Assembly: GCA_963698465.1 (NCBI GenBank)
Contig: CAVOQY010000013.1
Coordinates: 420,559-484,558 of the forward strand
DNA: 64,000 nucleotides
Reading direction: 5' to 3'
Source of the DNA: an uncultured delta proteobacterium
Lineage (GTDB): Bacteria; Desulfobacterota; Desulfobacteria; Desulfobacterales; UBA2156
This document shows, piece after piece, positions 1-64,000 of the stretch. The position numbers and the translations under genes were made by a program. Below the pieces are notes generated by a model. The model saw only the letters and a list, made by a program, of their open reading frames with translations. It was not told the origin of the DNA and made no database searches. The number at the start of each line of letters is the position of its first letter. Within the stretch, counting starts at the first letter, position 1.

Positions 1-74
1 AGGCCACGCGTTGGGACACCTGGCAAAGGTAGACACCGCCGGGAACCTTTGTTTCGCAAAGCCCAGATGAACCC

Positions 75-1550
75 TCAAGGATTTCCAAGGCGCCTGGACC
101 ATTCGTAAAGGGCTACAGCCACGGATGCGGCCGCGTTCAGGGATTCGACTCCGGGCCTGATCGGAATGGATACGGCACGCTCCCGCCAGGCCGACGGGAG
201 TCCCGGGCCTTCCATTCCCGCCAGAAGTCCGAAAGCCCGGGGAAAGCGGATTTTCTGCAAATCCCGCCCTTCGCCTGAGAGGGCGATGACGGGGATGTCC
301 AGCGGGAGGTCCTCCAATGCGGGACCCTGCACCAGCGGCAGCGTAAGCGCCGCACCTCCCGAGGCCCGAAGCGCCTTGGGGTGAAAGGGGTGCGCGCTCT
401 CCTGAAGCAGAATCCCCCGACAGGCCCCGAAAGCCGCGGCCGACCGGATGGCGGCACCGATGTTCTCGGGGTCCTGGAAGGGGAGAATCACGCTGCATCC
501 ATCGGGAAAGCCTTCTCCGGGATGCCAGGCAGGGATCCTGGGGATCCGGATCACCAGAAGCGGGCTTCGGGTCCCATAGGCGTCCAGGGTGTCGAACAGG
601 TCCGGGGCCAGACGATACCAGGCCAGGGAAGGCGGCGCTTCCTGAGGCGGGGGGTTCCGATCTTCCCGGCTGATCCATGCCACACACCGGTCCGGGTGCT
701 TTTCAAGGACTTCTTTGACCTGCCGGCTGCCGCATACCAGGGCCTTTTCCTCCTTCCGGACCCCCCGGCTTCCCAACAGTTTCTTGAGGTCGATAAAAAG
801 CGGGTTTTTCGCGCTGGAAACGGTTCGAAGCGCATTTTTTGCTGCGGCGCTTTCCCGCAGTGTATAAACAGGGCTGTCTAGCCTGCAAAATACCAGCAGA
901 CGCCGCCGGTGCTTCGTGCCGGGGATGGCGTACGCCCGATCGAGAACGAGCGCATAGCGGTCTTTGAAACGCGCCAGCGCCTGAGCCACCTCGTCATCGC
1001 AGCCTGGGCCCTTCATGAAAACCGCCTTTCCCCCCTTGCCCAAGGAGCCCCGGATACGCTCCAGCGTCTCTCCCACAGGCTCCACCGCCCTCGTGATCAC
1101 GCCCTGAACCCGTATTTCGGTGTGCGCCGATACGCTTCCGGCGTGCACCTGGATTCCGTCCAGCCGGAGCGCCTCCAAGGCCTGCTGCAAAAACTGTACG
1201 CGGTTTCCCCGGCTTTCCGCCAAAACGACTTCAAGATCTGGGCGCAGGATCTTCAGGGGGATTCCCGGCATCCCAGGCCCGGTGCCGAGATCCAAAAGCG
1301 GGGACGGAAGCTCCATCAGGGTTCCGGGCAACAGGGAGTCCACATACAATTTCAACACCATGTTGGCGAAATTGCGGATGCGGGTGAGGTTCAATTCGGA
1401 ATTGCGCTCCCTCAGCAGGGTATGATAGGTCCACAACTGCTGGATCTGAAACGCGGAAAGCGCAATCCCACACTCTTTGAGGAGGGCCTCCATGCGTTCC
1501 ATGGAGACCCCCTGCCGGAGGTCGGCAAACGAGCGACGCATCTCAGCCAT
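75..1550 (-). CDS. RNA methyltransferase fusion: RsmG/GidB-like 16S rRNA m7G methyltransferase domain (N-terminal ~225 aa) joined to a SpoU/TrmH-type 2'-O-ribose methyltransferase domain (C-terminal ~250 aa)
   Basis: Uninterrupted 491-aa ORF. The N-terminal half has an RsmG-like layout including the SAM-binding stretch LDLGTGPGMPGIPLKI. The C-terminal half has SpoU-family motifs (QDPENIGAAIRSAAAFG, LLAGMEGPGL, VESLNAAASVAVALYEW). Confidence 0.8.
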   Translation of the reverse strand: MAEMRRSFADLRQGVSMERMEALLKECGIALSAFQIQQLWTYHTLLRERNSELNLTRIRNFANMVLKLYVDSLLPGTLMELPSPLLDLGTGPGMPGIPLKILRPDLEVVLAESRGNRVQFLQQALEALRLDGIQVHAGSVSAHTEIRVQGVITRAVEPVGETLERIRGSLGKGGKAVFMKGPGCDDEVAQALARFKDRYALVLDRAYAIPGTKHRRRLLVFCRLDSPVYTLRESAAAKNALRTVSSAKNPLFIDLKKLLGSRGVRKEEKALVCGSRQVKEVLEKHPDRCVAWISREDRNPPPQEAPPSLAWYRLAPDLFDTLDAYGTRSPLLVIRIPRIPAWHPGEGFPDGCSVILPFQDPENIGAAIRSAAAFGACRGILLQESAHPFHPKALRASGGAALTLPLVQGPALEDLPLDIPVIALSGEGRDLQKIRFPRAFGLLAGMEGPGLPSAWRERAVSIPIRPGVESLNAAASVAVALYEWSRRLGNP

Positions 1551-2367
1551 GGCACGATCTCCGGTTCGGATGGATATCCGATTCGCCGTGGAAATCTTCC
1601 TGCAAAAAGCGCAACCTGTGAGCTCGACCCACTTTTTTCATCGACGATGGCCCGTGTTTTTCGAAGACAACCACGTCCTTTCCCTTTACAAACCGGCCGG
1701 GCTCCTCATGCAAGGGGACAGGACCGGCGCACCCTGTCTCCTCGATCTCGCCCGCTCTTGGATTAAAGAGCGTTATGCAAAACCGGGCCGGGTATTTCTC
1801 GGGTTAGTCCACCGGCTGGACCGTCCGGTAGCGGGCATCGTGCTGTTCGCCCGCACTTCCAAGGCCGCCTCCCGTCTCAGCGCCCAGATCCGGGAAGGCC
1901 GGGTCCGGAAAATGTATCTTGCCGTACTGGAGGGAAGCCCCGACGCGGCATCCGGGGATTTGCTGCATTTCATCGAGCCCGGAAAACGAGCAAGCCGCAT
2001 CGTGGACCATCCCCGGGGGGATGCCAGGAAAGCCCGCCTGGCCTTTGAGGTTCTGGAAAACGCCTGCGGGCATACCCTGGTGAAGATCGACCTTCAAACC
2101 GGACGCAAGCACCAGATTCGCCTTCAGTTCGCCGAAATCGGCTGTCCTGTCCTGGGAGATGTGCGCTATGGCGCCTCGGCTCCCCTCGGCTCCCGACAGA
2201 TCGCCCTTTTTTCCAGAGAAGTCTCTTTTCTTCATCCAACCCGTCAGGAGAAGATCACCCTTTCCGCCCCTCTCCCAAAGGGGTGGCCCTGGCATAGAGC
2301 AACGCCTGAAGGGGAGGCGCCGTATTGGAGCTGGAAGGATTTTCCCTCCCCGGCTACCTTCGGGTAA
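1549..2367 (+). CDS. RluA-family pseudouridine synthase
   Basis: ORF is open from 1477; ATG at 1549 chosen as start. Catalytic-Asp motif HRLDRPVAGIVLFA and GRKHQIRLQ are typical of the RluA family. The start codon overlaps the divergent start (1548-1550) of the methyltransferase fusion. Confidence 0.8.
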   Translation: MARSPVRMDIRFAVEIFLQKAQPVSSTHFFHRRWPVFFEDNHVLSLYKPAGLLMQGDRTGAPCLLDLARSWIKERYAKPGRVFLGLVHRLDRPVAGIVLFARTSKAASRLSAQIREGRVRKMYLAVLEGSPDAASGDLLHFIEPGKRASRIVDHPRGDARKARLAFEVLENACGHTLVKIDLQTGRKHQIRLQFAEIGCPVLGDVRYGASAPLGSRQIALFSREVSFLHPTRQEKITLSAPLPKGWPWHRATPEGEAPYWSWKDFPSPATFG

Positions 2368-4039
2368 GCTGTCGGTACCGGATGCGGCGCGGTGTCTCTG
2401 CCGCCGCCCCCAGCCGTCTGCGCCGGTCGGCTTCATAATCCGTGTAGTTCCCCTCGTACCAAACCACCTGACTGTCGCCTTCGAAGGCCAGGATATGCGT
2501 GGCGATCCGGTCGAGAAACCAGCGGTCGTGGCTGATAACCACGGCGCAGCCTGCAAAGTTTTCGAGCGCTTCCTCGAGAGCACGCAGAGTGTTCACGTCC
2601 AAGTCGTTGGTGGGTTCGTCAAGTAGCAGCAGGTTGGCTCCGGATTTGAGCATCCGGGCCAGATGGACCCGGTTGCGTTCACCGCCCGAGAGCACGCCGA
2701 CTTTCTTTTGCTGGTCGCTTCCGGAAAAGGCGAATCGTGCAACGTATGCTCTGGATTTGACCGGCACCCTCCCTAGTTCGAAGATGTCCGCACCATCCGA
2801 GATCACTTCCCAAACGGTCTTCTCGGAATCCAGGCTTTCCCGGCTCTGATCCACATAAGCCATTTTCACGGTATCCCCGATCCGGATGCTTCCCGAATCC
2901 GGCGTCTCCTTGCCGGTGATCATTTTAAAAAGGGTCGTTTTTCCGGCGCCGTTGGGCCCGATCACCCCGACAATGCCTCCCGGGGGAAGGCGGAAGGACA
3001 CTCCCTCCATGAGCAGGCGCTCCGGATACCCCTTGGTCACCTTCTCGGCCTCCACCACCAGATTTCCCAGGCGTGGGCCGGGCGGAATGAAGATCTCCAG
3101 GTCTTCCTGGCGCTGAGTGCCGTCCTGGGAAAGAAGCTTTTCATAGGCGCCTATCCTGGCCTTGGATTTGGCATGCCGCGCCTTGGGGCTCATCCGGATC
3201 CATTCCAGCTCTCTTTCCAAGGTTTTCTGTCGCTTGCTTTCCGTCTTCTCCTCTGTTGCCAGGCGGTTCTTCTTCTGGTCGAGCCAGGAAGAATAGTTTC
3301 CCTTCCATGGGATGCCGCGGCCTCGATCCAGTTCCAGGATCCACCCCGCCACGTTGTCCAGAAAATAGCGGTCATGGGTTACGGCGATAACGGTGCCGGG
3401 ATAGTTTTTGAGGTGGTGCTCCAGCCACGCGACGGTCTCCGCGTCCAGGTGGTTCGTCGGTTCGTCCAGCAGCAGGATGTCGGGTTTCTGCAGCAGCAGC
3501 CGGCACAGGGCCACGCGACGGCGCTCTCCCCCGGAAATCACCCTGACCGGCGTGCCGCTTTCGGGACACCGCAGGGCGTCCATGGCCATTTCCAGGCGGG
3601 AATCGATGTCCCAGGCATCAAGAGCGTCCAGTTTTTCCTGCAAGGCTCCCTGGCGTTCGATGAGACGGTTCATTTCGTCCTCTGAAACGTTCCCGGCCAG
3701 GGCCTCGCTGATCCGGTTGAACTCCTTCATGAGGTCCACGGGCTCCCTGACCCCGTCCTCCACGATCTCCCGAACGGTGCTGTTTTCGTTCAAGATCGGC
3801 TCCTGCTCCAAAAAACCGATCCTGTGGCCGGGCGAAAGGACCGTCTTTCCCGAAAACTCGGTATCCATCCCGGCCAATATCCGCAAAAGGGAGCTCTTAC
3901 CGGAACCATTGAGACCCAGGACCCCGATCTTGGCGCCGTAAAAATAGGAAAGGGAAATGTCCTGGAGAATCGGGCGCTTGTCATAATATTTGCTGACTCC
4001 GATCATGGAATAGATGATCTTGTCCGGAGGACCGCCCAT
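2354..4039 (-). CDS. ettA: ABC-F ATPase, energy-dependent translational throttle EttA
   Basis: 561 aa with two ABC cassettes. Near-collinear match from memory to E. coli EttA (GAKIGVLGLNGSGKSSLLRI, LSGGERRRVALCRLLL, HDRYFLDNVAGWILELDRG, GPNGAGKTTLFKMI, HDRWFLDRIATHIL). Confidence 0.95.
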   Translation of the reverse strand: MGGPPDKIIYSMIGVSKYYDKRPILQDISLSYFYGAKIGVLGLNGSGKSSLLRILAGMDTEFSGKTVLSPGHRIGFLEQEPILNENSTVREIVEDGVREPVDLMKEFNRISEALAGNVSEDEMNRLIERQGALQEKLDALDAWDIDSRLEMAMDALRCPESGTPVRVISGGERRRVALCRLLLQKPDILLLDEPTNHLDAETVAWLEHHLKNYPGTVIAVTHDRYFLDNVAGWILELDRGRGIPWKGNYSSWLDQKKNRLATEEKTESKRQKTLERELEWIRMSPKARHAKSKARIGAYEKLLSQDGTQRQEDLEIFIPPGPRLGNLVVEAEKVTKGYPERLLMEGVSFRLPPGGIVGVIGPNGAGKTTLFKMITGKETPDSGSIRIGDTVKMAYVDQSRESLDSEKTVWEVISDGADIFELGRVPVKSRAYVARFAFSGSDQQKKVGVLSGGERNRVHLARMLKSGANLLLLDEPTNDLDVNTLRALEEALENFAGCAVVISHDRWFLDRIATHILAFEGDSQVVWYEGNYTDYEADRRRRLGAAAETPRRIRYRQLTRR

Positions 4040-4224
4040 GGACTGACTTCTCCTTTTTAAGGGGTGATGGAAAATGGACCGTTTCTCTGTTACACCATGT
4101 CACCTCTCCGATCAACAGCCGGGTTTTGAACTTAAAAGCTTCGTTGACAAGGCTTTGAGTTTGAAATAAACCTCTTTTCGTTTTGTTAAAGACCCTTTTT
4201 GCAAATCCAAAAGACGCATCCAAC

Positions 4225-4923
4225 ATGATGGAAAATTTTAAAAGCGACGCCCTAACTTCTCATGCGGTAGAAGGCCTCATCGCGCGCAGCGGAATCATCA
4301 GCAGGCAGATTCTAAAATTCTACCGGTTCATGCGGGCAAGCGGGCCGGGCAAAAACCCGGCGCCTGAGGCTTCGGTCACGCAACGCGTGCATTACAAGCT
4401 CCGACGAAGCCTCTCGGCGGTTAAAATCAACGTCTTGGCCGACCTGCTTTACACTTACTACCTGGGAGGATCTCTCACCCGCCAGGACCAGATCACCTTT
4501 GCGAAAATCCACGGCATGCAATCGCGGGCCTATTTCCTGACCGCCTTCAACGCCCTCTTTTGCGGGATCCCCACGGCGGCGGTCTATTTCCTCGTCGGGG
4601 AAGGGTTTCAGATCCTTTCCCGGGTTCACTCCGTGACGGAACTGCCCGCCCTGCTTGCCGGAAATGTTTCCCTGGGTCTTGGCGCAGTCAGCCTGGCCGT
4701 GGACCTGTTCCGGGCTGTGGATGCCTTTGTGAACAAAAGGTGCTGGGCTCCTTTCGGTCTTCTTCCGGCAGTCATCAATTTTCCCACGTATTTGAAAATC
4801 GGTATCAAGAAAATCAAGGCCGGTCGGTCGGCGAAACCGGTTAAGGCCAAAACGCAGGCCGGGCCCCGATTGAAGGGTGTCGCCGCGGGCACGGGCCTTT
4901 CCAGGGCCGGGAGATCCTTATGA
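4225..4923 (+). CDS. Hypothetical membrane protein, no family recognised
   Basis: ORF opens at TTG 4183; the first ATG is at 4225. Hydrophobic segments in the C-terminal half and a basic tail. The stop overlaps the start of the next small gene (ATGA at 4920-4923). Confidence 0.5.
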   Translation: MMENFKSDALTSHAVEGLIARSGIISRQILKFYRFMRASGPGKNPAPEASVTQRVHYKLRRSLSAVKINVLADLLYTYYLGGSLTRQDQITFAKIHGMQSRAYFLTAFNALFCGIPTAAVYFLVGEGFQILSRVHSVTELPALLAGNVSLGLGAVSLAVDLFRAVDAFVNKRCWAPFGLLPAVINFPTYLKIGIKKIKAGRSAKPVKAKTQAGPRLKGVAAGTGLSRAGRSL

Positions 4924-5075
4924 GCAATTTGACCTTCGGCTTGACGTTGATTCTCGTCGGGATGGGGGGGACGCTGCTGACCCTCGCCTTTTTCAGCGTG
5001 CTGATGACGTTGTTGAAAAAGCTGTTCCCCGTCCCTAAAGAAACATCCGAAGAACAATCGATGAAAGCGGAATAA
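4920..5075 (+). CDS. OadG-like small single-pass subunit of a Na+-translocating decarboxylase (51 aa; absent from the ORF track because it is under 60 aa)
   Basis: Hand translation: MSNLTFGLTLILVGMGGTLLTLAFFSVLMTLLKKLFPVPKETSEEQSMKAE. It has one N-terminal TM helix and a charged tail, and lies 5 nt upstream of the beta-subunit gene, as for OadG/GcdD-type subunits. Confidence 0.6.
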   Translation: MSNLTFGLTLILVGMGGTLLTLAFFSVLMTLLKKLFPVPKETSEEQSMKAE

Positions 5076-5080
5076 AACCG

Positions 5081-6220
5081 ATGTTGCAGGCCATGTTTGA
5101 AGGACTGTTGGGGCTCACGAGCGGATTCACCAGCGTGCATTGGTCCAACCTCGTGATGATCGCCGTGGGCGGCCTTTTCCTCTTTTTGGCGATTAAAAAA
5201 GACATCGAACCGCTCCTTCTGCTTCCCATCGGTTTCGGCGCCATCCTCATCAATATCCCGTCCGCCGGGCTCATGGAGGAAGAAGGCTTTTTAAGGGTGA
5301 TCTACAACATGGGGATCGCCACCGAGCTTTTTCCGCTTCTGATCTTCATCGGCATCGGCTCCATGACCGATTTCGGGCCCCTTCTGGAAAACCCGAAAAT
5401 CTTCCTTTTGGGCGCCGCCGGGCAGTTCGGCATCTTCCTCACCATCGGGCTGGCCCTGTTTTTCGGGTTTTCGAAACTGGATGCGGTGGCCATCGGGATC
5501 ATCGGGGCCTGCGACGGCCCCACGGCAATCTACGTCACCTCCAAGTACGCCCCCCATCTCCTGGGGGCCGTTTCCGTGGCCGCTTATTCCTACATGAGCC
5601 TGGTGCCCATCATCCAGCCCCCCATCATGCGGGCCTTGACCACGAAAAAAGAGCGCACCGTATACATGGATGCCGAAACCAAGCCGGCGTCCAAAACCGC
5701 AAAGATCCTCTTTCCCATCGCCGTTACCATCTTCGGCGGTCTCATTGCACCCCAGGGGCTGCCGCTTCTGGGGACCATCATGCTGGGCAACCTCATGAAG
5801 GAATCCGGGGTCGTGGCGCGGCTGACCAAAGCCTCGGAGAACGAAATCGCCAACGTGGTGACGCTTCTCCTCGGCATCTCCATCGGCGCCACCATGGAGG
5901 GAAAAGCCTTTTTGAAGTTCCAGACCCTGCTCATCCTGGCCTTCGGTTTTTTGGCCATCTGCCTCGATACGGTTTGCGGCGTTTTGTTCGGAAAGCTCAT
6001 GTGCGCCATGACGCGGGGGAAAGTCAACCCGCTCATCGGCGCCGCCGGCATCTCCGCCTACCCCATGGCCGCCCGGGTCGTTCAAAGGGAAGGGATCAAG
6101 TACGACAAATACAATTTTCTTCTCATGCATGCCGTCGGAGCCAACACAGGGGGGCAGGTAGGGTCGGTCATGGCGGCTGCCATCATGCTGTCGGTATTGA
6201 AGGGAATGGGTATTATTTAG
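5081..6220 (+). CDS. Sodium ion-translocating decarboxylase beta subunit (OadB/GcdB/MmdB family)
   Basis: 379-aa polytopic membrane protein. Its N-terminus and overall sequence are characteristic of the decarboxylase beta family (LAIKKDIEPLLLLPIGFGAILINIP, GACDGPTAIY, GAAGISAYPMAARV). Confidence 0.9.
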   Translation: MLQAMFEGLLGLTSGFTSVHWSNLVMIAVGGLFLFLAIKKDIEPLLLLPIGFGAILINIPSAGLMEEEGFLRVIYNMGIATELFPLLIFIGIGSMTDFGPLLENPKIFLLGAAGQFGIFLTIGLALFFGFSKLDAVAIGIIGACDGPTAIYVTSKYAPHLLGAVSVAAYSYMSLVPIIQPPIMRALTTKKERTVYMDAETKPASKTAKILFPIAVTIFGGLIAPQGLPLLGTIMLGNLMKESGVVARLTKASENEIANVVTLLLGISIGATMEGKAFLKFQTLLILAFGFLAICLDTVCGVLFGKLMCAMTRGKVNPLIGAAGISAYPMAARVVQREGIKYDKYNFLLMHAVGANTGGQVGSVMAAAIMLSVLKGMGII

Positions 6221-6302
6221 GCTGTCCAAAAGCTTTCCGTCGCCTGAGGGTGCCCCGGAAATCTCATCCGACAGAACCTCTTGAATTTTCATAAAAATCT
6301 TA

Positions 6303-6331
6303 TTGACACGCTTTTGGGTTTAATCCATAGT
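6303..6331 (+). promoter_or_regulatory. Candidate sigma70-type promoter for the TAXI-TRAP operon
   Basis: TTGACA (6303-6308), 17-nt spacer, CATAGT (6326-6331), about 50 nt upstream of the ATG at 6382, which is preceded by a GGGGAGG RBS. Confidence 0.35.
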
Positions 6332-6381
6332 ACGGGCGTTTTCAGCCTTGTAAAACAGGACCAATCAAAGGGGAGGATTTT

Positions 6382-7365
6382 ATGAAAAAGAGTTGGATAG
6401 GGACAGCGCTTCTTCTGGTTTCGATGCTTCTTTTTGTTTCGTCGCCCATGGCGCAGGACAAGGCCGGCTGGCCCAAATCGGTGACCATCGGAGCGGCTCC
6501 GGTGGGAGGAACGTATTACATCTGGGCGGGCGGCTTTTCGAAATTGCTCCACGACAAAATGGGAATCCCGGGAAACGTTGAAGTCACCGGCGGCCCGGTG
6601 CACAATACCCAGCTGGTGGATGCCAAGAAACTGGACTTCGGCATGGTCACCGCAGGACCGGTCTGGGAAGGCGTTCACGGCGAAGGGTGGACCAAAGGGA
6701 AGAAGTATCCCAACCCGAGGGTGATCTTCCCCATGTACACCACCTATTTCCAGATGTATTCTTTGAACAAAAGCGGAATCAAGAGCATCATGGACCTCAA
6801 CGGCAAAAGCGTAGGGGTCGGACCGGTGGGAGGAACGCCGGCGACCTATTGGCCGCTCATTTTCGAGGCGGGCGCCATCAAGCCTGGACGGATCGTCAAC
6901 GCGGGTTCCGCCGACCTCAACTCCCAGCTCAAGGACGGGATGCTGGATGCCAACGGGCAGTCCGTGGGCCTTCCCTGGGTGACGGTCACGGAGGTTGAAA
7001 CCACCCACGATGTCAACGTCTACGGCGTGCCCGGAAACGTGGCGGGAACTTTTCTGAAAAAATTCCCTTATTTTGCAAAGGGGATCATTCCCAAAGGGAC
7101 CTATAAAAGCAACAAGGACAACGACATCGAGACGCTGAGCGTGTGGAATTTCATGACCGTTCACAAGGACACCCCGGACGATTTCGTCTACGAGGTGCTG
7201 AAGGCGACCTTTGCCAACGTGGACATCCTGATTGCCACCCACAAGTCGGCCAAAGAGGTGGTGCCGGAAAACATTCTCTACAGCCCGATTCCGCTCCATC
7301 CGGGTGCCGTGAAGTATTACCAGGAGAAGGGGATCAAGCTGCCCGATTCGCTGCTTCCCAAATAG
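6382..7365 (+). CDS. TRAP transporter solute receptor, TAXI family
   Basis: Signal peptide, GGTYYIWAGG motif, and C-terminal PLHPGAVKYYQEKG typical of TAXI receptors. Confidence 0.9.
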   Translation: MKKSWIGTALLLVSMLLFVSSPMAQDKAGWPKSVTIGAAPVGGTYYIWAGGFSKLLHDKMGIPGNVEVTGGPVHNTQLVDAKKLDFGMVTAGPVWEGVHGEGWTKGKKYPNPRVIFPMYTTYFQMYSLNKSGIKSIMDLNGKSVGVGPVGGTPATYWPLIFEAGAIKPGRIVNAGSADLNSQLKDGMLDANGQSVGLPWVTVTEVETTHDVNVYGVPGNVAGTFLKKFPYFAKGIIPKGTYKSNKDNDIETLSVWNFMTVHKDTPDDFVYEVLKATFANVDILIATHKSAKEVVPENILYSPIPLHPGAVKYYQEKGIKLPDSLLPK

Positions 7366-7400
7366 GCTGAACGTTAAAGCCGAGGACAAGCAGACCGCGC

Positions 7401-7439
7401 GGATGCCCCTTCTTCCAAAAGGGGCATCCGTTTCTTTTT
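7401..7439 (+). terminator. Intra-operon stem-loop / partial terminator after the TAXI receptor gene
   Basis: GGATGCCCCTT (7401-7411) pairs with AAGGGGCATCC (7419-7429) and is followed by a T-rich run GTTTCTTTTT. Confidence 0.6.
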
Positions 7440-7500
7440 CCCGGCAGACCCGGGGCAGCTTGATCATGCACATCTTAAGTCCATTAAAAGGAGGCCATCC

Positions 7501-9444
7501 ATGGCTGCCGACCAACCGGTAGATATCAAGGAGGTCGAAAAAAAACTCGAGGAACTGCACATCAAGGACCTCGAAATCGGAGGGAAAAGGGACCTCAAGC
7601 GCCCCTTCGGGACCGTCGTGTTCATCATCGGCATCCTCATGAGCCTGTTTCACATCTATGTTCTCACCATCCGGCCCATCGATCCCTGGTACTTCCGCTC
7701 CATGCACGTGGTCTTTGCCGGCCTGCTGATCTTCGCCCTCGTGCCGGGTTGGAAAGGGGCTCCGAGCGACAAGCCGCATGTTCTTGATTACGTGCTGATT
7801 CTCATGCTCCTTGCCCCGGTCGCCTACATCTACATCGACTTCGACGACTGGATTTACCGCGTGGGGGTCGTCCCGACCTCATGGGACTTCTTTTTCTCCA
7901 CACTCTTTGTGATCGCTGTCTGGGAAATGGCCAGAAGAACCACAGGATGGGCTCTGGCAACCTTATCCGCCGTTTTCATCCTCTACGGTCATTTCGGAAA
8001 TTACATGCCCGGCCTTTTTTATCACAAGGGCTATGCGTGGGACCGGATGATGACCTATCTCTTCAGCCTGGACGGCATCTTCAGCCTTCCCGTACTGGCC
8101 TCCGCCCACTATATCTTCCTCTTCGTCCTTTTCGGCGCCTTCGTGGAAGCGTCGGGCGCGGGGAAATTTTTCGTGGATTTCGCCCGCTGCGCCGCCGGTC
8201 GCCTCCGGGGAGGGCCTGCCAAGGTGTCCATCATTTCCAGTGCCATGATCGGCACCGCTTCCGGTTCTTCCGTTGCCAATGTGGTGGTGGACGGCGTATT
8301 CAACATCCCCCTCATGAAAGCCAGCGGTTTCAAGCCAGAGGTTGCCGGCGCCGTGGAGGCCATGAATTCCAGCGGCGGGCAGATCGTGCCTCCGGTCATG
8401 GGGGCCGGCGCCTTCCTCATGGCCGAAATCCTCGGGATTCCCTATTCCCAGGTGGCACTGGCCGCCATCATCCCGGCGCTCCTTTACTTCACGTCCGCCT
8501 ACTGGATGATCGATTTTTATGCGGCATCGCAAGGCTTGGTGGGACTGAGCCGCGAGGAACTGCCGGTTTTTCGGAAAATTATGGCAGACAAAGGGTACCT
8601 TCTGGCACCCATCGTGGTCTTGCTGGTCTGCCTCATGGTGCTGATGTACTCCCCCTACCGGAGCGCGCTTTACGGAATCCTTTCCCTCATTGTCGCAAGT
8701 TGGATCCGGAAAAGCACCCGGATGAATCTCAAGGACATCATCAATACCCTTTCCAACGGTGCCAAAGGCTCCATGGAAATCGCGGCGACCTGCGCCACCG
8801 CCGGGATCATCGTCGGGGTGCTGACCCAAACCGGGCTGGGTCAGAAGTTCGCCATGATCATTTTCAACTACTCCGGCGGTTACCTCCTGCTGGCCCTGGT
8901 TTTTACCATGATCATCGCCATCGTCCTCGGGATGGGAATGCCCACCACCGCCGCCTACGCTATCTCAGCCTCGGTTCTGGCTCCTGCGCTGATCCGGGAA
9001 TTCAACATCCCTCCCATGGCCGCCCACCTGTTCATTTTTTATTTCGCCTGTCTTTCCGCCCTGACCCCTCCCGTGGCGCTGGCCTCCTTTGCCGCGGCGG
9101 CCATCGCTTCCGCCAAGCCCTGGGACGTGGGGTGGGCGGGAATGAAGTTTGCCCTGGCGGGTTTCCTGATTCCTTACATGTTCATATACGGCCCGGCCAT
9201 GGTCCTGGTGGGTACGGGAACCGAGATCACACTGACCATCATCACCGGATTAATGGGAACCGCCGCTCTCGCAGCGGCCGTGCAGGGCTGGTTTTTTAAG
9301 AGAGCGACGGGAGCCGAGCGGCTGCTTCTTCTCATCGCCGCCCTGTCCCTCATCAAGCCGGGATGGATCACCGATATCGTCGGTGCGGGACTTTTAATCG
9401 GGGTAGCCCTTTTCCAATGGATAAAATTTAAAAAGGCGCATTAA
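7501..9444 (+). CDS. TRAP transporter fused 4TM/12TM permease (TAXI-associated type)
   Basis: 647-aa polytopic membrane protein immediately downstream of the TAXI receptor; an AAAGGAGG RBS precedes the ATG. Confidence 0.9.
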   Translation: MAADQPVDIKEVEKKLEELHIKDLEIGGKRDLKRPFGTVVFIIGILMSLFHIYVLTIRPIDPWYFRSMHVVFAGLLIFALVPGWKGAPSDKPHVLDYVLILMLLAPVAYIYIDFDDWIYRVGVVPTSWDFFFSTLFVIAVWEMARRTTGWALATLSAVFILYGHFGNYMPGLFYHKGYAWDRMMTYLFSLDGIFSLPVLASAHYIFLFVLFGAFVEASGAGKFFVDFARCAAGRLRGGPAKVSIISSAMIGTASGSSVANVVVDGVFNIPLMKASGFKPEVAGAVEAMNSSGGQIVPPVMGAGAFLMAEILGIPYSQVALAAIIPALLYFTSAYWMIDFYAASQGLVGLSREELPVFRKIMADKGYLLAPIVVLLVCLMVLMYSPYRSALYGILSLIVASWIRKSTRMNLKDIINTLSNGAKGSMEIAATCATAGIIVGVLTQTGLGQKFAMIIFNYSGGYLLLALVFTMIIAIVLGMGMPTTAAYAISASVLAPALIREFNIPPMAAHLFIFYFACLSALTPPVALASFAAAAIASAKPWDVGWAGMKFALAGFLIPYMFIYGPAMVLVGTGTEITLTIITGLMGTAALAAAVQGWFFKRATGAERLLLLIAALSLIKPGWITDIVGAGLLIGVALFQWIKFKKAH

Positions 9445-9451
9445 GAGGCAT

Positions 9452-10525
9452 ATGGCAACAACCTACCGGATCGCGGTTCTCCCCGGAGACGGGATCGGAA
9501 AAGAAGTCACCGCTGTCGGCATCGACTGTCTCAATGCCGTCAAGGAGGTTTTTGGAAACTTCCAGTTCGAGTTCGTCCATCTCCCGTGGGGGAGCGATTT
9601 TTTTCTGAAACACGGCAAAATGATGCCGGACGACGGGCTTAAAATTTTAAGCGGCTTTCAAGCCATCTATCTGGGCGCGGTGGGGGACCCGCGGGTTCAG
9701 GATCACATCACCCTCCACGGTCTCCTGGTCCCCATCAAGATGGGCTTCGATCTCTACGTCGGTCTCAGGCCCGCCTATCTCTTTCCCGGCGTGGAAAGCC
9801 CTTTGGCCCGGCCCCCTGAAAACGGCATCGACATCGTGGTGATCAGGGAAAACAGCGAAGGGGAATATTGTCCCATCGGCGGCAGGTTCGGATTTGAAAA
9901 ACGTCATCTGGCGGTCCAGACCGCCCTTTTTACGAGGACCGGCATCGAGCGCATCGTCACCTACGCGTTCCAGTACGCCAGGGAAAAAAAGCGGAAAAAG
10001 GTGACTTCAGTCACCAAGAGCAATGCCCAAATCCATTCCATGGTCCTTTGGGATGAAGTCTTCAAGGAGGTCGCTTCCAGATATCCGGAGATCGCCACGG
10101 AATCGAAACTGGTGGATGCCGCCTGTCACGATGTGGTCCGAAACCCGGGAGGCTTCGACGTCATCGTCGCCTCCAACCTGTTTGCCGACATCCTTTCCGA
10201 CCTCACCGCGGCGATTACGGGAGGACTGGGGCTTGCGCCCGGCGGAAGCTTCAACCCCGAAAATCGAAGCCTTCCCGGCCTCTTCGACCCGGTACACGGC
10301 TCCGCTCCGGACATCGCCGGAAAGTGGATCGCAAATCCCATCGGGGCGGTTTTAACCGCTTCCATGATGCTGGAGTATTTGGGAAAACCGGAGGCCGCCA
10401 AACTCATTTTCAAAGCCGTGAACCTCAACTTGAGCCGGAAAGAAGTGAGGACCCGGGATCTCGGTGGAAAGTCGGGAACCAAAGCGGTCGGTGAGGACCT
10501 CGTCGCCATCCTGAAATCCTTTTGA
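9452..10525 (+). CDS. D-malate/tartrate dehydrogenase (decarboxylating), DmlA/TtuC-like member of the isocitrate/isopropylmalate dehydrogenase family
   Basis: 357 aa. IAVLPGDGIGKEV, HGKMMPDDG, VVIRENSEGEY, ASNLFADILSDL and FDPVHGSAPDIAGK align well (from memory) with E. coli DmlA/YeaU. Confidence 0.85.
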   Translation: MATTYRIAVLPGDGIGKEVTAVGIDCLNAVKEVFGNFQFEFVHLPWGSDFFLKHGKMMPDDGLKILSGFQAIYLGAVGDPRVQDHITLHGLLVPIKMGFDLYVGLRPAYLFPGVESPLARPPENGIDIVVIRENSEGEYCPIGGRFGFEKRHLAVQTALFTRTGIERIVTYAFQYAREKKRKKVTSVTKSNAQIHSMVLWDEVFKEVASRYPEIATESKLVDAACHDVVRNPGGFDVIVASNLFADILSDLTAAITGGLGLAPGGSFNPENRSLPGLFDPVHGSAPDIAGKWIANPIGAVLTASMMLEYLGKPEAAKLIFKAVNLNLSRKEVRTRDLGGKSGTKAVGEDLVAILKSF

Positions 10526-10553
10526 TCCTCCCCCTCGCGGCCAAGGTGTGAAA

Positions 10554-11969
10554 ATGGCCCTTATATACACCCTGGCCGTCGATCAGGGCACCCATGCCAC
10601 GCGGGCGATGCTTGTCGACAACCGGGGCGCCGTCGCGGCTTCCCGTTTCGTGCCCGTATCCCTGAGGCGCCGCGGGCGCGACCGGGTGGAACAGGACCCG
10701 GAGGAAATCGCCGATTCCCTCCACACCGTCGTCCAGGACCTGCTGTCTTGCCGCAGAGTTCGTTCCCGGGAGATCACGGCAGCCGGTCTGGCCACCCAGC
10801 GGTCCAGCATCGTGGCCTGGGACAAAAGAAACGGAAAGGCCCTTTCGCCGGTTTTGAGCTGGCAGGATCACCGCCGCGCCGCGTGGCTCCATCGGCTTCG
10901 CCCCCATGCTGAAAAAATCAAGGTTCTCAACGGCCTTACCCTGACGCCTTATTATGGGGCCAGCAAGATGCGCTGGTGTTTGGAACGCCTTCCGGAGGTC
11001 CGCCGGGCCCTCAAGGGAGGCTACTTGGTCATGGGCCCCCTCTCCAGCTTCCTGATTTTCCGTCTCCTCAAGGCCAATCCCGTGGTGGTCGACCATGCCA
11101 ATGCCCAGCGTACCCAGCTTTTTTCCCTCAAACGGCTGGACTGGGATCCCTGGCTTTGCTCTCTTTTTGGGGTCCCTCCGGAAGTCCTTCCCCGATGCCT
11201 TCCCGTTTGCCAGGATTACGGAACGCTTAAAGCCGCCGGGATACCGCTTGCCGCCGTCAACGGCGACCAGGCCGCCGCTTTCTTTTCCCTCGGCAGTCCC
11301 GCACGCAAGACAGCAGTCGTCAACATCGGGAGCGGGGCTTTTGTCCTGAGGTCCACAGGATACCGGTTGATCATGGAGGCGCTGCTTCTTTCCGGCATTG
11401 CCGACAGCTCCGCCTCAACGACCCGATACGTCCTGGAGGGTACCGTCAACGGTGCGGGTTCCGCCCTGGTATGGGCGCAAAAACAATGGAGCCTGCCGGA
11501 TCTTGAAAAACATCTTCCTTCATGGCTGGGGCAATCCGGAGAAATCCCGATTTTCCTTAATACCATCGGAGGGCTGGGTTCCCCGTGGTGGCGGACCGGA
11601 GTGCCGGCGGAAATCATCGGTCCCGACGCCCCTTGGCAGATTGCCGTGGGGGTGGTGGAAAGCATCCTGTTCATGCTCATGGCCAACCTGGAAAGGATGG
11701 CGCTGACCGGAGGGACCTTTGAGCGGATTCAGGTGAGCGGGGGGCTTTCCCGGTATGACGGCGTGTGCCAGCGCCTGGCCGATCTGACCCAACTTTCGGT
11801 CTACCGCCCTGCGGAAACCGAGGCTACAGTTCGGGGAATCGCCTGGCTGGCTCTGGCGCGGCCGACCAGGTGGCCGAAACCGGGCCGGGGGAAAAGGTTT
11901 CAACCCCGCTCCAACGCCGGGCTGCGGGAGCGCTACCGGAAATTCCGGTCCCTGATGGATGCGCTTTAA
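10554..11969 (+). CDS. FGGY-family carbohydrate kinase (glycerol-kinase-like), substrate unknown
   Basis: N-terminal LAVDQGTHATRAML phosphate-1 motif and a glycerol-kinase-like body. ORF opens at GTG 10548; the ATG at 10554 has an AAGG RBS. Confidence 0.8.
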   Translation: MALIYTLAVDQGTHATRAMLVDNRGAVAASRFVPVSLRRRGRDRVEQDPEEIADSLHTVVQDLLSCRRVRSREITAAGLATQRSSIVAWDKRNGKALSPVLSWQDHRRAAWLHRLRPHAEKIKVLNGLTLTPYYGASKMRWCLERLPEVRRALKGGYLVMGPLSSFLIFRLLKANPVVVDHANAQRTQLFSLKRLDWDPWLCSLFGVPPEVLPRCLPVCQDYGTLKAAGIPLAAVNGDQAAAFFSLGSPARKTAVVNIGSGAFVLRSTGYRLIMEALLLSGIADSSASTTRYVLEGTVNGAGSALVWAQKQWSLPDLEKHLPSWLGQSGEIPIFLNTIGGLGSPWWRTGVPAEIIGPDAPWQIAVGVVESILFMLMANLERMALTGGTFERIQVSGGLSRYDGVCQRLADLTQLSVYRPAETEATVRGIAWLALARPTRWPKPGRGKRFQPRSNAGLRERYRKFRSLMDAL

Positions 11970-11970
11970 T

Positions 11971-13056
11971 CTACAACGAACCGATTCGTTTCCGGGTGTC
12001 GCTGTCGAACAGATGGATGTTCTCCAGGCCGACGGAAAAAGGCAACACTTCGCCCTTTTTTACGTTTTTCGTCTCGGAGATCCTGACGGTCATGGGGGCA
12101 TCGGCCCCTATCAGCCGCCCGTGCACCAACGTGTCCGCACCGAGGATTTCCGCGTGTTCCACGCGGGAACGGAGGGCCGTGGCGGCGTCGGAGGCCGCCT
12201 TAAAATGCTCCGGGCGGATCCCCAGGATCACCGGTTTCCCCCGGTGCTCCGGGACCCCGTTTTGAGGCAGGGGCAACGACAGGCCTTCGTTTAAGGCCAG
12301 CGCCTTTCCGTCTTCCGTCACCCTTGCCTCGAAAAAGTTCATGGCCGGCGAACCGATGAACCCCGCCACGAAGGTGTTGGCCGGTCTGCTGTAGACTTCC
12401 AGCGGGGATCCGATCTGTTCGGCATATCCGTTTTCCATGATCAAGAGTCGATCTCCCAAGGTCATGGCCTCCACCTGGTCGTGGGTGACGAAGACGCTGG
12501 TGATGCGCAGATCTTCATGGAGCCTGCGTATCTCCAGGCGCATCTGAGCCCTTAATTTGGCATCCAGGTTGCTCAGCGGCTCGTCGAAGAGAAATGCCTT
12601 GGGCTCCCTGACAATGCAGCGTCCCATGGCTACCCGCTGTCTCTGCCCGCCGGACAGCTCCCTCGGTTTCCTTTCCAGCAATTCTTTCAGCTCCAGGATT
12701 TTAGCCGCGTTAAGGACCCTTCTGCGGATTTCGTCTTTGGGCATGCGCCGGATTTTAAGCCCATAGGCCATGTTGTTGAACACGGTCATATGGGGATAGA
12801 GGGCATAGTTCTGAAAAACCATGGCGATGTCACGGGCGGCCGGCTCCAGGTCGTTGACCAGTTTCTCGTCGATGAAAATCTCCCCGGAGGTGATGACCTC
12901 CAGCCCGGCGATCATTCTCAGCACCGTGGATTTACCGCAGCCGGAGGGCCCGAGGATCACCAGGAATTCACCGTCGCCGATATCGCAGGAGATCCCGTGA
13001 ATGATTTCGCTTTTTCCGAAGGATTTATGAATGTCTTTCAGCTGGATCCGGGCCAT
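11971..13056 (-). CDS. ugpC: sn-glycerol-3-phosphate ABC transporter ATP-binding protein
   Basis: Walker A GPSGCGKST, signature LSGGQRQRVAMGR, and a MalK/UgpC-type C-terminal regulatory domain. Last gene of the ugpBAEC order. Confidence 0.85.
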   Translation of the reverse strand: MARIQLKDIHKSFGKSEIIHGISCDIGDGEFLVILGPSGCGKSTVLRMIAGLEVITSGEIFIDEKLVNDLEPAARDIAMVFQNYALYPHMTVFNNMAYGLKIRRMPKDEIRRRVLNAAKILELKELLERKPRELSGGQRQRVAMGRCIVREPKAFLFDEPLSNLDAKLRAQMRLEIRRLHEDLRITSVFVTHDQVEAMTLGDRLLIMENGYAEQIGSPLEVYSRPANTFVAGFIGSPAMNFFEARVTEDGKALALNEGLSLPLPQNGVPEHRGKPVILGIRPEHFKAASDAATALRSRVEHAEILGADTLVHGRLIGADAPMTVRISETKNVKKGEVLPFSVGLENIHLFDSDTRKRIGSL

Positions 13057-13065
13057 GGCATGGGC

Positions 13066-13908
13066 TCACTTTTCCGTTTCGGTCATGCCCTTGACAAACT
13101 GCTTCTGCATGAAAACGACGACGAGCACCGGCGGCAGCATGGCGAGCATGGTGGAAGCCATGATGATGTGCCACTCCGCCTGCCCCTCCCCGACGTCCAG
13201 CATGCGCTTGATGCCGATCAGAAGGGTGTAGTATTTCTGGTCGCTTGTGATCAGAAGCGGCCAGAGGTATTGGTTCCATCCGTAAATAAAGAGGATCACG
13301 AAGAGCGCCGCGATCGAAGTGCGCGACATTGGAAGCAGGATGTCGAAAAAAAACCGCATGGGCCCTCCGCCGTCGATTCGGTGCGCCTCGCAGAGCTCGT
13401 CCGGCACGGTCATGAAGAACTGGCGGAAGAGAAAGGTGGCCGTAGCCGAGGCGATCAGGGGGAAAATGAGCCCGCCGTAGGAGTCGAGCAGCTTCAAGTC
13501 GGCTGCGATTTTGTAGGTGGGCAGGATGCGGACTTCGACCGGCAGCATGAGCGTTATGAAGATCATCCAGAAAAAGACCAGGCGTAACCGGAATCGAAAA
13601 TAGACGATGGCAAATGCCGCAAGAAGCGAGATCGTGATCTTCCCAAAGGTGATCCCGAGCGCCATGATGAGGCTGTTCAGCATCATGGCACCGACGGTTG
13701 CCCCCACGTCCCGCGGGCCCACGGTGAGTGCGCGCAGGTAGTTCTCGACCAGGTGGCTGCCGGGTAAAAGGGGAAAGGAGCGGGTGATCTCCTCGAGGGA
13801 GTGCGTTGAGGCGACGAAGGTGATGTAGATCGGAAAGGCGATCACCACCGTGCCGAGCACGAGCAGGGCGTGGGTTACAAACGTCTTGAAGGGTCGGTGT
13901 TCAACCAT
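13066..13908 (-). CDS. ugpE: sn-glycerol-3-phosphate ABC transporter permease
   Basis: 280-aa BPD-type permease positioned between ugpA and ugpC. Confidence 0.85.
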   Translation of the reverse strand: MVEHRPFKTFVTHALLVLGTVVIAFPIYITFVASTHSLEEITRSFPLLPGSHLVENYLRALTVGPRDVGATVGAMMLNSLIMALGITFGKITISLLAAFAIVYFRFRLRLVFFWMIFITLMLPVEVRILPTYKIAADLKLLDSYGGLIFPLIASATATFLFRQFFMTVPDELCEAHRIDGGGPMRFFFDILLPMSRTSIAALFVILFIYGWNQYLWPLLITSDQKYYTLLIGIKRMLDVGEGQAEWHIIMASTMLAMLPPVLVVVFMQKQFVKGMTETEK

Positions 13909-13923
13909 GGCAGACGGCCGAGC

Positions 13924-14805
13924 TCAGTAATGCACTTTGCGTTCGATGTAGCGGAACTGGACGACGGTAAGCATGATCACCACGATCATCAGAACAGCCG
14001 ATTGGGCGGCCGAGCCCCCCAAATCCAGATTGATGAACCCATCGTTGAACACCTTGTACACCAGGATGTTGGTGGCATAATTGGGCCCGCCGCGGGTGAT
14101 GGCGTGGATCACGCCGAAGGTGTCGAAAAATGCGTAAACGATGTTCACCACGATAAGGAAGAACAGCGTAGGCGAGAGAAGCGGAAAGACGATGGTCCGG
14201 AAACGCCGCCATGGGCTCGCCCCGTCGATGGCTGCAGCCTCGATGAACGAGTGGGGGATCGCCTGGAGACCGGCCAGGAAAAACAGGAAATTGTAGGCGA
14301 TCTCGCGCCAGGCCGCGGCGATGATGACGAGGATCATGGCCTGGGTTCCGTTCAGGGTGTGGTTCCAGTTGACGCCCGCGGACCTCAAAAAGAAGGAGAC
14401 CATGCCGACCGTCGGGTTGAAAAGAAAGAACCAGAGCACCGCCGCCACCACGGGCGCGACGGCATAGGGCCAGATGATGAGTGTCTTGTAGACGGTGGCT
14501 CCCCGCACGGCCCGGTCGGCCAGCACGGCAAGGCCGAGGGCGACGCTCATGGCGATGCCACCGACCGCCAGACTGAAAACGAGGGTCACGCGGAAGGAGC
14601 CAAGGTATTCCGCGCTCGTGAATAGGTACGCAAAATTTTCAAACCAGACGAAGACGGACGAGGTCCCGAAGGCGTCCTCCCTCAGAAGAGACTGGAACAG
14701 GGCCTGGGAGGCGGGCCAGATGAAGAACACCAGGGTAATGAGGATCTGGGGTGCCACGAGAATGTAAGGCAGGACCCGGTTTTTAAAGACGACCCTTTTT
14801 CCCAT
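13924..14805 (-). CDS. ugpA: sn-glycerol-3-phosphate ABC transporter permease
   Basis: 293-aa BPD-type permease downstream of ugpB. Confidence 0.85.
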
Positions 14806-14925
14806 GCGCCCTCCGCGGAGCCCTCCAGCATCCTGTGTCGGTTGGCACGAAATCCGAGTTCCTCTATTTGGGGTCGAGGGCCTTTGCTTGGCCCCTCGAC
14901 CCCTTGGTCCCTCGAACCCGGCTTT

Positions 14926-16251
14926 TTACTTGTTCGCCTTTTCGAATTTTCTCAACAGCTCGTTGCTTGCCTTGACCGCGTCATCGAGACCCTGCTTGGC
15001 AGTCTTTTGGCCCGCAAAAATGGCCTCGAATTCGTTGTCCATGATATCGCGGGTCTTGGCGTGGTCGCCGAACCGCAGGCCCTTGGAGTTCTCGGTCGGC
15101 TTGTTCAGGGTCATCTGCTTGAGGGCAGTCTCGGTTCCCGGGTTCTTCTCGTAAAACCCCTGTTTCTTGGTCAGCTCGTAGGCCGCAAGCGTGATGGGCA
15201 GGTAGCCGGTCCCCTGGTGCCATTCGGCCTGGATTTCAGGCTTGGAGAGGTAGTTGAAGAAGGCGGCAACCCCCTTGTACTCTTCCGGTTTGTGTCCCCT
15301 GAGGACCCAAAGGCTCGCTCCGCCGATGATCGTGTTCTGGGGGGCGCCTTTGACATCCGGCCAGTAGGGCAGCATGGAAGTCATAAACTCGAACTGGGCG
15401 GTCTTCTTGAAGCCAGCGTACCCGGCAGAGGATTCGGTGTACATGGCCACCTCGCCCGATGAGAACTTCGCGTTGCCGGTATTGGTGCGCCCGCCGTAGA
15501 CAAACACCTTGTCCTTCTGCCAGTCGGCGAGCTGCTGGAAGTGCTTGATCTGCAGGGGGCCATTGAACATGTACTCGGCGTCCAGGCCGCCGAAGCCATT
15601 GGCCTTGGTGCCGAGTGGGACATTGTGCCAGGCACTCAAGTTCTCGATGTGGATCCAGCCGTTCCAGGCCGATGAAAACCCGGCCTGGCAGACTCCGGCC
15701 TTAACCAGTTTTTTTGCGGCTTCTCCCACCTCAGGCCAAGTCTTGGGTGGATTGTTGGGGTCGAGCCCCGCCTTCTTGAACATATCAATGTTGAAATACA
15801 GGACCGGGGTCGAGCTGTTGAAGGGCATGGAGATCATTTTGCCGTCTCCGGTGGTGTAATAGCCGGTCACGGTTGGCAGGTAAGCGTTCGGGTCAAAGGG
15901 AAGCCCGGATTCTGCCATGACCTCGTATACCGGCTTTACAGCCCCTTTGGCAGCCATCATGGTAGCGGTCCCCACTTCGAAAACCTGCAGGATGTGCGGT
16001 GGGGTCTTAGCCCGGAACGCGGCAATACCGGCGTTCATCGTGTCGGAGTAATTGCCTTTGTAGGTCGGTACCACCTGGTGCTTGTCCTGGCTCTTGTTGA
16101 ACCCCTCGCAGATGGCGTTCACCCGCTCTCCGAGGGCGCCGCCGTGGGCGTGCCACCAGTTGATGGTGACGGGCTCGGCCAAGGCCGAAAGTGGATAGAG
16201 CATCATCACCGCGACGATCAAAATCACCTTGCATTTCTTGCTTGCGATCAT
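14926..16251 (-). CDS. ugpB: sn-glycerol-3-phosphate ABC transporter substrate-binding protein
   Basis: ORF opens at 16431, but the ATG at 16251 (MIASKKCKVILIVAV... signal peptide, GGAGG RBS) is the likely start. Long collinear similarity (from memory) to E. coli UgpB (VPTYKGNY, IAAFR, ILQVFEVGTATMMA, PFNSSTPVLY, KTWPE, PQNTIIGGASLWV, GYLPIT). Confidence 0.9.
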   Translation of the reverse strand: MIASKKCKVILIVAVMMLYPLSALAEPVTINWWHAHGGALGERVNAICEGFNKSQDKHQVVPTYKGNYSDTMNAGIAAFRAKTPPHILQVFEVGTATMMAAKGAVKPVYEVMAESGLPFDPNAYLPTVTGYYTTGDGKMISMPFNSSTPVLYFNIDMFKKAGLDPNNPPKTWPEVGEAAKKLVKAGVCQAGFSSAWNGWIHIENLSAWHNVPLGTKANGFGGLDAEYMFNGPLQIKHFQQLADWQKDKVFVYGGRTNTGNAKFSSGEVAMYTESSAGYAGFKKTAQFEFMTSMLPYWPDVKGAPQNTIIGGASLWVLRGHKPEEYKGVAAFFNYLSKPEIQAEWHQGTGYLPITLAAYELTKKQGFYEKNPGTETALKQMTLNKPTENSKGLRFGDHAKTRDIMDNEFEAIFAGQKTAKQGLDDAVKASNELLRKFEKANK

Positions 16252-16482
16252 AGAGCCTCCTTTCCTGTTGTCCGTATGTTTTTCCAATTCAGGGTTTCTG
16301 ACCCCCCCTGCAAAGACAAGACAAACAAACCAGCGCCAATCGGAGAAACGATCGGGTCCGCCTGGATTCCGTCGACCCTTTTCCGACCCGTAAAAAAGCA
16401 GGCCTTTGTTGCGTACCAAAAAGACGGCCATGGGTCAATAAAAGCCTCTTCTTTTTAACCCGTCTCATCATTGTCTTTACCT

Positions 16483-16560
16483 CGTCATTCCGGCATGCTT
16501 TAAGCCGGAATCCAGTGAACCGCAACTTTTTCTGGATGCCGGATCAAGTCCGGTACGACG
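16483..16560. repeat. Nested palindromic intergenic element (REP/MITE-like)
   Basis: ATTCCGGC (16487-16494) pairs with GCCGGAAT (16504-16511). CCGGAATCCAG (16505-16515) pairs with CTGGATGCCGG (16532-16542) with one mismatch. CCGGA-TCAAG-TCCGG lies at 16539-16553. The element sits between the divergent ugpB and phosphodiesterase genes. Confidence 0.4.
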
Positions 16561-16675
16561 GTACTCTTTCGCGACGGTTAACAATTTGGCACCCCGGGGT
16601 CAGGACCTGCCTACACCTTGACTCGAAAGGGGAAGTTTTTTATTGTGCTCCAACGGTTATTGAAAGGGAGTTTTG

Positions 16676-17710
16676 ATGCTGTACCCAGAGCGATTTTCCG
16701 CAGCCAAAAAACTGCTTGTTATAATCCTGATCGGCCCGTGTCTCATCGGGCTGGCCTCAGGCTGCATAAAAAGCGGAAAAGCGCTTCAGAACCCAACTTT
16801 CAACAAGGAGAGGGAAAACATGGTGCTCGTCGGCCATCGCGGCGCGGCAGGGCTTGCCCCTGAGAACACGCTTGCCGCATTTCGAAAAGCCATGGAGTTT
16901 CGTGTGGATGGACTGGAATTGGATGTCTTCGTTTCCGCCGACGGGGAAGTGGTGGTGCATCACGATTTCATGCTGAAGCCGGAAATCACCCGGACGATAG
17001 ATGGGCACTGGCTTTCGGATCAGGATCGAAAGGCCATCAAGGATCTGACGCTTGACCAGCTGAAAAGCTACGACGTGGGGCGGCTGAAGACCTCCACGGT
17101 TTATGCCAGGCGATACCCCCATCAGCAGCCCGTGGACGGGGAACGGATCCCAATACTCCGGGAGGTCATCGGGCTTTTAAAAGAACGGAACGACACCCAG
17201 ACCGGTCTTTGGGTAGAAATTAAGACCTCCCCGGAGACGCCGGAACTCACCCCCGGGCCCGACCAGGTCGTGGAGGCGGTCATCGCGGTGTTGAAGAGCG
17301 AAAGCGTCTTGAATCGATCGCGTATCCTTTCCTTCGATTGGCGGCCCCTGTTATACTGCCAAAAGCGATATCCAGAAGTCCCGCTGGTTTTTCTTTCCTA
17401 TTCCGGGACAAATCTCGACAACATCAAACCGGGACATCCCGGCCCTTCCCCATGGACCGCCGGCATCGATGTGGACGACTTCGGCGGCTCCATCCCCCGG
17501 GCGATCCACCATTTGGGAGGGAGGAACTGGGGGCCCCATTTCCGGTCGCTGAGAGCCGATGCCGTCGCCGAGGCCCATCGCCTCGGCATCAAAGTCTTCC
17601 CTTGGACGCCGGACGACAAAGACGACATGGACCGGCTGGTCCGCCTGGGGGTCAATGGCATCATCACCAATCGGCCCGACGTGTTCCGCTCCCTGATGCC
17701 CGTTCCATGA
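16676..17710 (+). CDS. Glycerophosphodiester phosphodiesterase (GlpQ/UgpQ family), probable lipoprotein
   Basis: GDPD motifs VGHRGAAGLAPENTLAAF and LELDVFVSADGEVVVHHD. Lipobox-like LIGLASGC. ORF opens at TTG 16673; the ATG at 16676 follows a GGGAG RBS. Confidence 0.85.
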   Translation: MLYPERFSAAKKLLVIILIGPCLIGLASGCIKSGKALQNPTFNKERENMVLVGHRGAAGLAPENTLAAFRKAMEFRVDGLELDVFVSADGEVVVHHDFMLKPEITRTIDGHWLSDQDRKAIKDLTLDQLKSYDVGRLKTSTVYARRYPHQQPVDGERIPILREVIGLLKERNDTQTGLWVEIKTSPETPELTPGPDQVVEAVIAVLKSESVLNRSRILSFDWRPLLYCQKRYPEVPLVFLSYSGTNLDNIKPGHPGPSPWTAGIDVDDFGGSIPRAIHHLGGRNWGPHFRSLRADAVAEAHRLGIKVFPWTPDDKDDMDRLVRLGVNGIITNRPDVFRSLMPVP

Positions 17711-17818
17711 CGGATTTTCATCTGACCCGGAGACGCGCCTCCATCCCCGGGTCCTAAGATTTAGGCCGGGGTTTAATAAAACCGCTCCCTCAGAACTTGC
17801 CTCGAATCTTTAGAGGCG

Positions 17819-19993
17819 ATGCCTAAAGAGCTTTTTTTTATGTCTGTTTCAGATCCCAAAGCCGAGGGAAAGACAGCGGTCACGACGACCTGCTCCTTCG
17901 ACTGCGGTGCGCGCTGTCTCCTGAAGGTCCGTGTTCAAAACGGAAAGGTTTCCCGCATCGCCGCGGATCCTCGGGGCGGTTTTCACCTCCGGCCGTGCCT
18001 GCGGGGATTGTCCCAAAAAGAGGTGGTGCACGCTCGCGATCGACTCACGCGCCCCCTCAAGCGGCTCGGCAAAAGGGGAAGCGGAGAGTTCATGCCCGTC
18101 TCCTGGGACGAGGCCCTGGACACGGTGGCTTCTCAGCTGAGAACGGTCCGGGATTCCTGGGGCCCGGAATCCATTTTCCTGATGGATTACTACGGTAACG
18201 AAGGCGCGCTGCATGACACCCGCAGGACCGCACACCGGTTTTTTCATCTGTTCGGCGGCTGCACCAGCGCCTGGGGCAGCACTTCCATGGAAGCAGCGGT
18301 TTTTGCCTCCGACGCCACCTTGGGGAGTCAGTACACCGCCAACAGCCGCGAAAACCTGCTGAAATCAAAGTTGATCATCCTCTGGGGTTGGGATCCGCTC
18401 ATATCCCGGTTCAGGCCGGACACGTGGCACTTTCTGAAAAAAGCCAAGGACCGCGGAATTCGCATCCTTTGCGTGGACCCCCGCCGCAATCGTACGGCAA
18501 AAGCCTTGTCCTGTCCCTGGATCCCGGTGAAGCCCGGAACCGACACCGCCCTGCTCCTCGCCATGGCCTATGTGATCCTCGTCGAGGACCTTTTCGACGC
18601 GCTTTTCGTGAATCGATACACCCACGGCTTCGACGCCTTCAAGGCCTATGTCCTGGGGGGCAGCAACCGAACCCCCAAGTCTCCTCGTTGGGCAGCTCCG
18701 ATAACGGGTGTCGAACCCGAGGTCATCCAAAGCCTTGCGCGGGCCTACGCCACCCATAAACCGGCAGCGCTTTGCACCGGATGGGCTCCGGGCCGGACGG
18801 CCTTCGGAGAACAGTTTCACCGGGCGGCCATGGTCCTGGCGGCCCTGACGGGAAACATCGGCGTCCCCGGGGGCCATGTGGCCGGGGGCACGGATCGGAT
18901 GCCTCTGGGGCTGTTGAGCCGGTCATTTCCGGTGCCTTCCGAACGCTTTCCCCGTGTGCACGTGAGCCGGGTTTACGATGCCATTTTGGAGGGGAAATCA
19001 GGAGGGTTTTCCAGCGACATCCATGTCCTTTATGTCGTCGGATGCAACCTCTTGAACCAGTTCCTCAACCTCAACAAAGGCGTCCGTGCACTGAATCAGG
19101 TCGGTTTTACCGTGGTGCACGATCTTTTCCTAACCCCCACGGCCCGGTATGCGGACATCGTCCTGCCTGTGACTCACTATCTGGAAAAAGAGGATATCGG
19201 CTCTCCATGGCTGGGTGGCCCGTACCTGATCCACATGCCCCCTGCAGTCGAACCGCCTTCCGGGGTCCGCTCCGACCTTGACATCTTTTCTTTGCTTGCC
19301 GAACGGCTCCAGGTACCGGGTTACAATCCGAAAACAGAAAGGCAGTGGCTTGAAGAATTCTTCGGGAAGACGGCGGGCCTGCCTGACTTCGAATCCTTCA
19401 GAAAAAAAGGATTCCACTTTTTTGATAAAACGACGCCCTGGGTTGCCTTCAGGAAGCAGATTGAAGACCCCAAAAGGCATCCCTTCTCCACCCCTTCTGG
19501 AAAGATCGAGCTCTTCAGTGAAAAGATCGCCGCCCTACAGGATCCGAGGCTTTCACCGATACCCACCCACACGGATTCCTGGGAAGGCCCGCAGGACCCC
19601 CTCTTCGATCGATACCCCCTCCAACTGATCAGCCCTCACGCCAGGACCCGCGTCAACTCCCAATTCGACAACATTCCTTTTCTCAAGGAAAAGGCGGACG
19701 ACCGCATCTGGCTGAATCCGGCCGACGCCCGCCTTCGGGGCATTTCCGATGGAGACCCAGTGGTGGTTTACAACGGACGCGGCCGCCTCCGCGTGCCCGC
19801 AAGAGTCACCCCGGACATCATGCCCGGCGTGGCGAGCCTGGATGCCGGCGCCTGGTATCGGCCCGACGCCTCCGGGACAGACACCGGGGGGTGCGTGAAC
19901 GTACTGACCCTCGACCGCGCTTCGCCGGGGGGCGCATTCCCTTGCAACAGCTGCCTGGTGGAAATCGCAAAGGACCCTTTGCCGACCTCCTGA
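17819..19993 (+). CDS. Molybdopterin (Mo/W-bisPGD) oxidoreductase, DMSO-reductase superfamily, cytoplasmic, substrate unknown
   Basis: 724 aa. N-terminal Fe-S motif CSFDCGARC...C, no Tat signal, and a typical family body and C-terminal beta-barrel region ([29 protein letters not shown]). Confidence 0.85.
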
Positions 19994-20025
19994 GGGTGGC
20001 CATCGGCCACGAGCCCCGAATTCCG

Positions 20026-20054
20026 TTGACATCTTCAAAAACTTGAGCTTATCT
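20026..20054 (+). promoter_or_regulatory. Candidate sigma70-type promoter for the small lipoprotein gene
   Basis: TTGACA (20026-20031), 17-nt spacer, TTATCT (20049-20054), about 100 nt upstream of the ATG at 20158. Confidence 0.3.
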
Positions 20055-20157
20055 CTCCGTCTTCCAAGGGAAGGTCCTTTTCCCTTTTGGAGTGGTTCCA
20101 ACGAGAAAAACCGTGAATTCGAGTCGCCCTTAACTTCAACGTGTCAAAGGAGAGAAA

Positions 20158-20445
20158 ATGAAGAACCGGCTAAAAAATTGGGTGGTGGGGATTTGCGCGC
20201 TCGGATGTCTGTTAAGCTGGATCGCTTGCGATTCGAAACCGGGAGGCCAGTCTCCGATGAAGTCCAAGACCCCGGACTTCGGAGCCATCTCCAGCGTTGA
20301 CGGAGGAGGCGAAGAGGAGCCGAAGAAAGCCGAGGCCCCTGCCCTGCAGCCGGCTGACGCTCCCGCCGCAGGAGGTTCAGTATCCAAGGGGGCTGCCGAT
20401 GTTTCGGCCTCTCAGGCAGGCGCCGCCGCGAGCCCTCAGAAATAA
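20158..20445 (+). CDS. Small low-complexity lipoprotein
   Basis: AAGGAG RBS, signal peptide with lipobox LSWIAC, and an Ala/Gly/Pro/Glu-rich mature part. Confidence 0.55.
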   Translation: MKNRLKNWVVGICALGCLLSWIACDSKPGGQSPMKSKTPDFGAISSVDGGGEEEPKKAEAPALQPADAPAAGGSVSKGAADVSASQAGAAASPQK

Positions 20446-20472
20446 CAGGGGGCTTTTCACCAATCCGCGCGG

Positions 20473-21696
20473 CTACGACAGCTCCCGGGAAGCCTCGGCC
20501 ATCAATTTGGCGATGGCCATTTTTTGGGGGCAGCGCTTCTCGGCTTCCGAATAGTCGACGCGTTCCAGGCGCGCACGAACCGTTTCCGGGATTTGCCTGT
20601 AAAGGCGGGCGGCCGTTCCGGGATTCCGATAGCTTCGGCGGTACATCAGATATCTCATGATGTCGCCCACGGGAACCGCTTCCGAAAGCGCCGATTCGCA
20701 AAGAACGGTACACCCCGCGCAGTATTCGGATGCGGTTTCCCGTGCGTGTCGGTCCATGAGTCGCCGATCCGCCGAAGAGAGCCGTGTTTTTTTCACGGCT
20801 GCCTGGACGTTGGCCATCAGCAGCGTCAATGTCGGCATCTGGGAACAGATGCTGGCGATCCGGGGGTCTTCCCACACCGCCATGAGTTTGGCCTGGCCGT
20901 CGGTAAACCCCCTCTCCAGAAAGCGGCCGGCAAGGGCCATCTCCGTTTCCGTGTTGGTCTGCACCGCTCCACCCCCTTGGGTTTTCATGGCGGTGAGTCC
21001 GATCCCGGCCTGGGTGCAGGCCTCCACAGCCCGGCGCATGGCATCCGTTTTCATCAGCCGGTAGTTGTAAGTCATCATGATCCCGTCGATCCACCCCAAT
21101 TTCGGAGCCCCCGACAGGCACGCCTCCATGTTGCTGTGGGTGCTGAAACCGAACAGCCGGATTTTGCCTGAGGATTTGGCCTTTTCCGCCCATTCCCGAG
21201 TGTCTTTCATGGATTCAATATCCCGGATCGCGTGCACGAAGAACAGGTCGACATGATCGGTTTGCATCCGCTCCAGGGAAAGGTCGAGATGCCGGCTCAT
21301 CCCGTTTTGGGTCCAAGATCCTGATTTGGTGACCAGAAAGACCCGCTTTCGATCCTCGGGGTACCGGGAAAAGTATCTCCCGATCCCTTCCTCGCTGCGC
21401 CCCCCGCCGTAGGAATTGGCCGTGTCCCAGTAGGTCACACCCCATTTCAGAGCCTGCTTAAGCAGGAGCTGGTTGCTGGGGATGTCGAACATGCCCCCCA
21501 GGGAAAGTACGGAGACGGAAACTCCGGTTTTTCCAAAGGGTCGTTGGGAGATGGCCAGGGTTTCTTTTTCCTTCCCGGGTGTAGGATTTTCCGGGGTTGA
21601 AGCCTTGGTAAGGGAGGCGCCTGTGGCGGTACAGGCGATTATCCCTGCTGTTTTCAAAAAAGATCTTCTTGTGAGTTTCTTTGGACTTGATGCCAT
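20473..21696 (-). CDS. Tat-exported aldo/keto reductase with a C-terminal Cys-rich (Fe-S-like) extension
   Basis: Twin-arginine leader KLTRRSFLKTAG, AKR core (WDTANSYGGGRSEEGIG, DHVDLFFVHA), and a C-terminal CAGCTVLC...RCP motif. Confidence 0.85.
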   Translation of the reverse strand: MASSPKKLTRRSFLKTAGIIACTATGASLTKASTPENPTPGKEKETLAISQRPFGKTGVSVSVLSLGGMFDIPSNQLLLKQALKWGVTYWDTANSYGGGRSEEGIGRYFSRYPEDRKRVFLVTKSGSWTQNGMSRHLDLSLERMQTDHVDLFFVHAIRDIESMKDTREWAEKAKSSGKIRLFGFSTHSNMEACLSGAPKLGWIDGIMMTYNYRLMKTDAMRRAVEACTQAGIGLTAMKTQGGGAVQTNTETEMALAGRFLERGFTDGQAKLMAVWEDPRIASICSQMPTLTLLMANVQAAVKKTRLSSADRRLMDRHARETASEYCAGCTVLCESALSEAVPVGDIMRYLMYRRSYRNPGTAARLYRQIPETVRARLERVDYSEAEKRCPQKMAIAKLMAEASRELS

Positions 21697-21791
21697 TTCC
21701 TTCCCTTCCTCTTGTTTTTTTAGGGTGTGGGCAAAAGGTTTTTCGACCGCCGGCCATCAACAGCTTTTAGCCTGAAAAGCGACGGGCTCCA

Positions 21792-23759
21792 TCAAGGGGT
21801 TAAGGTTTTGAATCCAGACGGAGTCAGGGCGTGCTTCCTGTGACGGGTTTCATTTTCCGCCGTCACGCGGATGGCTCTCAGCCCGGACACCGGACATTCA
21901 TGCTCGCAGATTCCGCATCCGATGCATCGATCGATGTCCACCCATGGCTGCTGAAGTCGGATTTTGACGAAAAGCCGGCTCCCCGGCGCCGGGGGCACTG
22001 TCCAGGGAAATTCCGGATGAATCTCGATCCGATCGGCCCGGTTTTTAAGGATACGCCGGGGGACGGCATCCCCTGTCCTTTCGGCGATGGCGTAGTAATC
22101 GCCTGTTTCATACCGGCCGGGGATCAACGGAGCTGTATGGAGGACCGCATGAAGCCGGCCGGATTCCCGGACCACCGGAGGATCCAAAAACCGTGGATCC
22201 GCAAAATGCTCCCGGGTGAAGATGGCCTTGGGGCTGACGGGACAGTTTTCCTGGCAGACGATGCAGGGTCTGTCCATGGCCCACGGGAGACATCGACCCC
22301 TGTCGATAAAGGCGGTCCCGATACGCACGGGCCCGATGCCTTCAAAGGCTTTACGCCCGAGGCGCTCATCCAGGCTCAGGGAGCGGATGGCCGAGGTGGG
22401 GCACAGGTGCCCGCAGGCGATGCAGTTGTGCCGGCATCCGCTGCTTCCCATGCGGAAATCGAGAATGGGCGTCCACAATCCTTCCAGGCCCCCCTCCAGT
22501 CCCGCCGGCTGGATGACCTGGGTGGGACAGATACGCATGCACTGGCCGCACTTGATGCAACGGCTTAAGAATTCGCGCTCCGGCAGGGATCCCGGGGGTC
22601 GAACCCGTGACGGGTTCCAATTGGCGGCAAGCCCTCCGCCCGCGCGCACCAGAGGGACCGCCATCACGCCGGAAAGAAGCGACAGCACGAATCCCCTCCG
22701 GGACCAATCGGGCAGGTGGGTCTCCCCCCCTTCGGAGGGATTCGTTCGGTAGGCGATCTGCCGGGTTCGGCAGGCCTTGACGCAGTTGAGACAGAGTACG
22801 CACTCCCCCCAGACGATGCTGGATGAAGGGGCGCAGGCGCCCTCGCAATCGGTTTCGCAGTCCCTGCAGTCGGCACAGGGGTGTTCCGTCTTTCCCACGC
22901 GCCACAAGGAATGTCGCGCCAACAGGCCAAAAAGAGCCCCAAGCGGACAGACATACCGGCAATAGAACCTCGGGATCCAAAGGTTCAGAAAGACCGCGGC
23001 GAAAAAAATCGTTCCGATGAGCCAGGCGCCCTGGTAGGGATGCGAGGCGGCCGACAGCCTCAGGAGGCTCTGATCCAGGGCGGGCAGGAGGATCAAGTTC
23101 ACGGATCTTTGAAAAAGAGGGATGGGGTCCAGGAGGCCGGATTGCAGGGAACCCTGAAACACCTGGGTGTCCTTGAAGACGAGAATCAGCGCGGCCGCGG
23201 CCATGACAGGAAGGATCCAGGCGCTTTTTCTCCGGCGCTTCCGGTAAAGCGCGTGAAGGGTCGCCCCCAATAGGAGCAACAGGAGAGCGCCGGCGGCCGC
23301 CGCCCACGGCAGCCGGGGATCGTTTAAGGGAACATTGGCGAAAAATGCAGGCAACTCCGCCGCAGCCGCGCCGAGCATGAAAAAAAGGATCCAGTACTTG
23401 GCCGCCTGCCATCGGCTGTACCCGTTGACTTCACGCTTCCGGGATCCGGGCTTCCGTCGTCTTCCCAGATAGCCGACGAACTGGTGCAGGGTGCCGAACG
23501 GACAGGCCCATCCGCAAAAAAATCGTCCCAGAAGGATCGTCAGCACCACAGGAATCAGACCCAGGATCAATCCCTGATAAAGCGTCTGAGTGCTCAAAAG
23601 GGTCCCGATCCCCACCAGGGGGTCGAACTCGAGAAAGGCGTTGACCGGCCATCCCCTAAGCTGCCACCAGTTTTCTCCCAGGGAGGTCACAGCGCAGAAG
23701 CCCAAAAAAAGAACCAGGAAAAAAACCTGGCTGATCCGCCTGACGATGAGGATGCTCAT
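21792..23759 (-). CDS. Membrane-bound polyferredoxin, NapH/MauN/NosR-like N-terminal domain plus six 4Fe-4S-type motifs
   Basis: Two membrane-embedded CxxxCP motifs (FFCGWACPFG, FYCRYVCPLG) among TM helices. Six ferredoxin-type motifs follow: CADCRDCETDC, CVLCLNCVKAC, CIKCGQCMRICP, CRHNCIACGHLCP, CIVCQENCP, CIGCGICEHECP. Confidence 0.85.
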   Translation of the reverse strand: MSILIVRRISQVFFLVLFLGFCAVTSLGENWWQLRGWPVNAFLEFDPLVGIGTLLSTQTLYQGLILGLIPVVLTILLGRFFCGWACPFGTLHQFVGYLGRRRKPGSRKREVNGYSRWQAAKYWILFFMLGAAAAELPAFFANVPLNDPRLPWAAAAGALLLLLLGATLHALYRKRRRKSAWILPVMAAAALILVFKDTQVFQGSLQSGLLDPIPLFQRSVNLILLPALDQSLLRLSAASHPYQGAWLIGTIFFAAVFLNLWIPRFYCRYVCPLGALFGLLARHSLWRVGKTEHPCADCRDCETDCEGACAPSSSIVWGECVLCLNCVKACRTRQIAYRTNPSEGGETHLPDWSRRGFVLSLLSGVMAVPLVRAGGGLAANWNPSRVRPPGSLPEREFLSRCIKCGQCMRICPTQVIQPAGLEGGLEGLWTPILDFRMGSSGCRHNCIACGHLCPTSAIRSLSLDERLGRKAFEGIGPVRIGTAFIDRGRCLPWAMDRPCIVCQENCPVSPKAIFTREHFADPRFLDPPVVRESGRLHAVLHTAPLIPGRYETGDYYAIAERTGDAVPRRILKNRADRIEIHPEFPWTVPPAPGSRLFVKIRLQQPWVDIDRCIGCGICEHECPVSGLRAIRVTAENETRHRKHALTPSGFKTLTP

Positions 23760-24745
23760 AATCGCTTGAAATCCAGCTTCCGGTAATCGGCCCTTCCTGC
23801 GCCGGCCGCTTCGGCCTTTCCAATATAGGGAAGATCCTGCGCGGTCTTTCCCAAGAGCTCGGCGCCGCAGGCATCGGCCGCAACCGGGTCCGTGCTCACA
23901 ATGAGGGTGTGGGTGACTTTGAGGTCGGAAAGGGAGCCCCCGGTGGGTCCGTTGGAAACCATGGTGGTGGTGCCGTCCAGGATCACCAGGGTCGGCCGGA
24001 TCATCATGGCCAGTTCCGCGATGATGTCGTGGATCTCCTGATGGAAAAGGTTCCTCCGCCCCCCCAGCAGGCCGTACCAGTTCTTCAGGGTCATGGATGC
24101 GCCGCTTCGATGGTGGTCTTTCACAGGGGTGAGGCCGATCACTTTGTCGATCCCTCTCAACGGCTCCGAAAGCACCGGCCAGTTTCGGATGAGCCGGGCA
24201 CCGGGAACGCTCAAAGGTCTGAACAGGGCCTGCCGGGGGAGAACGACGCGGGCACCCGAGTCTTCGGCGGCCTTTCCGATGCCGGTGAGGGAGAAGCAGC
24301 TGACGGGATCGTTGATGGGATTGTCCGTCACGATGACTTCCCTGGCCCCTGCCTGGAAACTGAGCCGGGTCATGGCTTCCACCAGAAGCGGGTGCGTGGT
24401 TGCCGAAAGGATTGAAGGAGACGCAAAGGCGGCGTTGACTTTTAACAGCACCCTGTCGTTCTTCCGGATAAAGGTTTCAACCCCACCCATGGCCGCCAGG
24501 GCCAAGTCTAATGCCCGGACCCGATCCTTTTCCCGAACCAGTCGGATACGGCCCTCGGTCCCGGATACGGAAAAATCCGGAAACGGCGGGACTTCCGATG
24601 CCGGAAGAAGGGTTTGAGGGCCCTTGGGATCCTGAAATCCGTACCCCAGAGCGCAAGCGGCGGCGATGGAAACACCGGCTTTCAACGAACGGGCCACAAA
24701 ATCCCGTCTATTATATTTTTTTCCTTTTAAATCAATTGTTTTCAT
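23756..24745 (-). CDS. Tat-exported DUF362-family protein
   Basis: Twin-arginine leader YNRRDFVARSLKAG. DUF362-like core (RVLLKVNAAFASP...THPLLVEAM...GAREVIVTDNP). 4-nt overlap with the downstream polyferredoxin gene. Confidence 0.75.
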   Translation of the reverse strand: MKTIDLKGKKYNRRDFVARSLKAGVSIAAACALGYGFQDPKGPQTLLPASEVPPFPDFSVSGTEGRIRLVREKDRVRALDLALAAMGGVETFIRKNDRVLLKVNAAFASPSILSATTHPLLVEAMTRLSFQAGAREVIVTDNPINDPVSCFSLTGIGKAAEDSGARVVLPRQALFRPLSVPGARLIRNWPVLSEPLRGIDKVIGLTPVKDHHRSGASMTLKNWYGLLGGRRNLFHQEIHDIIAELAMMIRPTLVILDGTTTMVSNGPTGGSLSDLKVTHTLIVSTDPVAADACGAELLGKTAQDLPYIGKAEAAGAGRADYRKLDFKRL

Positions 24746-25763
24746 TCAATTTGATCAAGTAGTTATTTAGCCGATTGGCCAGGTCCAGGGCCCTTTTTTT
24801 ATCCGGGGCCTGATGAACGCCGGCCAAGAAAAATCCTTGAGAAAAAATCACCTCCGTTTCCCCCATGACGGAAAGCACCCATACATCATTTTCCGGGAAA
24901 GCATCTGTTTTCAGGAGTTGGGCATCAAAGCGCAGAAGAAACGCATGGTAGGTCTCGGCCAGGGCCTGCGCTTCCCGGGCATCAGCTCTCCTCGAAACAA
25001 ACGCCGTGAATCGGCTTCCGTCGACCTGATATTCGGCGGTGAACACCTTGTCCAGTTTCTCGAAGCCGAAGGCATCGGCTGCGATGAGAACGATGCTTCC
25101 AGGGTCAAGGCCTTCTTTGGGGAAAAGATGCGTTTCGGGGGCTGTTTTTTCCGCTTCCGGAAAAGCCGCCGTCAGGACCTTCCCCAGATCATAAAGCGCC
25201 GACTGCAAACCGGGGTTTTCAGAAGATGCGACAAGTTCCATGTAATATCGGCCCAGGGCGATGAAAAGCGCATTGGACGTTTGGTAGGCAGCCTTCCCCA
25301 GATCCACCGGCAGCGCACCGTCTCTTTTTTGCTGGCTGTAAACGGAAAAAGCCCCCTGGGGCTCGTCCATTTCATAGAGGAAAGCCTCCAACCAGTCGCC
25401 TGCATCCCCTCGATATCGAAACCGGCAAGTCTCCAGTCGGACAAATCCCGCACCCAGATAAAGCTCCGCCTTCCCGTCGATTTTATCCGAGAGCGTTGCT
25501 TCGCTGAAGACTTCCGCATCCGATAAAAATTCGAGATTCTCCGGAAGCGGAAGGCGGGAAAAGACGGAGCCGTCCCGGGTTTCAGACCGCGTTTCCGGAG
25601 CCGGGAATCCGCCGCTCTCCAGGGGGAGGGCCTGTTCCCTCAACAGGGGAAAAAAGCGATACTGCTCGAAAAAAACCCAAAGTGCGATGGCGGTCAAAAC
25701 GCTCAGCAGAAAGACCCCCAGCAGGGTTTCCTTGATTTCGGCGCTTCTCTTGACTGCCGGCAT
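24732..25763 (-). CDS. Hypothetical N-terminally anchored protein, family not recognised
   Basis: 343-aa ORF with a single N-terminal TM helix (LLGVFLLSVLTAIALWVFF). 14-nt overlap with the downstream DUF362 gene. Confidence 0.6.
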   Translation of the reverse strand: MPAVKRSAEIKETLLGVFLLSVLTAIALWVFFEQYRFFPLLREQALPLESGGFPAPETRSETRDGSVFSRLPLPENLEFLSDAEVFSEATLSDKIDGKAELYLGAGFVRLETCRFRYRGDAGDWLEAFLYEMDEPQGAFSVYSQQKRDGALPVDLGKAAYQTSNALFIALGRYYMELVASSENPGLQSALYDLGKVLTAAFPEAEKTAPETHLFPKEGLDPGSIVLIAADAFGFEKLDKVFTAEYQVDGSRFTAFVSRRADAREAQALAETYHAFLLRFDAQLLKTDAFPENDVWVLSVMGETEVIFSQGFFLAGVHQAPDKKRALDLANRLNNYLIKLNENN

Positions 25764-25876
25764 ATCGGATCTTTTTTCTCGAGGATTCCGGTGAAGTTCA
25801 GCACGACTGGATATCTAAGAACAATTCCTAATAACTATAAAGAAACGCCCGCTGGATGTCAAACTTCCAAGCGCCA

Positions 25877-27286
25877 CTATCCAAGGGTGCGAGGGTCCGT
25901 GGTTTTCCGGAGCGCATGCCTGGCCCACAAGGCATAGCCTATCCCCGCGGTTATGAAAAAAAGAGGGAAATAGATCATGGACTTCATGAAAACGGCATTT
26001 TTCAAGGCTTCCTCGTGGAGGAATAACCCGCTTTCCTGGATCGTTTCACGCAACCCGGAAAGGAGGAAGGCATAAAGGAGCCCAACGCAACCGTAGGCCA
26101 GGTTGAATGCAAGCCCCTTGAAACTCAGGACCGTTGCCCTATGGCGGGACGGGGTGATGCGATTGAGGTAGTGGCTCACGAAAAAGCTGGTCATGAAGAG
26201 GGCCGAAAAGAGCGCGGCGACAGGGATAAGCCCGGCATAGGGCAGAAACAGGGGCATGGCGGCCAGGCCCAGCAGGATGACCCCCGCCGTGAGGACCATG
26301 TTGAATTCAGGGGTCCTGCCCCGGGTCAGACGCAGGGCGATTGCCGGGATGAAAAGACCCAGGAGGCTGAGGAAGGATCCGATGAGGCCGAAGGAGGCCT
26401 CGGGAAACCGGATGAGCCGGAAATACTGGCTTGTCAGGGTGACGAGGGTGCGAAGCAGGCTGTCGAAAAGGAACCCGGCGGCGATGACCGCCATTGCAAA
26501 AGGGGTTTTTAGAATCCACTTCCCCGCCCCCAGGGTCAACCGCAGGGCATCCAGAATGGACCTTGCGCAGCCTTTCCCCTCCCTGCATTCCGCATCCGCC
26601 GCCTCGGGGGGGGGTGCCTCCCGCATCCGAAGGGTCGTGAAAAGGGCCAGGAGGGCCATGACAAAAGTCAGTGCCACCGGGAAGCGGAGCGTCGTGGCCT
26701 GGGTGACGGTAAAGGGCAGATTCAGGGCCTCAAGGAGCCATCCCATCATCTCCGGGTCATAGACCGCCGCTCCGAGGGTCATGGTCACCATGAACCCGGT
26801 GGACTGGGTTCGCATTGCGGCCTGGAGGACCCGGCCCCATTCTTCTTCCTCTCCCTGCGCCCTGAGGGAGTCGAAGGCGAGGGCCTCGTCGGCCCCGCTG
26901 GCGGCGGCCTCCGCCGCTCCGCTTAAGACCCGGTTGGCCACGAAAAAGGCAAAAAGAAGGCCGGGATTCCCCCTGGGGGCCAGCAAAAGGACCCCCATCT
27001 CCAGAGTCATGAGTGCTGAGGATGCGACCAGAAGCTTCTTGCGTCCGAGAGTGTCGGCAAGGGCTCCGGAAGGGACCTCCAACATCACGATGGTAACGGC
27101 CCAGACAGCGTTGAGGACGGCAAATTGCGGGAGGGTCAGCCCGAAATCAAGGAAAAGGATCGTAAAAACAGGATAATAAAATCGGGCGTTGAAAAAGAGC
27201 CTGAAGAAAAGGAAATAGCGGACGTTTGGGATGGAAAAAGGGCCCCGGAAAACAAAGCGCCGCTCTCCGGTCCTGCGCCGCATCAC
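25877..27286 (-). CDS. MFS transporter
   Basis: 469 aa, about 12 TM segments, MFS loop motif ADTLGRKKLL. Confidence 0.8.
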   Translation of the reverse strand: MMRRRTGERRFVFRGPFSIPNVRYFLFFRLFFNARFYYPVFTILFLDFGLTLPQFAVLNAVWAVTIVMLEVPSGALADTLGRKKLLVASSALMTLEMGVLLLAPRGNPGLLFAFFVANRVLSGAAEAAASGADEALAFDSLRAQGEEEEWGRVLQAAMRTQSTGFMVTMTLGAAVYDPEMMGWLLEALNLPFTVTQATTLRFPVALTFVMALLALFTTLRMREAPPPEAADAECREGKGCARSILDALRLTLGAGKWILKTPFAMAVIAAGFLFDSLLRTLVTLTSQYFRLIRFPEASFGLIGSFLSLLGLFIPAIALRLTRGRTPEFNMVLTAGVILLGLAAMPLFLPYAGLIPVAALFSALFMTSFFVSHYLNRITPSRHRATVLSFKGLAFNLAYGCVGLLYAFLLSGLRETIQESGLFLHEEALKNAVFMKSMIYFPLFFITAGIGYALWARHALRKTTDPRTLG

Positions 27287-27519
27287 AGGGCCCGGCCTAT
27301 TACGGCGCCATCCCCTTCGAAGACAAAGGAGGTCGGGTCAAGCATGATGTCCCGGTTGTTGAGTCGGAGATGCTTGCGGATAAAGGCCGAAAAGAGCTGC
27401 TGCATGTATCGTACGCATTTTGTCATGGCTGGGGAGCACTCGGAAAGACGCCTTGGGCCTGCGCGCAGGGGGCGAACTTTCCGTCCTTTAAACACGGCGC
27501 CTTCTTCATCCAGCGGCAA
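27283..27519 (-). CDS. Possible small protein (78 aa, non-ATG start), unknown function
   Basis: ORF with a TTG start and a 4-nt overlap with the MFS start. No recognisable family; it could be spurious. Confidence 0.2.
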   Translation of the reverse strand: MPLDEEGAVFKGRKVRPLRAGPRRLSECSPAMTKCVRYMQQLFSAFIRKHLRLNNRDIMLDPTSFVFEGDGAVIGRAL

Positions 27520-27712
27520 GGCATAGATGCCATCCGCAGACGATATTTTTTATAATCCATGCTCCTTTTTTTTTCAACACTCAGTGCCCCCTCTTTCTTT
27601 GGGTCCGAATGGTTTTGACTTTATCTGACCGTTCCTTTATCTTCTTTCATGCTTTAGCGGGTCTCAGTTCCCCCATGCCTGAAATAAAGAAGCTGCAAGG
27701 AGAAATGCCGCC

Positions 27713-28699
27713 ATGCCCTCGTTGACTGTACTCCTCGAAGCCCGACCGTTTTGTGTTTTTGACGACACCCCCATGAAGGAACTCAGTGCTGCAGGGCTCT
27801 CCCTGACCGATTGGAGAGGGTCCGGGATGGGCGACCCCGGTTTCCTGAAGGCCCTGGAAACCGCGGACATCATCTTGTGCGGAAACGACCTCAGGATCGA
27901 CGAAACCCTCCTGGAACGGTGCCCCAGGATGAAAGCGGCGGCCAAGCTGGGGGTGGGTCTTGACACCATCGACATCCAGGCCGCAACCCGCAGGAACGTC
28001 CTGGTTTTCAACACGCCGGGAACCAATACCCAGGCCGTGGCCGACCACACCTTTGCGCTCCTTTTGTCTGTCGCCAGGAAGATTCTCTACTGCGACAAAT
28101 CACTGAGGGAGAGGCGATGGGAGCACACCAAGATCATGGGATTTGAAATCTGGGGAAAGACCCTGGGGTTGATCGGGCTGGGCGCCATCGGCCAGGGGGT
28201 GGCCAAAAGGGCGAAAGGGTTCGATATGAAAGTGGTGGCCTATGACCCCTACTGGCCCGAATCTTTCGCCGGAGAGCAGGGCATCGAAAAAATGGAGGTG
28301 GAGGAACTTCTGAAGGTATCGGATATCGTGAGCATCCATTCCCCCCTCACCCCAGAAAACAAGGGTATGATCAATTCAAAGACCCTGGCCCTCATGAAGC
28401 CGGGCGCCTTTCTCATCAACACGGCTCGAGGGGAAATCGTCCGGGAACCGGACCTGTACCAGGCTCTCAAGAAGAAAACCCTGGCCGGGGCGGGCATCGA
28501 CGTCTTCGAGAACGAACCTCCCTCGGACTCGCCTCTTTTGACGCTGGAAAACGTGGTCCTGACCCCGCACACGGCCGCTTTTACCCAAGACGCCTTGAAG
28601 AACATGAGTCAAAGCATCGCCGAACAGGTCATCGCCTACGCCGGGGGGACCTTGCCCCGGCACGCAGTCAATGCCCAAGCCTGGAAGAAAAACCCGTGA
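27713..28699 (+). CDS. D-isomer-specific 2-hydroxyacid dehydrogenase (phosphoglycerate dehydrogenase-like)
   Basis: NAD-binding GLIGLGAIGQGVA, the catalytic-region motifs NTARG and TPHTAAFT, and an AAGGAG RBS. Confidence 0.85.
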   Translation: MPSLTVLLEARPFCVFDDTPMKELSAAGLSLTDWRGSGMGDPGFLKALETADIILCGNDLRIDETLLERCPRMKAAAKLGVGLDTIDIQAATRRNVLVFNTPGTNTQAVADHTFALLLSVARKILYCDKSLRERRWEHTKIMGFEIWGKTLGLIGLGAIGQGVAKRAKGFDMKVVAYDPYWPESFAGEQGIEKMEVEELLKVSDIVSIHSPLTPENKGMINSKTLALMKPGAFLINTARGEIVREPDLYQALKKKTLAGAGIDVFENEPPSDSPLLTLENVVLTPHTAAFTQDALKNMSQSIAEQVIAYAGGTLPRHAVNAQAWKKNP

Positions 28700-30477
28700 G
28701 CGCCCTAACCCGCGATGAGGCCGTCCGACGGTTTTATCTAAAGCATCTGCCAGGATGTCGCATTGAAGAACGCCGCCTGGAAGCCCCCTGCCCTTTTTGT
28801 GCCTCGGTTAAATCCGGGGCCTCCGGTCTCCTGACGGTGGACCTGGATCCGGGCAGCGGGTTTTTCGGATATTTTCGATGTACCCAACGCTGTTCTCCAG
28901 GGGGATTTCCGGCTTTTTTCGCTAAAAGAAGCGGCATCGACCCCGCAAGCGTTCCGGGATTCGATCCGGACCGAGAGCCTTTTGTCCGCGATACGGTTCT
29001 CCCCACTAAAAACCTCAATCTCGAAGTCACCCGCTTCCAGGCGCTTCTGGGCGAAAGCCAGGATGCTTTTTTCGGTCGTCTCAACATCTCCCACGCCGTC
29101 GTCCGGGAGATGGGGATCGGGTACAACGGAAGATATCTGGTGTTTCCCTACCTCCTGGAAGATGGAAATTGCTATGCCGCCCACTGCATCTTGCCGGAAC
29201 GGGAAGAGGACAGTTTCTGGCAGGGTGACTCGACGTACACAACGGGCGATTTCAGAATCTACAATGTCCAGGAAATCGAAAGATGCGAAGGCGGGGCCCT
29301 CTGCATCACGGAGGGGGAAATCAACCTGCTGGCGCTCAAGCAGCTCGGCTACCCAGGGATCGCCGTCCCCCATGTCGACGATTTAAAAATCCTGACTCCG
29401 GAAAGGCTGGGGAAGGTCAAACGCATCTATTTGATCGTCAACCACTCTCCTGAGGCCGATGTGGCCGCCCGATCCCTGGCCGTCCGCCTCGGGCATAAAT
29501 CCCGAATTCTCAAATGGCCTTTTCATCTGAGGCGGGGATACCACCTGAGGGATCTGGCACAGGACACAGGGGATGCGTTCGAGACGGCCTTTTCCCGCAT
29601 GCTTTTTGCTTCCAAAGCTTTCTCCCCGTTTTCACCCCCGGAAAGGGAACACCGCCTGCTCTTGCAGAGCCTGGAGCGCGAAAAAGGGAAAACACTTCTC
29701 GGGATGCCCACCGGGTTTAAAAAATTGGACCTGGCCCTAAACGGCCTTCGTGGCCTCAACATCCTGGGAGGACCGCCCAAGGCAGGGAAGTCCTGTTTCT
29801 TCATGCAGGTCTCCACCGAGATGGCCAAGAACCGCATTCCCGTGATCTATTACGATTTCGAAAACGGCCGCCAGAAGATCTACGAAAGGACGCTGTGCCG
29901 CTTCAGCCGGCTCTCTGAAAAAAAGATCCGTATCGGCGGCCTGGACCCAACCCTCAGGGATCGCCTCGACGCCGCCACCTATGCGATCCGGGAGATCCTC
30001 CCCTTTTTTCGGGTGGTGACAGACCGCCAACTCAGCCCGGAGATCATGAAAAGAAAGATCGATTTCCTGCAGCATGAAACCGGCACCGATTTCACCCTGG
30101 TGGTCATCGACAGCCTCCACAAGCTCCCCTTCAAGAACCTCTCCGAACGCAGGACCGGCATCGACGAATGGCTTCGGAACATGGAATCCATCCGGGACGA
30201 ACAGAACGTGACCTTCCTGGTGACCTCGGAATTGTCGAGAGGCGCGGGAGGGCGTTACGACCGCACGCCGGACATGGCCTCTTTCAAAGAGTCCGGGGAT
30301 ATCGAGTACAGTGCAGACAACGCCATGATTCTGATGCCGGATTGGGACCCCCTGGATCCCATTTCCGAAAAGCAGCGAAAAAACGTCTTGTTCTTGGTGG
30401 CAAGCAGGGAAAACAGCCCGGGGAAAGTGGCGGAATACGCCCTGGAATATCCCTTCTGGGCTTTCCGGGAGCTTTAA
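28696..30477 (+). CDS. Bifunctional primase-helicase-like protein (Cys4 zinc ribbon + TOPRIM-like domain + DnaB/RecA-fold NTPase), T7 gp4/Twinkle-like architecture
   Basis: GTG start overlapping the dehydrogenase stop (GTGA). N-terminal CPFC...CTQRC. TOPRIM glutamate context LCITEGEINLLAL. C-terminal Walker A GGPPKAGKSCF, Walker B LVVIDSLHKL, and a DnaB H3-like FLVTSELSRG. Confidence 0.7.
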   Translation: MSALTRDEAVRRFYLKHLPGCRIEERRLEAPCPFCASVKSGASGLLTVDLDPGSGFFGYFRCTQRCSPGGFPAFFAKRSGIDPASVPGFDPDREPFVRDTVLPTKNLNLEVTRFQALLGESQDAFFGRLNISHAVVREMGIGYNGRYLVFPYLLEDGNCYAAHCILPEREEDSFWQGDSTYTTGDFRIYNVQEIERCEGGALCITEGEINLLALKQLGYPGIAVPHVDDLKILTPERLGKVKRIYLIVNHSPEADVAARSLAVRLGHKSRILKWPFHLRRGYHLRDLAQDTGDAFETAFSRMLFASKAFSPFSPPEREHRLLLQSLEREKGKTLLGMPTGFKKLDLALNGLRGLNILGGPPKAGKSCFFMQVSTEMAKNRIPVIYYDFENGRQKIYERTLCRFSRLSEKKIRIGGLDPTLRDRLDAATYAIREILPFFRVVTDRQLSPEIMKRKIDFLQHETGTDFTLVVIDSLHKLPFKNLSERRTGIDEWLRNMESIRDEQNVTFLVTSELSRGAGGRYDRTPDMASFKESGDIEYSADNAMILMPDWDPLDPISEKQRKNVLFLVASRENSPGKVAEYALEYPFWAFREL

Positions 30478-30520
30478 GGGCCAAGCCGGATTTTGCGCAG
30501 CAAACGGACCGCCAAGAAGG

Positions 30521-31711
30521 TCATTTCCTCATCATTAAAGCCATCATTTCCGCGGCCAGGTCCGCAAAGGCCGCTTCGTTGATATGCCAATCCGCCTCCC
30601 GCACCTCGATGCGGGGATCCAGCCTTTTCTTGACTCGTCGGACAAAGGCGGAAGCGATTTTAGGATCGTGGAGCGGCCCCCCGGGGATATCGGCCTCCGA
30701 CCACCCCCTGTTGGGGATCAACAACTTCGTCCCATCCGGATCCAAGTTCATCTTTTCCGAAAGCTGATCGGCGATCAAAAGCGATTCCTCCTGACTGAGA
30801 CGGATGGCGCTGCGAAAATCGTAGTAAAAAATCTTGCGATCCTGAAAGGCCTCCGGAACCGTATCCCGGGTGAATTCCAGCACCGCGCAATCGAGTCCGC
30901 CCGGGACCACAAGCCGGGGCACAGGCTTTGCGAGCGGGGGTTTGAGCCTTTCAGGGCCGATTCCCCGGCAGTAACCGCCTTTCAGCGCATCTGCCAGTTC
31001 ATGGGTGGCAAGGTCCAGGATACCGTCGAAAAAACCCTCCCCGGCCAACTCTTCCATGGCCATGCCCCCGGTACCGTTGGCGTGGAAAGGGATCACTTCG
31101 TACCCGAAGGTTTCCAGCCGCTTCCTGAGGTGCTCCGCTGCCTCCGTGATGAAGCCGAAGAAGGTCAGGGCGACGCGTTTTCGAAAGCCTTCCGGTTTCC
31201 ACCGGCTCCGGGCCATGCCGCAAACCGCTCCGGCCGCCCGGTCCAGGATCATGCCTGAGAGGCTGTTGACCCCCAAGATGTCGACCACGCTGTGGATCAT
31301 GGTGATGTCCTTGGTTCCCACCACCGGACCCATGTCCTTGGCCGCCACGGTGGAAACCATCACTTTGGGTACACCCAGGGGGAGCGCCTTCATGACGCCC
31401 GTCCCCAGGTGGGTTCCCGTCCCGCCGCCCGCAGAGATCACGCCGTCGATTTGCCCTTCCCGGTAAAGGGCCTTGATGGTTTTTTGCGCAAGGGATCGAA
31501 CGGCTGCAATGGCCGCATCCCGCCGCTTCAAGGAGGAGGGATCCGTCCTTTCGAGTTCCCGATACATATCCCTGTCGGCAGGAAACGGCGAGGGGCGACG
31601 GGTCCCAACGTGAAGGGTCAGCGTTTCAAACCCGTGCTCCCCGATTCTTTCTTTGAGAAAGAGATGTTCTTCCCCCTTGGTGTCGAAGGTCCCTACGATT
31701 GCAATGGCCAT
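30521..31711 (-). CDS. UPF0261 / Tm-1-like ATP-binding domain protein
   Basis: 396 aa with the N-terminus IAIVGTFDTKGEE typical of the family. Confidence 0.75.
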   Translation of the reverse strand: MAIAIVGTFDTKGEEHLFLKERIGEHGFETLTLHVGTRRPSPFPADRDMYRELERTDPSSLKRRDAAIAAVRSLAQKTIKALYREGQIDGVISAGGGTGTHLGTGVMKALPLGVPKVMVSTVAAKDMGPVVGTKDITMIHSVVDILGVNSLSGMILDRAAGAVCGMARSRWKPEGFRKRVALTFFGFITEAAEHLRKRLETFGYEVIPFHANGTGGMAMEELAGEGFFDGILDLATHELADALKGGYCRGIGPERLKPPLAKPVPRLVVPGGLDCAVLEFTRDTVPEAFQDRKIFYYDFRSAIRLSQEESLLIADQLSEKMNLDPDGTKLLIPNRGWSEADIPGGPLHDPKIASAFVRRVKKRLDPRIEVREADWHINEAAFADLAAEMMALMMRK

Positions 31712-31747
31712 GTGCTTTTTTGCCTCGATTCCGACTCAATTTGCGCC

Positions 31748-34473
31748 TTAAAGCGCCCATTTGTCCTTTGGAAGCGGGATGGCGAACGAAAAAATGGACC
31801 CTTTTCCCAGTTCGCTTTCCACCCAGATCCGGCCATGGTGATAGTCGATGATCCGTTTCGCGATGGACAGCCCCAGCCCGCTGCCAGGCGGCCGTCCCCT
31901 TGAAGTGTCACGGACCTGCTGGAAGGTTTCGAAGATGACTTCCTGGTTGTCCGGGCTGATGCCGATCCCGTTGTCCTGGACTTCCACCCGGATCCGGTCT
32001 TCTTCCGCCGTGAGGCCAATGGTGATTTTTCCCGTATCCGGTTCACAGAATTTAACCGCGTTGGAGATGAGATTGACCATCACCTGGACCAGGCGGTCCT
32101 GGTCTCCCTCCACGAGCGGGACTTGGTCGGGAACCCGGACCTCCACCGACAAATGCTTATTCTTGATCATCTGATCGGTGGCGATGAGGGCCTCGTCGAT
32201 GACATTGCCCACATCCACATTCGTAATCTGCCACTCCACCTTCCCAGACTCGATTTTCTGGAAATCCAGGACCTGACTGATGAGCCGGGTCAGCCGCTCG
32301 CTTTCATGGATGACGATCCCGGAAAAATGCTTACGCTTCAGGATATCGATGTCCGGATTGTCATAAAGGATTTCGGCCAGAGACCGGATGGAGGTGATGG
32401 GGGTTCGAAGTTCATGGGTAACGGTGGAGATGAAATCGTCCTTGAGACGGTCCAGTTCTTTCAGGCGCTCGTTGGCCGTCTTGAGCTCGCGGGTTGCTCT
32501 TTCCAATTCCCGACTGTACATGATCACCTGCCGGGTTTCATCCAGGATGTCCATCACTTCGTCGATGCCCAGGGCCTCTTCCTTGACAACGGAGGCCACC
32601 ATCACGCGCGCCGAAGACGAACCAATGGCCCCGGCGAGAAGTTTTTCCGCATAGCCGACGAATCCGGCTTCCGCCTCCACTGAGCGCTCCCAGTCTTTGT
32701 CCTGCCCCTTGGCATAATCCGCAATGGCTTCGTCCGCACGCTGTTTTCCCAAGACCGCTTCCAAAAGGGAGCGTAAATCCGGAATGGTAGCGGTCCCCCT
32801 CCAGAAAGCGGGCCTGTCGACCTGCCCGGAATAGCGAAAAATATCCACGAACAAAGCGGCCTGGGAGTGCTCCATGGCGGTGGGTTGACCGAAAAGGGAA
32901 ACCCCGACATAAAAACCGGTATTCAAGAGGAGGCTCCAGAAAATCGCATGGGAAATGTGATCGAAATTTTGAAGGCCGAAGAGTTGAAACGGCTTCAACA
33001 AGGTGATCCCGAAAGGCCCTTCGGAAACGAATTCGGGGGGAGGATGCCCGCCTGGACCAGCGACGGCAGCACGAGGGTATAGAGCCACACCACAAATCCG
33101 GCCACAAGACCGGTCAGCGTCCCCAGGCGGGTTCCCCGCTTCCAAAAAATGCCGCCCAAGATGGCCGGCGCGAATTGGGCCACGGCCGCAAATGAAATCA
33201 AACCTAAAGAAACCAGCGGATAGAACTCTCCGATGAGATGGAAATGCGTGTAACCGAAGAGCAAAACCAGAATGATGCTGAAGCGGCGTATGACGATGAG
33301 GATATTGCTGATGTCACTCCTCTTGGCGAGTCGGCGAGAAAATCTTCTCAGCAGAATCGGCATGATCAAGTCATTGCAGATCATGGTGGAAAGGGCCACG
33401 GTCTCCACGATGACCATCCCCGTCGCCGCAGACATGCCTCCGATGAAAACCAACAGCGCCAGCCATTGCCGGTGCTCGGCCATGGGCAGCGTCAGGACGA
33501 AGGTGTCCGCATCCACGGCGGATCCCATGAAATGCATCAGCCCTCCGATGGCCACGGGCAGCACAAAAATATTGATGGCCAGCAGATAAAGCGGAAAGAG
33601 CCAGATGGCCTTGTTGAGATGCTCTTCGTTGACGTTTTCCACCACCGTCACCTGGAACTGTCTGGGAAGAAACATGACCGCCAGCATGGAAAGCAGGATG
33701 TACATCCCCCAGTCGGTGTAGGCACCGGGATTATCTTCGAACATGAAGAGTCTTCTGAGTTCTTCCGATTCGCCGGCTTTCCGGACGATGTCCCCGAAAC
33801 CGTCGTAGACCCAGTAGGTGACGAACACGCCCAGGGCGATGAAAGCCGCAAGCTTCACCACCGATTCGAAAGCGATGGCGGCCACGAGCCCCTCGTGCCT
33901 CTCGGTGGCCTCCAGGTGCCGCGTCCCGAACAAGATGGCGAAAAGGGCCAGCAAAAGCGCGATGTAAAAGGCCGTGTCCTTCAAGAAGGGAATCTGGCCG
34001 AAATCCACATCCATGGTAATCTGGGGGTATTGCTTGATGAGAAGATAACTGGTGGAAATGGCCTTCAGCTGGAGGGAGATGTAGGGGATGATCCCCAACA
34101 CGGCAATGACGGTGACCACACCCCCCAGGGTCATGCTCTTGCCGTAGCGGGAGGCGATGAAATCGGCGATGGAAGTGATGCGGTGCACCTTGCTGATCCG
34201 AATGATTTTTCTTAGAACCAGCAGGCCCAAGGCTGCCGTGAGGGTGGGTCCGATGTAGATGGGCAGGAAACCGAGGCCCGACTTCGCGGCACGCCCCACG
34301 CTCCCGTAGAAGGTCCATGCCGTGCAGTAGACCGCCAGGGAAAGGGCGTAGATGTAAGGGTTGCTGATGATGCTTTTCCCCATGTCCGCCCGCTTGTCTC
34401 CGTAATAGGCGATGGCGAACAGGAGGGCCACGTATCCGAAAGCAAAAAGGAGGATGACGCCGGTGACAAGCAC
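31748..34473 (-). pseudogene. CbrA/CrbS-like sensor histidine kinase with an N-terminal sodium:solute symporter (SLC5) domain, split by a frameshift
   Basis: ORF 32995-34560 (SSS domain) and ORF 31748-33145 (last TM helices, linker, HisKA STVTHELRTPITSI, HATPase) overlap in different frames. The frames join at ...LVQAGILPP|EFVSEGPFGITLL... in a G6 run at 33035-33040. The likely start is GTG at 34473 after a GAGG RBS. Confidence 0.75.
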
Positions 34474-34481
34474 TTCAGGCC

Positions 34482-34706
34482 TCAGCCGGGAAACCGGTTC
34501 CCGCCGGATCGGGGTCCCTGTCGGGTTGCCAGGGCGATCGAAAGGATCAGCACGATCCACGTCACAAAGACATAAAGGTACAGCAGGGGAATCCCAAAAA
34601 ACAGGACCCGCTGGTTGAACAGGGAGATGACGGGGTAGCTGAAGAGAATGCCCCCGAGAAGGAACAGGGCCGTGAGGCGCCGGGCCTTTTCTTTATCGCC
34701 GGTCAT
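34482..34706 (-). CDS. Small two-TM membrane protein upstream of the SSS-domain gene
   Basis: 74 aa with two hydrophobic helices. Its stop lies 8 nt before the GTG start of the symporter-kinase. The arrangement resembles the small accessory proteins often found upstream of SSS genes. Confidence 0.5.
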   Translation of the reverse strand: MTGDKEKARRLTALFLLGGILFSYPVISLFNQRVLFFGIPLLYLYVFVTWIVLILSIALATRQGPRSGGNRFPG

Positions 34707-34902
34707 GGGATCTTTCCTCGCCGGGGGTATCGACGGCCGGACGAAATGGAAAACCGGGCGGTATCATCAGGCTCAATCCGATGGCCAATCCCGCCGATTT
34801 TTCTACAAGGGGCCTATACGGCTTTTCAACAAGGGTGTCAAGCAGGAAGCCGATTCGGCGTTTCCGCCCTCCACTCAAAAACTTAAAGACCCGGGCAGGG
34901 AA

Positions 34903-36180
34903 TCACGCGGCTTGATTTTGTAAGGGCAGACTCACCCCCCCGTGCGTCAGGACGCCGACGCAGGCCTTTTGCCTTTTTCCCCTCAGCGCGACGGCCAGGG
35001 CTTCTTCAATCGACGCATAATAGGCAAATCCCATCCGGCCGGCATCTTTTGCACTGAGGCCGAATGAAACCAGGCCGATCTTGATACGCTTTTTCATTCG
35101 AGCCAGGGGAACCGCCAGTGCGCACGCCACCGGATCTTCCGCCTTCCCGGATTCCAGCAGGGAAAGAAGACGGTTTGGATCTTCACCGAGATAATCTGCG
35201 AAGCGCGGATGCGTTCGATTCCCCTCCCTGCAATGCGTCAACAGGATCAGCGTCCCCCCGTCGCGCGTCATCAATTCGCCGCTTGCGATGGCCTTGGTGC
35301 TTTGCCAAAAATCGATTTGCGCAGGAAACGCGTTGGAGATGACCACCGGATAGCGCGTCGCAAACGGACATCCATAGACTTCGACGGCGAACTTGACGCC
35401 GGCCCGGTGGGCTTTGATGAAGTCTCCGGCAACGCATCGATACAAGGATCCGTCGCCGTTCAGGACGGCATTCAAGATAAAATCGAGTCCGATTCGCTCG
35501 CCTACGAAGGCTTCCAGGTCCATCCGCAAAGGCGCATGGACCACCCCGAGCTGGTTTCCGGGTATGGCCGCCTGTCGGGAATGGAAAGCATCAACCGTAC
35601 GACGGCTGCAGACTCCCGGCAAAAGGTTTTTGGCACCGCCGCTGAAGCCGGTATCCATATGGGGCGTAATCATGCCGACGCCGATGCGAACGTCGGCATC
35701 CGCAACCGCACGGTTGACATAACCCGGAATCCCTTTTGAGGAGGTGCCCATGTAGACCATTTCCGGATCATGGCTGGAGGGAATGTTCGTCACCTGGAAT
35801 GCATCCCTAATGGAGGACCCGATCTTGGTCAGGATCTCGGATTCCGTCATGGGCCGATGGGTCCCAAGGGCAAAGACGATGCGGATATCTTCTTGAAATA
35901 CCCCTGCCTTGAATAATTCGGCGATAAGAGGCGGCAGCATCAACTGCGTGGGTGTGCCCCGGGAAATGTCATCGATGACCAGCGCAACTTTTTGTCCAGG
36001 GCTGACGATTTGGGACAAAGGGGGGGAATCAATAGGGTGGGCCAACGCCGATTGAATGACGGCCTCGGCATCGCCTCCTCCTTCAAACGTCCGGGGGCAG
36101 ATCACCTCCCCCAATTTTTTGGGTGAAATCTCCAACAGGAGAGAGTCGTCGCCATAAGGGAATTCGACGGTTGCCATCAC
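34903..36180 (-). CDS. LarA-family nickel-pincer-dependent 2-hydroxyacid racemase/epimerase homolog (DUF2088)
   Basis: 425 aa with the LarA-like layout (VALVIDDISRGTP, ALGTHRPMTESE, GMITPHMDTGFSGGAK). Confidence 0.8.
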   Translation of the reverse strand: MMATVEFPYGDDSLLLEISPKKLGEVICPRTFEGGGDAEAVIQSALAHPIDSPPLSQIVSPGQKVALVIDDISRGTPTQLMLPPLIAELFKAGVFQEDIRIVFALGTHRPMTESEILTKIGSSIRDAFQVTNIPSSHDPEMVYMGTSSKGIPGYVNRAVADADVRIGVGMITPHMDTGFSGGAKNLLPGVCSRRTVDAFHSRQAAIPGNQLGVVHAPLRMDLEAFVGERIGLDFILNAVLNGDGSLYRCVAGDFIKAHRAGVKFAVEVYGCPFATRYPVVISNAFPAQIDFWQSTKAIASGELMTRDGGTLILLTHCREGNRTHPRFADYLGEDPNRLLSLLESGKAEDPVACALAVPLARMKKRIKIGLVSFGLSAKDAGRMGFAYYASIEEALAVALRGKRQKACVGVLTHGGVSLPLQNQAA

Positions 36181-36292
36181 TTAAGCCTTTTCCGCACCCG
36201 CAATTCAATAAACCGCCTTGAGTCTTGAACCCCAGGATCCAGAGCTGAAAAAAACCCACAAAAAGTTTTTCATCCGCGTTTTGGAGGATCGT

Positions 36293-36967
36293 TCATGCCC
36301 GTGTCGCCTCGAATCCCGGAAGGCTCAACCGCTTTTCAGCAAAGTTGAGAATCCAGGTTGCTATGGATACCAGCATCAGGTAAATAGCCCCGGCGATGAA
36401 GAACATTTCGGTGTACTTAAAATACAAGGAAGCCAGGATCTTGGCCTCCCCCGTGAGTTCGATGCAGGTCACCATATAAGCCAATGAGGAATATTTGATC
36501 AGGTAGATAATTTCATTGCCGCTTCCGGGAAGCGCTCTGCGGACGGCTTGGGGCAGAAGGATCGAGAAGAGCGCCTGCATCTTGCTGAAACCCAGGGATT
36601 GAGCCCCAAGCATTTGGCCTTTTTTAATCGAAAGAAGAGCCCCGCGCACGTACTCCGAATGATAGGCGCCGCTGCACAGGGAAAACCCGATCACTGCGGC
36701 CGCGTAGGGCGTGAGATAGATGCCGAAGCGCGCCAGTCCGAAATACCAGAGATAAAGCTGGATCAGCAGCGGAAATCCTCGAAAAAACAGGACATAGGTA
36801 TCTGCCAGGCGTTTCAGCATTGGGTGGCCGTAGAGTCGGAGCACCCCCGAGAGCACGCCGAGGATCAGGCCGAAAACCGCCGAAGGCACGATCAATTGAA
36901 TACTGATCCAAAGCCCCCTCAGCATCGCTGGAGCCACTTCCTGGCGTATAAACACGAATTCGTCCAT
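36293..36967 (-). CDS. Polar amino acid ABC transporter permease
   Basis: HisM/Q-type permease. ORF opens at 37087, but the ATG at 36967 lies 16 nt after the upstream ATPase stop. Confidence 0.85.
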   Translation of the reverse strand: MDEFVFIRQEVAPAMLRGLWISIQLIVPSAVFGLILGVLSGVLRLYGHPMLKRLADTYVLFFRGFPLLIQLYLWYFGLARFGIYLTPYAAAVIGFSLCSGAYHSEYVRGALLSIKKGQMLGAQSLGFSKMQALFSILLPQAVRRALPGSGNEIIYLIKYSSLAYMVTCIELTGEAKILASLYFKYTEMFFIAGAIYLMLVSIATWILNFAEKRLSLPGFEATRA

Positions 36968-36983
36968 AACCGATTCGGCTTCC

Positions 36984-37736
36984 TTATCCGTTTTTCTTGA
37001 TCTTCGAGCAGAATTCACGGGTTCGGCTGCACTCGGCATCCGATAAAATCTTTTCCGGCGGCCCCTGCTCCAAAATAAGGCCTTCATTCATGAAGAAAAT
37101 TTCATGGGCCAAGTAACGGGCGAATCCAAGCTCGTGGGTAACCAGCATCATGGTCATCCCTCCTGCGGCAAGGTCCTGAATCACCGCATGCACTTCACCG
37201 ATCAGTTCGGGATCCAGGGCAGAAGTCGGCTCGTCCAGCAGCATCACTTTGGGATCCATCGCCAGTGCCCGGGCGATGGAAACCCTTTGTTTTTGGCCTC
37301 CGGAAAGCTCTGCCGGATATTTCATCAGGTGTTCTTCGAGCCCGACGCGCTTCAATTCAGCGGTCGCTCTTTGTCTGGCTTCCTTTTGGCTCAGCCCCTT
37401 GACTCGAACGAGGCCGATTTGAACATTCTGGAGCGCATTGAGGTGGTCGAACAGATTAAACTCCTGAAAGATCATTCCCACCTTCTGCCGGTAGGCATAA
37501 AGCGCACGTTTGTTGGAAGGATCGACTTCTATTTCATTTAACCAGATGCGTCCCTCGTCAAATTTGACTAAAAAATTCATGCAATGCAAAAGGGTGCTTT
37601 TCCCGCTTCCGGAGGGCCCGATCATCACCTTGATGTCGCCCTCGCGGAGTTTAAAAGAAATTCCCCTCAAGATCTCATGGTTGCCATATCGCTTTTTGAT
37701 GCCCTGTCCTCTCAGGACGATTTTCTTCTCAGCCAT
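36984..37736 (-). CDS. Polar amino acid ABC transporter ATP-binding protein
   Basis: Walker A GPSGSGKST, LSGGQKQRVSIARAL, LLDEPTSALD. ORF opens at 37859; the ATG at 37736 (MAEKKIVLRG) is the likely start. Confidence 0.9.
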   Translation of the reverse strand: MAEKKIVLRGQGIKKRYGNHEILRGISFKLREGDIKVMIGPSGSGKSTLLHCMNFLVKFDEGRIWLNEIEVDPSNKRALYAYRQKVGMIFQEFNLFDHLNALQNVQIGLVRVKGLSQKEARQRATAELKRVGLEEHLMKYPAELSGGQKQRVSIARALAMDPKVMLLDEPTSALDPELIGEVHAVIQDLAAGGMTMMLVTHELGFARYLAHEIFFMNEGLILEQGPPEKILSDAECSRTREFCSKIKKNG

Positions 37737-37750
37737 GAAAAGCATCTTTC

Positions 37751-38425
37751 CTAATGTGCATAACCCTTGATGGCCGTTTTGCATTGGATGAAATGAAACA
37801 GTCGGGTCCCCAGGTAGGTCAAAGCCAGGAAAACAAATCCGGCAAACAAATAAAGCCAAAAATGCTGATAGGTTCTGGAAGCCACATGATTGGCTCTGGC
37901 CATGATTTCAGCGACACCGAGGGCATAGGTCACCGCAGAATCTTTCATGATGATGGTATATTCGTTGGTCCAGCCGGGGATGGCCAGTCGAAGTGCCTGC
38001 GGCATAATCACAAAAACGATTGCCTTGGTATCGCTCATTCCGATGGCGCGTGCCGCCTTCAGCTGGCCGTCAGGCAAGGAAAGAATCGCCCCTCTCAAGA
38101 TCTGCGACTGGTATGCGGAGCTGATGAGCCCCAAAACGATGATGGAGACGGTGAAAGCGGAAAGATCCACATCGAGTGCCGTCAACAGCCCGAAATAAAA
38201 CAGGAAAAGCAAAACCAAAAGGGGAACGCCTCGAAAGAACCAGACGTAGAGGCCCACCAGCCGCCGCAAAAGACGGTTGCCGTAGACTTGCGCCACCGAT
38301 AAGAAAAGCCCCAGTATCAAGCCCATCGTCAGGGCTCCGGCGACCACGGTCAGGGTCACCCAGACGCCTTTAAGAATATAGGGAAACCCCTCTGCAATCG
38401 CATTTAATCCCGGCGACACGCCCAT
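37751..38425 (-). CDS. Polar amino acid ABC transporter permease
   Basis: 224-aa HisM/Q-type permease. Confidence 0.85.
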   Translation of the reverse strand: MGVSPGLNAIAEGFPYILKGVWVTLTVVAGALTMGLILGLFLSVAQVYGNRLLRRLVGLYVWFFRGVPLLVLLFLFYFGLLTALDVDLSAFTVSIIVLGLISSAYQSQILRGAILSLPDGQLKAARAIGMSDTKAIVFVIMPQALRLAIPGWTNEYTIIMKDSAVTYALGVAEIMARANHVASRTYQHFWLYLFAGFVFLALTYLGTRLFHFIQCKTAIKGYAH

Positions 38426-38625
38426 GACGGTATCCTCCGGCTCTTGTCGGCATCAAGGCTTTCAAACGACGATGTCAGACGGTTAAACTTTACTCGGAAA
38501 CAAGGACCGGCAATCCCCGGAAGCGGATGTTGAGGGTTTCCGGTGTGCCGGTAAGGAACACGGTCTGCAAAGAGGTAGAAAATCAGACAAGGGGCTGCGC
38601 GAAGTAAAATCGGATAAGGTCGGAA

Positions 38626-38642
38626 CTCCCGCGAAGCGGGAG
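38626..38642 (-). terminator. Intra-operon GC-rich stem-loop after the binding-protein gene
   Basis: CTCCCGC-GAA-GCGGGAG, 22 nt downstream of the SBP stop on the minus strand, inside a 238-nt gap before the permease gene. Confidence 0.4.
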
Positions 38643-38663
38643 CCCCGACCCTGACCTGCCCTC

Positions 38664-39425
38664 TTATTTCATTTTCCACTTTTTCACGAGTTCATTCCAA
38701 TAGGGAGAGGCCTTGAGGCGTTTCAGGCCTTCGTTTAACAGGTCGTGCAGCTTGGCATCCTCTTTCCGAACGGCGTAGCCGTATTCGACATCGGGCTGCC
38801 CGTAGCTGCCGATGGATTTGACCGCCAAACCCTTGGTTTGCGCTTCTTTCAACGCGGTGTTTGAAACCGTCGCCGCATCTACGCGGCCATTGCCCACCTC
38901 TTCAATGGCCAGTTCCGTGGTATCGTAATTCAACAATTCAAATTTATAGCCTTTTTTAAGCAAGTTATCCGTAATCCACTTGGATTCGGCGCTTCCGCGC
39001 AGCAGGCCGATTTTTCGGCCCGGCTTCAGAGCTTCCTCGACGGTCAAATTGGAATCCTTTCGAACGACCAGCAACTGCTTGACCACCCAATACGGTTCGC
39101 AGAAATCTACCGCCGCTTTTCGTTCGGGGGTAATACTCATTCCCGAGGCGATCAAATCAATTTTTTTAGATTGAAGCGAGGGGACAATGGCTGCCCATTC
39201 GGTGGGCTGATGCTTGACCTTGAAACCCATCTCCTTTGCAATCCAATCGATGGCGTCCACATCGAAGCCCGCCGGTTTCCCGTTTTTATCGATAAAGGTA
39301 AAGGGCGGATAGGCGGCATCGAATCCGTTGATGTAGGCCTCTTCCGCCGCCATTGCTGAAGTCAATCCAAAGCCAATCACCAACGATGCAACCAGCGCCA
39401 TCACCCAGTTCCGGTTTTTCATCAC
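38664..39425 (-). CDS. Polar amino acid ABC transporter substrate-binding protein (family 3)
   Basis: Signal peptide, SBP_bac_3-like body (GFDVDAIDWIAKEMGFK, IDLIASGMSITPERK), and an AAGGAGA RBS. Confidence 0.9.
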   Translation of the reverse strand: MMKNRNWVMALVASLVIGFGLTSAMAAEEAYINGFDAAYPPFTFIDKNGKPAGFDVDAIDWIAKEMGFKVKHQPTEWAAIVPSLQSKKIDLIASGMSITPERKAAVDFCEPYWVVKQLLVVRKDSNLTVEEALKPGRKIGLLRGSAESKWITDNLLKKGYKFELLNYDTTELAIEEVGNGRVDAATVSNTALKEAQTKGLAVKSIGSYGQPDVEYGYAVRKEDAKLHDLLNEGLKRLKASPYWNELVKKWKMK

Positions 39426-39541
39426 CTGTTCTCCTTTTTTGTTTTATCCGGTTGATAAAAGACAGCGCCTCACCTCCTGACCCGACGATTTTTTCCTTTT
39501 AAGTCCGGCCCGGCGGAAAGCGTCAGTTTCAGGTCCAGTTT

Positions 39542-39572
39542 TGGGAAGCTCCTGGAACTAAACCGCTTCCCA
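39542..39572. promoter_or_regulatory. Candidate operator in the divergent ABC/hutU control region
   Basis: Perfect 8-bp inverted repeat TGGGAAGC (39542-39549) / GCTTCCCA (39565-39572). A third GGAAGC lies just downstream (39586-39591). Confidence 0.3.
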
Positions 39573-39738
39573 GTGACACAAGTTGCGGAAGCTGTCAATG
39601 GCAATTGGCCGCCGGCTGAAAAACGTGCCTTGGCGCCTGCCCTGTTAGATGCTATGATAAATATCTCTGCCCTGCAATGCTCCGGGGCCGACGCCGGCTT
39701 TGGACTTCAAAGGGATCTACGGCAAGGAGGAATCCCCC

Positions 39739-41445
39739 ATGAGCGGCCTATTCAAGGAAGCGTTGATCCAAAAGCTTGAAATCGGCTCCGGCCGTCCGAG
39801 AAGCGTGAAGTCGCCGGTGGGAAACCTGCTGCACTGCAAAGGCTGGCAGCAGGAGGCGGCCCTTCGCATGCTGTGCAACAATCTCGACCCGGAATGCGGC
39901 GAGCAACCCATGGAGCTCATCGTCTACGGAGGCACCGGAAAAGCCGCCCGCAACTGGCCCTGTTTCGACGCCATCGTGTTGTCCCTTCTGGATCTCGAAA
40001 ACGACGAAACCCTGCTGGTCCAGTCCGGAAAACCGGTGGGAATCCTGAAAACCCACCCTTACGCCCCCAGGGTCCTCATCGCCAACGCGAACCTCGTCCC
40101 CCGATGGGCTACCTGGGAGCACTTCCACGAGCTGGATCGGAAAGGGCTCATCATGTACGGCCAGATGACTGCAGGTTCCTGGATCTACATCGGCACGCAG
40201 GGGATTCTCCAGGGGACCTACGAGACGTTTGCCGTTTTGTCTGAAAAGCATTTTGCCGGCCCTCTCTCCGGCCGTACGGTGGTCACCGCCGGCCTGGGCG
40301 GCATGGGCGGCGCCCAGCCCCTGGCCGTGACGCTCAACGGCGGTGTCGCTCTATGCGCGGAAGTGGATCGACTGCGCATCCAGAGGCGCCTGGATACCGG
40401 ATACCTGGATGCCATGACCGAAAACACCGACGATGCCATCGCCATGGCAAGGAAAGCCTCAAGGGAGAAAAAGCCGCTTTCCGTCGGAATCCTCGGGAAC
40501 GCCGCCGAAATTCTCCCGGACCTGATTCAGAAGGGATTCATCCCCGACGTGGTCACGGATCAGACCAGCGCCCATGACGAATTAAACGGCTATGTCCCTG
40601 CCAAGATTCCCTATGAAGACGCTCTCCGGCTGCGCAAAACGGATCCCAAGCGTTATATCGACATGGCCCTCGATTCAATGGCCGTGCACTGCCGTGCGAT
40701 ACTGGAGATGAAGCGGCAAGGCGCCGTGGCCTTTGACTACGGCAACGCCCTGCGCACCCAGGCCTTGAAACGGGGGGTTAAAGAAGCCATGAGCTACCCC
40801 GGGTTCGTCCCCGCCTATATCCGAGATCTTTTCTGCCGGGGCGAAGGGCCCTTCCGCTGGGCCGCTCTATCGGGAAACCCCAAAGACATCGAAACGACGG
40901 ACGAAGCGTTGATCCAGACTTTTCCCGATAAAAAGCGGATGGTACGCTGGCTCGAAACGGCCGGACGGAAAGTCACCCACATGGGGCTTCCGGCCCGCAT
41001 CTGCTGGCTGGGCTACGGGGAGCGGGACAAGGCTGGAAAACTCTTCAACGATCTGGTGGCGCACGGCCGCGTCTCGGCACCCCTGGTCATCGGGAGAGAT
41101 CACCTGGACTGCGGCTCCGTCGCGTCTCCGTACCGGGAAACGGAGGGGATGAAAGACGGCTCCGATGCGGTGGCGGACTGGGCCCTGCTCAACTGCATGG
41201 TCAACGTCGCCTCCGGAGCAAGCTGGGTCTCCTTCCATGACGGCGGCGGCGTCGGGATCGGCTACTCCCTTCATGCGGGACAGGTCACCGTGGTGGACGG
41301 TACGCCGGAAGCGGAGCTCAAAGCCACCACGGTCTTGAGAAACGATCCCGGGACGGGGATCCTGCGCCATGCGGACGCCGGATATGACCTTGCCCTGGAC
41401 ATGGCCCGATCCCGGGGGATCAAAATTCCTATGCCTGCAGGCTGA
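39739..41445 (+). CDS. hutU: Urocanate hydratase
   Basis: ORF opens at 39700; the ATG at 39739 follows an AAGGAGG RBS. Urocanase-typical sequence throughout ([54 protein letters not shown]). Confidence 0.95.
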
Positions 41446-41468
41446 CCCTTGAAATGAAGGAGAACCGG

Positions 41469-42386
41469 ATGCCGACGCCTTTGGTCGAATGCGTTCCCAA
41501 TTTCAGCGAAGGCCGCGACCCTCGGGTTATCGAAGCCATCGTGAGGCCTTTCCAAACCACGAAAGGGTGTGTGCTTCTGGATCACCGAGCCGATTATGAT
41601 CACAACCGCCTGGTGGTGAGTCTTGCCGGGCCTCCCGGCCCTGTCGAGGAAGCCGTCCTGGAGGCCTCAAGGATCGCCATAGAAAAGATCGATCTCGAGA
41701 GTCACCGGGGCGGACATCCCCGCATCGGAGCCGTGGATGTGATCCCCTTCACTCCCATCCAGGACATTCAAATGGAAGACTGCGTCCGTATCGCCCGGGA
41801 TTTCGGCCGCCGCTTCCACGAAGAGACGTCCGTCCCGGTCTATTTCTACGAAGAAGCCGCTTTGAAACCCGAACGGCGTCGGCTCGAAACCCTGCGGAAA
41901 GGGCAATACGAAACCCTCAAGACTGAGGTCGTCCTTCCAGAACGCCACCCCGACATCGGTCCGCCCAAACTGCACCCCACCGCCGGGGCCACGGTCATCG
42001 GCGCCCGAAAGTTCCTCATCGCCTTCAACGTCAACCTGGCGACCCGAGATGTTCAGGTGGCCCGGAGCATCGCACAGGCGGTGCGGGCCTCGGGCGGCGG
42101 GCTCTGCCACGTCAAGGGGATCGGACTGTCCCTTGAAAAGCAGGGATCGACCCAGGTGAGCCTGAACATCGTCGACTATGAAAAAAATGCCCTGTACCGC
42201 GTGTTGGAACTCATCCGGATGGAAGCCAAACGGTGGGGCGTTTCCGTGGCTGAAACCGAGGTTTATGGCATGGTCCCCGCCGCCGCGCTTCTGGACAGCG
42301 TCGCCTATTACATGCAGCTGTCCGGATTCCAGAGGACCCAAGTCATCGAGCTGGCCATGCTGGCCCTGAAAGAAAATGCCGAATAG
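41469..42386 (+). CDS. Glutamate formimidoyltransferase (FtcD N-terminal-type, stand-alone)
   Basis: LVECVPNFSEGRD N-terminus. An AAGGAG RBS precedes the ATG at 41469 (ORF opens at 41454). Confidence 0.9.
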   Translation: MPTPLVECVPNFSEGRDPRVIEAIVRPFQTTKGCVLLDHRADYDHNRLVVSLAGPPGPVEEAVLEASRIAIEKIDLESHRGGHPRIGAVDVIPFTPIQDIQMEDCVRIARDFGRRFHEETSVPVYFYEEAALKPERRRLETLRKGQYETLKTEVVLPERHPDIGPPKLHPTAGATVIGARKFLIAFNVNLATRDVQVARSIAQAVRASGGGLCHVKGIGLSLEKQGSTQVSLNIVDYEKNALYRVLELIRMEAKRWGVSVAETEVYGMVPAAALLDSVAYYMQLSGFQRTQVIELAMLALKENAE

Positions 42387-42463
42387 CCCTGCACGCTTCT
42401 TACGGCGAACCTTTCCAGGCCGCGGCAGGCGACGCCGGGAAAAAAGGAAAGCGTAGATCACCC

Positions 42464-43093
42464 ATGAAAACCAGAGAAACCGCCATCGGCGAATTCCTCG
42501 AAAGGCTCGCCGGAGGCTCGGCAACACCTGGGGGCGGCAGCGTCGCCGCCCTGGCAGGGGCATTGGGCGCAGCCCTTTGTGCCATGGTCGGACGGCTGAC
42601 CGTAGACCGCCCCAAGTTCCAGGAGGTCGCCTCCGAAATGCGCCAGATGCTTGAGGCCGCCGACCGCCTGTCTTTGGATCTGCTGGATCTCGCGGATAAG
42701 GACATCGAAGCCTACACCCGCGTCATGACGGCTTATAAAATGCCCAGAGAAACCCAGGATCAAAAGACGCTCCGCCAGGAAGCGATCCAGAACGCCTTCA
42801 AGCAGGCATCTGCGATTCCGATTCAAATCTTGCAGACGATGGAAGCGGTGGTCGGCCTCGTGGAAAAAGCGATGTCCGAGGGCAACCCCAATTGCATCAC
42901 CGATGCCGCTGTCGCCGCCGAGCTGGTCCGGGCCGCCTCCAAGGGGGCCGCCTACAACGTAAAGATCAACCTGACCGCGGTGAAAGACCCGGATTTCGTC
43001 CAGCAGGCCCGCTCCGAACTCTCGCAACGGCTTCCGAAAATACTGTCGGTTTGCGATAAACTCCAGCAGACCATCGACGCGCGCCTCGGGTGA
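42464..43093 (+). CDS. Formimidoyltetrahydrofolate cyclodeaminase (FtcD C-terminal-type, stand-alone)
   Basis: ATPGGGSVAALAGALGAALCAMV motif, 209 aa. Confidence 0.85.
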   Translation: MKTRETAIGEFLERLAGGSATPGGGSVAALAGALGAALCAMVGRLTVDRPKFQEVASEMRQMLEAADRLSLDLLDLADKDIEAYTRVMTAYKMPRETQDQKTLRQEAIQNAFKQASAIPIQILQTMEAVVGLVEKAMSEGNPNCITDAAVAAELVRAASKGAAYNVKINLTAVKDPDFVQQARSELSQRLPKILSVCDKLQQTIDARLG

Positions 43094-43094
43094 C

Positions 43095-44324
43095 ATGCAC
43101 TTAAAGTCGACCTTGTGGGTGAACCTCCATCTGGCCACCATGACCCGGGACCGCCCTTACGGGGCCATCGAAAACGGTGCCCTGGCTACTTCGGGCCCCA
43201 AGATCGCCTGGGTCGGCAGGGAAAGGGATCTTCCGCCCCCGCTGAGGGACCCCTCGCTGCCCGTGCACGACGGCAGGGGGGCATGGGTGACTCCAGGCCT
43301 CGTGGATTGCCATACCCATCTGGTGTATGCAGGCAACCGCGCCCGGGAGTTCGAACTCAGGCTCCAAGGCGCCTCCTATGAATCCATCGCGCGAAGCGGA
43401 GGCGGCATCCTTTCCACGGTCTTGGCCACCAGAGCCGCCGGGGAATCGGAGCTGTTTTGCCAAAGCGCGTCGCGCTTGAAATCCATGCTGGCCCAGGGCG
43501 TGACCACCGTCGAAATCAAGTCAGGGTATGGTCTCGACCTGGTTACCGAACTGAAGATGCTCCGCGTGGCGCGCCTCTTGGGGAAACGGTTCCCCGTCAC
43601 CGTGCTCCCCACGTTTCTGGGCGCCCACGCCGTCCCCCCCGAATTCAAAGGCGACGGCGACGCCTATATCGATTTCGTTTGCCGGGAAGTGCTTCCGGAA
43701 GCGGCGGATCAGGGCCTTGCCGTTGCCGCGGACGCCTTCTGTGAAGGCATCGGATTCACCCGGAACCAGACGGAAAAAGTGTTCCGGGCGGCCCGAAAAC
43801 ACGGCCTGGGGATCCATCTTCATGCGGAACAGTTTACGAACCAGGCCGGAGCCGAACTGGCCGCCCGCTTCAAGGCGCTTTCCGCCGGCCACCTGGAGCA
43901 TCTTTCGGCAAAAGGGGCCGAGGCAATGGGCCAAAGCGACACCGTGGCGGTTTTGCTTCCCGGAGCCTTTTACTTCCTCCGTGAAAAAAAGCTTCCTCCC
44001 GTCGACCTGCTCCGCCGGTACGCCGTCCCCATGGCGGTCTCCACGGACTGCAACCCCGGCTCCAGCCCTACGGTTTCCCTGCTTCTCATGCTCAACATGG
44101 CCTGTACCCTCTTCGGGTTGACCCCGGAGGAAGCCCTTTCGGGAACGACCCGAAACGCCGCCAAGGCGTTGGGCCTGGAAAAACGCCTGGGCACCCTGGA
44201 AGCCGGAAAGGATGCCGACTTCGTCCTGTGGGATGTCGCCTCGCCGGGGGAACTCGCCTATACTTTTGGAGCCAACCCCTGCCGAGGGGTCGTCCGGCAG
44301 GGGAAAAACGTCGGCTCCGGTTGA
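43095..44324 (+). CDS. hutI: Imidazolonepropionase
   Basis: Amidohydrolase fold with VDCHTHLVYAGNR, GGGILSTV, EIKSGYGL and DCNPGS. Confidence 0.9.
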   Translation: MHLKSTLWVNLHLATMTRDRPYGAIENGALATSGPKIAWVGRERDLPPPLRDPSLPVHDGRGAWVTPGLVDCHTHLVYAGNRAREFELRLQGASYESIARSGGGILSTVLATRAAGESELFCQSASRLKSMLAQGVTTVEIKSGYGLDLVTELKMLRVARLLGKRFPVTVLPTFLGAHAVPPEFKGDGDAYIDFVCREVLPEAADQGLAVAADAFCEGIGFTRNQTEKVFRAARKHGLGIHLHAEQFTNQAGAELAARFKALSAGHLEHLSAKGAEAMGQSDTVAVLLPGAFYFLREKKLPPVDLLRRYAVPMAVSTDCNPGSSPTVSLLLMLNMACTLFGLTPEEALSGTTRNAAKALGLEKRLGTLEAGKDADFVLWDVASPGELAYTFGANPCRGVVRQGKNVGSG

Positions 44325-44391
44325 CGCGCCTTGCGCTCAAGCACGTCCCACCTTATTTTCTGGATGTAACGCCAACAAAAGGAGGTCAACG

Positions 44392-44895
44392 ATGCGAGAA
44401 ACCAAGTCCCAGGAAATTTTAAAAAACGCGATCCTTCTGGAAAAACGGGGAAAGGCTTTTTACGAAAAAGTCGCCAAGCAGGCGTCGGACAAATCGACAA
44501 AGGCCTTTTTTCAGAAAATGGCGAAGGAGGAAAAATCCCACATCGAAATCTTGTCCGAGCAATTCAGGGCCTACCAGGGGAAAGGCAAATTCGACACCGG
44601 CTGTCTTGCCGGAAGGCCCTCGGCAAAAATCGCCTCCGCGGTCTTCACTCCGGCGCTGTCCCGGAAGATCGATGCCGCATCGTTTGAGGCGGCCGCCATT
44701 TCCGCGGCCATGGCCATGGAGGAAGCCGCCATTCGGCTTTACGCCGATCGCGCCAAGAAGGCCCGAGACCGCCACGAGAAGGCCCTGTACCGTTGGCTTG
44801 TCGAATGGGAAACCTCCCATCTCGAGATGCTCTCCAAAATCGATCAGGATCTCAAGGAGAGCATCTGGCACGACAACGCCTTCTGGCCGTTTTAA
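44392..44895 (+). CDS. Ferritin-like / rubrerythrin-family diiron protein (no rubredoxin domain)
   Basis: ATG at 44392 after an AAAGGAGG RBS (ORF opens at 44212). Paired E...ExxH-type helices (KMAKEEKSHIEIL, LVEWETSHLEML). Confidence 0.75.
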   Translation: MRETKSQEILKNAILLEKRGKAFYEKVAKQASDKSTKAFFQKMAKEEKSHIEILSEQFRAYQGKGKFDTGCLAGRPSAKIASAVFTPALSRKIDAASFEAAAISAAMAMEEAAIRLYADRAKKARDRHEKALYRWLVEWETSHLEMLSKIDQDLKESIWHDNAFWPF

Positions 44896-44991
44896 GGAAA
44901 GCTGTCACGGTTACCCCAAATCGGCGATCTTGAACTGGATGACCTGGAAAGAGGCCAAGGGCTGCCCGAACTGCCTGCGGCCCTTGGCGTG
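44539..44991. repeat. Direct repeat copy A (left flank of the accessory segment)
   Basis: Hand alignment. 44539-44920 matches 51951-52331 with 6 substitutions and 1 single-base indel. 44921-44991 matches 52602-52672 with 2 substitutions. Confidence 0.9.
44911..44991 (-). pseudogene. Acyl-CoA dehydrogenase remnant (internal fragment fused to the last codons and stop)
   Basis: The reverse translation HAKGRRQFGQPLASFQVIQFKIADLG* matches residues of the intact ACAD at 52322-53464. It lacks the 270 bp corresponding to 52332-52601. Confidence 0.75.
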
Positions 44992-45110
44992 AGAAATCTT
45001 TACGGGCCACTTTCCTGATTTCCGAAACAGCCTCTTTGAACCTTTGGCAAGGTAATGGAGACCCTTTTCAAGCAAAGGCGTGCCTTAAAAAGAGTGTTGT
45101 AAAGGTCCAT

Positions 45111-46256
45111 TTATCCAGAAAGCTCATCCCAACAAAGGTCATAGCTTGTGCTCCTACCACCGCCTGGATTGGGTCGAAGGATGCCCTTTTGAACAAGATC
45201 TGCCAGTTCTCTCTGAGCCGTTGCCCTGCTGACATGGGTCATGCCGGCATATTTTCGATTTGTCATACCCCCTTCAAAACCACCGGGACCAGCATCAAGC
45301 AAGCGGTTAAGAATTTTACTCTGACGCTCTTTAATGTTGACCTGTGCGTAGTGTTTCCAGAACCGAGGCTTTAACATTACATTGTCCAGGAGTTTGTTTG
45401 AGCTTAAAATAGCTCTGGACATAGACCCCAAAAACCATTCCATCCACGCGGTCAAATCGCCTTCACCTTTGTTGGTAAGCTCGAGGATCCCATAGTAGTT
45501 CTCTCGTTCTGCCATGATCTGTGAAGAGAGGCTATAGTACCTTGTTGACAGATTTTCATCCTGAGCAAGGGCCATCTCCGTTAATGCCCGGGCAACTCTT
45601 CCGTTTCCATCCTCAAAAGGATGCACCGCTACGAACCACAGATGGGCTATGCCAGCCCGAAGAAATCCGTCCAGTTCTTTAGGGCTTTTTTCCCACCAGG
45701 AAAAGAAACGGTCCATTTCTCTTTCCAAGCCTTCTGCCGGCGGCGCTTGGTAATGGATTATTTCCCGTCCAATAGGACCCGATACAACTTTCATCGGTCC
45801 ATTACGATCATCGCGCCAGGATGCGACTTTAATCTTGTGCATACCTGAATAACCTCCGGGGAACAGAGCGGCATGCCAGCCGAACAGCCTTTCAGGACTC
45901 AGCGCCTGCCTGAAGTTCTGCGTAGCATCCAGCAATATTTGAACGACCCCATCGGCCTGCTGATTTTTTTTCGAAACCATACCGGCTGTCGGCAGGCCAA
46001 GCCGTTGGGCCACTGAAGACCGAACTGCCTTGGGGTCCAGACGTTCACCTTCAATTTCACATGTTTTCAGGGCCTCTTCGATCAACACTTCGGCTCTTGC
46101 CTGCTGCTTGACGTCGAACCCCAGATCCTTCATTTGAGTCAACAAGGAACCTTGCTGGAATCGGCAAATACCTATTTGCTTGAGAAGAATTGCATTGTCC
46201 CAACGAAAATGAGGCCATGACGGCTGCTGCCAAATGTATTGCAATTTTCGAGTCAT
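45111..46256 (-). CDS. Fic-family protein (class II, with N-terminal inhibitory helix motif and C-terminal wHTH-like region)
   Basis: Fic active-site motif HPFEDGNGRVAR, and the inhibitory motif TCEIEG matching [ST]xxxE[GN]. GC content is lower than in the flanks. Confidence 0.9.
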   Translation of the reverse strand: MTRKLQYIWQQPSWPHFRWDNAILLKQIGICRFQQGSLLTQMKDLGFDVKQQARAEVLIEEALKTCEIEGERLDPKAVRSSVAQRLGLPTAGMVSKKNQQADGVVQILLDATQNFRQALSPERLFGWHAALFPGGYSGMHKIKVASWRDDRNGPMKVVSGPIGREIIHYQAPPAEGLEREMDRFFSWWEKSPKELDGFLRAGIAHLWFVAVHPFEDGNGRVARALTEMALAQDENLSTRYYSLSSQIMAERENYYGILELTNKGEGDLTAWMEWFLGSMSRAILSSNKLLDNVMLKPRFWKHYAQVNIKERQSKILNRLLDAGPGGFEGGMTNRKYAGMTHVSRATAQRELADLVQKGILRPNPGGGRSTSYDLCWDELSG

Positions 46257-46604
46257 TTCACACTTTTATTCGGCTCATTTTTTGAGGCGATAATAGACCA
46301 TAATTGACTCATTGGCAATGATTTTCTTAACGGTTATCCTCAGGTAAAAATATTCGAAAGTTACCCGGACACCTATGACCTTTAGTTCCTTCTGAAACTC
46401 TTGTTGGGCGATGATAGCCGAATTGCACCGCCGGTATCATGTCGAGGACGTTCCATCGAACAAACAAATTTTCGCTCTATCGGCCAAATTTTGGAATTCC
46501 GCCATCATGATATAGGGAACCTCTCGGTACCTTAACCCAACATATTGGTTCGGCACGGATATTGCTGTTGAAGTTCCTCCATCGGGAATCGAGGGGGAAT
46601 ATCC

Positions 46605-46775
46605 GTGCCCGCAGCCGTTTACCGTCCCCGAAAACCTCAGAACTCGCCGTATTACCAAAAAACCTGGTCGCGGCTGATCCAAAAGATCTGCGAAGTCGAT
46701 CCCTTAACCTGCCCCAAATGCCAGGGGAAAATGCGGGTGATCGCGTTTATTGAAGATCCGGAGGTGATCAAATGT
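46605..46775 (+). mobile_element. IS91-family transposase C-terminal remnant
   Basis: The translation ...TWSRLIQKICEVDPLTCPKCQGKMRVIAFIEDPEVIK resembles the conserved C-terminal zinc-ribbon tail of IS91-family transposases. No upstream catalytic part is present, and the surrounding DNA is AT-rich and non-coding. Confidence 0.55.
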
Positions 46776-47020
46776 GTATCGATTCATCCGAAGTGCACGG
46801 CAACGAAACGTTCCCATATCTTGGGGTGTAGACAGGGTCGGAACAGAATTCGTTTTCACACTCTATCCGCACCTAAAAAAGCGCTTTCTTATCATTTAGC
46901 ATCCGTTTCGAATCCGGCATTAATGGCGTGCCGGTTTTGTCCGGTCATTGAAGCACTTTGACTCACGCAACTTCCTCTACTTTCCTATATCGCGATTCAA
47001 TGATATATTATTGATAAAAA

Positions 47021-47539
47021 TCACTTCTTCCCTAAAATCTTATGGCGGTCGATGTGAAACAGGTTCAGTGAAAGGTCGGCGATTTCAGGTGCTTCGTTGA
47101 GCCAATGCCGTAAGTTTCCCAAAAGATTGGCGGCATAAGGATTCTGGCGGCCGTCGGCGAGCAGATAGTTGACCCACAACCCTTTTTTACGGGAAACCAC
47201 CAGGCCGGCTTCTTCCAGGATCTTCAAATGTTTGCTGGCGGTGGATTGCGCCGTTCCCAGGGCTGTATGAATCTCGCACACGCACATCTCCCGCTTTTCC
47301 AGCATCTTCAAGATCTTGACCCGGGTCGGATCGGACGCGGCCTTCATGACTTTTAAAAACAGTTTCACCCTAACCTCAATATCGTGTTTATGGAATATAT
47401 TAAACCGATCCGCCTTGTCAAGGTAAAATTTTTTCACAGCAGCCGGGGGCCCAATGCGAATGTTTTCTACCCAAGCCCAGCACCCTGCATTCTTTGATGA
47501 CGGCGATTCGGCATCCTGAAAGCCGTCGGCCTTGATCAT
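47021..47539 (-). CDS. ArsR/SmtB-family transcriptional regulator
   Basis: ASDPTRVKILKMLEKREMCVCEIHTALGTAQSTASKHLKILEEAGLV is a typical ArsR wHTH. The true start is uncertain; an internal ATG at 47347 would give 108 aa. Confidence 0.8.
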   Translation of the reverse strand: MIKADGFQDAESPSSKNAGCWAWVENIRIGPPAAVKKFYLDKADRFNIFHKHDIEVRVKLFLKVMKAASDPTRVKILKMLEKREMCVCEIHTALGTAQSTASKHLKILEEAGLVVSRKKGLWVNYLLADGRQNPYAANLLGNLRHWLNEAPEIADLSLNLFHIDRHKILGKK

Positions 47540-47621
47540 GATAGCGCCGGATTCGAACTTGCGGCTGACCCGGTTTGTGGGTTAGAAGAAAAGGAGATCA
47601 TCATTTGCCAGGGAGGGTGTT

Positions 47622-50081
47622 ATGCCCGATTCCAAAACCCGTATCGTTCGGACCACCACCTGGTCGCCCGGTCCCGGGTGCCATGGCGGCTGCGGGGTGC
47701 TGGCCCACGTCAAAGACGGAAAGCTCGTCAAGGTCGAGGGGGATCCCGATCATCCCTGGAACCGGGGCCGTCTGTGCGCCCGGGTCCTGGCCATGACCCA
47801 GTATGTCAACCACCCGGATCGACTCCGCCATCCCCTAAAGCGTATCGGAAAACGCGGGGAAGGGAAATGGGAGCGCATATCCTGGGAAGAAGCCCTCGAC
47901 TCCATCGAAAAAAAGATGAAGGCCATCCGGAAAAAGTTCGGGCCGGAAAGCATGGTCTTCAACGTGGGCACCGGAAGGGATATCTACCCCTGGGTCTGCA
48001 TGCTGGCCTATGCCTACGGAAGCCCCAACGTGATGTTCGGCCTTTCCGGACAGGCGTGCTACGGACCCCGCGTGTCCGCCGTGGTCACCGTGCAGGGGGA
48101 TTACGCGGTCTTCGATGCGGGCCAGTGGTTTCCCGCGCGCTATGAAGACCCCCGGCATCAAATCCCCGAATGCATGATCATCTGGGGTTACAACATCCAC
48201 GCCACGTGTCCGGACAACCTGTTCGGGCACTGGATCATCGACATGATGAAGCGCGGCACCCGCATCATCTGCATCGACCCCCGGCTCTCCTGGTTCGCCT
48301 CCCGCGCCAGGCACTGGCTGCGGCTTCGACCGGGAACCGATTCCGCACTGGTCATGGGATTTTTGAACGTGATCATCAAGGAAAACCGATACGATCAGCG
48401 ATTTCTCAAAAACTGGACCAACGCCGCCCACCTGGTTCGCACGGATACCGGAAAGCTTTTACGGGAAAGCGACCTTTTAAAAAGCGGGGCAAATATCCAT
48501 TTCGTCGCCTGGGATGCCAAAGCCCGAAAGCCTCTCATCTGGGACACCGCCCAAGTTGCATATCGTCAAAAGAACGCCAGACCCATGCTTTCCGGGTCCT
48601 GCGAAGTGAAACTGGCAAACGGAAAAACCGTCTCGTGCCATACGGCATGGGACGCCTTTTGCAGTCAAGTGGAAGCATATCCGTTGGACAAGGTTGAATC
48701 CATCACCGGCGTTCCAGCAGCCGATATCCGGGAAGCCGCACGTCTCTACGCCGATAGCAAACCGGCGGCCGTTCACTGGGGCGTCGCCGTGGACATGACG
48801 CCGGCGCTCACCCCGCTGGTCACGGGGATCACCGCACTGTGGGCGCTGACCGGGAACCTGGACGTTCCCGGGGGAAACGTGATCGCCCGATTCGCCTTCG
48901 ATGTCACCTCCTATGCCCTCCCCGGAACCAAAGGTCCCATCCGCCTAAAAAGCCCGGAACTCGACAAGCCCCGAATCGGCGCCGATCGATGCATGCCCCT
49001 CAACAAATTCTACTGGCGATGCCAGACCGACATGACCCTCGAGCAGATCTTTACGGAAAAGCCCTACCCCATCAAGGGAATGTGGATCCAGACCGCCGGT
49101 ATTTTGCAGGGGCTGGGCATGGATCCCAAACGCTGGCGCGAGGCATTGAAAAAACTCGATTTTATCGTGGCCGTCGACTTGTTTCATACTCCGACGACCC
49201 AGTACGCGGACGTGGTTCTCCCTGCCGCCAGCTTCCTGGAAAAAGACGGTTTCCGGAGCTGGTGGACCCCCCTTCAGAGCATCAACAGGGCCATAAAGGT
49301 CAAGGAATGCCGGCCCGATGTGGAAATCAATTTCGAGCTGGCAAAACGCTTCGACCCCGACTACAAATTCGAAACGATCTACGATCTTTTTGACGACATC
49401 CTCAAACCCGCGGGAATGACATTCGAAGAGCTCCAGGAGCAGGGTTGGGCATACCCTCCGGAAGGAAGCTCCAGCTGCCCTTACCTGCGACACGAAAAAG
49501 GGCTGCTTCGTCCGGATAAAAAGCCGGGATTCAGGACGCCCACCGGCCTGTTCGAGATTTACTCCACCCTCCGGGAGGAATGGGGGCTGGCGCCGGTTCC
49601 CCATCATGAGGAGCCCCCCTTTACTCCGGTGAGCCGACCGGATCTGGCCCGACAATATCCCTTGATCCTGTCGACAGGGAGACGCTCCCCCGCCTTTTTC
49701 CATTCCGAACATCGGAACATCCCCTGGCTGCGGGCATTGGATCCGGATCCCCTTGTGGAAATCCATCCCGATACCGCTCAAAACCACGGCATCGGCAACG
49801 GGGAGTGGGTGTGGGTGGAAAATTGGATGGGCCGGGTCAAGCTGAAGGCCAAAGTGACGCCGGTGGTGCCTCCATGGATGGTCATGGCCACCCACGGCTG
49901 GTGGTTCCCGGAAAAAGCCCCGGCCGAGCCTTCCCTTTTCGGCGTATGGGAGTCCAACATCAATCAATTGATTCCCATGGACCATCAGGGCAAGGACGGT
50001 CAGGGCGCCCCCATCAAACACAGCATGTGCAGAATTTACCGGGTCGGCGTGGAGGAAAAAAACGATGGCGAAAAAGCCTGA
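47622..50081 (+). CDS. Molybdopterin (Mo/W-bisPGD) oxidoreductase large subunit, cytoplasmic, substrate unknown
   Basis: 819 aa, GGGAGG RBS, no Tat signal. The N-terminal Cys pattern GCHGGCGV...C is atypical. Family body and C-terminal barrel are present (IHPDTAQNHGIGNGEWVWVEN). Confidence 0.85.
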   Translation: MPDSKTRIVRTTTWSPGPGCHGGCGVLAHVKDGKLVKVEGDPDHPWNRGRLCARVLAMTQYVNHPDRLRHPLKRIGKRGEGKWERISWEEALDSIEKKMKAIRKKFGPESMVFNVGTGRDIYPWVCMLAYAYGSPNVMFGLSGQACYGPRVSAVVTVQGDYAVFDAGQWFPARYEDPRHQIPECMIIWGYNIHATCPDNLFGHWIIDMMKRGTRIICIDPRLSWFASRARHWLRLRPGTDSALVMGFLNVIIKENRYDQRFLKNWTNAAHLVRTDTGKLLRESDLLKSGANIHFVAWDAKARKPLIWDTAQVAYRQKNARPMLSGSCEVKLANGKTVSCHTAWDAFCSQVEAYPLDKVESITGVPAADIREAARLYADSKPAAVHWGVAVDMTPALTPLVTGITALWALTGNLDVPGGNVIARFAFDVTSYALPGTKGPIRLKSPELDKPRIGADRCMPLNKFYWRCQTDMTLEQIFTEKPYPIKGMWIQTAGILQGLGMDPKRWREALKKLDFIVAVDLFHTPTTQYADVVLPAASFLEKDGFRSWWTPLQSINRAIKVKECRPDVEINFELAKRFDPDYKFETIYDLFDDILKPAGMTFEELQEQGWAYPPEGSSSCPYLRHEKGLLRPDKKPGFRTPTGLFEIYSTLREEWGLAPVPHHEEPPFTPVSRPDLARQYPLILSTGRRSPAFFHSEHRNIPWLRALDPDPLVEIHPDTAQNHGIGNGEWVWVENWMGRVKLKAKVTPVVPPWMVMATHGWWFPEKAPAEPSLFGVWESNINQLIPMDHQGKDGQGAPIKHSMCRIYRVGVEEKNDGEKA

Positions 50082-50406
50082 ATACGGCCTGTTGATCGAC
50101 TACGAATATTGCACGGGCTGCCTTGCCTGCCAGGTGGCCTGCACCCAGGAATATGGATGGGAGCCCGGCATGTCCGGCATGCGGGTCAACGAAATCGTCC
50201 AGCCCCTGCCACACAACAAGCACTATCTAACCTATCTGCCGTTTCCAACCGAGCTTTGCGTGCTGTGTCGTCCTCGGACCCGAAAAGGCCTTGAACCGGC
50301 CTGCGTCAAGCACTGCATGGCCGACGTCATCAAATGGGGACGCCTCGAGGACCTGTCCAGGGAACTGGGCACCAAGCCGCGGCTGGTCCTCTGGTCGCCC
50401 CGATAA
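50065..50406 (+). CDS. Small 4Fe-4S ferredoxin-like subunit (113 aa, 8 Cys)
   Basis: CTGCLACQVAC plus CVLC...CVKHC. GGAGG RBS and a 17-nt overlap with the large-subunit gene. Confidence 0.7.
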   Translation: MAKKPEYGLLIDYEYCTGCLACQVACTQEYGWEPGMSGMRVNEIVQPLPHNKHYLTYLPFPTELCVLCRPRTRKGLEPACVKHCMADVIKWGRLEDLSRELGTKPRLVLWSPR

Positions 50407-50429
50407 AGCGAAGCGACCTTAAGGGCCGG

Positions 50430-51611
50430 TCACTCGTTTAACAGGGTTCCGGGGAGGATGCTCTTATCCCCGAACTTTTCGTGCAGCGTGTCCAGGGTGA
50501 CATTCAACTTCTTTCTTTTTTCCAGGGTCTTGTCTATGGTGAAAAGGTCCAGCTGGATCCCGGTGGCAAGATGGCTGAGGTGGGACATCGACACGCCCAA
50601 CAACCGAACCGGCTTTTTGCCCAGTGCGGTTTTATTCGAGAGCCTGCAGACGATTTCGTAGAGGACACTGCCGTCATCCGTGGGATGCCCCAGAGTCTCG
50701 GACCGGGTGGCCATGACAAAGTCGGCATACTTGACCTTCAAGGTCACGGTCTTTCCTAAAACCCCGTATCTTCTTGCCCGCCGGGCGACCCGGTTTGAAA
50801 GCGACAGGAGTTCCCTCTTGGCGGTTTCAAGGTCTATGATGTCATGTTCGAAGGTCTCCTCGTGGCCGATGGATTTCATGTCATAATCGGCCACCACGTC
50901 CCGTTCATCCATGCCGGAGGCCAGCCGGTGCATCCGGGCGCCGTGTTTGCCGAATTTTCGCTCCAGAAATCCGACGGACGTGCGGCGCAAATCCGCAAAT
51001 GTCCGGATGCCGAGCTGTTTCAGGGCGGCCTGGGTCACCTTTCCCGCGCTCCACATTTTGTCGATGGGAAGGGGATCCAGGAAGGCCTGCTCTTCCCCGG
51101 GCGCCACCACGGTCAGCCCGTCGGGCTTATCCATGTCCGAGGCGATCTTCGCCACGAACTTGGAAGCCGCCGCACCGGCGGAAACCGTCAGCCCGCATTC
51201 GCTGACGATCGCCTTTTTTATTTTTTGGGCGATTTCCGTCGGCACCCCGAAAAGCCGCACCGAGGCGGTGACATCCAAAAACGCCTCGTCGATGGAGAGG
51301 GGCTCCACCAGGGGAGTGAATCGATAAAAAACCTCGAATATCCGGTTCGATACTTCCTTGTACCGCTGCATCCTCACCGGCAGCACCACGGCTTCGGGGC
51401 AAAGGCGCATCGCCGTTACCATGGGCTGGGCCGAGTGCACGCCGAACTTCCGCGCTTCATAGGATGCCGAGGAAACCACACCCCGCTTCCGGCTCCCGCC
51501 CACGATGACCGGCTTCCCCTTCAAGGCCGGGTCGTCCAACACCTCAACAGCCGGATAGAAGGCGTCCATATCCAGGTGAAGGATGCTTTTATAAAGGTTT
51601 GGATGTTCCAC
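50430..51611 (-). CDS. dinB: DNA polymerase IV (Y-family)
   Basis: LHLDMDAFYPAVE, KPVIVGG and SIDEAFLDVT motifs; 393 aa. Confidence 0.9.
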   Translation of the reverse strand: MEHPNLYKSILHLDMDAFYPAVEVLDDPALKGKPVIVGGSRKRGVVSSASYEARKFGVHSAQPMVTAMRLCPEAVVLPVRMQRYKEVSNRIFEVFYRFTPLVEPLSIDEAFLDVTASVRLFGVPTEIAQKIKKAIVSECGLTVSAGAAASKFVAKIASDMDKPDGLTVVAPGEEQAFLDPLPIDKMWSAGKVTQAALKQLGIRTFADLRRTSVGFLERKFGKHGARMHRLASGMDERDVVADYDMKSIGHEETFEHDIIDLETAKRELLSLSNRVARRARRYGVLGKTVTLKVKYADFVMATRSETLGHPTDDGSVLYEIVCRLSNKTALGKKPVRLLGVSMSHLSHLATGIQLDLFTIDKTLEKRKKLNVTLDTLHEKFGDKSILPGTLLNE

Positions 51612-51666
51612 CAGACAAATAGCAAGGAACGGTCAGGATTTCTGCAAAACGATTAGGCTGAACCCA

Positions 51667-51950
51667 TCAAGCGGGCGGCATGACCTGGGCTTCCCCTGAA
51701 AATACAATCTTCTGATCCTGATTGACGAAGACGGTTTCCATACGAACCCGATTCTTCTCTTTGAAGACTTCCAAGACTTTCAGTGTCAACGTGAGGGTAT
51801 CTCCGATAAAAACCGGGCGGAGAAACTTCATGGTCTGGGAGAGATAGATGGTTCCTTCTCCCGGAAATTGCATTCCGATCACCCCGGAGAGAATTCCTGC
51901 TGAAAGCATCCCATGGGCGACACGCTGCTTGAACAGGCTGTTTTTCGCAT
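51667..51950 (-). pseudogene. MaoC-like (R)-hydratase hot-dog domain gene, 5'-truncated at the repeat junction
   Basis: The in-frame translation DAKNSLFKQRVAHGMLSAGILSG...TLTLKVLE... covers only the C-terminal ~94 aa. The reading frame runs into repeat copy B at 51951. Confidence 0.7.
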
Positions 51951-52672
51951 CACATCGAAATTTTGTCCGAGCAATTCAGGGCCTACCAGGGGAAAGGCAA
52001 ATTCGACGCCGGCTGTCTTGCCGGAAGGCCCTCGGCAAAAATCGCCTCCGCGGTCTTCACTCCGGCGCTGTCCCGGAAGATCGATGCCGCGTCGTTTGAG
52101 GCGGCCGCCATTTCCGCGGCCATGGCCATGGAGGAAGCCGCCATCCGGCTTTACGCCGATCGCGCCAAGAAGACCCGAGACCGCCACGAGAAGGCCCTGT
52201 ACCGTTGGCTTGTCGAATGGGAAACCTCCCATCTCGAGATGCTCTCCAAAATCGATCAGGATCTCAAGGAGAGCATCTGGCACGACAACGCCTTCTGGCC
52301 GTTTTAGGAAAGCTGTCGCGGTTACCCCAAAAGGGACCTGGCGACGATCACTTTCTCCATTTCCCGGGTACCTTCGTATATCTCCAGGATCTTGGCGTCC
52401 CGGTACAGGCGCTGGACCTTGTACTCGTCGATATAGCCGTACCCGCCGTGCATCTGAAGGGCCTCGTCGGCGCACCGGACCGCCATCCGCGCACTGTACC
52501 ACTTGGCCATGGCCACCAGGGCATGATCGATCTTTCCCCGGTCGGCCTTCCAGGCCGCTTCGTAATAAAGGTTCCGGGCCGCCCGGATCCACGTGGCCAT
52601 TTCGGCGATCTTGAACTGGATGGCCTGGAAAGAGGCCAAGGGCTGTCCGAACTGCCTGCGGCCCTTGGCGTG
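51951..52672. repeat. Direct repeat copy B (right flank of the accessory segment; contains 270 bp absent from copy A)
   Basis: See copy A. Copy B begins abruptly at 51951 and is continuous with the intact acyl-CoA dehydrogenase gene. Confidence 0.9.
51963..52307 (+). pseudogene. 5'-truncated duplicate of the ferritin-like gene (last 114 codons)
   Basis: The translation differs from the C-terminal part of the 44392-44895 product at two residues (T/A, A/T). Only a TTG start is available and there is no RBS. Confidence 0.8.
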
Positions 52673-53464
52673 TCGGATGGACTCTTCGAGGGCGGCTCTT
52701 GCGAGTCCCACGGCCTGGGCGCAGATGTGCAGGCGCGTCCGGTTGAAAAAAGCCATGAGCTGATGAAATCCATCTCCCCGCTTTCCCACCAGGTTTTCAG
52801 AAGGCACCCGGACCCCCTTGAGGACGACTTCGGCCGTGTCCGAGGCCCGGATCCCCAACTTGCCTCGGATCTTGACGGCCTTGAAACCCGGCGCATCGGT
52901 TTGAACGAGGAAAAAGCTGTGCCGGTGGTGGCGAGAGGGGTTTTCCGGGTCGGTCAGGCAAAAAACCAGCAGGTGCCGGGCCAGGGTTCCGTTGGTAATG
53001 AACATCTTGGAACCATCGATGACCCACTGGTCGCCGTCCTCTACGGCGGAGGTGACAGCGGAACTGACGTCGCTTCCCGCATCCGGCTCCGTGATGGCGG
53101 TCCCAATGATGGCTTCCCCGGAAACGAGCCCGGGAAGGACCGTTTCCTTTTGTTTTTCGGTGCCGTAGAGAAGGAGCAGTTCGGAACCGAAAGTCGCCGA
53201 CAAGATGGCGGCTCCGATCCCCGGATCCGCGGCCCAGAACTCTTCGGCGATGAGACAGTGCTCAAAAAACCCGTATCCAGCCCCGCCGTATTTCTCATCG
53301 ATGTAGACGCCCACGAATCCTAAATCGCAGGCCTTTTTCCAAATCGACAAGTCAAACCGTTCCTCCCTGTCAAACACCGGGGCCATTTCCGTGAATTCCT
53401 TGACGGCGAACTCCCGGGCCGCTTTTTGAATCTCCTTCTGTTCACGTGTCAATTCAAAATCCAT
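52322..53464 (-). CDS. Acyl-CoA dehydrogenase
   Basis: 380 aa with the typical ACAD sequence (ITEPDAGSD, FITNG, QIHGGYGY-like MHGGYGYIDEY, YEGT). Confidence 0.9.
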   Translation of the reverse strand: MDFELTREQKEIQKAAREFAVKEFTEMAPVFDREERFDLSIWKKACDLGFVGVYIDEKYGGAGYGFFEHCLIAEEFWAADPGIGAAILSATFGSELLLLYGTEKQKETVLPGLVSGEAIIGTAITEPDAGSDVSSAVTSAVEDGDQWVIDGSKMFITNGTLARHLLVFCLTDPENPSRHHRHSFFLVQTDAPGFKAVKIRGKLGIRASDTAEVVLKGVRVPSENLVGKRGDGFHQLMAFFNRTRLHICAQAVGLARAALEESIRHAKGRRQFGQPLASFQAIQFKIAEMATWIRAARNLYYEAAWKADRGKIDHALVAMAKWYSARMAVRCADEALQMHGGYGYIDEYKVQRLYRDAKILEIYEGTREMEKVIVARSLLG

Positions 53465-55107
53465 CAGATCGCACTCCTTCTTTTTTCCTCGCTGCGGATT
53501 TCCCGTCGGAGCAGTTTCCCGACTTTCGATTTCGGGAGCATGTCTCTGAATTCGATGTAGTGCGGCACCTTATAAGAAACCAGGCTTTTCCTGCACCACT
53601 TGATGAGATCCTGTCCGGTGATTCCTTTGACGTCTTCTTTGAGCACCACGTAGGCCTTGATCCTCTCCCCCACCCGCTCGTCGGGGACGCCTACCACGCA
53701 GGAAGCCATCACCGCCGAATGCTCCTGCAGGGTGGTCTCGATTTCCGAGGCCGATACACGGTAGCCCTTGTGTTTGATGGTGTCGACGGTGCGGTCCACG
53801 AAGTAAAGGTATCCCTTTTCGTCCATGGACATGATGTCTGCGGTACGGTACCACATTTTTCCGTCTTTCTCGACAAACGCAGAGGCGGTTTCTTCGGGTT
53901 TGTTGAGGTAGGCCTTCACCATGTGCTCCGAAGAAACCCAGAGCTCTCCGGGCGCTCCGACTGCCACCGGGTCCAAAGTGGAAGGTTCCACGATGCAAAT
54001 CGTCTTGCTGGGTACCACCCGCCCCACGCTTTTTGGGGGGTTCTCGCGGTCTGTCGGACACATGGCCACCCCCCCGCAGGTCTCCGTGGCGCCGTAACCC
54101 TGGTGGATGACCCGGTTGAATCGCTCTTTCCATCGTTTTCCGATCTCCACGGGCAGGACATCCCCCCCGCTGAAGCAGTAGTCGATGGAACTCAAGTCGT
54201 ATTGATCGAGCCGGGGATGCTCCAGGATCATCCGGTAGAGCATGGGGACCCCGATCATGCTTTTCGCCTTGAACCTTTCGATGGCATCGAAAGCCGCATC
54301 CAGGTTGACCCGGGGCTGGATGATGAGGGTGCCTCCAAACAGAAGGGTGGACAAACTGCAGGTCTGGCCAAGGATGTGAAACAGGGGGGCGTTTCCCATG
54401 ATCACATTGTCTTTTGCCGGAAACATCGCATCGCTGATATGGATCTGCTCCTCGGCGGACGTTAAAAAAAGCGCGTGGGACAAGGGAACGCCTTTGGGAA
54501 ACTTGGTGGTTCCGCCGGTGTAAAGGATCTCCGCGGTTTGGGTCCCGCCCCTGCCGGGATCCGGCAGGGCAGACAAATCGGACAAACCCTGCGACAGCAG
54601 TTTCCGAAGAAAATGGACGGAGTTGAGCCTTTGGACCCTGCCCCTGGGCACTACGTCAAAGAGAAAGCCGAAGGCGCGCTTCCAGGCGGGCAACAGGTCC
54701 GCGAGGTTGGACACGATGACCGACCGAATGGCGGTTTCCGGAAGGACCTGCATCACATACCCGAAATTGGTGTCCATGCAGACGATGCACTCGGCGCCGC
54801 TGTCGTTGGCGATGTATTTCAGGTCGTGAGGCGTGTAGATGGGCGTTATGGGGACGGGGACGGCACCGAGGCGCTGAATGCCCAGCCACGACACCACCCA
54901 CTGGATGCTGTTGGGAAGATAAAGCACCACCTTGCATCCCGGCCCGACCCCGAGACGGGAAAGGGCAGAGGCAAACCGTGTCGCAAGCTCGATGACCCGG
55001 CCGTAGGAAAAGGAAGTCCCCAGATAGATGACTGCGGTCTTTTCGGTCCGCTTCGCGGCGGCGGCAAAGAAAACCGAAGCGATACTGTTAGGGTTTGAAC
55101 CGGTCAT
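53464..55107 (-). CDS. AMP-dependent acyl-CoA synthetase/ligase
   Basis: AMP-binding motifs ILYTGGTTKFPKGV, QGYGATE, YRTADI and PKSKVGKLLRRE. Confidence 0.9.
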   Translation of the reverse strand: MTGSNPNSIASVFFAAAAKRTEKTAVIYLGTSFSYGRVIELATRFASALSRLGVGPGCKVVLYLPNSIQWVVSWLGIQRLGAVPVPITPIYTPHDLKYIANDSGAECIVCMDTNFGYVMQVLPETAIRSVIVSNLADLLPAWKRAFGFLFDVVPRGRVQRLNSVHFLRKLLSQGLSDLSALPDPGRGGTQTAEILYTGGTTKFPKGVPLSHALFLTSAEEQIHISDAMFPAKDNVIMGNAPLFHILGQTCSLSTLLFGGTLIIQPRVNLDAAFDAIERFKAKSMIGVPMLYRMILEHPRLDQYDLSSIDYCFSGGDVLPVEIGKRWKERFNRVIHQGYGATETCGGVAMCPTDRENPPKSVGRVVPSKTICIVEPSTLDPVAVGAPGELWVSSEHMVKAYLNKPEETASAFVEKDGKMWYRTADIMSMDEKGYLYFVDRTVDTIKHKGYRVSASEIETTLQEHSAVMASCVVGVPDERVGERIKAYVVLKEDVKGITGQDLIKWCRKSLVSYKVPHYIEFRDMLPKSKVGKLLRREIRSEEKRRSAI

Positions 55108-55116
55108 AAGCGATTT

Positions 55117-55875
55117 CTAAAGGCCGAAATAAGCCGACTTGATTTCCGGGTTATCCATGAGTTGCTGCCCGGTTCCCTGAAGGGTCAGCATCCCGTTTTC
55201 CACCACGTATCCCCGGTCGATCACCGGGAGCACGGGTCGCGCGAACTGTTCGCTGAGTAGCACACTGATGCCGGTGTCCTCCTTCAACTTCACGACGGCG
55301 TCCACCAGGGTCCGCTGCATCAAGGGGCTCAACCCCAAGAGGGGTTCGTCCAACAACAGAAGTCTCGGCCCCACGACGAGGGCCATCCCGATGGCGAGCA
55401 TCTGCTGCTCCCCCCCGCTCAAAAAGCCCGCCTTCCGGTGCCTGAGGTCCGACAGGGGTGGAAAAAGGGCATAGGCCCTTTCAACCCCCTGGGCGATCTG
55501 GGACCGGGAGCGCAGGTAGCCGGCGATCTTCAGATTTTCCAGGACGCTGCTTTCCGGAAAAACCGGGTGCCGCTCCCGGGAAAGAACGATACCCTTTCGG
55601 ACACGCCGGCTCGGGGGTGTCTCGGTGATGTCTTCTCCGTCGAAAAAAATCTTTCCGTAAAGCGTGATGCGCTCCCCTCCCCGGCGCTTCTCCTTGACGC
55701 GCATGTGGATGATCAATCCGGACAGGGCGTTCATCAACGTCGTCTTCCCCGCGCTGTTGGACCCGATGACCCCCACCCGCTCTCCTTCGTTCACATGCAG
55801 GCTGAGATCGTTGATGGCCAAGGCGTTTTCGAAAAAGACCATCAGGTTTTTCACTTCCAGCAACATGGAGGTCAT
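55117..55875 (-). CDS. livF: Branched-chain amino acid-type ABC transporter ATP-binding protein
   Basis: GSNSAGKTT, LSGGEQQMLAIGMAL, LLLDEP. Operon position after livG. Confidence 0.8.
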   Translation of the reverse strand: MTSMLLEVKNLMVFFENALAINDLSLHVNEGERVGVIGSNSAGKTTLMNALSGLIIHMRVKEKRRGGERITLYGKIFFDGEDITETPPSRRVRKGIVLSRERHPVFPESSVLENLKIAGYLRSRSQIAQGVERAYALFPPLSDLRHRKAGFLSGGEQQMLAIGMALVVGPRLLLLDEPLLGLSPLMQRTLVDAVVKLKEDTGISVLLSEQFARPVLPVIDRGYVVENGMLTLQGTGQQLMDNPEIKSAYFGL

Positions 55876-56621
55876 TCCGCTCCCAGGTAGGCTTTTTTCA
55901 CTTCCGCACTTTCCATCACCTCGGAGGCGTTCCCTTCGGCGATCTTGTGCCCGTAATTGAGAACGAGGACCCGGTCGGCGATGCGGAAAAGCTCTTTCAG
56001 CCGATGCTCGATCATGATGATCGTCTTTCCTTGATGGCGAAGCTTTTCAATGACGGGGACGATCCCCGCCACCTCGGCGAGGCTGAGTCCCGAAAAGAGC
56101 TCGTCCAAGATCATCAGTTCCGGATTCAGGGCGATGGATTTGGCCAGTTCGAGGCGCTTAAGGTATCCCTGGGGGAGCGCTCCGGCACTTTTGTAGGCCA
56201 CCATGGAATCCCGTTCGAAGCCGACTTCTTCCAAAAGGTCCAGGGCCACGGCATCCCTGTCCCCGTACTTCCCTCCCAGCATTCCTTTGACCCGGGGGGA
56301 ATACAAGGGGATGATCATGTTCTTGAACGCCGGCAACTGGTAGAACGGTTTGACCATTTGAAAGGTCCGGCTGATGCCCAGCCGGACGATCCGGTGAACG
56401 GACATGCCGGTGATGTCTTTGCCCTTAAAGGAGATTTCCCCCTCGGTGGGCTTCACGAAACCGGTGATCAGGTTCACGGCCGTCGTTTTTCCGGACCCGT
56501 TGGGGCCGATGAGGCCCAAAAGCTCCCCCCGGTCCAGGGAGAAGCTCAAATCGCTGATGGCCTGGACCCCGCCGAAGTTTTTGTAGAGCCCCGAGACCTT
56601 GAGAATAGGCTCCGAGCCCAT
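55872..56621 (-). CDS. livG: Branched-chain amino acid-type ABC transporter ATP-binding protein
   Basis: ORF opens at 56786. The ATG at 56621 (MGSEPILKVSGLYKNFGG) overlaps the livM stop by 1 nt. GPNGSGKTT and the LivG-type insert are present. Confidence 0.8.
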   Translation of the reverse strand: MGSEPILKVSGLYKNFGGVQAISDLSFSLDRGELLGLIGPNGSGKTTAVNLITGFVKPTEGEISFKGKDITGMSVHRIVRLGISRTFQMVKPFYQLPAFKNMIIPLYSPRVKGMLGGKYGDRDAVALDLLEEVGFERDSMVAYKSAGALPQGYLKRLELAKSIALNPELMILDELFSGLSLAEVAGIVPVIEKLRHQGKTIIMIEHRLKELFRIADRVLVLNYGHKIAEGNASEVMESAEVKKAYLGAE

Positions 56622-57622
56622 CACTCGACCTCCACCCATCGCTCGAACTGGTGGTATTTTCGCTGGATGTAATGAAAGAGCCCTTCCGGAAGCCCGACGA
56701 TGAAGACCACCAGAAACAGCCCGTACAAAACGATGCGCAGCCCCCCGATGCCCCTGAGGATCTCCGAGAGCGGCACGAGAATGCATGCCCCCAGGGTGGC
56801 ACCGGCCAGGGTTCCGGGTCCTCCCACCACCGCGGCGGCGATGGGCAGAATCGAATAATCCAGGGCGAATACGGGCATTCCCACGAACATGTACACATGG
56901 GTCATGAACGCGCCCGAAAAGGCGCCGATGCTGCTTGCAATAAAAAGCGCCTGGGCCTTGAAGCCATAGATGTTGATCCCGGCGTTCATGACGGAACGGT
57001 CATTGTCGGCGATCCCCTTGAGGACCAGTCCGTAATCGGAATCCATCATCCGCCTAAACCCGAAAAGCGCCCCCAAAAGGACGAAAGCCACCAGATAAAT
57101 CTCCATCCAGCCCGACGCCAGGGGCTCGATGCCGCTGAGACCCTCGGTGCCGCCGAAAACCTTGGTGGCTTCCACGATGCGTACCAGCATCAGGGGGATG
57201 ATCAGCGTGACCATGGAGAAGTAGACCCCCCGGAGCCTGAGAACCGGCAGGAGAAAAACGGTGCAGGCGAGCCCGCCGATCCCCGTGGCCGCCGGAATGG
57301 CGATCAAAGGGTGCCACTCGAAATAGTGGTTCAGGATACCGGAAGCATACGCGCCGGTACCGAAAAACAGGGCCTGGCCCAGGGAGATCATCCCGGCCTG
57401 GGCGAGGATGTCCCAGCTGATGGCCAAAAGCGCAAAAACGGCCACCGACAAGAAGACCTTCTGCCAGTAGGCATTGAAAAACAGAGGCAAAAACAAGAAA
57501 AGCAAAACCGGAAACAGGCGGGGCGCGGAGAGATAAAGCATTTCGCGCCAGGAAGTCACGGCGAAAACATCGTTCGCCCGGACCTTGATCCCCCGGTCCA
57601 GCCGTTCTTTACGCTTGGGCAA
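56621..57622 (-). CDS. livM: Branched-chain amino acid-type ABC transporter permease
   Basis: 333-aa polytopic LivM-like permease. Confidence 0.8.
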   Translation of the reverse strand: MPKRKERLDRGIKVRANDVFAVTSWREMLYLSAPRLFPVLLFLFLPLFFNAYWQKVFLSVAVFALLAISWDILAQAGMISLGQALFFGTGAYASGILNHYFEWHPLIAIPAATGIGGLACTVFLLPVLRLRGVYFSMVTLIIPLMLVRIVEATKVFGGTEGLSGIEPLASGWMEIYLVAFVLLGALFGFRRMMDSDYGLVLKGIADNDRSVMNAGINIYGFKAQALFIASSIGAFSGAFMTHVYMFVGMPVFALDYSILPIAAAVVGGPGTLAGATLGACILVPLSEILRGIGGLRIVLYGLFLVVFIVGLPEGLFHYIQRKYHQFERWVEVE

Positions 57623-57626
57623 GCGT

Positions 57627-58499
57627 TTAAATCCTTTCTTCCAGTTCTTTCTGTTTCCCGAAAAGGCCCGAGGGCTTCACGACGAGTACCACCAGGATCG
57701 CCGCCAGGGAGATGATCATGGTCCAGTGGGATCCGACATACGTGTCCGTGAAGCGCTCGGCGAAACCGACGATGAAACTGGCCACGATGACGCCCCCTGT
57801 GCTTCCCAGTCCTCCGATGATGCAAACGGCCAGCGCCTTGATGAGCACTTCGTATCCCTCCCCCGGCGAGATGCTGCCCAGAGGGATGATGATGACGGCG
57901 GCGACGGCGGCCAGACCACACCCCATGGCCACGCTGAGCATCCCGATCCAGTCCGAATCGATCCCCAGGGTGAGGGCGGTGCGCTCGTCCTGGGCGATGC
58001 CTCGAAAGGCAAGCCCCAGGGCGGTGTGATGGGTAAAGATCCAAAGACCGGCCACAATGAGGATGCCGGCAAAGACGATGACCAACCGCTGGGCGTCGAC
58101 ATAGGTTCCCGCGATGATGTAACTCTTATCGATGAAGACCGGGAGCGTATATTCGAACCCGATGAACCCGAGGTGCCGGAAAAGCTCCAGGATGGCCAGT
58201 CCGATCCCGAAGGTCGCAATGACTTCCGAGAGAGCCTGACCGCGGACCCGCAGCAAAACGAACCGGTACATGAGGGCCCCCAAAGCCGCGGAAAATACGA
58301 TGGAAGCCAGGATGGAAACGAAAAGCGGGACGTGCACGAGGTTGATGAGAATCCAGCACGTGTACGCCGCAAAGATATACATGGCGCCGTAGGCAAAGTT
58401 GGCCACGCCGCTGATGCCGAAGGTCAGGTTGAACCCCACGGCCATCAGAGCAAGAATGACGCTGTTGATCAAGGCATAAACAACGGTGCCCAAAAACAT
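57627..58499 (-). CDS. livH: Branched-chain amino acid-type ABC transporter permease
   Basis: 290-aa polytopic LivH-like permease. Confidence 0.8.
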   Translation of the reverse strand: MFLGTVVYALINSVILALMAVGFNLTFGISGVANFAYGAMYIFAAYTCWILINLVHVPLFVSILASIVFSAALGALMYRFVLLRVRGQALSEVIATFGIGLAILELFRHLGFIGFEYTLPVFIDKSYIIAGTYVDAQRLVIVFAGILIVAGLWIFTHHTALGLAFRGIAQDERTALTLGIDSDWIGMLSVAMGCGLAAVAAVIIIPLGSISPGEGYEVLIKALAVCIIGGLGSTGGVIVASFIVGFAERFTDTYVGSHWTMIISLAAILVVLVVKPSGLFGKQKELEERI

Positions 58500-58594
58500 G
58501 CGGACTTAACTCCAGATATCACAACTGTAGCACCGGATGGGCTCACTCGGTCTCTAAAAGGGTGACCGTTTTTCATGAGAATCGGAAGAAGATC

Positions 58595-58624
58595 GGGGGG
58601 CAAAGGAGACGCTCCCTTGCCCCC
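58595..58624 (-). terminator. Intra-operon GC-rich stem-loop after the binding-protein gene
   Basis: On the minus strand, GGGGGCAAGGGA-GCGTC-TCCTTTGCCCCC (one G-T pair), 8 nt after the stop at 58633. Confidence 0.45.
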
Positions 58625-58632
58625 GCAATTTT

Positions 58633-59922
58633 CTATTTCAGTGACTTCAGCCCTTTGGGAAGCAAAATCTTGGCATCGGCGACGGACTGGGGAAAGACGA
58701 TCTGGCGCTTTCCGTCCTCCGTCCACTGGAACACGGCGGCGACCGCCGTCTCCTTGGGATCGAACCCGTACACGACCTGATGCCCCTCGTCGTATTTGAT
58801 GCGCCCCATGACCCCCATCCGATCCGTTTTTTTCAGCTGGGCCACGATGGCGTCCGCATCGAGGCTTCCCGCCCGCTCGATGGCCTCCGCCAGGACATAG
58901 ACCGACTCATAAGATGGAGCAGGGCCGTGGCCGGCTTGAAGCGCCTTGCCGTAAGCCTTTTCATACCTGCCGAAGAACTCCACGGACTGCGGAATCTTGT
59001 CCGAGGCGATGGCGCTTCCCATCTCGAAAATGGAGTTGATGGCACCCCCGATTTTTCCGTCGAAGGTCTTCCAGGCTTCGGATCCGGCAAGGGGAGAGAT
59101 GAATCCCGCCATCAGGGCGGGTACCTGCATGGATTTCCACTGCTTGACGAGGGTGCCGCTCTGGGGCATGTCGAAGATGGGCATGATCACCTGGGCCCCT
59201 TTGGCTCTGGCCTTCATGAGGCCCGAGGAGAAATCCGAGGTTCCGGTGGGATAGGCCTCTTCCTCCAGCACCTCCCATCCGGCCTTCTCGAAGTACATCT
59301 TCTTCACGAAATCGGCGGTGGCTCTTGCCCACGCCACGTCCTGGAACATGACGTACACTTTGGTGAACCCGAACTGCTCGTTGATGAGGCCCATGGTCCC
59401 GGCCAGGTATTTGACCAGGTGTACGGCGTTGAGGCAGGTCCGGAAGACATATTTGTACTTCTCCGGATCTTCCTTGATCTTGCTTCTCGGATCCGGGGCT
59501 CATGGCGATGGTTCCCAGCATGGGGACCTTGTACTTGGCCATGATGTCCATCCCGGCGATCAGGGCCTCGGAACGGAACGGGCCCACCACGATGGCGGCC
59601 GGTTTTTTCTCGAGAATGATCTTTTCCAGTCCCAGCAGCGCTTCCGGGTACCGGAACGCCCGGGGGCCGCATCCCGAATATCAAGGGCTTCCACCTTGAG
59701 CAGGCGTTTTTCGCTTCCCACTTTGACGCCGCCTTTGGCGTTGATCTCGCTCGACCGCCATCTCGACGGCCTTGTGGGACTCGGTCCCTTCCAGAAAACC
59801 GAGGGAAGTCGGAACGCCGATGACGATCGGTTCCGCGGCGTCCGCCGGGCAGGGAAGTCGTCCACACAGGCAGACGGTCCGGACACTGGATGTCAACAGT
59901 TTCGTCGGCAGGAGACCACCAT
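58633..59922 (-). pseudogene. LivK-type ABC substrate-binding protein gene, N-terminal third disrupted by at least 3 frameshifts (or sequence errors)
   Basis: The C-terminal 253 aa are intact (58633-59394). Upstream, the protein-like sequence hops frames: AEPIVIGVPTSLGFLEGTESHKAVEMAV | EINAKGGVKVGSEKRLLKVEALDIRDAAPG | YPEALLGLEKIILEKKPAAIVVGPFRSEALIAGMDIMAKYKVPMLGTIAMSP | DPRSKIKEDPEKYKYVFRTCLNAVHLVKYLAGT. The shifts are near 59750, 59662-59666 (G5) and 59495-59498 (G4). The start is uncertain. Confidence 0.75.
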
Positions 59923-60068
59923 CCGGGGGCACTTCCGTTCGAGCAAGGACGGCGGCTCCGAACGTGAACAGGTTTTGGGCCGGTGAAAAGGGTGCATTGG
60001 ATGACCTTACGGATTCCAGGGCCTCGTCTACTTCTTCACTCGAAATCGGGATCGTTTCATTCGAACAC

Positions 60069-61265
60069 CTATCCGACTGACCAGCGAGGCGCCGCCGGTG
60101 TCGCCCGCGGCGCACCCGGCAAAGAGCACGTATCCGCCGCCCTTGAAGGACCGTCTCCTCGATGCCCTCGATGATCAGCCGCCCGGCCGTGGGTGCCTGG
60201 GGATGGCCGAAGACCAGGGAGCTGCCGTAGTTGTTGAATCCGTTGACATCGATTCCGATCTGCTTGGCAAGGTAAATGTCGTTGGCGGCAAAGGGATTGT
60301 GGGTCTTGATGACCTTGACGTCGTCTATGGAGATGCCCGCTTTTTCCAGGGCCATGTGGGCGGCCGGCACCACGGCCATGGCCATGAAGCCCTTTTTGGC
60401 CCGGGCGTAGCCGTAGGAGACGACCTGGATCTCCGTTGCCGGGTCCGGGCTGAGTTCCTTGGCCTTTTCCCGGGTGGTGACCATCGAGGCCGCAGTTGCC
60501 GTCGGCCGGATGGGTCTGGGACCCGAAGGTGTGGACGCCTCCGGGAATCACCGGCTCTGAGGCCCGCCAGCCCCTCGGCGGTGGTGGGCATGATCCCCTC
60601 GTCGGCCTCCAGGGTGATGGTTTTCTTCTTGGACACCTGCACCTCCACGGGAAACATGTAGCGCTTCTGGAAGGCCCGGTCGTCGGCCAAGCGCGTCCTT
60701 GTACTGCTCGTAGCGCCTGAGGGCCACGGCGTCGCATTGCTCCCGGGTGATCCCGGCTTCCTGGACCACGTTCTCGGCGGTTTGGATCATGGCGTTTCTG
60801 GCCCAGGGGTCGCGGCCGAAATGGTCCATGATCCAGTTTTCGCAGAGCACCTGCCCGCCCGGGACCGTTGGGATTGGGCCATACCGTGTGGGGGCCGTTG
60901 GAACACCGGTCGGCTGGCCAGGGCCCAGGCAGTTGCGGTACATCCCGGTTTCCACGCCCACGGCCGCCTGGAAGATGCAGGTGGTCGAGGTGGTGCAGGC
61001 CTGGCTGATGATCATTCCCGGGGTGTTCCGCGCACCGATGAGGGCCGAAGCCCAGGGGCTGCCGTAGAACCATCTGGGGCTGGCCGATGGTCATCCCGAG
61101 AAACACGTAGTCGATGGTGGTGGGGTCCCACCCCTTTTCGGCGAAAAACCGTTTGGAGGTCTCGGCCCCCAGGATCACGGCGTTGTCGTTGGCCAGGGTG
61201 CCCTGCCACCGGGCGAACGGGGTGCTGTAATAGCCTCTGTAGGGAATGAACGCTTGGGTCAACAT
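60069..61265 (-). pseudogene. Thiolase-family acetyl-CoA C-acyltransferase gene with about 7 frame changes (or sequence errors)
   Basis: ATG at 61265 after an AGGAGA RBS (MLTQAFIPYRGYYSTPFARWQG...). Thiolase-like segments are spread over all three frames (WFYGSPWASALIGARNTPGMIISQACTTSTT; ADRCSNGPHTVWPNPNGPGG; QVLCENWIMDHF...YEQYKDAL; ADDRAFQKRYMFPVEV...; VIPGGVHTFGSQTHPADGNCGL; VTTREKAKEL...NNYGSSLVFGHPQAPTAGRLIIEG; GGGYVLFAGCAAGDTGGASLV). The 3' end is uncertain. Confidence 0.7.
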
Positions 61266-61345
61266 GTACGGTTCTCCTGTTGGTGTTGAGGTTGGATTAA
61301 AAACCTCGCGGTTACGGGCAGCCCAGCTGCTCGATTCTGTCTTTT

Positions 61346-62905
61346 TCAGCTTGCGATGCAGAGAATCATTCCCGTAGGCGTCCTGGGCTTTCGTCGGCGT
61401 TTTGAGGAAGATCACCTCGTTGGGTCGGTTTATAACCCGGCCATCTTTCCGTTCGGCAGCTCCAGGATCGTCCTCGTCGATCAGATTTCCTCCGGCCTTG
61501 TAGCCGCCGGGTTTCGGCACCACAACTCGGCGATGACCTTTTCCCCCCCACTTTTCGGTCGGGAAGGCCGATCACAGGCGCAGTCGAAGACCGCATTCGT
61601 GGCTGCCCACCACCTCCTCGACCTCGCTGGGATAGACGTGTTCCCCGCCGGTGATGATCATGTTGTCCTTTCGGTCGACGATCTCGTAGATATCCGTCCG
61701 GATCTCTCCGGGCCATGTCGCCGGCGGAAAACCACTCCCCCGGAAAGAAGTCGGCCGTCTTTTCCGGCAGCTTGTAGTACCCGTCGAACAGCATGGGCCC
61801 CTTGGAGTAGAGCTCGCCGACCTCGCCGGCGGGCACGTCGTTTCCCTGGTTGTCGAGAATCTTCACGAAGTCCGTTCCCAGAGATCTCGTAGCCGATGGA
61901 GCCGAGCTTGCGCATCTGATCCCGGGCTTGAGAATGGTGACGATGCCGGCCTCGGTGGAACCGTAGCCTTCGTAGAGCTCCACGCCCGGGAAGAAAGTCC
62001 ATGATGGCCAGCTTCATGCTCTTTCGCACCGGCGCCGACGAACACAGCAGCTTGTTGATGGAACCCACGTCCCGTTTCCGGGCCGCCTTCGGAGACGTTC
62101 GAGAATGAGGTTGTAATGGGTGGGGATCAGGGAGATGAAGGTGATCTTTTCCGCGCTCGATGATTTCCAGGATCTCCTCCGCCCGGAACGACTGGGCCGG
62201 GTGAATGTACACGGTGGCGCCGATGTAGGTGAAGGTAAAGGTGAAAAGGTGGAATTGATGTGGCAAAGGGGCATGACGTTGAGACAGATGTCGTGCTCGG
62301 TGAAGCCGAAATCGACGGCATTGATCAGGTAGAACGCGATATGGGAGCGTGGGAACGGATAACGCCCTTGGGCCTTCCCGTGGTGCCGGAGGTATAGATC
62401 AGGATCCAGGTGTCTTCAGGATTCGACCTCGGCTTCCGGTTCGTCCTCCGGATCGTCGGCAATCGAGGTCCTCGTAGGACCGGTATCCCGGCTTTGCCTC
62501 CCCCACGACCCATACGCTCCGGCGGGATGGCGGGAAGCTGCTCCTTCAGCGGTTCCACCGTGTGGACGAACTCGTCGTGGACGATGAGGGCCGTGGCATC
62601 CGAGTTGTTCCAGGATGTAGGCCACTTCCTGGCCCACCAAGCGGAAGTTGATGGGGACGATGATCAGTCCCGGTCTTGGCGCGGGCCAGGTAGACTTCCA
62701 CGATCTCGATGCTGTTTTCCATCAGGACAGCCACCTTGTCCCCCTTGGAAAGCCCCATCCCGAAAAGAGCGTGGGCCAGCCGGTTCACCCGGTTGTTGAC
62801 CATGGGATAGGTGAGGCTCCGGTGGGCGTCTTTGAGGGCGACGGTGCCGGGATATTTTTTGGCATTGAGTTTTAAATGCTGTCCCAGGTTCATCCAAGGC
62901 GCCAT
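61346..62905 (-). pseudogene. AMP-dependent acyl-CoA ligase gene with multiple frame changes (or sequence errors)
   Basis: ATG at 62905 (MAPWMNLGQHLKLNAKKYPG...). Ligase motifs are scattered over different frames (LIYTSGTTGRPKGV, YEGYGSTEAG, WFSAGDMARRDPDGY, tail ...PRTPTGMIL). The stop assignment at 61346 is tentative. Confidence 0.65.
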
Positions 62906-62918
62906 ATCGTACCCCCCT

Positions 62919-64000
62919 TTACTTCACGCGGATCCGCGCATCGGCGACGGCGAACGCCCCGTCTTCATAGGCGATAATCGGATTCAGGTCCATCTCGAGG
63001 ATCCCGGGCGCATCCGACACCAGCCTGGAAACCCTAAGAAGCAGGTCTTCTAGGGCCTTCCGGTCGACGCCCTTCTGCCCCCTGACCCCTGTCAGCAGCG
63101 TCTTCCCTTGATGGAGGAAAGCATTTCCCCGGCCTCCGCTGTGGTCAAGGGGGTCAGATTGAAGACCACATCCTTCATGACCTCCACATAGATGCCTCCG
63201 AGCCCGAACATGACAATGTGGCCCAACCCCTCTTCGGCCTTGGCGCCCACGATCACCTCCAAGCCCTCGGGCAGATGTTTCTGGATGAAAAAGCGCAGAT
63301 CCTTTGCCTTGAGGCGCTGTTGCATGTCAGTGACCGCCGCACGGACGGCCTCTGCGTCTTTGAGGTCCAGCTTGACTCCGCCCATGTCGCTCTTGTGGAT
63401 GACGGACGGGGCGTCCGCCTTCACCACCACCGGATATCCGATGGCGTCGGCGGCCTTCACCGCCTCCCCGGCATCGCCCGCCACGCGCCAAGGTGCCACG
63501 GGGATGTTATACGCCTCCAGGATGCGGTAGACGTCGTCGGAGGCCGAAAAACGCGTCCGCCGCTGTCTTGCGCAGGATATCGCCGGCGGTCTTGGCGTCG
63601 ATATCCGAAAAGGACGGAATTTGTCCTGGATCCCTTTTTCTCAAGGCATCGTACCGCACCAGGGCCGTCATGGCCCGGGCCGCGGCACCCGGAAGGCTGA
63701 AGCAAGGCACCCCACCTTCCTGGAGGATCCGGACCACTTCCGTCCACTGCCGGCGATCCGTCATGAGGTTGCAGACGATGGGCTTCTTCTGCTTCGCGCT
63801 GACGGCCACGATTTCCCTGGCAATGCTTTCGTTGTCCACGAAGAAGGGGGTGACGAAATTGACGAAGATGCAGTCGAAATTATCGTCATCCAACATGGCG
63901 TCCATACACGCACGGTAATGGCCTGCAGTGGCCGTGGCAAGGACATCCACGGGATTTCGAACCGAGGCTTCCGGATACAGCTTTTCCTTGAGGATTGCCT
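62919..64000 (-). pseudogene. ADP-forming acyl-CoA synthetase (CoA-binding + ATP-grasp type), 5'-partial at the window edge, with at least 2 frame changes
   Basis: The segments ...DNFDCIFVNFVTPFFVD...KKPIVCNLM..., ...YNIPVAPWRVAGDAGEAVKAADAIGYPVVVKADAPSVIHKSDMGGVKLDL... and the tail ...KTLLTGVRGQKGVDRKALEDLLLRVSRLVSDAPGILEMDLNPIIAYEDGAFAVADARIRVK* lie in different frames. The shifts are near 63105 and 63550. Confidence 0.65.

Follow-up and report, generated by a model that had tools for sequence, protein, structure and literature searches.

Four co-oriented minus-strand genes, at 20473-25763 of the 64,000-nucleotide stretch of DNA analysed here (hereafter the window), probably encode a single periplasm-facing redox complex in the membrane. 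We interpret the Tat-exported DUF362 protein and the polyferredoxin (PFD) as the core of this complex, and the aldo/keto reductase (AKR) and the DUF6599 protein as its accessories. The pairing of DUF362 with a PFD is widespread and yet functionally unstudied.

The four genes and their products

Remeasuring the junctions reproduced the co-orientation, the overlaps and the spacing given in the initial annotation. Genes 1 and 2 overlap by 14 nt (ATG at 24745, TGA at 24734-24732) and genes 2 and 3 by the 4 nt of ATGA, which suggests translational coupling of genes 1-3; gene 4 follows after a 95-nt gap and has a ribosome-binding site, AGGAAGGGAAGGA, ahead of its ATG. In the 113-nt gap between gene 1 and the upstream MFS gene lies the best promoter-like site of the region, which is a consensus match only (Table 1).

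Table 1. Coordinates in the window of the four genes, the domains of gene 3 and the promoter-like site.
Feature	Position	Strand	Description
Promoter-like site, sigma-70 type	25834..25862	-	TTGACA-17 nt-TATAGT; 11/12 consensus matches
Gene 1	24732-25763	-	343 aa, DUF6599 protein
Gene 2	23756-24745	-	329 aa, Tat-exported DUF362 protein
Gene 3	21792-23759	-	655 aa, NapH-NapG fusion polyferredoxin (PFD)
Gene 3, NapH-like N-terminal part (aa 1-340)	22740..23759	-	~6 Sec-type transmembrane helices, Fer4_5 x2
Gene 3, internal twin-arginine and last transmembrane helix (aa 353-372)	22644..22703	-	SRRGFVLSLLSGVMAVPLVR; Cys/hydropathy map, homology
Gene 3, NapG-like C-terminal part (aa 373-655)	21792..22643	-	four [4Fe-4S] motifs; Cys map
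Gene 4	20473-21696	-	407 aa, Tat-exported aldo/keto reductase (AKR)

Gene 1, previously thought to match nothing recognisable, encodes a member of Pfam PF20244 (DUF6599; E 9e-49), and its relatives are encoded at 389 genome loci. Hydropathy and the positive-inside rule place a signal-anchor helix at its N-terminus (aa 14-32), where distant homologues have cleavable Sec signal peptides instead. The predicted periplasmic domain consists of two tandem alpha/beta modules (AF2 model, pLDDT 86.9) and gave no significant fold match in the PDB; the protein has a single Cys and no redox motif, and nothing at all on DUF6599 was found in the literature searched.

Gene 2 matches PF04015 (DUF362; E 6e-39) and carries the twin-arginine leader NRRDFVARSL (RR at aa 13-14), in which R13 and R14 are invariant in the DUF362 alignments, homologues of 31-35% identity included. 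The automatic gene call (P0121, 309 aa) begins downstream of this motif and has probably lost 20 codons at its start. The protein had been proposed as an exported Fe-S partner, a description that does not hold: it carries no Cys cluster or Fe-S motif, and its predicted fold is LarA-like instead. In a Foldseek search of the PDB with the AF2 model (pLDDT 81.6), the 14 best matches were all LarA-family structures (E 3e-5 to 3e-3, TM 0.35-0.44), either racemases or an uncharacterised structural-genomics homologue. No account of DUF362 function was found in the literature searched.

In gene 3, the two CX3CP motifs (CGWACP, aa 82-87, and CRYVCP, aa 267-272) and the six ferredoxin-type Cys motifs noticed initially were found again. 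Two of the [4Fe-4S] motifs lie in the NapH-like part (aa 295-330) and, together with the CX3CP motifs, are predicted to face the cytoplasm; hydropathy puts both CX3CP motifs on the same side of the membrane as the basic loops RRRKPGSRKRE and YRKRRRKS. The other four (Cys 401-411, 442-453, 490-506 and 612-622) belong to the NapG-like part, which has an insertion of ~100 aa between its third and fourth motifs. Between the two parts stands an internal twin-arginine motif, SRRGF (RR at aa 354-355), overlooked in the first reading and kept in 51 of 54 orthologues, followed by a weakly hydrophobic last helix (mean Kyte-Doolittle hydropathy 1.3). The NapH models NF007013 and TIGR02163 (72.6 vs 234) and the NapG/MauM models NF007012 and TIGR00397 (70.3 vs 269) match gene 3 far below their cut-offs, so that a quinol dehydrogenase activity is ascribed to it by analogy and not by family membership. 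NosR is also among its weak NCBIfam matches.

The compartment of the NapG-like part may be deduced from a homologue that has been examined by experiment, the PFD of the delta proteobacterium MLMS-1 (Q1NSB0). Tooke et al. (2017, eLife, PMC5449189) described it as a dual Sec/Tat-inserted protein, demonstrated its Tat dependence with MBP and AmiA fusions and predicted, for the family, clusters on both membrane faces. Gene 3 is 31% identical to Q1NSB0 (E 1e-26) and colinear with it over the membrane part, with the RR motifs aligned (SRRGFVLSLLSGVMAVPLVR with GRRRLLGAAAAGLVVGPLLR). By this homology, the NapG-like part is predicted to be periplasmic, in the same compartment as the Tat partners, which is compatible with the topology that the initial hypothesis needed.

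Gene 4 matches PF00248 (E 2e-30) over aa 77-252 only, and the last third of the barrel has no Pfam coverage. Its leader, LTRRSFLKTAG (RR at aa 10-11), scores above the cut-off of the TAT signal model TIGR01409, and the motif is kept in 59 of 61 orthologues; the alignments thus indicate that the leaders of genes 2 and 4, both reported initially, are conserved rather than chance matches. Also preserved (60 of 61 orthologues) is the additional Cys tail C326xxC329xxxC333...C389P (nt 20527-20721), which the initial annotation had also recognised and which would supply the ligands of one [4Fe-4S] cluster. The catalytic residues Asp, Tyr, Lys and His are all present, and a homologue only 28% identical still has them. 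When aligned to solved AKRs of the PDB, however, gene 4 has Thr and Met at the positions that hold the nicotinamide, where we take Asn and Gln to be canonical, as in AKR1B1; with a third of the barrel unmatched, this makes its cofactor uncertain.

Conservation of the gene order

Among 80 genome loci located through DUF6599, DUF362 lies directly downstream of DUF6599 in 72 of the 73 that could be tested; next come the PFD (62 of 64 loci) and then the Tat-AKR (37 of 48), all on the same strand. No further conserved neighbour was found in these loci. An independent sample consisted of 57 metagenome loci from other phyla encoding shorter PFDs of the MLMS-1 type. An RR-bearing DUF362 gene is directly upstream of the PFD in 54 of them and within 1.6 kb in two more, and it is the only conserved neighbour. 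The same arrangement occurs in Desulfurivibrio alkaliphilus, whose PFD is 63% identical to the MLMS-1 protein, in a Nitrospiraceae MAG and in GCA_040960625.1. The co-occurrence of the families elsewhere is therefore strong and, taken with the topology of gene 3, makes a membrane polyferredoxin that serves exported partners well supported.

The AKR behaves differently. It is missing downstream in 11 of the 48 DUF6599 loci and from most of the distant PFD loci, which goes against the earlier proposal of a chain ending in a periplasmic carbonyl reductase, Tat-DUF362 being the near-universal partner. In distant lineages, the families recur in other gene orders: in three loci (L138, L148, L150), the order is AKR-DUF6599-DUF362-PFD; in another (L117), all four families are present as two divergently oriented pairs; and in two (L114, L130), a second Tat-DUF362 paralogue takes the place of the AKR. 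Measured against the proteins of the window, DUF362 is the most conserved subunit, with a median identity of 62%, followed by the AKR (60%), the PFD (54%) and DUF6599 (40%); these values would fit a catalytic core under constraint in the case of DUF362 and an adaptor in that of DUF6599.

Proposed mechanism and its alternatives

From these observations, we infer a scheme in which Sec would insert the NapH-like helices of gene 3, so that the two CX3CP motifs and a pair of [4Fe-4S] clusters stay on the cytoplasmic side; Tat would then recognise the internal SRRGF, insert the last helix and translocate the NapG-like domain, already folded with its four clusters, to the periplasmic side. By analogy with NapGH/NosGH, periplasmic enzymes docked on this domain might exchange electrons with the menaquinone pool through the PFD; a cytoplasmic donor acting via the cytoplasmic clusters is less likely. 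We know of no established path for electrons across the membrane in NapH-type proteins. Tat-exported DUF362, carrying a cofactor loaded in the cytoplasm, would be the obligatory partner and main periplasmic catalytic subunit, and the AKR, in this lineage, a second Tat-exported enzyme acting on a periplasmic carbonyl or alcohol. DUF6599, a predicted non-redox periplasmic protein with a membrane anchor, would probably serve to bind the substrate, to present it or to hold the soluble subunits together.

The same components might serve maintenance or activation rather than catalysis, which we consider unlikely: the PFD would supply a low flux of electrons that keeps a periplasmic metalloprotein (DUF362 and, here, also the AKR) reduced and active, or the system would repair or detoxify envelope components, e.g., reactive carbonyls. 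The NapH family includes accessory reductases of this kind, in that NosR is regarded as keeping N2O reductase active at its copper centres and CcoG reduces copper during the assembly of oxidases, and NosR does figure among the weak matches of gene 3. The DUF362-PFD pair, moreover, is found amid housekeeping genes; no substrate transporter, regulator or cytochrome is conserved beside it, and two distant loci have genes for M48 envelope peptidases near the pair. This adjacency was, however, seen in those two loci only, and the only conserved client beside the PFD is DUF362, which would then have to serve as client and end point at once.

That DUF6599-DUF362-PFD form one system and the Tat-AKR an independent periplasmic enzyme, with a structural Fe-S cluster and a tightly bound NAD(P), appears improbable. 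The Tat-exported, NADP-holding glucose-fructose oxidoreductase is a precedent for the export of a nicotinamide enzyme, and several features would suit such a separation: the 95-nt gap and own ribosome-binding site, the 11 loci lacking a downstream AKR, the variable copy number and position of the gene, and the unrelated sugar-nucleotide genes between PFD and AKR in L002 and L003. Yet distant lineages again have an AKR with Tat leader and Fe-S tail beside DUF6599-DUF362-PFD, in another order and even divergently; the simplest reading of a conserved redox cluster, when the exported enzyme that carries it is encoded beside a periplasmic polyferredoxin, is an electron entry point; and the Asn and Gln that bind the nicotinamide are apparently replaced. 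Within the single complex that we favour, the AKR may be semi-independent, given its absence from those loci and the gap. Very improbable is an outward export of electrons from ferredoxin or NAD(P)H through the cytoplasmic [4Fe-4S] clusters of the PFD to periplasmic reductases, without quinones. No known cofactor in the membrane span would bridge the distance, and no conserved cytoplasmic partner gene is found nearby. In its favour, a quinol-only mechanism leaves the CX3CP motifs and the conserved pair of cytoplasmic clusters with no obvious role, and clusters on both faces are predicted for the family, although the discussion in the same paper assigns the characterised NapGH relatives to quinol oxidation (PMC5449189).

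Comparison with known systems

The closest studied protein is the MLMS-1 PFD. Both it and gene 3 are NapH-NapG fusions that have CX3CP motifs as well as Fe-S motifs at either face of the membrane, both have RR directly before the weakly hydrophobic last helix and then a basic residue, and close homologues of the MLMS-1 protein, like gene 3, have a Tat-DUF362 gene directly upstream. Gene 3 is ~100-140 aa longer (655 aa vs 509-576 aa), with two additional predicted helices (aa ~150-198; 6 + 1 helices, counted from hydropathy only, vs 4 + 1 reported for MLMS-1) and a ~70 aa larger insertion in the NapG-like domain, and it has two cytoplasmic cluster motifs where three are predicted in PMC5449189. 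That paper deals with biogenesis only, does not contain the term DUF362 and, in the text searched, names no partner or function. The novelty claimed initially is thus reduced in part, since gene 3 belongs to a family whose biogenesis was demonstrated by experiment in 2017 and gene 1 to a named Pfam DUF.

Gene 4 shares the TIM-barrel core with Asp-Tyr-Lys-His and the Cys-rich C-terminal tail with AKRs bearing a C-terminal ferredoxin-like domain, which we take to be of the COG1453 type; a cytoplasmic AKR+Fer4 protein occurs in one locus (L086). It differs from them in its Tat leader and in having four Cys (one cluster) in this lineage, as against two motifs in distant relatives, and from canonical AKRs in the signatures STHSN and AMKTQGGG, which replace the usual nicotinamide-binding positions. 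No characterised Fe-S AKR of this kind was found in the literature searched.

The LarA superfamily comprises racemases and epimerases of lactate and 2-hydroxyacids, with the nickel-pincer nucleotide as their cofactor. DUF362 and the N-terminal domain of LarA are grouped in one Pfam clan, CL0471 (PMC11770544), the best PDB matches of the gene 2 model are LarA-family structures, as given above, and the invariant His-x9-Lys spacing of gene 2 (H211, K221) mirrors H174 and K184 of LarA. The TM-scores are nevertheless low, R75 and H108 of LarA align with Phe and Asp, DUF362 is ~100 aa shorter, and it is exported whereas LarA enzymes are cytoplasmic. A Pfam search with gene 2 gave no Lar_N match, a profile-profile comparison of DUF362 with LarA was not significant (E 0.054), and a LarA HMM search found no DUF362.

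NapGH and NosGH, known from E. coli and Wolinella succinogenes, are quinol dehydrogenase modules that serve nitrate and nitrous oxide reduction in the periplasm. Their domain types are those of gene 3: a membrane NapH, with cytoplasmic clusters besides its CX3CP motifs, and a four-cluster NapG exported by Tat. The role would in principle be the same here, namely to link periplasmic enzymes to the quinone pool by electron transfer. In gene 3, however, the two parts are fused in one polypeptide that scores far below the family cut-offs, and neither nap or nos genes nor a cytochrome is found near the cluster. We read the cluster, by analogy, as a variant of the NapGH-type electron-transfer modules, in which the partners would be DUF362, an Fe-S AKR and DUF6599 rather than a molybdo- or copper enzyme.

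Operon layout and gene-order conservation

The operon consists of four genes, which encode, in order, a DUF6599 protein (gene 1), a DUF362 protein with a twin-arginine (RR) motif (gene 2), a NapH-NapG fusion polyferredoxin, or PFD (gene 3), and an aldo/keto reductase, or AKR (gene 4). The junctions, read directly in the sequence, are tight: gene 1 extends 14 nt into gene 2, which in turn shares an ATGA with gene 3, and 95 nt separate gene 3 from gene 4, which is preceded by a strong ribosome-binding site. The automatic call for gene 2 (P0121, 309 aa) has its start 20 codons after the ATG chosen here, so that the conserved RR motif is lost; orthologue alignments indicate that the longer ORF is the correct one. 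The nearest relatives of gene 1 (58-60% identity) come from Desulfobacterales MAGs, which assigns the window to a member of the Desulfobacterota.

Coordinates of the operon genes and of other features of the window
Feature	Positions	Strand	Description
Gene 1 (DUF6599)	24732-25763	minus	ORF, 343 aa
Gene 2 (DUF362)	23756-24745	minus	ORF, 329 aa
Gene 3 (PFD)	21792-23759	minus	ORF, 655 aa
Gene 4 (AKR)	20473-21696	minus	ORF, 407 aa
Hairpin and T-run	20497-20518	plus	candidate terminator
Small ORF	20158-20445	plus	95 aa
Molybdoenzyme, DMSO/selenate-reductase family	17819-19993	plus	TIGR02166, E 1e-169
D-2-hydroxyacid dehydrogenase	27713-28699		
Primase-helicase-like protein	28696-30477	plus	593 aa
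LarA-family protein	34903-36180	minus	Lar_N (E 5.5e-57) and LarA_C
ABC transporter genes, amino-acid type	36293-39425		
Histidine-utilisation-like set	39700-44324	plus	
Urocanase	39700-41445	plus	
Glutamate formiminotransferase	41454-42386	plus	
Amidohydrolase	43095-44324	plus	
Fic/DOC protein	45111-46256	minus	with DUF4172
Second molybdopterin oxidoreductase	47622-50081	plus	

The 113-nt intergenic gap before gene 1 contains a near-consensus candidate site of the sigma-70 type, TTGACA-17-TATAGT (11/12 matches). A sigma-54 promoter was rejected, as TGGCAC-N5-TTGC matches occur at chance level and none lies near the operon, and an Rfam search found no riboswitch or other RNA element in its vicinity. 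Genes for a PAS histidine kinase and a sigma-54-dependent response regulator lie directly 3' of the Tat-AKR gene in two of the homologous loci fetched from other genomes (L081, 15811-18735; L083, 15994-19090); across 80 such loci, these genes are not conserved neighbours.

At the 3' end of gene 4, and overlapping it, is a hairpin with a T-run that could serve as a terminator of the gene. Beyond it lies a 95-aa ORF with a signal-peptide-like N-terminus ending in ...LSWIAC and an Ala/Gly/Pro-rich tail, for which no Pfam match was found, and then the molybdoenzyme gene, which is convergent with gene 4. A link between the operon and this adjacent gene was considered and rejected: the gene encodes no Tat leader, so its product is presumably cytoplasmic, and clear recurrence is confined to L003, with a weak, partial case in L023. 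Elsewhere in the window are a second molybdopterin oxidoreductase gene, a histidine-utilisation-like set followed by a Fic/DOC gene, and a gene whose start overlaps the end of the D-2-hydroxyacid dehydrogenase gene; its product joins an N-terminal Cys-rich region to a DnaB-like helicase C-terminal domain, a primase-helicase-like architecture that may be a mobile-element remnant.

The conservation of this gene order was assessed in a genome sample, for which a DUF6599 homologue alignment yielded 389 loci in species-representative genomes; 80 of these, from Desulfobacterota, were fetched and scored by tblastn with the window proteins, the denominators being the loci with enough sequence. DUF362 directly follows DUF6599 in 72/73 loci, PFD comes next after DUF362 in 62/64, and a Tat-AKR gene is found further downstream on the same strand in 37/48. 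Some loci have two copies of the AKR gene, or a copy upstream as well, and the loci that lack it include those of strain NaphS2 and of several Syntrophobacteraceae. In one of the latter (L071, 14267-15493), PFD is followed by genes for ferredoxin-domain and CCG-domain proteins, a heterodisulfide-reductase-D-like pair. All-against-all ORF clustering of the 80 loci revealed no further conserved neighbour. An apparent DUF362-PFD fusion ORF in L088 proved to be an artefact, an ambiguous base hiding the junction.

A more distant sample was obtained with the polyferredoxin of delta proteobacterium MLMS-1 (Q1NSB0) as the query, which reaches PFDs of 509-576 aa. In all three long contigs examined, which include those of Desulfurivibrio alkaliphilus and a Nitrospiraceae MAG, a Tat-DUF362 gene lies immediately upstream of PFD; none of the three contains DUF6599, and none has an AKR gene within the operon. 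A metagenome scan for distant PFDs then added 80 loci, 57 of them with at least 1 kb of upstream sequence. An RR-bearing DUF362 gene directly precedes PFD in 54 of these 57, and two of the three exceptions have a DUF362 gene within 1.6 kb. DUF362 is the sole conserved neighbour of the distant PFDs.

The other two families reappear at some of these distant loci in rearranged orders. In L138, L148, and L150 the order is Tat-AKR, DUF6599, Tat-DUF362, and PFD, at only 22% identity for DUF6599 and 28% for AKR, while in L117 all four families are present as two divergently oriented gene pairs. In L114 and L130 a second, divergent Tat-DUF362 replaces AKR. That the four families recur together in distant lineages despite such rearrangement argues strongly for a functional link among them, and their pattern of recurrence identifies Tat-DUF362 plus PFD as the core, to which DUF6599 and a second exported enzyme are optionally added. 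The tandem Tat-DUF362 genes of L114 (3146-4039) and L130 (4193-5080) come after DUF6599, and one of them is very divergent (Pfam E 7e-7); the second gene occupies the AKR position of other lineages.

The polyferredoxin, the Fe-S reductase, and the anchored protein

The family to which gene 3 belongs was described by Tooke et al. (2017, PMC5449189). In that account, a PFD joins NapH and NapG in one protein: the NapH helices are inserted by Sec, whereas the last helix is inserted, and the NapG-like domain exported, by Tat; the hallmark of the family is an RR motif followed by a weakly hydrophobic helix and a positive charge. The same study reports that this dual insertion was demonstrated for Q1NSB0 with MBP and AmiA fusions and with RR-to-KK variants.

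In gene 3, the Pfam NapH-type model Fer4_5 matches the N-terminal part twice, alongside several ferredoxin dicluster matches, and the CX3CP motifs are CGWACP (aa 82-87) and CRYVCP (aa 267-272). A map of Cys residues and hydropathy places an internal SRRGF motif at aa 353-357, then a weakly hydrophobic helix, then an Arg; the stretch aa 353-372 reads SRRGFVLSLLSGVMAVPLVR, with the RR motif directly before this last transmembrane helix. The motif is kept in 51/54 orthologues. BLASTP against Q1NSB0, the sequence of whose membrane part was taken from supplementary file 6 of PMC5449189, gives a colinear alignment (31% identity, E 1e-26, aa 36-372 versus 40-358) in which the RR motifs coincide, RRGFVLSLLSGVMAVPLVR of gene 3 standing opposite RRRLLGAAAAGLVVGPLLR of Q1NSB0. 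The C-terminal part, matched by NapG/MauM models, contains 16 Cys in four [4Fe-4S] motifs (aa 401-622). By every sequence-level criterion, gene 3 falls within the PFD family.

Hydropathy gives 6 + 1 helices for gene 3 versus five (four Sec and one Tat) in the family. There would thus be about six Sec helices, two more than in NapH, the extra pair being predicted at aa ~150-198; since the insertion is even-numbered, the topology would be kept. The predicted cytoplasmic elements are the basic loops, two [4Fe-4S] motifs (aa 295-330), and the two CX3CP motifs; the Tat helix is predicted to span aa 357-371, and the four C-terminal [4Fe-4S] motifs to be periplasmic. The initial annotation had proposed that the four genes form a trans-membrane redox module; the predicted compartments are compatible with this, as the ferredoxin domain would lie in the periplasm, where the Tat-exported proteins encoded by genes 2 and 4 and the gene 1 ectodomain are also placed.

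Gene 4 matches the AKR family (PF00248; E 2e-30, 106.3 bits versus a cut-off of 24) over model positions 23-204 of 291, that is, the first two thirds only. The catalytic Asp-Tyr-Lys-His tetrad (DTANSY, VTK, FVH) is kept in the orthologues and in a 28%-identity homologue; by fold and active site, gene 4 is an AKR. It is also predicted to be exported by Tat (TIGR01409, 20.1 versus a cut-off of 16.7): the Tat motif is kept in 59/61 orthologues and a C-terminal Cys tail in 60/61. Distant homologues carry two complete Cys motifs, and the four tail Cys of gene 4 correspond to three Cys of motif 1 and the last Cys of motif 2; by ferredoxin-fold logic, they would be the ligand set for one [4Fe-4S] cluster. 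The residues that bind the nicotinamide in classical AKRs, SN and Q in the solved structures 7utf and 8hwn, align with ST and M of gene 4. An exported Fe-S AKR would put AKR chemistry in a compartment without an NAD(P)H pool, and a literature search found no described precedent for an exported AKR carrying its own Fe-S cluster.

The product of gene 1, previously taken to match nothing, has a clear Pfam assignment to DUF6599 (PF20244; E 9e-49, 166 bits versus a cut-off of 27), and the distant homologues in L114, L117, and L138 also exceed the gathering cut-off. It carries an N-terminal signal anchor, replaced by a cleavable signal peptide in the distant homologues, and no redox motif. The AF2 model of the ectodomain (pLDDT 86.9) consists of two tandem alpha/beta modules, and a fold search gave nothing significant for it (best E 2.5e-3, TM below 0.3). 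The modelled domain weakly resembles anchored periplasmic ligand-binding domains (the PknH sensor, TP0453, TiME, and a VtrC-like Pfam match below cut-off), which is no more than a hint.

DUF362 and the LarA family

DUF362 is the most constrained subunit, with a median identity to the window protein of 62% versus 40% for DUF6599. Gene 2 matches the domain at full length (PF04015; aa 99-295, E 6e-39, 134.6 bits versus a cut-off of 24) and is predicted to be exported by Tat: its motif is NRRDFV, R13, R14, and F16 are invariant in the alignment, and the distant partners have MDRRNFLL, MKRREFLK, or VNRRIFLK. The protein lacks a Cys cluster motif; among its invariant residues are K102, N104, D141, D146, K209, H211, K221, N222, H235, Q236, and N265-GP-x-GG.

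In a search with its AF2 model (pLDDT 81.6), the only PDB matches above noise belong to the LarA family (E 3e-5, TM 0.35-0.44), and the existence of a Pfam clan common to DUF362 and LarA is consistent with this fold match (PMC11770544). PDB sequence searches with single sequences or profiles returned nothing for DUF362 or DUF6599. Single-sequence hhalign places H211, K221, and H235 opposite H174, K184, and H200 of LarA, which serve LarA as catalytic His, cofactor-tethering Lys, and nickel ligand, respectively, and the His-x9-Lys spacing is common to both proteins; the probability of this alignment is 0.13%, which is not significant. The same alignment puts F107 and D141 opposite R75 and H108 of LarA, two residues that are not conserved in DUF362. 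A profile-profile comparison, also not significant (E 0.054), reproduces only the H211/H174 pair and neither the Lys nor the second His pairing. Gene 2 has no Lar_N match, and the residue mapping is without statistical support; the protein should not be filed as LarA. Because these alignments are not significant and the LarA HMM retrieves no DUF362, a pincer-type cofactor in DUF362 is a lead rather than a result.

It is nevertheless conceivable, if quite improbable, that DUF362 is an exported LarA relative with a nickel-pincer-nucleotide-like (or other cytoplasmically assembled pyridinium/metal) cofactor, wired via the periplasmic Fe-S chain of PFD to the quinone pool and converting hydride chemistry into single-electron transfer. 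The fold, which matches LarA only, and the mirroring of H174-x9-K184...H200 by H211-x9-K221...H235 give the lead for this reading, and Tat export would suit a cofactor built in the cytoplasm; against it stand the lack of statistical support for the mapping and the non-conservation of R75 and H108. If true, it would define a new class of periplasmic dehydrogenase/reductase, common in anaerobes, in which the Fe-S AKR would be the second catalytic head.

A further lead is that a true LarA-family protein, cytoplasmic and with R74, H108, H174, K184, and H200 kept, is encoded in the window next to the ABC transporter genes. Its presence suggests that the organism probably makes the nickel-pincer nucleotide cofactor; none of the cofactor-biosynthesis genes larB, larC, and larE is in the window.

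Proposed working and comparison with NapGH

The most likely scheme for the module takes PFD as a membrane electron conduit whose periplasmic four-cluster domain would serve the exported enzymes and whose other end, by analogy with NapGH, would be the menaquinone pool. DUF362 would be the obligatory and probably catalytic partner, its Tat export suggesting folding or cofactor loading in the cytoplasm. In this lineage the Fe-S AKR would form the second catalytic head, and DUF6599 would be an anchored non-redox accessory for substrate binding or complex scaffolding.

Alternatives to this conduit scheme can be envisaged. One is a maintenance or activation role like that of NosR or CcoG, which is considered rather unlikely. 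Another is that the AKR acts independently of the other three genes. In the closest relatives, L002 (14200-16297) and L003 (5019-7077), two genes resembling NAD-dependent sugar-nucleotide epimerases/dehydratases (from their N-terminal sequence only) are inserted between PFD and AKR, so the AKR is separable from the first three genes; with its recurrence beside the other families in rearranged distant loci on the other side, such independence seems distinctly unlikely. As for the direction of flow, electron export driven from the cytoplasm, in place of exchange with menaquinone, is judged very improbable.

A literature search found neither functional work on DUF362, DUF6599, COG2006, or a Tat-exported Fe-S AKR nor any paper that mentions DUF6599; the term DUF362 is absent from the PFD paper (PMC5449189). 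The PFD family is a large one, with 389 matches in species-representative genomes for DUF6599 and more than 592 metagenome matches for PFD. Across phyla, a Tat-DUF362 gene is the near-obligatory neighbour of PFD, accompanied in some lineages by DUF6599 and by either an exported Fe-S AKR or a second DUF362. This yields a hypothesis that can be tested for three functionally uncharacterised families, and the module, being widespread and tightly conserved, is now experimentally approachable. Should it turn out to act in respiration or detoxification, a new periplasmic redox reaction would be added to those of sulfate reducers, syntrophs, Nitrospirota, and anaerobes of other groups. The insertion mechanism of PFD is a textbook example of Sec/Tat cooperation; the present results also bear on the role of NapH/NapG-type polyferredoxins beyond nitrate and N2O respiration.

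With respect to NapGH itself, the NCBIfam models for NapH match the N-terminal half of gene 3 and those for NapG or MauM its C-terminal half, both far below their cut-offs (NF007013, NapH, 72.6 bits versus 234; NF007012, NapG, 70.3 versus 269). No nap context (NapA, NapB, NapC) or nos context was found in the window neighbourhood or among the conserved neighbours. Because the cut-offs are not reached, the nap context is absent, and the NapH-like and NapG-like parts, unlike those of NapGH, are fused into one protein, gene 3 is not a NapGH orthologue. The module is best rated as NapGH-type with uncharacterised catalytic partners, and its polyferredoxin belongs to the already known PFD family.

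Follow-up and report, generated by a model that had tools for sequence, protein, structure and literature searches.

Fused primase-helicases are well known from textbooks as enzymes of phages, plasmids and organelles. One of them, gp4 of phage T7, loads without a separate loader, and its primase domain assists in loading (PMC9198812). Metazoan Twinkle has a gp4-like architecture in which the primase domain has lost catalysis through substitutions but has been retained, and two papers describe this primase-dead N-terminal domain as still binding DNA (PMC9860392, PMC3610141). The metal-binding site of Toprim domains is a triad of Glu plus DxD that defines the fold (PMC5517523). The protein described here is encoded in a 64,000-nucleotide stretch of DNA from an uncultured delta proteobacterium (the window). 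It has the four-ligand zinc ribbon, the DnaG/TOPRIM fold and the SF4 helicase with linker of the gp4/Twinkle type, while the TOPRIM catalytic acidic set is incomplete and the protein does not serve a phage, plasmid or organelle genome as replicative helicase. The best explanation, with a probability of roughly 0.65, is that it is a domesticated, primase-dead and probably self-loading accessory DNA helicase from an uncharacterised chromosomal family found mainly in Desulfobacterota.

The gene begins with a GTG codon inside the end of a dehydrogenase gene. Its 593-aa open reading frame did not arise by chance, as there are more than 1200 homologues with 60-77% identity over the full length. Upstream of position 28696 the frame is open, yet it contains no further in-frame ATG, GTG or TTG, and the alignments of homologues begin at residues 1-8, so this GTG is the true start. 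The protein ends in ...WAFREL. The original prediction had described an overlap with the stop codon of a 2-hydroxyacid dehydrogenase gene, a set of protein motifs and a native GC content. The overlap can be read directly in the sequence, and every motif was found in the translation and given residue positions (Table 1). The GC content of 0.567 and GC3 of 0.692 lie within the ranges of the neighbouring genes (0.544-0.613 and 0.608-0.757). The GTGA overlap suggests that the dehydrogenase and helicase-like genes are likely to be translationally coupled.

Table 1. Features of the primase-helicase-like gene and its flanks, in window coordinates or in residues of the 593-aa protein.
Feature	Position	Strand	Details or basis
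D-isomer 2-hydroxyacid dehydrogenase gene (PGDH/glyoxylate-reductase-like), upstream	27713..28699	+	Pfam, NCBIfam
GTGA overlap of helicase-like GTG start with dehydrogenase TGA stop	28696..28699	+	sequence read ...AAC CCG TGA
Primase-helicase-like CDS	28696..30477	+	593 aa; GTG start; zinc ribbon / DnaG-TOPRIM fold / DnaB-family helicase
Zinc ribbon ligands C32, C35, C62, C66 (CPFC-x26-C-x3-C)	28789..28893	+	alignment, residue mapping
N-terminal subdomain of DnaG-type RNA-polymerase domain	29005..29280	+	alignments, hhalign, profile matches
TOPRIM-fold segment, acidic cluster substituted	29281..29610	+	residue mapping, 203-sequence tallies, PADLOC, PHROG
Linker, primase-like to helicase half	29611..29700	+	alignment; position agrees with gp4 linker in fold matches
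DnaB-family (SF4) RecA-type helicase domain	29701..30477	+	Pfam, PDB DnaB matches, mapping to T7 gp4
UPF0261 gene, downstream, convergent; other flank of insertion/deletion site	30521..31711	-	Pfam
CPFC ... CTQRC	residues C32, C35, C62, C66		
ITEGE	residues 204-208		
VNHSPEAD	residues 248-255		
GGPPKAGKS	residues 358-366		
VVIDS	residues 469-473		
SELSRG	residues 511-516		

The domain matches and the predicted fold show that the protein is related to primases in its N-terminal half and to DnaB in its C-terminal half. Pfam DnaB_C matches residues 336-549 (8e-29), and PHROG 239 'DNA primase/helicase' covers residues 130-566. The N-terminal 331 aa have no Pfam match even at E = 10, and no Toprim domain is called in the protein itself; homology of this half was therefore shown through intermediate relatives, profile-profile comparison and fold. 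In hhalign, the family-only alignment matches canonical Zn_ribbon_DnaG(CHC2)/Toprim_2/DnaB_C relatives with a probability of 100% (E = 1e-103, 559 columns). The TOPRIM region is also matched by a DnaG-like model of PADLOC (residues 145-266) and by phrog_849 (148-227). Against PDB sequences a family-only profile finds the DnaB domain alone, and gp4, Twinkle and DnaG are reached only when canonical relatives are included in the profile (A3), with 1.6e-17 for the gp4 primase fragment 1nui and 6.7e-11 for Aquifex DnaG.

The AlphaFold model has a pLDDT of 88.4 with an 86-sequence alignment and 35 with single-sequence input; nine canonical relatives were part of that alignment and may have steered the prediction of the N-terminal fold. 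Its best PDB matches in Foldseek are T7 gp4 structures (5ikn, 6n9x and 1q57), whose chains include the primase domain and align over 490-522 columns with TM up to 0.73, and Twinkle and DnaB rank after them. The top viral matches to the model are full-length phage primase/helicases. Twinkle is represented among the structure and profile matches by 7t8b/7t8c and 8e2l, but its identity is 15-17%, and the sequence shows no special kinship with Twinkle over and above that with gp4. The hhalign and Foldseek results establish the primase/TOPRIM relationship of the N-terminal half that the original prediction had wanted checked by remote homology and structure prediction, and together with the PHROG 239 and DnaB_C matches they confirm its order of Cys4 ribbon, TOPRIM-like segment and DnaB/RecA NTPase. 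Conserved sequence elements are found between these domains and within them. The RNA-polymerase subdomain has a motif-II-like GRYLVFPY, in which R146, P151 and Y152 are invariant, and an FW.G motif (F174, W175, G177). S310-P311-F312 in the linker is invariant in a 26-sequence alignment, and by analogy with gp4 and Twinkle the linker would have a role in oligomerisation.

The primase metal site has been lost throughout the family, while the helicase site is intact. The domain order is collinear with that of T7 gp4A, whose zinc ligands C17, C20, C36 and C39 align with C32, C35, C62 and C66. T7 E157, E159, K318, E343, D424 and R522 all have counterparts here. However, identity to T7 gp4 is only 13-15%, and residue mapping shows that D161, D207, D209 and D237 are replaced by N210, N249, S251 and H283. 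The TOPRIM glutamates are kept as E206 and E208, which match T7 E157 and E159. In the residue tallies, which are based on 203 distinct family members, Asp never occurs at the D207 position (N, T, S, A, R, Q, K or V are found) and occurs at the D209 position in three sequences. The D207 and D237 positions vary freely across the family and include Arg, Lys, Ala and Gly. Aligning the TOPRIM acidic residues in this way shows that the degenerate DxD first seen in the single sequence is a property of the whole family. Position 206 is Glu or Asp in 198 of the 203, E208 is found in every one, and E253 is a family-specific invariant acid (201/203) inside a conserved S/T-P-E-A motif. Each of the zinc Cys is kept in 199-203 of the sequences.

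In the helicase domain, counterparts were assigned for T7 K318, E343, D424, H465 and R522, with E512 at the position of T7 H465. The residues comprise the Walker A K365/S366, the catalytic E389, the Walker B D472, E512, K531 and the arginine finger R571. K365, E389, D472, E512 and K531 are present in 203/203 family members, and R571 is Arg in 202, the other row being a gap. Among 13 close pairs, dN/dS spans 0.03-0.19 in the zinc-binding domain, 0.03-0.31 in the RNA-polymerase domain and 0.02-0.22 in the helicase. Purifying selection is equally strong on the primase-like and the helicase halves.

The nearest relatives outside the family are canonical Zn_ribbon_DnaG-Toprim_2-DnaB_C proteins (P0142 and P0275), with 28-34% identity over nearly the full length. 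They have in common with this family a helicase signature, DSLQ/HKLP...RR.GID.WLR..E.IRD, and a C-terminal W.F.E. Unlike this family, they keep EGEKD, FDNDxxG, the third Asp and a CHC2 ribbon. The genes for these intact-DxD proteins adjoin serine recombinases, PolA (a family-A polymerase), MCM, ligase and a repressor. One canonical relative is annotated as coming from 'Bdellovibrionota bacterium FG-1'. T7 gp4 is phage-borne, while the protein described here is chromosomal and cellular and does not have the acidic C-terminal polymerase-binding tail. Metazoan Twinkle has lost the zinc ribbon, whereas this family keeps all four Cys. Both Twinkle and this protein descend from a mobile-element or phage enzyme that became domesticated in the cell.

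The gene is additional to the canonical replicative helicase and primase genes. DnaB and DnaG are present in every carrier genome tested; in the source genome they are encoded at G000:C9:20317-21618 and G000:C13:138277-139515, away from this locus. Twinkle, in contrast, is the only helicase that replicates its genome. The RecA-type domain of the protein is homologous to the C-terminal domain of DnaB, but the DnaB N-terminal domain is absent, and the DnaB model TIGR00665 gives 94.9 bits, where the cut-off is 385.25, and aligns at model positions 169-412 only. The middle region is homologous to the RNA-polymerase domain of DnaG. The protein has no NCBIfam match to the DnaG equivalog TIGR01391, and family members are not reached by it at 1e-10 in 14 carriers. 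RadA/Sms was rejected as an identification: the match is to the Walker A region only (TIGR00416, 6.6e-4, residues 338-399; PDB RadA, 6e-6, 332-395), and there is no Lon-like domain. Complementarity with PriA was also rejected, as PriA is present in 21/21 genomes tested, carriers and non-carriers alike.

The original prediction regarded the gene as a solitary copy, and the orthologue survey overturns this, placing it in a large conserved chromosomal family. The homologues form a tight group (42-77% identity, about 590 aa, single copy) present in 358 species genomes, mostly of Desulfobacterota. In the family of Desulfobulbus oralis the gene is nearly core: it occurs in 49 of 61 genomes, which represent 13 of the 16 genera, and identity across those 13 genera is 54-76%. 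D. oralis itself is a named carrier (WP_104936230.1), and the RefSeq name is a generic one only. No paper on this helicase-like family was found in the literature. Across the phylum the gene occurs only here and there (11 of 301 genomes), and it is missing from both sister genera and from some complete genomes. Its function is therefore dispensable and may lie outside chromosome maintenance. Within the genus, identity is 73-77%, the same as that of the neighbouring genes. The 81 family loci surveyed have housekeeping neighbours such as recA-alaS, dsbD, fabH, metK and ahcY. None of the neighbours is a conserved partner, and the commonest neighbour cluster occurs in 17 of the 81. Two candidate partner signals, the recA-alaS adjacency in one subclade and the recurrence of DUF362/2-Hacid_dh in Desulfobulbus-family loci, were set aside as what looks like lineage synteny.

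The genomic context speaks against two other explanations. It is very unlikely that a degraded prophage, plasmid or integrative element persists in this chromosome and has this gene as its replication gene. Fused primase-helicases are typical of such elements, and the closest canonical relatives sit in them. However, as the original prediction had noted, a phage or mobile context is absent: some 10 kb to each side contain no integrase, recombinase, capsid, phage, plasmid or other replication gene. The genes found there encode a molybdopterin oxidoreductase, an aldo-keto reductase, a Fer4 protein, DUF362 and DUF6599 proteins, an MFS transporter, UPF0261, a histidine kinase, a LarA-like protein, an ABC transporter and urocanase. 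In addition, GC and GC3 are native, the flanking genes are orthologous and adjacent in a sister genus, the gene has diverged together with its neighbours inside the genus, the context is a housekeeping one in the 81 loci, and the phage genome collection contains no match above 30% identity. This reading is largely refuted. Joint function with the 2-hydroxyacid dehydrogenase is extremely unlikely. The 4-nt GTGA overlap would fit it, and wherever flanks of genus members could be read the two genes lie side by side (relatives L043 and L045); there too they overlap, by 20-23 nt when the longest ORFs are taken. But the pairing is missing outside the genus, and no neighbour of any kind is found in more than 17 of the 81 loci. 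In a sister genus (G307) the dehydrogenase gene and UPF0261, whose product is 69% identical to its orthologue here, are convergent and 5 nt apart without the helicase gene between them. The overlap of the two genes is thus real, but their pairing does not extend beyond the genus and looks like a consequence of gene position, not a functional link. Co-transcription and translational coupling with the dehydrogenase are probable in this genus because of the position of the gene, and they imply no biochemical connection.

The conservation of the primase-like half raises the question of whether the protein still makes primers. It could be an active primase-helicase in which the TOPRIM site has been rebuilt on E206, E208 and E253 and the zinc ribbon selects template sites. 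The invariant E208, the presence of E253 in 201/203 sequences within the S/T-P-E-A motif, the retention of all four zinc ligands and the strong purifying selection on the RNA-polymerase domain are consistent with this. Nevertheless it is improbable, since all four Asp ligands of T7 have been replaced and the Glu plus DxD triad defines the Toprim metal site (PMC5517523). Free variation at the D207 and D237 positions points to a relaxed former active site rather than a redesigned one, and the carriers already have DnaG. A role in defence against phages or plasmids, in which the protein loads on foreign replication intermediates or acts as a decoy that titrates phage replisome parts, is quite improbable. 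Patchy distribution, dispensability in some complete genomes and mobile-element ancestry suit such a role, as does a weak PADLOC match to the DnaG-like domain of a DRT protein (5e-7), but this match reflects the shared TOPRIM fold only. No recurrent defence genes were found beside the 81 loci, and the gene is not in a defence island. It has been retained vertically for long and has evolved slowly and uniformly (54-76% identity across 13 genera, dN/dS of about 0.1), unlike fast-turnover defence genes.

A domesticated accessory helicase would have originated from mobile-element primase-helicases with T7 gp4/Twinkle architecture and would have abandoned primer synthesis. It would assemble as a ring through the linker and move 5'->3' on single-stranded DNA by NTP hydrolysis. 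The zinc ribbon and the dead primase domain would form a DNA-binding and self-loading module, as in gp4 and as proposed for human Twinkle. The protein could then serve as a loader-independent accessory helicase in chromosome replication, restart or repair. A more far-reaching and doubtful version of the domesticated-helicase explanation is that many Desulfobacterota, and nearly all members of the D. oralis family, have a 'bacterial Twinkle', a domesticated ring helicase that is primase-dead, loads itself and works beside DnaB on the chromosome, with the conserved zinc ribbon targeting it to particular DNA sites. Such a helicase could serve loader-independent fork restart or a distinct mode of replication or repair.

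A phage-type fusion appears to have long been retained as a cellular gene in single copy beside full DnaB and DnaG, with the primase chemistry gone and the domain preserved. Bacteria would thereby have repeated, independently, the history of Twinkle in animal mitochondria. It would also be a natural experiment on what a dead primase domain and a zinc ribbon do in a ring helicase, where loading, DNA targeting and partner binding are candidates. If the helicase acts on the chromosome, it is an unrecognised component of the way in which a major group of anaerobes replicates or repairs its DNA. Retention of the Cys4 ribbon fits a template-recognising activity as well as a loading role, and E206, E208 and E253 near the former site leave room for a non-canonical metal site.

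Five lines of evidence establish that the N-terminal half of the helicase protein is a DnaG-type primase module. Pfam detects only DnaB_C (residues 336-549, 8e-29) and has no match in the first 331 residues. Residues 130-566 match PHROG 239 'DNA primase/helicase', and residues 145-266 are hit both by a family of phage primases and by a DnaG-like model from PADLOC. An exhaustive homologue search of 1.84 billion representatives revealed an identity gap: the tight family extends to 42-49%, followed by a jump to canonical relatives at 28-34%, which bear Pfam Zn_ribbon_DnaG, Toprim_2 and DnaB_C. Profile-profile comparison of a family-only alignment with these relatives paired 559 collinear columns, from zinc ribbon through C-terminus, with a probability of 100% (E = 1e-103). 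The AlphaFold model (pLDDT 88.4) was based on an alignment of 86 sequences that took in nine canonical relatives. Among solved structures it matches T7 gp4 chains best, over 490-522 aligned columns and with a TM of up to 0.73, then Twinkle and DnaB, and among viral proteins it is closest to full-length phage primase/helicases. A PDB profile search, with canonical relatives included in the profile, found gp4 (6e-45), Twinkle (2e-23), the gp4 primase fragment (1.6e-17) and Aquifex DnaG (6.7e-11).

The ORF is real. Translation of the ORF placed every motif quoted in the original prediction where it had been reported, and the predicted overlap of the GTG start with the stop of the upstream dehydrogenase gene (27713-28699) was also found, GTGA being common to both genes. 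There is no alternative start in the upstream frame, and alignments with homologues begin at the first residues. Functional residues were mapped by aligning T7 gp4A (from NC_001604) to the family and to its canonical relatives (see table).

Open reading frames in the window and functional residues of the helicase protein
Feature	Window position	Strand	T7 gp4	Helicase protein	Description or basis
Helicase ORF	28696-30477	+			593 aa, GTG start
ORF	32995-34560	-			521 aa, without Pfam match
ORF	31748-33145	-			465 aa, HisKA + HATPase_c
Zinc ligands			C17, C20, C36, C39	C32, C35, C62, C66	alignment
TOPRIM glutamates			E157, E159	E206, E208	alignment
TOPRIM acid			D161	N210	alignment
DxD first			D207	N249	alignment
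DxD second			D209	S251	alignment
Distal TOPRIM acid			D237	H283	alignment
Walker A			K318	K365	alignment
Catalytic Glu			E343	E389	alignment
Walker B			D424	D472	alignment
Arginine finger			R522	R571	alignment

The TOPRIM site is degenerate throughout the family. The loss of DxD noted in the original prediction, N249/S251 at T7 D207/D209, holds across 203 distinct family sequences. Asp is never found at the D207 position, which has N, T, S, A, R, Q, K or V instead. At the D209 position 190 of the 203 have Ser, Thr or Ala and three have Asp, while the D161 position is Asn in 179 and the D237 position is variable (Asp in 16). The retained acids are E208 (203/203) and the family-specific E253 (201/203). 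Each zinc-ligand Cys is kept in 199-203 sequences; K365, E389, D472, E512 and K531 are invariant, and R571 is Arg in 202, with a gap in the remaining one. Since the metal-binding catalytic site of Toprim is the triad formed by the Glu and DxD (PMC5517523), these substitutions would be expected to abolish primer synthesis. In the deepest subfamily (42-43% identity) FRNDDEG is still present and the ribbon retains a His, and therefore the loss looks stepwise. The primase-like half is not decaying: among 13 close pairs the zinc-binding domain has a dN/dS of 0.03-0.19, the RNA-polymerase domain one of 0.03-0.31 and the helicase one of 0.02-0.22, which shows purifying selection on all parts.

The fused primase-helicase architecture is already known, and metazoan Twinkle is a precedent for the loss of primase catalysis. 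The novelty lies in a primase-dead family that is bacterial and cellular, large and conserved, and retained beside DnaB and DnaG; every carrier tested has both of these in canonical form. Desulfobacterales, Desulfatiglandales and related MAGs yielded more than 1200 homologues (about 590 aa, 60-77% identity). A relative is present in 358 of 185,579 species genomes, mostly Desulfobacterota, and in 11 of 301 genomes of an even phylum sample. The gene is thus not solitary in the sense originally proposed. In the family that includes Desulfobulbus oralis it occurs as a single copy in 49 of 61 genomes and 13 of 16 genera (54-76% identity). In the window's genus all six genomes have the gene, none of six from the two sister genera does, and just four other families of the order carry it. 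Public annotation is generic; for example, the Desulfobulbus oralis member WP_104936230.1 is merely a 'DnaB-like helicase C-terminal domain-containing protein'. No paper on the family was found. Among the 358 carriers are a few MAGs bearing the label Acidobacteriota or Ca. Kuenenia. Three such members (L120, L105 and L109; 57-59% identity), whose MAGs go under Acidobacteriota and Ca. Kuenenia sp. (Planctomycetota), nest within Desulfobacterota clades in the gene tree, reflecting either horizontal transfer or mis-binning. In a genus relative, the copy at G305:C249:3574-5346 (L028) has an in-frame TGA inside an otherwise full-length 77%-identical match; sequencing error, pseudogenisation and recoding are candidate explanations.

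The genomic context contradicts two readings: that the gene is a prophage remnant, and that it works together with the dehydrogenase. As predicted, the gene has native composition (GC 0.567, GC3 0.692, inside the range of its neighbours), and the surrounding 20 kb encode only metabolic, transport and signalling proteins. No phage record matches the protein above 30% identity, and subclades show housekeeping synteny (LigT-RecA-AlaS-[gene]-TPR; DsbD/FabH/HD; TrmFO/AhcY/MetK). A prophage remnant is therefore very improbable. The dehydrogenase-helicase pair is kept within the genus, where the helicase, at 73-77% identity compared with 75-79% for its neighbours, has diverged to the same extent as they have, and a 4-nt overlap replaces any promoter-like gap. 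Yet no neighbour is universal across 81 loci examined with 8 kb flanks (the commonest is at 17), and a working partnership with the dehydrogenase is the least credible of the explanations; the coupling reflects position. In the sister-genus genome G307 the orthologues of the dehydrogenase and UPF0261 genes converge, with 5 nt and no helicase between them, so that the gene was either inserted at this site in the genus ancestor or cleanly deleted in the sister genus. DUF362 and 2-hydroxyacid dehydrogenase-family genes also lie a few kb from the helicase gene in the window (23756-28699) and at two Desulfobulbus-family loci (L038, 15050-17510; L040, 14596-17147). The genes at these loci fall in sequence clusters other than the window's, so the recurrence is probably coincidence.

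The protein is probably an accessory helicase that serves in restart of replication, in repair or in recombination. The basis for this is an intact SF4 motor and zinc ribbon, a conserved linker and a seemingly dead TOPRIM site, together with purifying selection throughout, coexistence with DnaB and DnaG, and chromosomal context. Linker-helicase contacts would form a ring that translocates 5'->3' along ssDNA, and the zinc ribbon and RNA-polymerase-fold domain would capture ssDNA and aid ring loading without a loader. Primase-domain residues of gp4 help in ssDNA capture and ring loading (PMC9198812), and the primase-dead N-terminal domain of Twinkle binds DNA comparably (PMC9860392); such behaviour, with a self-loading ring, is what suggests an accessory helicase. 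PriA presence is the same in carriers and non-carriers. An active primase with a site rebuilt from E206, E208 and E253 is unlikely, since the former Asp positions vary freely. Slightly less likely still is a defence role, which would suit the patchy distribution but is at odds with slow evolution by vertical descent and with neighbourhoods that lack defence genes. The accessory helicase is preferred over both.

The canonical relatives with intact DxD are located in mobile-element replication modules, beside serine recombinases, family-A polymerases, MCM, ligase, repressor and methylase genes. On metagenome or MAG contigs, P0275 (L130) lies with two family-A DNA polymerases and P0142 (L131) with one and an MCM-like ATPase; both loci have serine recombinases, an HTH repressor and DUF3768, and look like self-replicating integrated elements. 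One close homologue carries an annotation from 'Bdellovibrionota bacterium FG-1'. The window's own genome (G000) has its canonical dnaG on C13 and a second, sub-threshold DnaG-like region at C5:344507-345632, split between a 174-aa ORF with the zinc-ribbon part (2e-11) and a 421-aa ORF with the TOPRIM part (5.6e-27). Near a contig end, C3:230-1407 is a second priA-like stretch with in-frame TGA and TAG stops; it appears to be a broken additional copy, the intact priA being on C14. In the window, the two overlapping minus-strand ORFs at 31748-34560 jointly match, in two different frames, one 908-aa ORF of two genus relatives (77-89% identity), and appear to be either a sensor histidine kinase gene that is frameshifted or split, or a product of misassembly.

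Follow-up and report, generated by a model that had tools for sequence, protein, structure and literature searches.

A 6,959-bp Mosaic Insert Flanked by Direct Repeats of Resident DNA: a Possible Integrase-Free Insertion at a Rubrerythrin/Acyl-CoA Dehydrogenase Junction

Introduction

In Campbell-type insertion-duplication, as obtained by the single crossover of a suicide plasmid, the target segment comes to stand as a direct repeat around the insert; recombination between the repeats can revert the event, and intact gene copies survive if the cloned patch lies within genes or at their ends. The insertion of a circular intermediate by homologous recombination (the Toleman model) is the accepted model for ISCR1 complex class 1 integrons (PMC7707992; PMC3575428). 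Elements of the IS91 family mobilise neighbouring DNA together with themselves if terIS fails to stop the process, form circular intermediates, and have as their ends terIS and an oriIS whose subterminal palindrome(s) abut a GTTC/CTTG target (PMC13181058).

The locus described here lies in a 64-kb window (the whole stretch of DNA analysed) of a single 555,893-bp contig from an uncultured organism, wherein an insert of 6,959 bp (44992-51950) separates two copies of the junction between a rubrerythrin/ferritin-like gene (rbr) and an acyl-CoA dehydrogenase gene (ACAD). It resembles the ISCR1 complex class 1 integrons in the partial duplication of resident sequence on both sides (there the 3'-CS, here the rbr/ACAD junction), in its layout of repeat, right-pointing IS91/ISCR-family transposase gene (here a relic), captured chromosomal genes, and repeat, and in the integrase-free insertion of a circle proposed for both (PMC7707992; PMC3575428). 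It differs from them in that the transposase is a relic of about 45-57 residues without oriIS or terIS, the repeats are 98% rather than about 100% identical, with a 270-bp deletion in one of them, and the host is of an environmental, Desulfobacterales (sulfate-reducer) type with cargo other than antibiotic resistance. Features shared with Campbell-type insertion are the direct repeats of resident DNA that flank the insert (453 and 722 bp, 97-98% identity) and their correspondence to one contiguous segment at the empty site (contiguous in the related locus L002 and nearly so in L001); unlike a suicide-plasmid insertion, however, this is a natural event, and the insert is a mosaic of chromosomal fragments without vector or replicon functions. 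The likeness to the one-ended transposition of IS91, IS801, and IS1294 consists of the family relic inside the insert, whereas that process gives no target duplication and uses GTTC/CTTG and oriIS, both of which are absent here at the junctions and at the relic. In contrast to an integrase-mediated island or prophage, the insert has no recombinase gene at its end, no short att repeats, and no tRNA or tmRNA gene, and, unlike a composite or unit transposon, it lacks terminal inverted repeats at its ends.

Table 1. Coordinates of the features at the locus, numbered from the first position of the window.
Feature	Coordinates	Strand	Description	Basis
hutI	43095..44324	+	imidazolonepropionase-like amidohydrolase, left flank	Pfam
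rbr	44392..44895	+	complete rubrerythrin/ferritin-like gene, 167 aa	Pfam Rubrerythrin, E = 1.8e-14
Left direct repeat	44539..44991	none	453 bp	repeat search, MAFFT, self-blastn, inspection
Hypothetical-gene fragment	44997..45114	-	5' fragment (about aa 6-45)	blastn to L103
Fic	45111..46256	-	Fic family gene (DUF4172-Fic-wHTH), 381 aa, 49.5% GC	Pfam
IS91/ISCR relic	46620..46790	+	relic of IS91/ISCR-family HUH transposase	NCBIfam ISCR_clade_Ia, tblastx
arsP fragment	46897..46968	-	arsP-type permease, first 24 codons	translation and DNA alignment with L098
arsR	47021..47539	-	ArsR/SmtB regulator	Pfam HTH_5
Mo-oxidoreductase	47622..50081	+	molybdopterin (DMSO-reductase family) oxidoreductase, 819 aa	Pfam, NCBIfam
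4Fe-4S protein	50065-50406	+	113 aa	Pfam, NCBIfam
dinB	50430..51611	-	DNA polymerase IV	Pfam IMS and IMS_C
MaoC relic	51667..51950	-	MaoC-like dehydratase, 5'-truncated	Pfam MaoC_dehydratas, E = 1.9e-5
Right direct repeat	51951..52672	none	722 bp, undeleted	repeat search, MAFFT, self-blastn, inspection
ACAD	52322..53464	-	complete acyl-CoA dehydrogenase, 380 aa	Pfam
AMP-dependent ligase	53464..55107	-	right flank	Pfam

Direct Repeats and Target Site

Self-blastn of the whole window, a separate repeat search, and a MAFFT alignment agree on the repeat coordinates: 44539-44920 matches 51951-52331 over 382 columns at 98.17% identity (6 mismatches and one 1-bp gap), and 44921-44991 matches 52602-52672 over 71 bp at 97.18% (2 mismatches). 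Self-blastn, the self-comparison suggested by an earlier sequence-only reading of this DNA, gives these two matches only, so the direct repeat is unique within the window. Both copies correspond to a single contiguous 722-bp target stretch. The left copy holds the 3' part of rbr, a 15-bp intergenic spacer, the ACAD stop with the last 2 codons (44911-44920), and ACAD codons 265-288 (44921-44991); between 44920 and 44921 it lacks 270 bp (90 ACAD codons) that are present in the right copy as 52332-52601. In the right copy, an rbr 3' fragment (ORF 51963-52307, 114 aa) is followed by the spacer and by the ACAD stop with the last 116 codons. Inspected base by base, the junctions fall at 44991/44992 and 51950/51951. 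The sequence-only reading had the positions and mismatches of the repeats exactly right, along with the abrupt edges that it described at 44991 and 51951, and its complete ferritin-like gene on the left and complete ACAD on the right are borne out by Pfam and the ORFs.

A 98% identity between copies is also a value typical of different strains, the contig derives from an uncultured organism, and no independent contig was found across either junction. The arrangement might thus be an assembly artefact, wherein a pair of strains about 98% identical, or a pair of loci with the 7-kb segment, were collapsed and the junctions reside on different molecules. We consider this unlikely: the junctions unite unrelated sequences that share no k-mer, so assemblers do not invent them, and the artefact would call for two coexisting rearranged genomes that share 7 kb and each lack an intact rbr or an intact ACAD. 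The contig is, moreover, 556 kb long and, if it is a long-read product, single reads would span the 453-bp repeats 7 kb apart; the 'contig_NNNNN' names in sister assemblies of related loci (L098, L102, and L111) presumably reflect long-read assembly.

The surroundings of the target are conserved on both sides. To the left, hutI is the last gene of a histidine-utilisation cluster (urocanase at 39700-41445, formiminotransferase, and cyclodeaminase; Pfam), and L081 and L082 keep the order FTCD_C-hutI-rbr, with 71-77% identity at the aa level; to the right, two ABC ATPase genes (55117-56786; Pfam) come after the AMP-dependent ligase, and the order ABC-ABC-ligase-ACAD is kept in L001, L002, and many other loci. 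Full-length rbr orthologues are found in L001, L002, L081, and L082, and ACAD is 88% (L001) and 83% (L002) identical at the aa level. The adjacency of rbr and ACAD in relatives, which the sequence-only reading had proposed to examine, is evident in L002, where the two genes are convergent and separated by a 10-bp gap, and nearly so in L001, where they are convergent with one extra gene between them. Given this arrangement in two relatives, 6,959 bp were inserted and a 722-bp target was duplicated, the empty-site comparison resting on relatives that are 62-88% aa identical and are not sister strains. In ACAD and rbr, the best relatives reach 72-88% aa identity.

Composition of the Insert

At least five blocks make up the insert, a mosaic that includes five truncated or displaced genes and is not a coherent element. 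The single '7-kb accessory segment' of the sequence-only reading therefore gives way to this mosaic, while the gene content that it listed, the IS91 remnant apart, is confirmed by ORFs, Pfam, and NCBIfam. The dip in GC that it reported is real but shallower and wider than its hand count: 48.6% over 45300-46300, against a noted 37-45%. Segments between 44992 and 47447 range over 42-51%, and the lowest single 200-bp window is at 38%. In the flanks, GC is 58-61%, and the Mo-oxidoreductase, 4Fe-4S, and dinB genes are host-like at 58-60%.

At the left end, the hypothetical-gene fragment is 80.5% identical over 118 bp to L103 1637-1754, within a gene (L103 1621-2841) that is 406 aa in full and next after Fic in that locus; here it is cut at the left insert junction. 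The Fic gene, whose conserved block spans 45115-46331, is 84-87% nt identical to those of L102, L103, and L104, which have a GC content of 45-48% and unrelated flanks. It is typical of lower-GC relatives; plasmid-borne Fic genes reach up to about 50% aa identity.

About 2.1 kb of the insert (the arsP fragment with arsR, and dinB with the MaoC relic) is a piece of a conserved chromosomal locus of the lineage, 81-83% nt identical to L098 and L105-L110, in which the order is dinB-arsR-arsP-thioredoxins. The translated arsP fragment, VSQSASMTGQNRHAINAGFETDAK, matches MSNTVSIAENNRSAVDVESTPDAK of L098, with homology ending at about 46896. For arsR, identity to L098 and L105-L110 is 82-83% in nt and 89.6% in aa; conservation, including the native upstream region, is confined to 47011-47447, and the called start of the 172-aa ORF therefore probably lies too far upstream. 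The dinB gene, likewise 81-83% nt identical to these loci, resembles host genes (58% GC, GC3 0.75). The MaoC relic retains an intact C-terminal portion of about 94 aa and ends exactly at the right junction, and the corresponding relic in L098 is shorter and begins about 10 nt farther outward. In this genome only, a block of about 3.0 kb (47448-50444) with the oxidoreductase and 4Fe-4S genes sits between dinB and arsR, which are about 120-130 bp apart in L098 and L105; L031 has a homologous oxidoreductase/4Fe-4S pair (73% nt identity).

These relatives bear on a two-step origin, wherein a large tandem duplication from rbr (44539) to a distant MaoC gene would have made 51950/51951, and 44991/44992 would have come from a later deletion that removed, within the first copy, the stretch between ACAD (52672) and the neighbour of Fic. 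Duplication with later remodelling is common in bacteria, each step yields one novel junction, and a divergence of 1.8% leaves time for two steps; nevertheless, we regard this origin as distinctly improbable. The insert would have to be native, twice, at a distance from ACAD of over 11 kb on its right, and no second copy occurs in the 11.3 kb available in that direction, nor do the relatives have a homologue of ACAD, rbr, or hutI at 8-10 kb or less from dinB-arsR (by a search of L098 and gene calls of L098 and L105-L110). DinB and Fic, whose proteins form single-member clusters on one contig in the source assembly, also speak against it, and argue weakly against a second, diverged insert copy there of the kind that copy-type mechanisms would leave.

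Mobility Functions

ARAGORN detected no tRNA or tmRNA gene in the whole window, and Pfam and NCBIfam scans of the insert ORFs and of the flanking genes at about 27.7-64 kb, which are metabolic or transport genes (Pfam), detected no integrase, tyrosine/serine recombinase, or intact transposase, as the sequence-only reading had stated for integrases and att-type tRNAs. No inverted-repeat pair has arms at both insert ends, Rfam gives no match in 43-54 kb, and no plasmid or phage record matching the insert was found. Direct repeats around an insert of partly atypical GC would also follow if a genomic island, prophage, or composite transposon had entered by site-specific recombination or transposition, the repeats then being att sites or a target-site duplication, yet this explanation is in essence already refuted: integrase, recombinase, intact transposase, tRNA, and terminal inverted repeats are absent from the scanned regions, plasmid and phage records give no match, repeats of 453 and 722 bp of coding DNA far exceed att cores or target-site duplications, and IS91-family elements produce no target duplication (PMC13181058).

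Origin of the Structure

The insertion is not a new kind of mobile element. As the best reading, to which we give about an even chance, it is the ordinary scar that homologous recombination leaves when DNA enters without an integrase, namely by the single crossover of a circular DNA that bore a patch of the target. From an ancestral order of hutI -> rbr -> <- ACAD <- AMP-ligase, a non-replicating circle of about 7.4-7.7 kb, with a patch that ran from the 3' part of rbr through the spacer into the 3' part of ACAD, would have undergone one recombination with the rbr/ACAD junction by host homologous recombination; the crossover would have added 6,959 bp and left the patch on both sides, as in Campbell-type insertion-duplication. 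Since rbr is intact on the left side and ACAD on the right, no gene was inactivated. The circle would not have been a defined mobile element but a patchwork assembled earlier by illegitimate joins from a foreign Fic block, an IS91/ISCR-family transposase scrap, the lineage's own dinB-arsR-arsP piece, and the Mo-oxidoreductase block. We infer a circular intermediate and homologous recombination as the joining step, with a conceivable part for IS91-type rolling-circle activity in forming the circle.

The single crossover of a patch-carrying circle had been put forward by the sequence-only reading, and both the structure and the arrangement in relatives fit it, although other mechanisms yield the same end product. 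In its favour, a simple circular permutation, with no more than two non-homologous junctions, describes the insert together with one repeat; against it, a 453-722-bp piece of this locus must earlier have been transferred onto the circle via two illegitimate joins. Searches for a circle, a donor, or a single-patch sister strain found none, plasmid and phage records being unmatched and near-identical contigs absent.

The same end product, with two abrupt junctions and a target duplication, is expected of a replication-based template switch (MMBIR/FoSTeS type) or of an illegitimate end-joining insertion at a staggered or two-sister break, wherein a fork or end would exit ACAD at 52672, copy or join about 7 kb from elsewhere, and re-enter rbr 722 bp upstream, duplicating the target in one step. 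Neither a circle, a homologous crossover, nor the prior capture of a homology patch is then required, and further illegitimate junctions within the insert, at about 44992, 46896, 47448, and 50444, indicate that such joins occurred repeatedly in this region. This route is nonetheless somewhat unlikely: the whole mosaic must already have been contiguous somewhere, a copy-type mechanism predicts a source copy that the single-member DinB and Fic clusters fail to reveal, and no clear or convincing microhomology is visible at 44991/44992 or 51950/51951, a judgement limited to comparison with relatives of 80-83% identity.

As for timing, the event looks old, given a divergence of 1.8% between the copies and the loss of 270 bp in the left ACAD fragment, although this deletion could equally predate integration, having already been in the patch. 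All four of the polarisable substitutions between the copies (4/4) fall in the non-functional copies, a bias that a pre-diverged patch and later decay predict alike and that does not discriminate between them.

The IS91/ISCR Relic

The IS91 remnant noted by the sequence-only reading is a genuine relic of the family but comprises merely the C-terminal 45-57 or so residues of the transposase, some 130-170 bp from the 3' part of its gene. The ISCR_clade_Ia match covers profile positions 433-488 of 509 (E = 6e-6; NCBIfam), and tblastx similarity to an IS91-like element of L111 is limited to 46656-46787. Pfam, NCBIfam, and tblastx reveal no intact HUH (Y2) transposase gene in the insert, and no oriIS, terIS, or neighbouring GTTC/CTTG site was found beside the relic. 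Since it is an internal gene fragment without oriIS or terIS, the IS91-type rolling-circle capture invoked earlier is an analogy that is not visible in the sequence, and the link of IS91 to the insertion is weak. About 120 bp to the right of the relic, the sequence enters the 5' end of arsP; an oriIS-like motif at 46972-46996 was rejected, as it is the conserved arsR-arsP intergenic region. The database relatives found for the relic are, in 39 cases of 39, likewise short C-terminal ORFs.

Direct repeats and junctions of the insert

Self-comparison of the whole 64-kb window returned exactly two matches, 44539-44920 against 51951-52331 (98.17% identity over 382 columns, with six substitutions and one 1-bp gap) and 44921-44991 against 52602-52672 (97.18% over 71 bp, with two substitutions). 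A repeat search and MAFFT alignment recovered the same pair, in full agreement with the coordinates and mismatch counts proposed in an earlier, sequence-only reading; as identity of such length does not arise by chance, the repeats are confirmed as described. Base-by-base inspection placed the junctions at 44991/44992 and 51950/51951. The left copy (453 bp) comprises the 3' two-thirds of the rubrerythrin (ferritin-like) gene rbr, a 15-bp spacer, the stop and last two codons of the acyl-CoA dehydrogenase gene ACAD and, finally, ACAD codons 265-288; it is without a counterpart of 52332-52601, the 270 bp that encode ACAD codons 289-378. The right copy is continuous over 722 bp (51951-52672), begins within rbr and continues into the complete ACAD. 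One intact gene is therefore retained per side, rbr on the left and ACAD on the right, and gene calls and base inspection uphold the abrupt left end at 44991 and the abrupt right start at 51951 that the sequence-only reading had reported. Neither the 114-aa rbr ORF nor the ACAD remnants at 44911-44991 should be annotated as genes, both being debris of the duplication.

The lone 1-bp indel between the repeats (44895 versus 52306) sits in the rbr stop codon, which is TAA in the left copy (TTTTAAGG) and TAG in the right (TTTTAGG), so that both rbr copies end at the same residue. Base inspection revealed no convincing microhomology at the junctions or at the 270-bp deletion. Assembly chimerism could be suspected, since the source organism is uncultured and the locus is represented by one contig of 555,893 bp, but the junctions have no common sequence able to mislead an assembler, and such an artifact appears decidedly unlikely. 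Exact-protein look-ups with ACAD, rbr, and protein P0001 gave no match, and the ABC ATPase matched only a 3-kb Logan contig; the source sample is probably that of Logan run ERR12037370.

Features of the insert and its flanking repeats (window coordinates)
Feature	Coordinates	Strand	Description
rbr	44392-44895		Complete; Pfam Rubrerythrin
Block a	44997-45114		5' end (about aa 6-45) of a hypothetical 406-aa gene, which follows Fic in the related locus L103
Block b	45115-46331		Fic and 75 bp upstream
Block c	46620-46790		IS91/ISCR-family transposase gene scrap; NCBIfam ISCR clade Ia
Block d	46897-47447		First 24 arsP codons, followed by arsR and its native upstream region
Block e	47448-50444		Mo/W bis-PGD oxidoreductase and short 4Fe-4S protein
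Block f	50445-51950		dinB and a MaoC gene without its 5' part
rbr fragment ORF	51963-52307		114 aa; duplication debris
ACAD	52322-53464	minus	Complete

Arrangement of the site in relatives

A scan for ACAD orthologues, using one genome per species, recovered loci L001 (88% aa) and L002 (83% aa), in both of which two ABC ATPases and an AMP-ligase lie upstream of ACAD, as in the window. The neighborhood of the ferritin-like gene and ACAD, which the sequence-only reading had singled out for comparison with relatives, is preserved in L002, where rbr is convergent with ACAD and lies 10 bp beyond its end; in L001, a single extra 152-aa gene (11200-11658) stands between the two. This gene may belong with YjbQ/UPF0047. 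Two metagenome contigs (L081 and L082) carry the cyclodeaminase-hutI-rbr order of the window's left flank at 71-77% aa; the gene 3' of rbr differs from that of the window in both, being a different AMP-ligase in L081 (6981-8432). Scans of genomes and metagenome contigs returned no near-identical strains (best matches 88% aa for ACAD and 77% aa for rbr), and the ancestral order is thus drawn from species-level relatives rather than sister strains: the simplest arrangement would be hutI and rbr facing a convergent ACAD and ligase. The inserted DNA would then amount to 6,959 bp (44992-51950) and the duplicated target to 722 bp. The site just 3' of rbr differs among all relatives examined (L001, L002, and L081), and the rbr/ACAD junction may have been rearranged repeatedly. 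The insertion, if the reading holds, also marks this junction as variable in the group.

Composition of the insert

The sequence-only reading treated the insert as an accessory segment, a description that does not survive comparison with relatives: the insert is not an element, and native chromosomal DNA forms part of its patchwork. Blocks d and f share 81-83% nt identity with the related loci L098 and L105-L110, in which a His/Pro/Tyr-rich 161/167-aa gene, dinB, arsR, arsP, and thioredoxins occur in this order and dinB lies only about 120-130 bp from arsR; about 2.1 kb of the supposedly accessory DNA is therefore a displaced piece of the lineage's conserved chromosomal locus. The composition of dinB is host-like (GC3 0.75).

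In the window, dinB and arsR are separated by the Mo-oxidoreductase and mini-ferredoxin block (about 3.0 kb), which stands in place of the last 5 dinB codons and about 57 bp of spacer. The oxidoreductase/4Fe-4S pair has 59-60% GC and a homologue in L031 at 73% nt. No direct repeats longer than 6 nt flank the block, only a 6-mer having been found. The block seems to have entered earlier, in an illegitimate insertion of its own, or else to have been lost from the relatives. Upstream of dinB in L098, an internal relic of the MaoC gene seen in block f persists over 134 bp (9633-9794 versus window 51800-51950). It begins immediately past the stop codon of the 167-aa gene, about 10 nt further out than the cut made by the right junction in the MaoC gene of the window, so that the truncation points nearly coincide in L098 and the window. 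In L105, any relic of MaoC is missing. Given the shorter relic in L098, the MaoC truncation may predate the insertion event.

On the opposite side, the 406-aa gene fragment is cut by the left junction, and the adjoining Fic block is 84-87% nt identical to L102 (7926-9139), L103 (267-1483), and L104 (2494-3704); the DNA on either side of it there bears no relation to the window. With 49.5% GC, Fic matches these relatives (45-48%) rather than the 58% of the window, and it was probably acquired horizontally from a lower-GC relative, as judged from composition. Fic has many relatives at 85-89% aa, most on very short contigs, and Fic lies near amidase-tig-clpP-clpX in L102 and L103, with variable genes intervening. 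Fic alone has plasmid homologues, at ~50% aa; the 8.1-kb unit shows no similarity to any plasmid or phage record.

The transposase scrap aligns to positions 433-488 of the 509-position NCBIfam ISCR clade Ia model (E = 6e-6) and is cut at both sides, and neither oriIS nor terIS is present at it. Similarity between the window and an IS91-like element in L111 is limited to 46656-46787; the L111 gene (2769-5363) is itself interrupted by an IS110-family (Transposase_20) insertion. Two candidate features were rejected: the ORF at 46605-46961 is not an N-terminus and C-terminus fusion of the MITE-like deletion type, as NCBIfam gives one contiguous C-terminal stretch, and ACTTCCTCTACTTTCCTATA at 46972-46996 is not an oriIS, being the conserved arsR-arsP intergenic region and arsP start. 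The 39 database relatives of the scrap are all short ORFs of 44-130 aa, with no full-length transposase among them; the 12 retrieved are C-terminal fragments. Perhaps this IS91 subfamily persists chiefly as relics in the lineages concerned, or perhaps the list is biased by the use of a word-based search and a 74-aa query.

Mechanism and age of the insertion

Scanning of the insert and its flanks (histidine-utilization genes on the left, acyl-CoA and ABC-transport genes on the right) detected no integrase, recombinase, or intact transposase. There are no tRNA or tmRNA genes in the window, no Rfam families within 43-54 kb, and no inverted-repeat pair at the insert ends; the lack of integrase and tRNA noted in the sequence-only reading is thus corroborated, and its Campbell-type interpretation is reasonable, if overstated with respect to accessory-element status and the IS91 link. 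The observed structure is the permutation expected from a single crossover. A circle consisting of the insert and one copy of the patch (the 3' part of rbr, the spacer, and the 3' part of ACAD) would measure 7,412 bp if its patch already carried the deletion and 7,681 bp if it did not, and one homologous crossover between circle and chromosome would yield a Campbell-type insertion-duplication. Two illegitimate joins would be needed to place the patch on the circle. Because of these joins, and because the transposase relic is too small and too devoid of ends to be tied in, single-crossover insertion of a patch-bearing circle is given an even chance.

A template switch or end-joining insertion that re-entered the site 722 bp upstream would give the same end product in one step; a large tandem duplication followed by deletion would give it as well. 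Both are copy-type routes that predict a second copy of the insert, against which it weighs slightly that DinB and Fic form single-member clusters, on one contig, in the source assembly; the former route is considered unlikely and the latter very improbable.

The sequence-only reading invoked IS91 rolling-circle capture. IS91-family elements form circles and co-mobilize adjacent DNA (PMC13181058), and for ISCR1-linked complex class 1 integrons, in which the 3'-CS is partly duplicated, the accepted model is a circle from aberrant rolling-circle replication that is inserted by homologous recombination (PMC7707992; PMC3575428). The window has the layout of these integrons, with a right-pointing transposase (here a relic) and captured chromosomal genes lying in that order between the repeats. 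Nevertheless, with a gene scrap cut on both sides and no oriIS or terIS, the parallel amounts to an analogy, and it is quite improbable that aberrant rolling-circle replication of an IS91/ISCR-family element in a Desulfobacterales lineage produced a circle bearing dinB, arsR, the Mo-oxidoreductase operon, and the rbr/ACAD patch that was then rescued by homologous recombination. Such an origin would place ISCR1-type gene capture in an environmental, non-clinical setting and, if true, would show this integrase-free route at work in the relocation of housekeeping genes in uncultured anaerobes.

Should single-crossover insertion hold, the locus would provide a clear natural example of genes, including the normally well-anchored dinB-arsR pair, moved and inserted without integrase or active transposase and joined by host homologous recombination on a short captured patch. 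As both the signature of this scar and its mechanism are textbook, it opens no new question.

The divergence of 1.8% between the repeat copies, the 270-bp deletion (if it followed the event), and the eroded transposase gene suggest that the event is old. Polarization with outgroups, undertaken to tell whether the patch came from a diverged strain or the copies decayed once duplicated, was feasible for four of the eight substitutions. Three of these fall in the rbr fragment on the right and one in the ACAD fragment on the left, and each is derived in the non-functional copy. This pattern fits post-event decay and, equally well, a pre-diverged patch with a crossover between 44761 and 44942; since both models predict it, it does not discriminate between them.

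Other features of the window

A 593-aa protein encoded at 28696-30477, which is not a canonical replicative DnaB, has a DnaB_C/AAA_25 domain in its C-terminal half only; its N-terminal part (~330 aa) yielded no match, and the protein scores 95 bits against TIGR00665 (cut-off 385). GC content drops a second time, less strongly (52-54% versus about 58-60%), at 36000-40000, across ABC-transporter ATPase and solute-binding genes that lie directly 5' of the histidine-utilization cluster.

Follow-up and report, generated by a model that had tools for sequence, protein, structure and literature searches.

Residual frameshifting indels are documented in long-read genome and metagenome assemblies, in which the residual errors are mainly ones of homopolymer length (bioRxiv 10.1101/2021.08.23.457338; PMC9262707; PMC8812927). 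Such errors are the subject of proovframe (bioRxiv 10.1101/2021.08.23.457338), of Sereika et al. 2022 (PMC9262707), and of Polypolish (PMC8812927). The damage described here resembles these errors in that one-base indels disrupt ORFs that relatives retain intact, in genes of any function and across the whole assembly, in that the indels are concentrated at sites of poor depth or polishing (contig ends), and in that duplicate loci disagree. Unlike in the documented cases, however, about two thirds of the insertions have no identical neighbour, insertions outnumber deletions by about 4:1 with G and C dominant, and the errors form discrete patches of 1–4 kb rather than being evenly spread. In true gene decay, such as that in Mycobacterium leprae or recent host-restricted symbionts, nonsense and missense mutations and deletions are also found, gene boundaries are followed, and essential genes are spared.

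The window (that is, the whole stretch of 64,000 nucleotides that was analysed) belongs to a 3.55-Mb draft assembly, in 15 contigs, of an uncultured Desulfobacterales-type bacterium and contains the following features.

62922..64000, minus strand: 3′ two thirds of a predicted ADP-forming acyl-CoA synthetase gene (CoA_binding_2, Succ_CoA_lig, ATP-grasp_5)
61341..62905, minus strand: predicted AMP-binding acyl-CoA ligase gene (orthologue, 519 aa), with about 22 private indels at 61364-62665
60079..61265, minus strand: predicted thiolase gene (Thiolase_N and Thiolase_C; orthologues, 396-403 aa), with 8 private +1 insertions between 60144 and 61071
58636..59870, minus strand: predicted Liv-type periplasmic binding protein gene (Peripla_BP_6), with private insertions at 59482, 59659, and 59749
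59482..63555, minus strand: probable error patch, with 34-37 private non-3n indels (about 29 insertions and 7 deletions; MAFFT alignment)
57627-58499, minus strand: livH, intact ORF
56621-57622, minus strand: livM, intact ORF
55872-56786, minus strand: livG, intact ORF
55117-55875, minus strand: livF, intact ORF
53464-55107, minus strand: downstream AMP-ligase gene, intact ORF
52322-53464, minus strand: acyl-CoA dehydrogenase gene, intact ORF
50430-51611: Y-family polymerase gene

The identities of the four genes touched by the patch are predicted from their Pfam domains, which were scored on the intact orthologues of genome G001, the window's corrected translations being 72–87% identical to those. 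These domain sets are PF00108 and PF02803 for the thiolase, PF00501 and PF13193 for the AMP-binding ligase, PF13380, PF13607, and PF13549 for the ADP-forming acyl-CoA synthetase, and PF13458 for the Liv-type binding protein. In the orthologous operons of the same-genus genomes and of one same-family genome, the corresponding genes are intact ORFs of 692 (synthetase), 519 (ligase), 396-403 (thiolase), and about 426 aa (binding protein). All 120 of the public thiolase relatives listed are likewise 396-403 aa long. A search of the public protein collection for a near-identical intact thiolase from the same species yielded no such direct error-free reference, the best match being only 81% identical. 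As a side observation, the ligase and the thiolase are unusually divergent from their same-genus orthologues (72–80% aa identity), and the start of the binding-protein gene is uncertain, with 48 and 54 extra nt in the window near 59904-60006.

When intact orthologous proteins from two same-genus genomes were searched against the window by tblastn, each of the four genes was found to be split across different minus-strand frames. MAFFT DNA alignments of the window with four orthologous loci in one run, and with three in another, then located, in the stretch of about 4.07 kb from 59482 to 63555, 34-37 non-3n indels that only the window carries: 3 in the binding-protein gene, 8 in the thiolase gene, about 22 in the AMP-ligase gene, and 2 in the C-terminus of the synthetase. 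The two synthetase events are both deletions, of 2 nt at 63555 and of 1 nt at 63108; the gene extends beyond the window as far as 64997 and keeps a single frame for its first 484 codons, everything upstream of 63556 being in that frame. At the other edge, the stretch 58636-59481 of the binding-protein gene is clean. The edges of the patch are sharp and both lie inside genes, without regard to operon structure, as judged from the orthologue alignment. Counted per 500 nt from 64.0 down to 59.0 kb, the indels number 1, 1, 3, 7, 8, 7, 5, 2, 2, and 1, a bell-shaped density that resembles a coverage trough and in which the AMP-ligase gene is the densest part.

The coding sequence that flanks the patch, about 8 kb aligned likewise, showed no private non-3n indel, and the small events outside the patch (n = 10) all lie in intergenic or poorly aligned stretches. 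The difference between 34-37 events in 4.07 kb and none in the flank corresponds to roughly P = 1e-17 (binomial split). An ab initio frame-switch detector delimited nearly the same patch (C13:480039-484095) and counted 24 same-strand frame switches in it, or 5.9 per kb, versus 0.44 per kb in the remaining 59.5 kb of the window. After removal of the private indels, no in-frame stop was found in about 1350 codons of the four genes; the synthetase and the AMP-ligase, projected in this way, are 87% (to the G001 orthologue) and 80% identical to their orthologues, respectively. None of the orthologues carries any of the private indels.

These results agree with most of what an initial annotation had read in the window: four frameshifted operon genes, with at least 3 hops in the binding-protein gene, about 7 in the thiolase gene, several in the ligase gene, and at least 2 in the synthetase gene; no nonsense codons in the correct frames; and a local indel density that stands out from the rest. 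The downstream genes that it had described as intact, from livH to the acyl-CoA dehydrogenase gene, are indeed single ORFs with the expected Pfam domains. They belong to the same gene string as the patch (52322..58499, minus strand) and provide a clean contrast to it.

The spectrum of the indels is distinctive. About 80% are +1 insertions, the ratio of insertions to deletions is about 4:1, and the inserted bases are G or C in about 75% of cases. The initial annotation had associated several of the shifts with short G/C runs, an association that does not hold: of 24 one-base insertions, 14 adjoin no identical base and just 5 fall within runs of at least 3. Homopolymer errors were therefore rejected as the main cause, most insertions being outside runs. 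No common motif was found at the roughly 35 shift sites. With respect to substitutions, the private rate in the synthetase C-terminus is 4.8% within the patch versus 5.2% in the flank. At the conserved first and second positions of codons, private substitutions are in two-fold excess. A reading of this excess as substitution noise was considered and rejected, since it is limited to the ligase and the thiolase, is absent from the synthetase part of the patch, and brings no stops; it more likely reflects natural divergence of these two genes. Comparison with the orthologues, which the initial annotation had proposed for separating indels from substitutions, thus indicates that the noise consists of indels only, the substitution excess tracking two genes and not the patch.

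Patches of this kind recur elsewhere in the genome. A longest-ORF scan proved too blunt, the window patch being absent from its 60 lowest bins, and a hexamer-Viterbi detector was used instead. Over the whole assembly it yielded 59 frame-switch clusters covering 79.7 kb, isolated single switches being left aside because the detector is too noisy to tell a frameshift from a gene junction at such sites. Clusters longer than 0.6 kb contain 3–9 switches per kb, and the patches are scattered over all large contigs. The outermost 10 kb of the contigs make up only 7.3% of the genome and contain 17 of the 59 clusters, a four-fold enrichment; where contig ends overlap, they do so at 94–98% identity and with a gap roughly every 75 nt. 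Three further patches checked by orthologue alignment share the spectrum of the window patch, being rich in insertions and in G/C and not tied to homopolymers.

C14:789970-793760: further patch
C14:337790-345900: further patch
C8:271759-273547: patch in leuS, with 17 private insertions and 0 deletions

Patch GC content is 60.4%, compared with 56.6% for the genome, a difference that may arise in part because the detector favours coding sequence and that is given no weight here. Operons of the liv/AMP-ligase type harbour all four of the largest patches, a non-random placement that consensus error does not account for.

Essential genes are among those affected. Both leuS (TIGR00396) and nrdJ, the gene for a B12-dependent ribonucleotide reductase (NF006417, 969 bits) whose cluster was seen with the detector and the family models, are readable only via about 10 or more frame hops, and no second copy of either was found in the assembly. 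Since the only copies of leuS and nrdJ are broken, a cell of such genotype could not live; and since such patches break essential genes, an artefact is almost certain, rather than biology. We conclude, with high confidence, that the frameshifts in the window are consensus errors of the deposited assembly, which has the properties of a noisy one of the long-read type, and not mutations in the organism. This is in line with the explanation ranked first in the initial annotation, a local drop in sequence quality, which is now favoured by the sharp intragenic edges, the approximately 58 similar patches, the damage to leuS and nrdJ, the contig-end enrichment, and the discordance between duplicates described below.

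An artefact of another kind was also considered, in which reads of two co-existing strains or of diverged gene copies were merged in a single consensus and polishing yielded a mosaic containing additional bases at sites of haplotype difference; it appears unlikely, though it deserves some weight. The assembly does hold unmerged strain-level duplicates: one 7.3-kb locus, other than the window patch, is present three times and provides the test of copy disagreement, with 6 private indels in the C6 copy, 33 in C11, and 27 in C8, and with 373 substitutions in these 7.3 kb private to C8 relative to C6 and C11. Mixing would also accord with the location of the largest patches in a multi-copy operon family and with the distance of the ligase and thiolase from their same-genus orthologues. 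On the other hand, C11 has only 60 private substitutions relative to C6 but 33 private indels, and noise therefore arises without haplotype mixing. Furthermore, leuS and nrdJ show the same pattern though single-copy. A search of the genome itself for a close paralogue near enough to co-align with the window patch returned only other matches of at most about 140 nt at 73–92% identity; the collapsed paralogue suggested in the initial annotation was accordingly rejected, the patch being without another long match.

The second explanation in the initial annotation, genuine decay that has very recently struck the 5′ part of the operon by indels alone, is very improbable; a tract of error-prone repair synthesis, with or without DinB, would be one conceivable mechanism. 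The deposited sequence does carry the indels, catabolic operons with many paralogues are dispensable, and, as in the pseudogenes of decaying genomes, there are several frameshifts per still recognisable gene. Unlike in such pseudogenes, however, the window genes, once corrected, contain no stops and show no patch-wide substitution excess, the patch edges ignore operon structure, and damage of like spectrum and density recurs in the other patches, leuS and nrdJ included; enrichment at contig ends and disagreement between copies of one locus also speak against decay. As for the speculative link to dinB, a Y-family polymerase gene is indeed present 8 kb from the patch, a feature shared with DinB (Pol IV) frameshift mutagenesis, but the signature cited for this enzyme, −1 frameshifts in runs, is the reverse of the mostly +1 insertions outside runs seen here. 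DinB mutagenesis was rejected on this spectrum together with the genome-wide spread of the patches. An even slimmer chance attaches to a variant in which the indels are real and belong to a natural Desulfobacterales population with kilobase-sized, insertion-biased (+1, G/C) tracts and almost no substitutions, as if left by error-prone long-patch repair synthesis, the broken essential genes coming from non-viable or relic DNA that was co-assembled.

Expression of the genes despite the indels, by programmed recoding (ribosomal frameshifting, transcript slippage, or editing), can practically be dismissed. The absence of stops in the corrected frames is the one observation in its favour; no motif is common to the roughly 35 sites in 4 kb, none of which has a counterpart in any orthologue, and we know of no bacterial recoding system at such density.

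If the frameshifts are consensus errors, the data used to build or polish the consensus over about 4 kb (59.48–63.56 kb) would have been insufficient in amount or quality, and this may have left a spurious base about every 110 nt, in most cases an added G or C, with the highest density midway along the stretch. The genes for the binding protein, thiolase, AMP-ligase, and synthetase would most likely be intact single ORFs of about 425, 396, 519, and 692 codons, respectively, in the cell. Low depth or failed polishing as the cause, and a noisy platform of the long-read type, are our suggestions; because the insertion-rich, G/C, non-homopolymer spectrum differs from the classic nanopore pattern of homopolymer deletions, both platform and failure mode remain guesses.

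The finding has practical weight for annotation and no biological weight. The 59 patches, about 80 kb in total, make about 2% of the draft unreadable unless frames are corrected, and automatic annotation will therefore give many false pseudogenes and split genes, among them leuS, nrdJ, a formate dehydrogenase gene, and several liv/AMP-ligase operons. Until the assembly is re-polished, any other frameshift, pseudogene, or recoding finding made in this genome is best discounted. Overall, the four window genes are best treated as an intact string for the uptake of an organic acid, its activation with CoA, and thiolytic cleavage.

The draft genome, in which the window occupies C13:420559-484558, comprises 3.55 Mb in 15 contigs with 57% G+C, and its relatives are uncultured Desulfobacterales or 'delta proteobacterium' MAGs. 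In three genomes of the same genus (G001, G003, and G004) and one of the same family (G007), the four ORFs that are disrupted in the window patch (59482-63555, minus strand) are intact and in unchanged order:

ADP-forming acyl-CoA synthetase, minus strand, reaching 64997, past the window end; orthologue 692 aa (CoA_binding_2, Succ_CoA_lig, ATP-grasp_5); codons 1-484 share one frame
AMP-binding ligase, minus strand; orthologue 519 aa
Thiolase, minus strand; orthologues 396-403 aa
Peripla_BP_6 binding protein, minus strand; orthologue about 426 aa

Comparison of the orthologous proteins with the window by tblastn split each of the four genes into two or three frames, and MAFFT DNA alignments with four and three orthologous loci showed 34-37 private indels—that is, indels absent from the orthologues—with lengths not a multiple of three, confirming the frameshift-dense stretch described in the initial annotation. 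The binding-protein gene contained 3 of these indels, the thiolase gene 8, the ligase gene about 22, and the C-terminal part of the synthetase gene 2, in agreement with the frame hops counted there, and none of the downstream genes (livH, livM, livG, livF, AMP-ligase, and acyl-CoA dehydrogenase) is broken, as had been stated. In the 13.3-kb alignment shared with the patch, 10 small private indels were present beyond the patch, each of them intergenic or in unalignable sequence; thus, the flanking coding sequence, about 8 kb in total, contained none relative to the orthologous loci. Counted in 500-nt bins running from 64.0 down to 59.0 kb, the indels (1, 1, 3, 7, 8, 7, 5, 2, 2, 1) form a bell-shaped profile with both ends within genes.

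The 29 one-base events in the patch comprise 24 insertions and 5 deletions, with G or C as the inserted base in 18 insertions. No identical neighbouring base was present at 14 of the 24 insertions, and only 5 were in runs of at least three. Thus, short G/C runs, previously suggested as shift sites, account for few sites, and homopolymer errors do not hold as the main cause. A collapsed paralogue, also suggested, is not supported: elsewhere in the same genome, the patch matches only stretches of up to about 140 nt with 73-92% identity. The proposed link to dinB was borne out as regards the presence of the gene (PF00817), but the observed spectrum is the reverse of the DinB signature cited, −1 frameshifts in runs. 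The 'inserted segment' to which that gene had been assigned is probably a lower-GC stretch (50-54%) at 44000-52000, which contains:

45111-46256, Fic/DOC protein
47021-47539, ArsR-type regulator
47622-50081, molybdopterin oxidoreductase
50430-51611, Y-family polymerase gene (dinB)

Elsewhere in the window, a 407-aa aldo/keto-reductase ORF (20144-21696, minus strand) has a profile match limited to positions 23-204 of 291 and is overlapped by a 349-aa ORF in a different frame; a single frameshift could account for this, as could a C-terminal extension with no relation to aldo/keto reductases.

After projection onto the G001 reading frames, with private insertions removed and deletions filled as N, all four genes contained zero stop codons, in line with the earlier reading, and amino acid identity to G001 was 87% for the synthetase, 80% for the ligase, 72% for the thiolase, and 86% for the binding protein. 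Private substitutions within the patch showed a two-fold excess at conserved first and second codon positions, located in the ligase and thiolase genes and absent from the synthetase part, where they amounted to 4.8% versus 5.2% in the flank. Substitution noise was rejected because the excess is confined to these two genes and stop codons are absent; the excess reads better as natural divergence of the two genes, and the best public thiolase relative is only 81% identical. Thus, when indels and substitutions are counted against the orthologous operons, as had been proposed, the patch-specific damage is essentially indels alone. The lower identity of the frame-corrected thiolase and AMP-ligase at 60079-62905 relative to the flanking synthetase and binding protein (86-87%) may reflect either faster evolution or replacement. 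In addition, stretches of 15, 6, 48, and 54 nt that are extra relative to all orthologues are located at 59850-60080, after the thiolase stop codon and before the sequence for the mature binding protein, which makes any start and signal peptide assigned to the binding-protein gene tentative.

Genome-wide recurrence was assessed using a hexamer coding model trained on long ORFs of the genome, with direct same-strand frame switches counted along a seven-state Viterbi path (non-coding and six frames). In the patch, 24 switches were counted over 4.06 kb (5.9 per kb), versus 0.44 per kb, mainly true gene junctions, in the remaining 59.5 kb of the window. Fifty-nine clusters of at least 4 switches were found, totaling 79.7 kb (2.2% of the genome), with 3-9 switches per kb in those longer than 0.6 kb, a length ceiling of about 3-4 kb for the longest, and a GC content of 60.4% versus 56.6% for the genome. 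Seventeen of the 59 are no more than 10 kb away from a contig end, versus 7.3% of the genome, a four-fold enrichment. Examples are as follows:

C8:327315-330810, C11:7068-10470, C14:995472-997680, and C14:700278-701964, from the frame-switch detector
C14:789970-793760 (cluster C14:789969-793713), 22 insertions and 3 deletions, one-base private, from orthologue alignment
C14:337790-345900 (cluster C14:337785-345648), 39 insertions and 9 deletions, one-base private, from orthologue alignment
C8:271759-273547 (cluster C8:271752-274473), leuS, 17 private insertions (13 one-base, 4 two-base) and 0 deletions, from orthologue alignment

All three further patches aligned with orthologues share the G/C-rich, non-homopolymer spectrum. 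The four largest patches, including the window patch, C14:337785-345648, and C14:789969-793713, are all in paralogous liv-type ABC transporter/AMP-ligase operons, which hold 20% of patch bases versus 3% of the genome. This placement is non-random, and its cause might be strain-variable loci where supporting reads are few or in conflict.

Genes under patches were identified by frame-stitched translations, in part with NCBIfam confirmation. Those broken include leucine-tRNA ligase leuS (TIGR00396) and B12-dependent ribonucleotide reductase nrdJ (NF006417; 969 bits versus a cut-off of 961), neither with a second copy in the genome, as well as a formate dehydrogenase alpha subunit (fdhA-like), glycerol kinase glpK, 2-oxoacid:ferredoxin oxidoreductase, and an IS21 transposase. 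A cell whose sole leuS requires 17 frame corrections is not viable; thus, the deposited sequence of that patch cannot be the genotype. Recent indel-only decay, the second explanation in the initial annotation, is contradicted by this recurrence in essential genes, the enrichment at contig ends, the intragenic patch edges, and the lack of stop codons, and is highly improbable.

Redundant contig ends, unmerged duplicates of the same loci, provide an internal replicate, with overlaps at 94-98% identity in which gaps occur about once every 75 nt:

C4 end (C4:532276-540354) with C9 start (C9:1-8087)
C9 end (C9:21472-27930) with C12 start (C12:1-6479)
C6 end (C6:37318-44522) with C8 end (C8:322445-329700) and C11 (C11:3388-10592)

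A 7.3-kb locus with rumA-rarD-nhaD-like genes is present in three copies, and their three-way alignment gave 6, 33, and 27 private indels and 12, 60, and 373 private substitutions for C6, C11, and C8, respectively. The C11 copy is near-identical to C6 plus indel noise, and the C8 copy is a diverged strain copy, likewise noisy, showing that the assembly process itself produces such indels. The approximately 5% substitutions in the C8 copy suggest that the bin contains a second strain, consistent with a 2.2% contamination estimate. Strain mixture in the consensus is possible as a trigger of the patch, but leaves the single-copy genes and the C11-C6 comparison unexplained.

Thus, the window patch is very probably a local consensus failure, one case of a genome-wide class, and the local drop in quality initially preferred was correct in substance, with patches recurring genome-wide, essential genes included. 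The assembly would be of the noisy long-read type, with depth, platform, and polishing history as we infer them. The observation is confirmed, yet is no real biological feature, and frameshift, pseudogene, and recoding calls in this genome are meaningful only after re-polishing.
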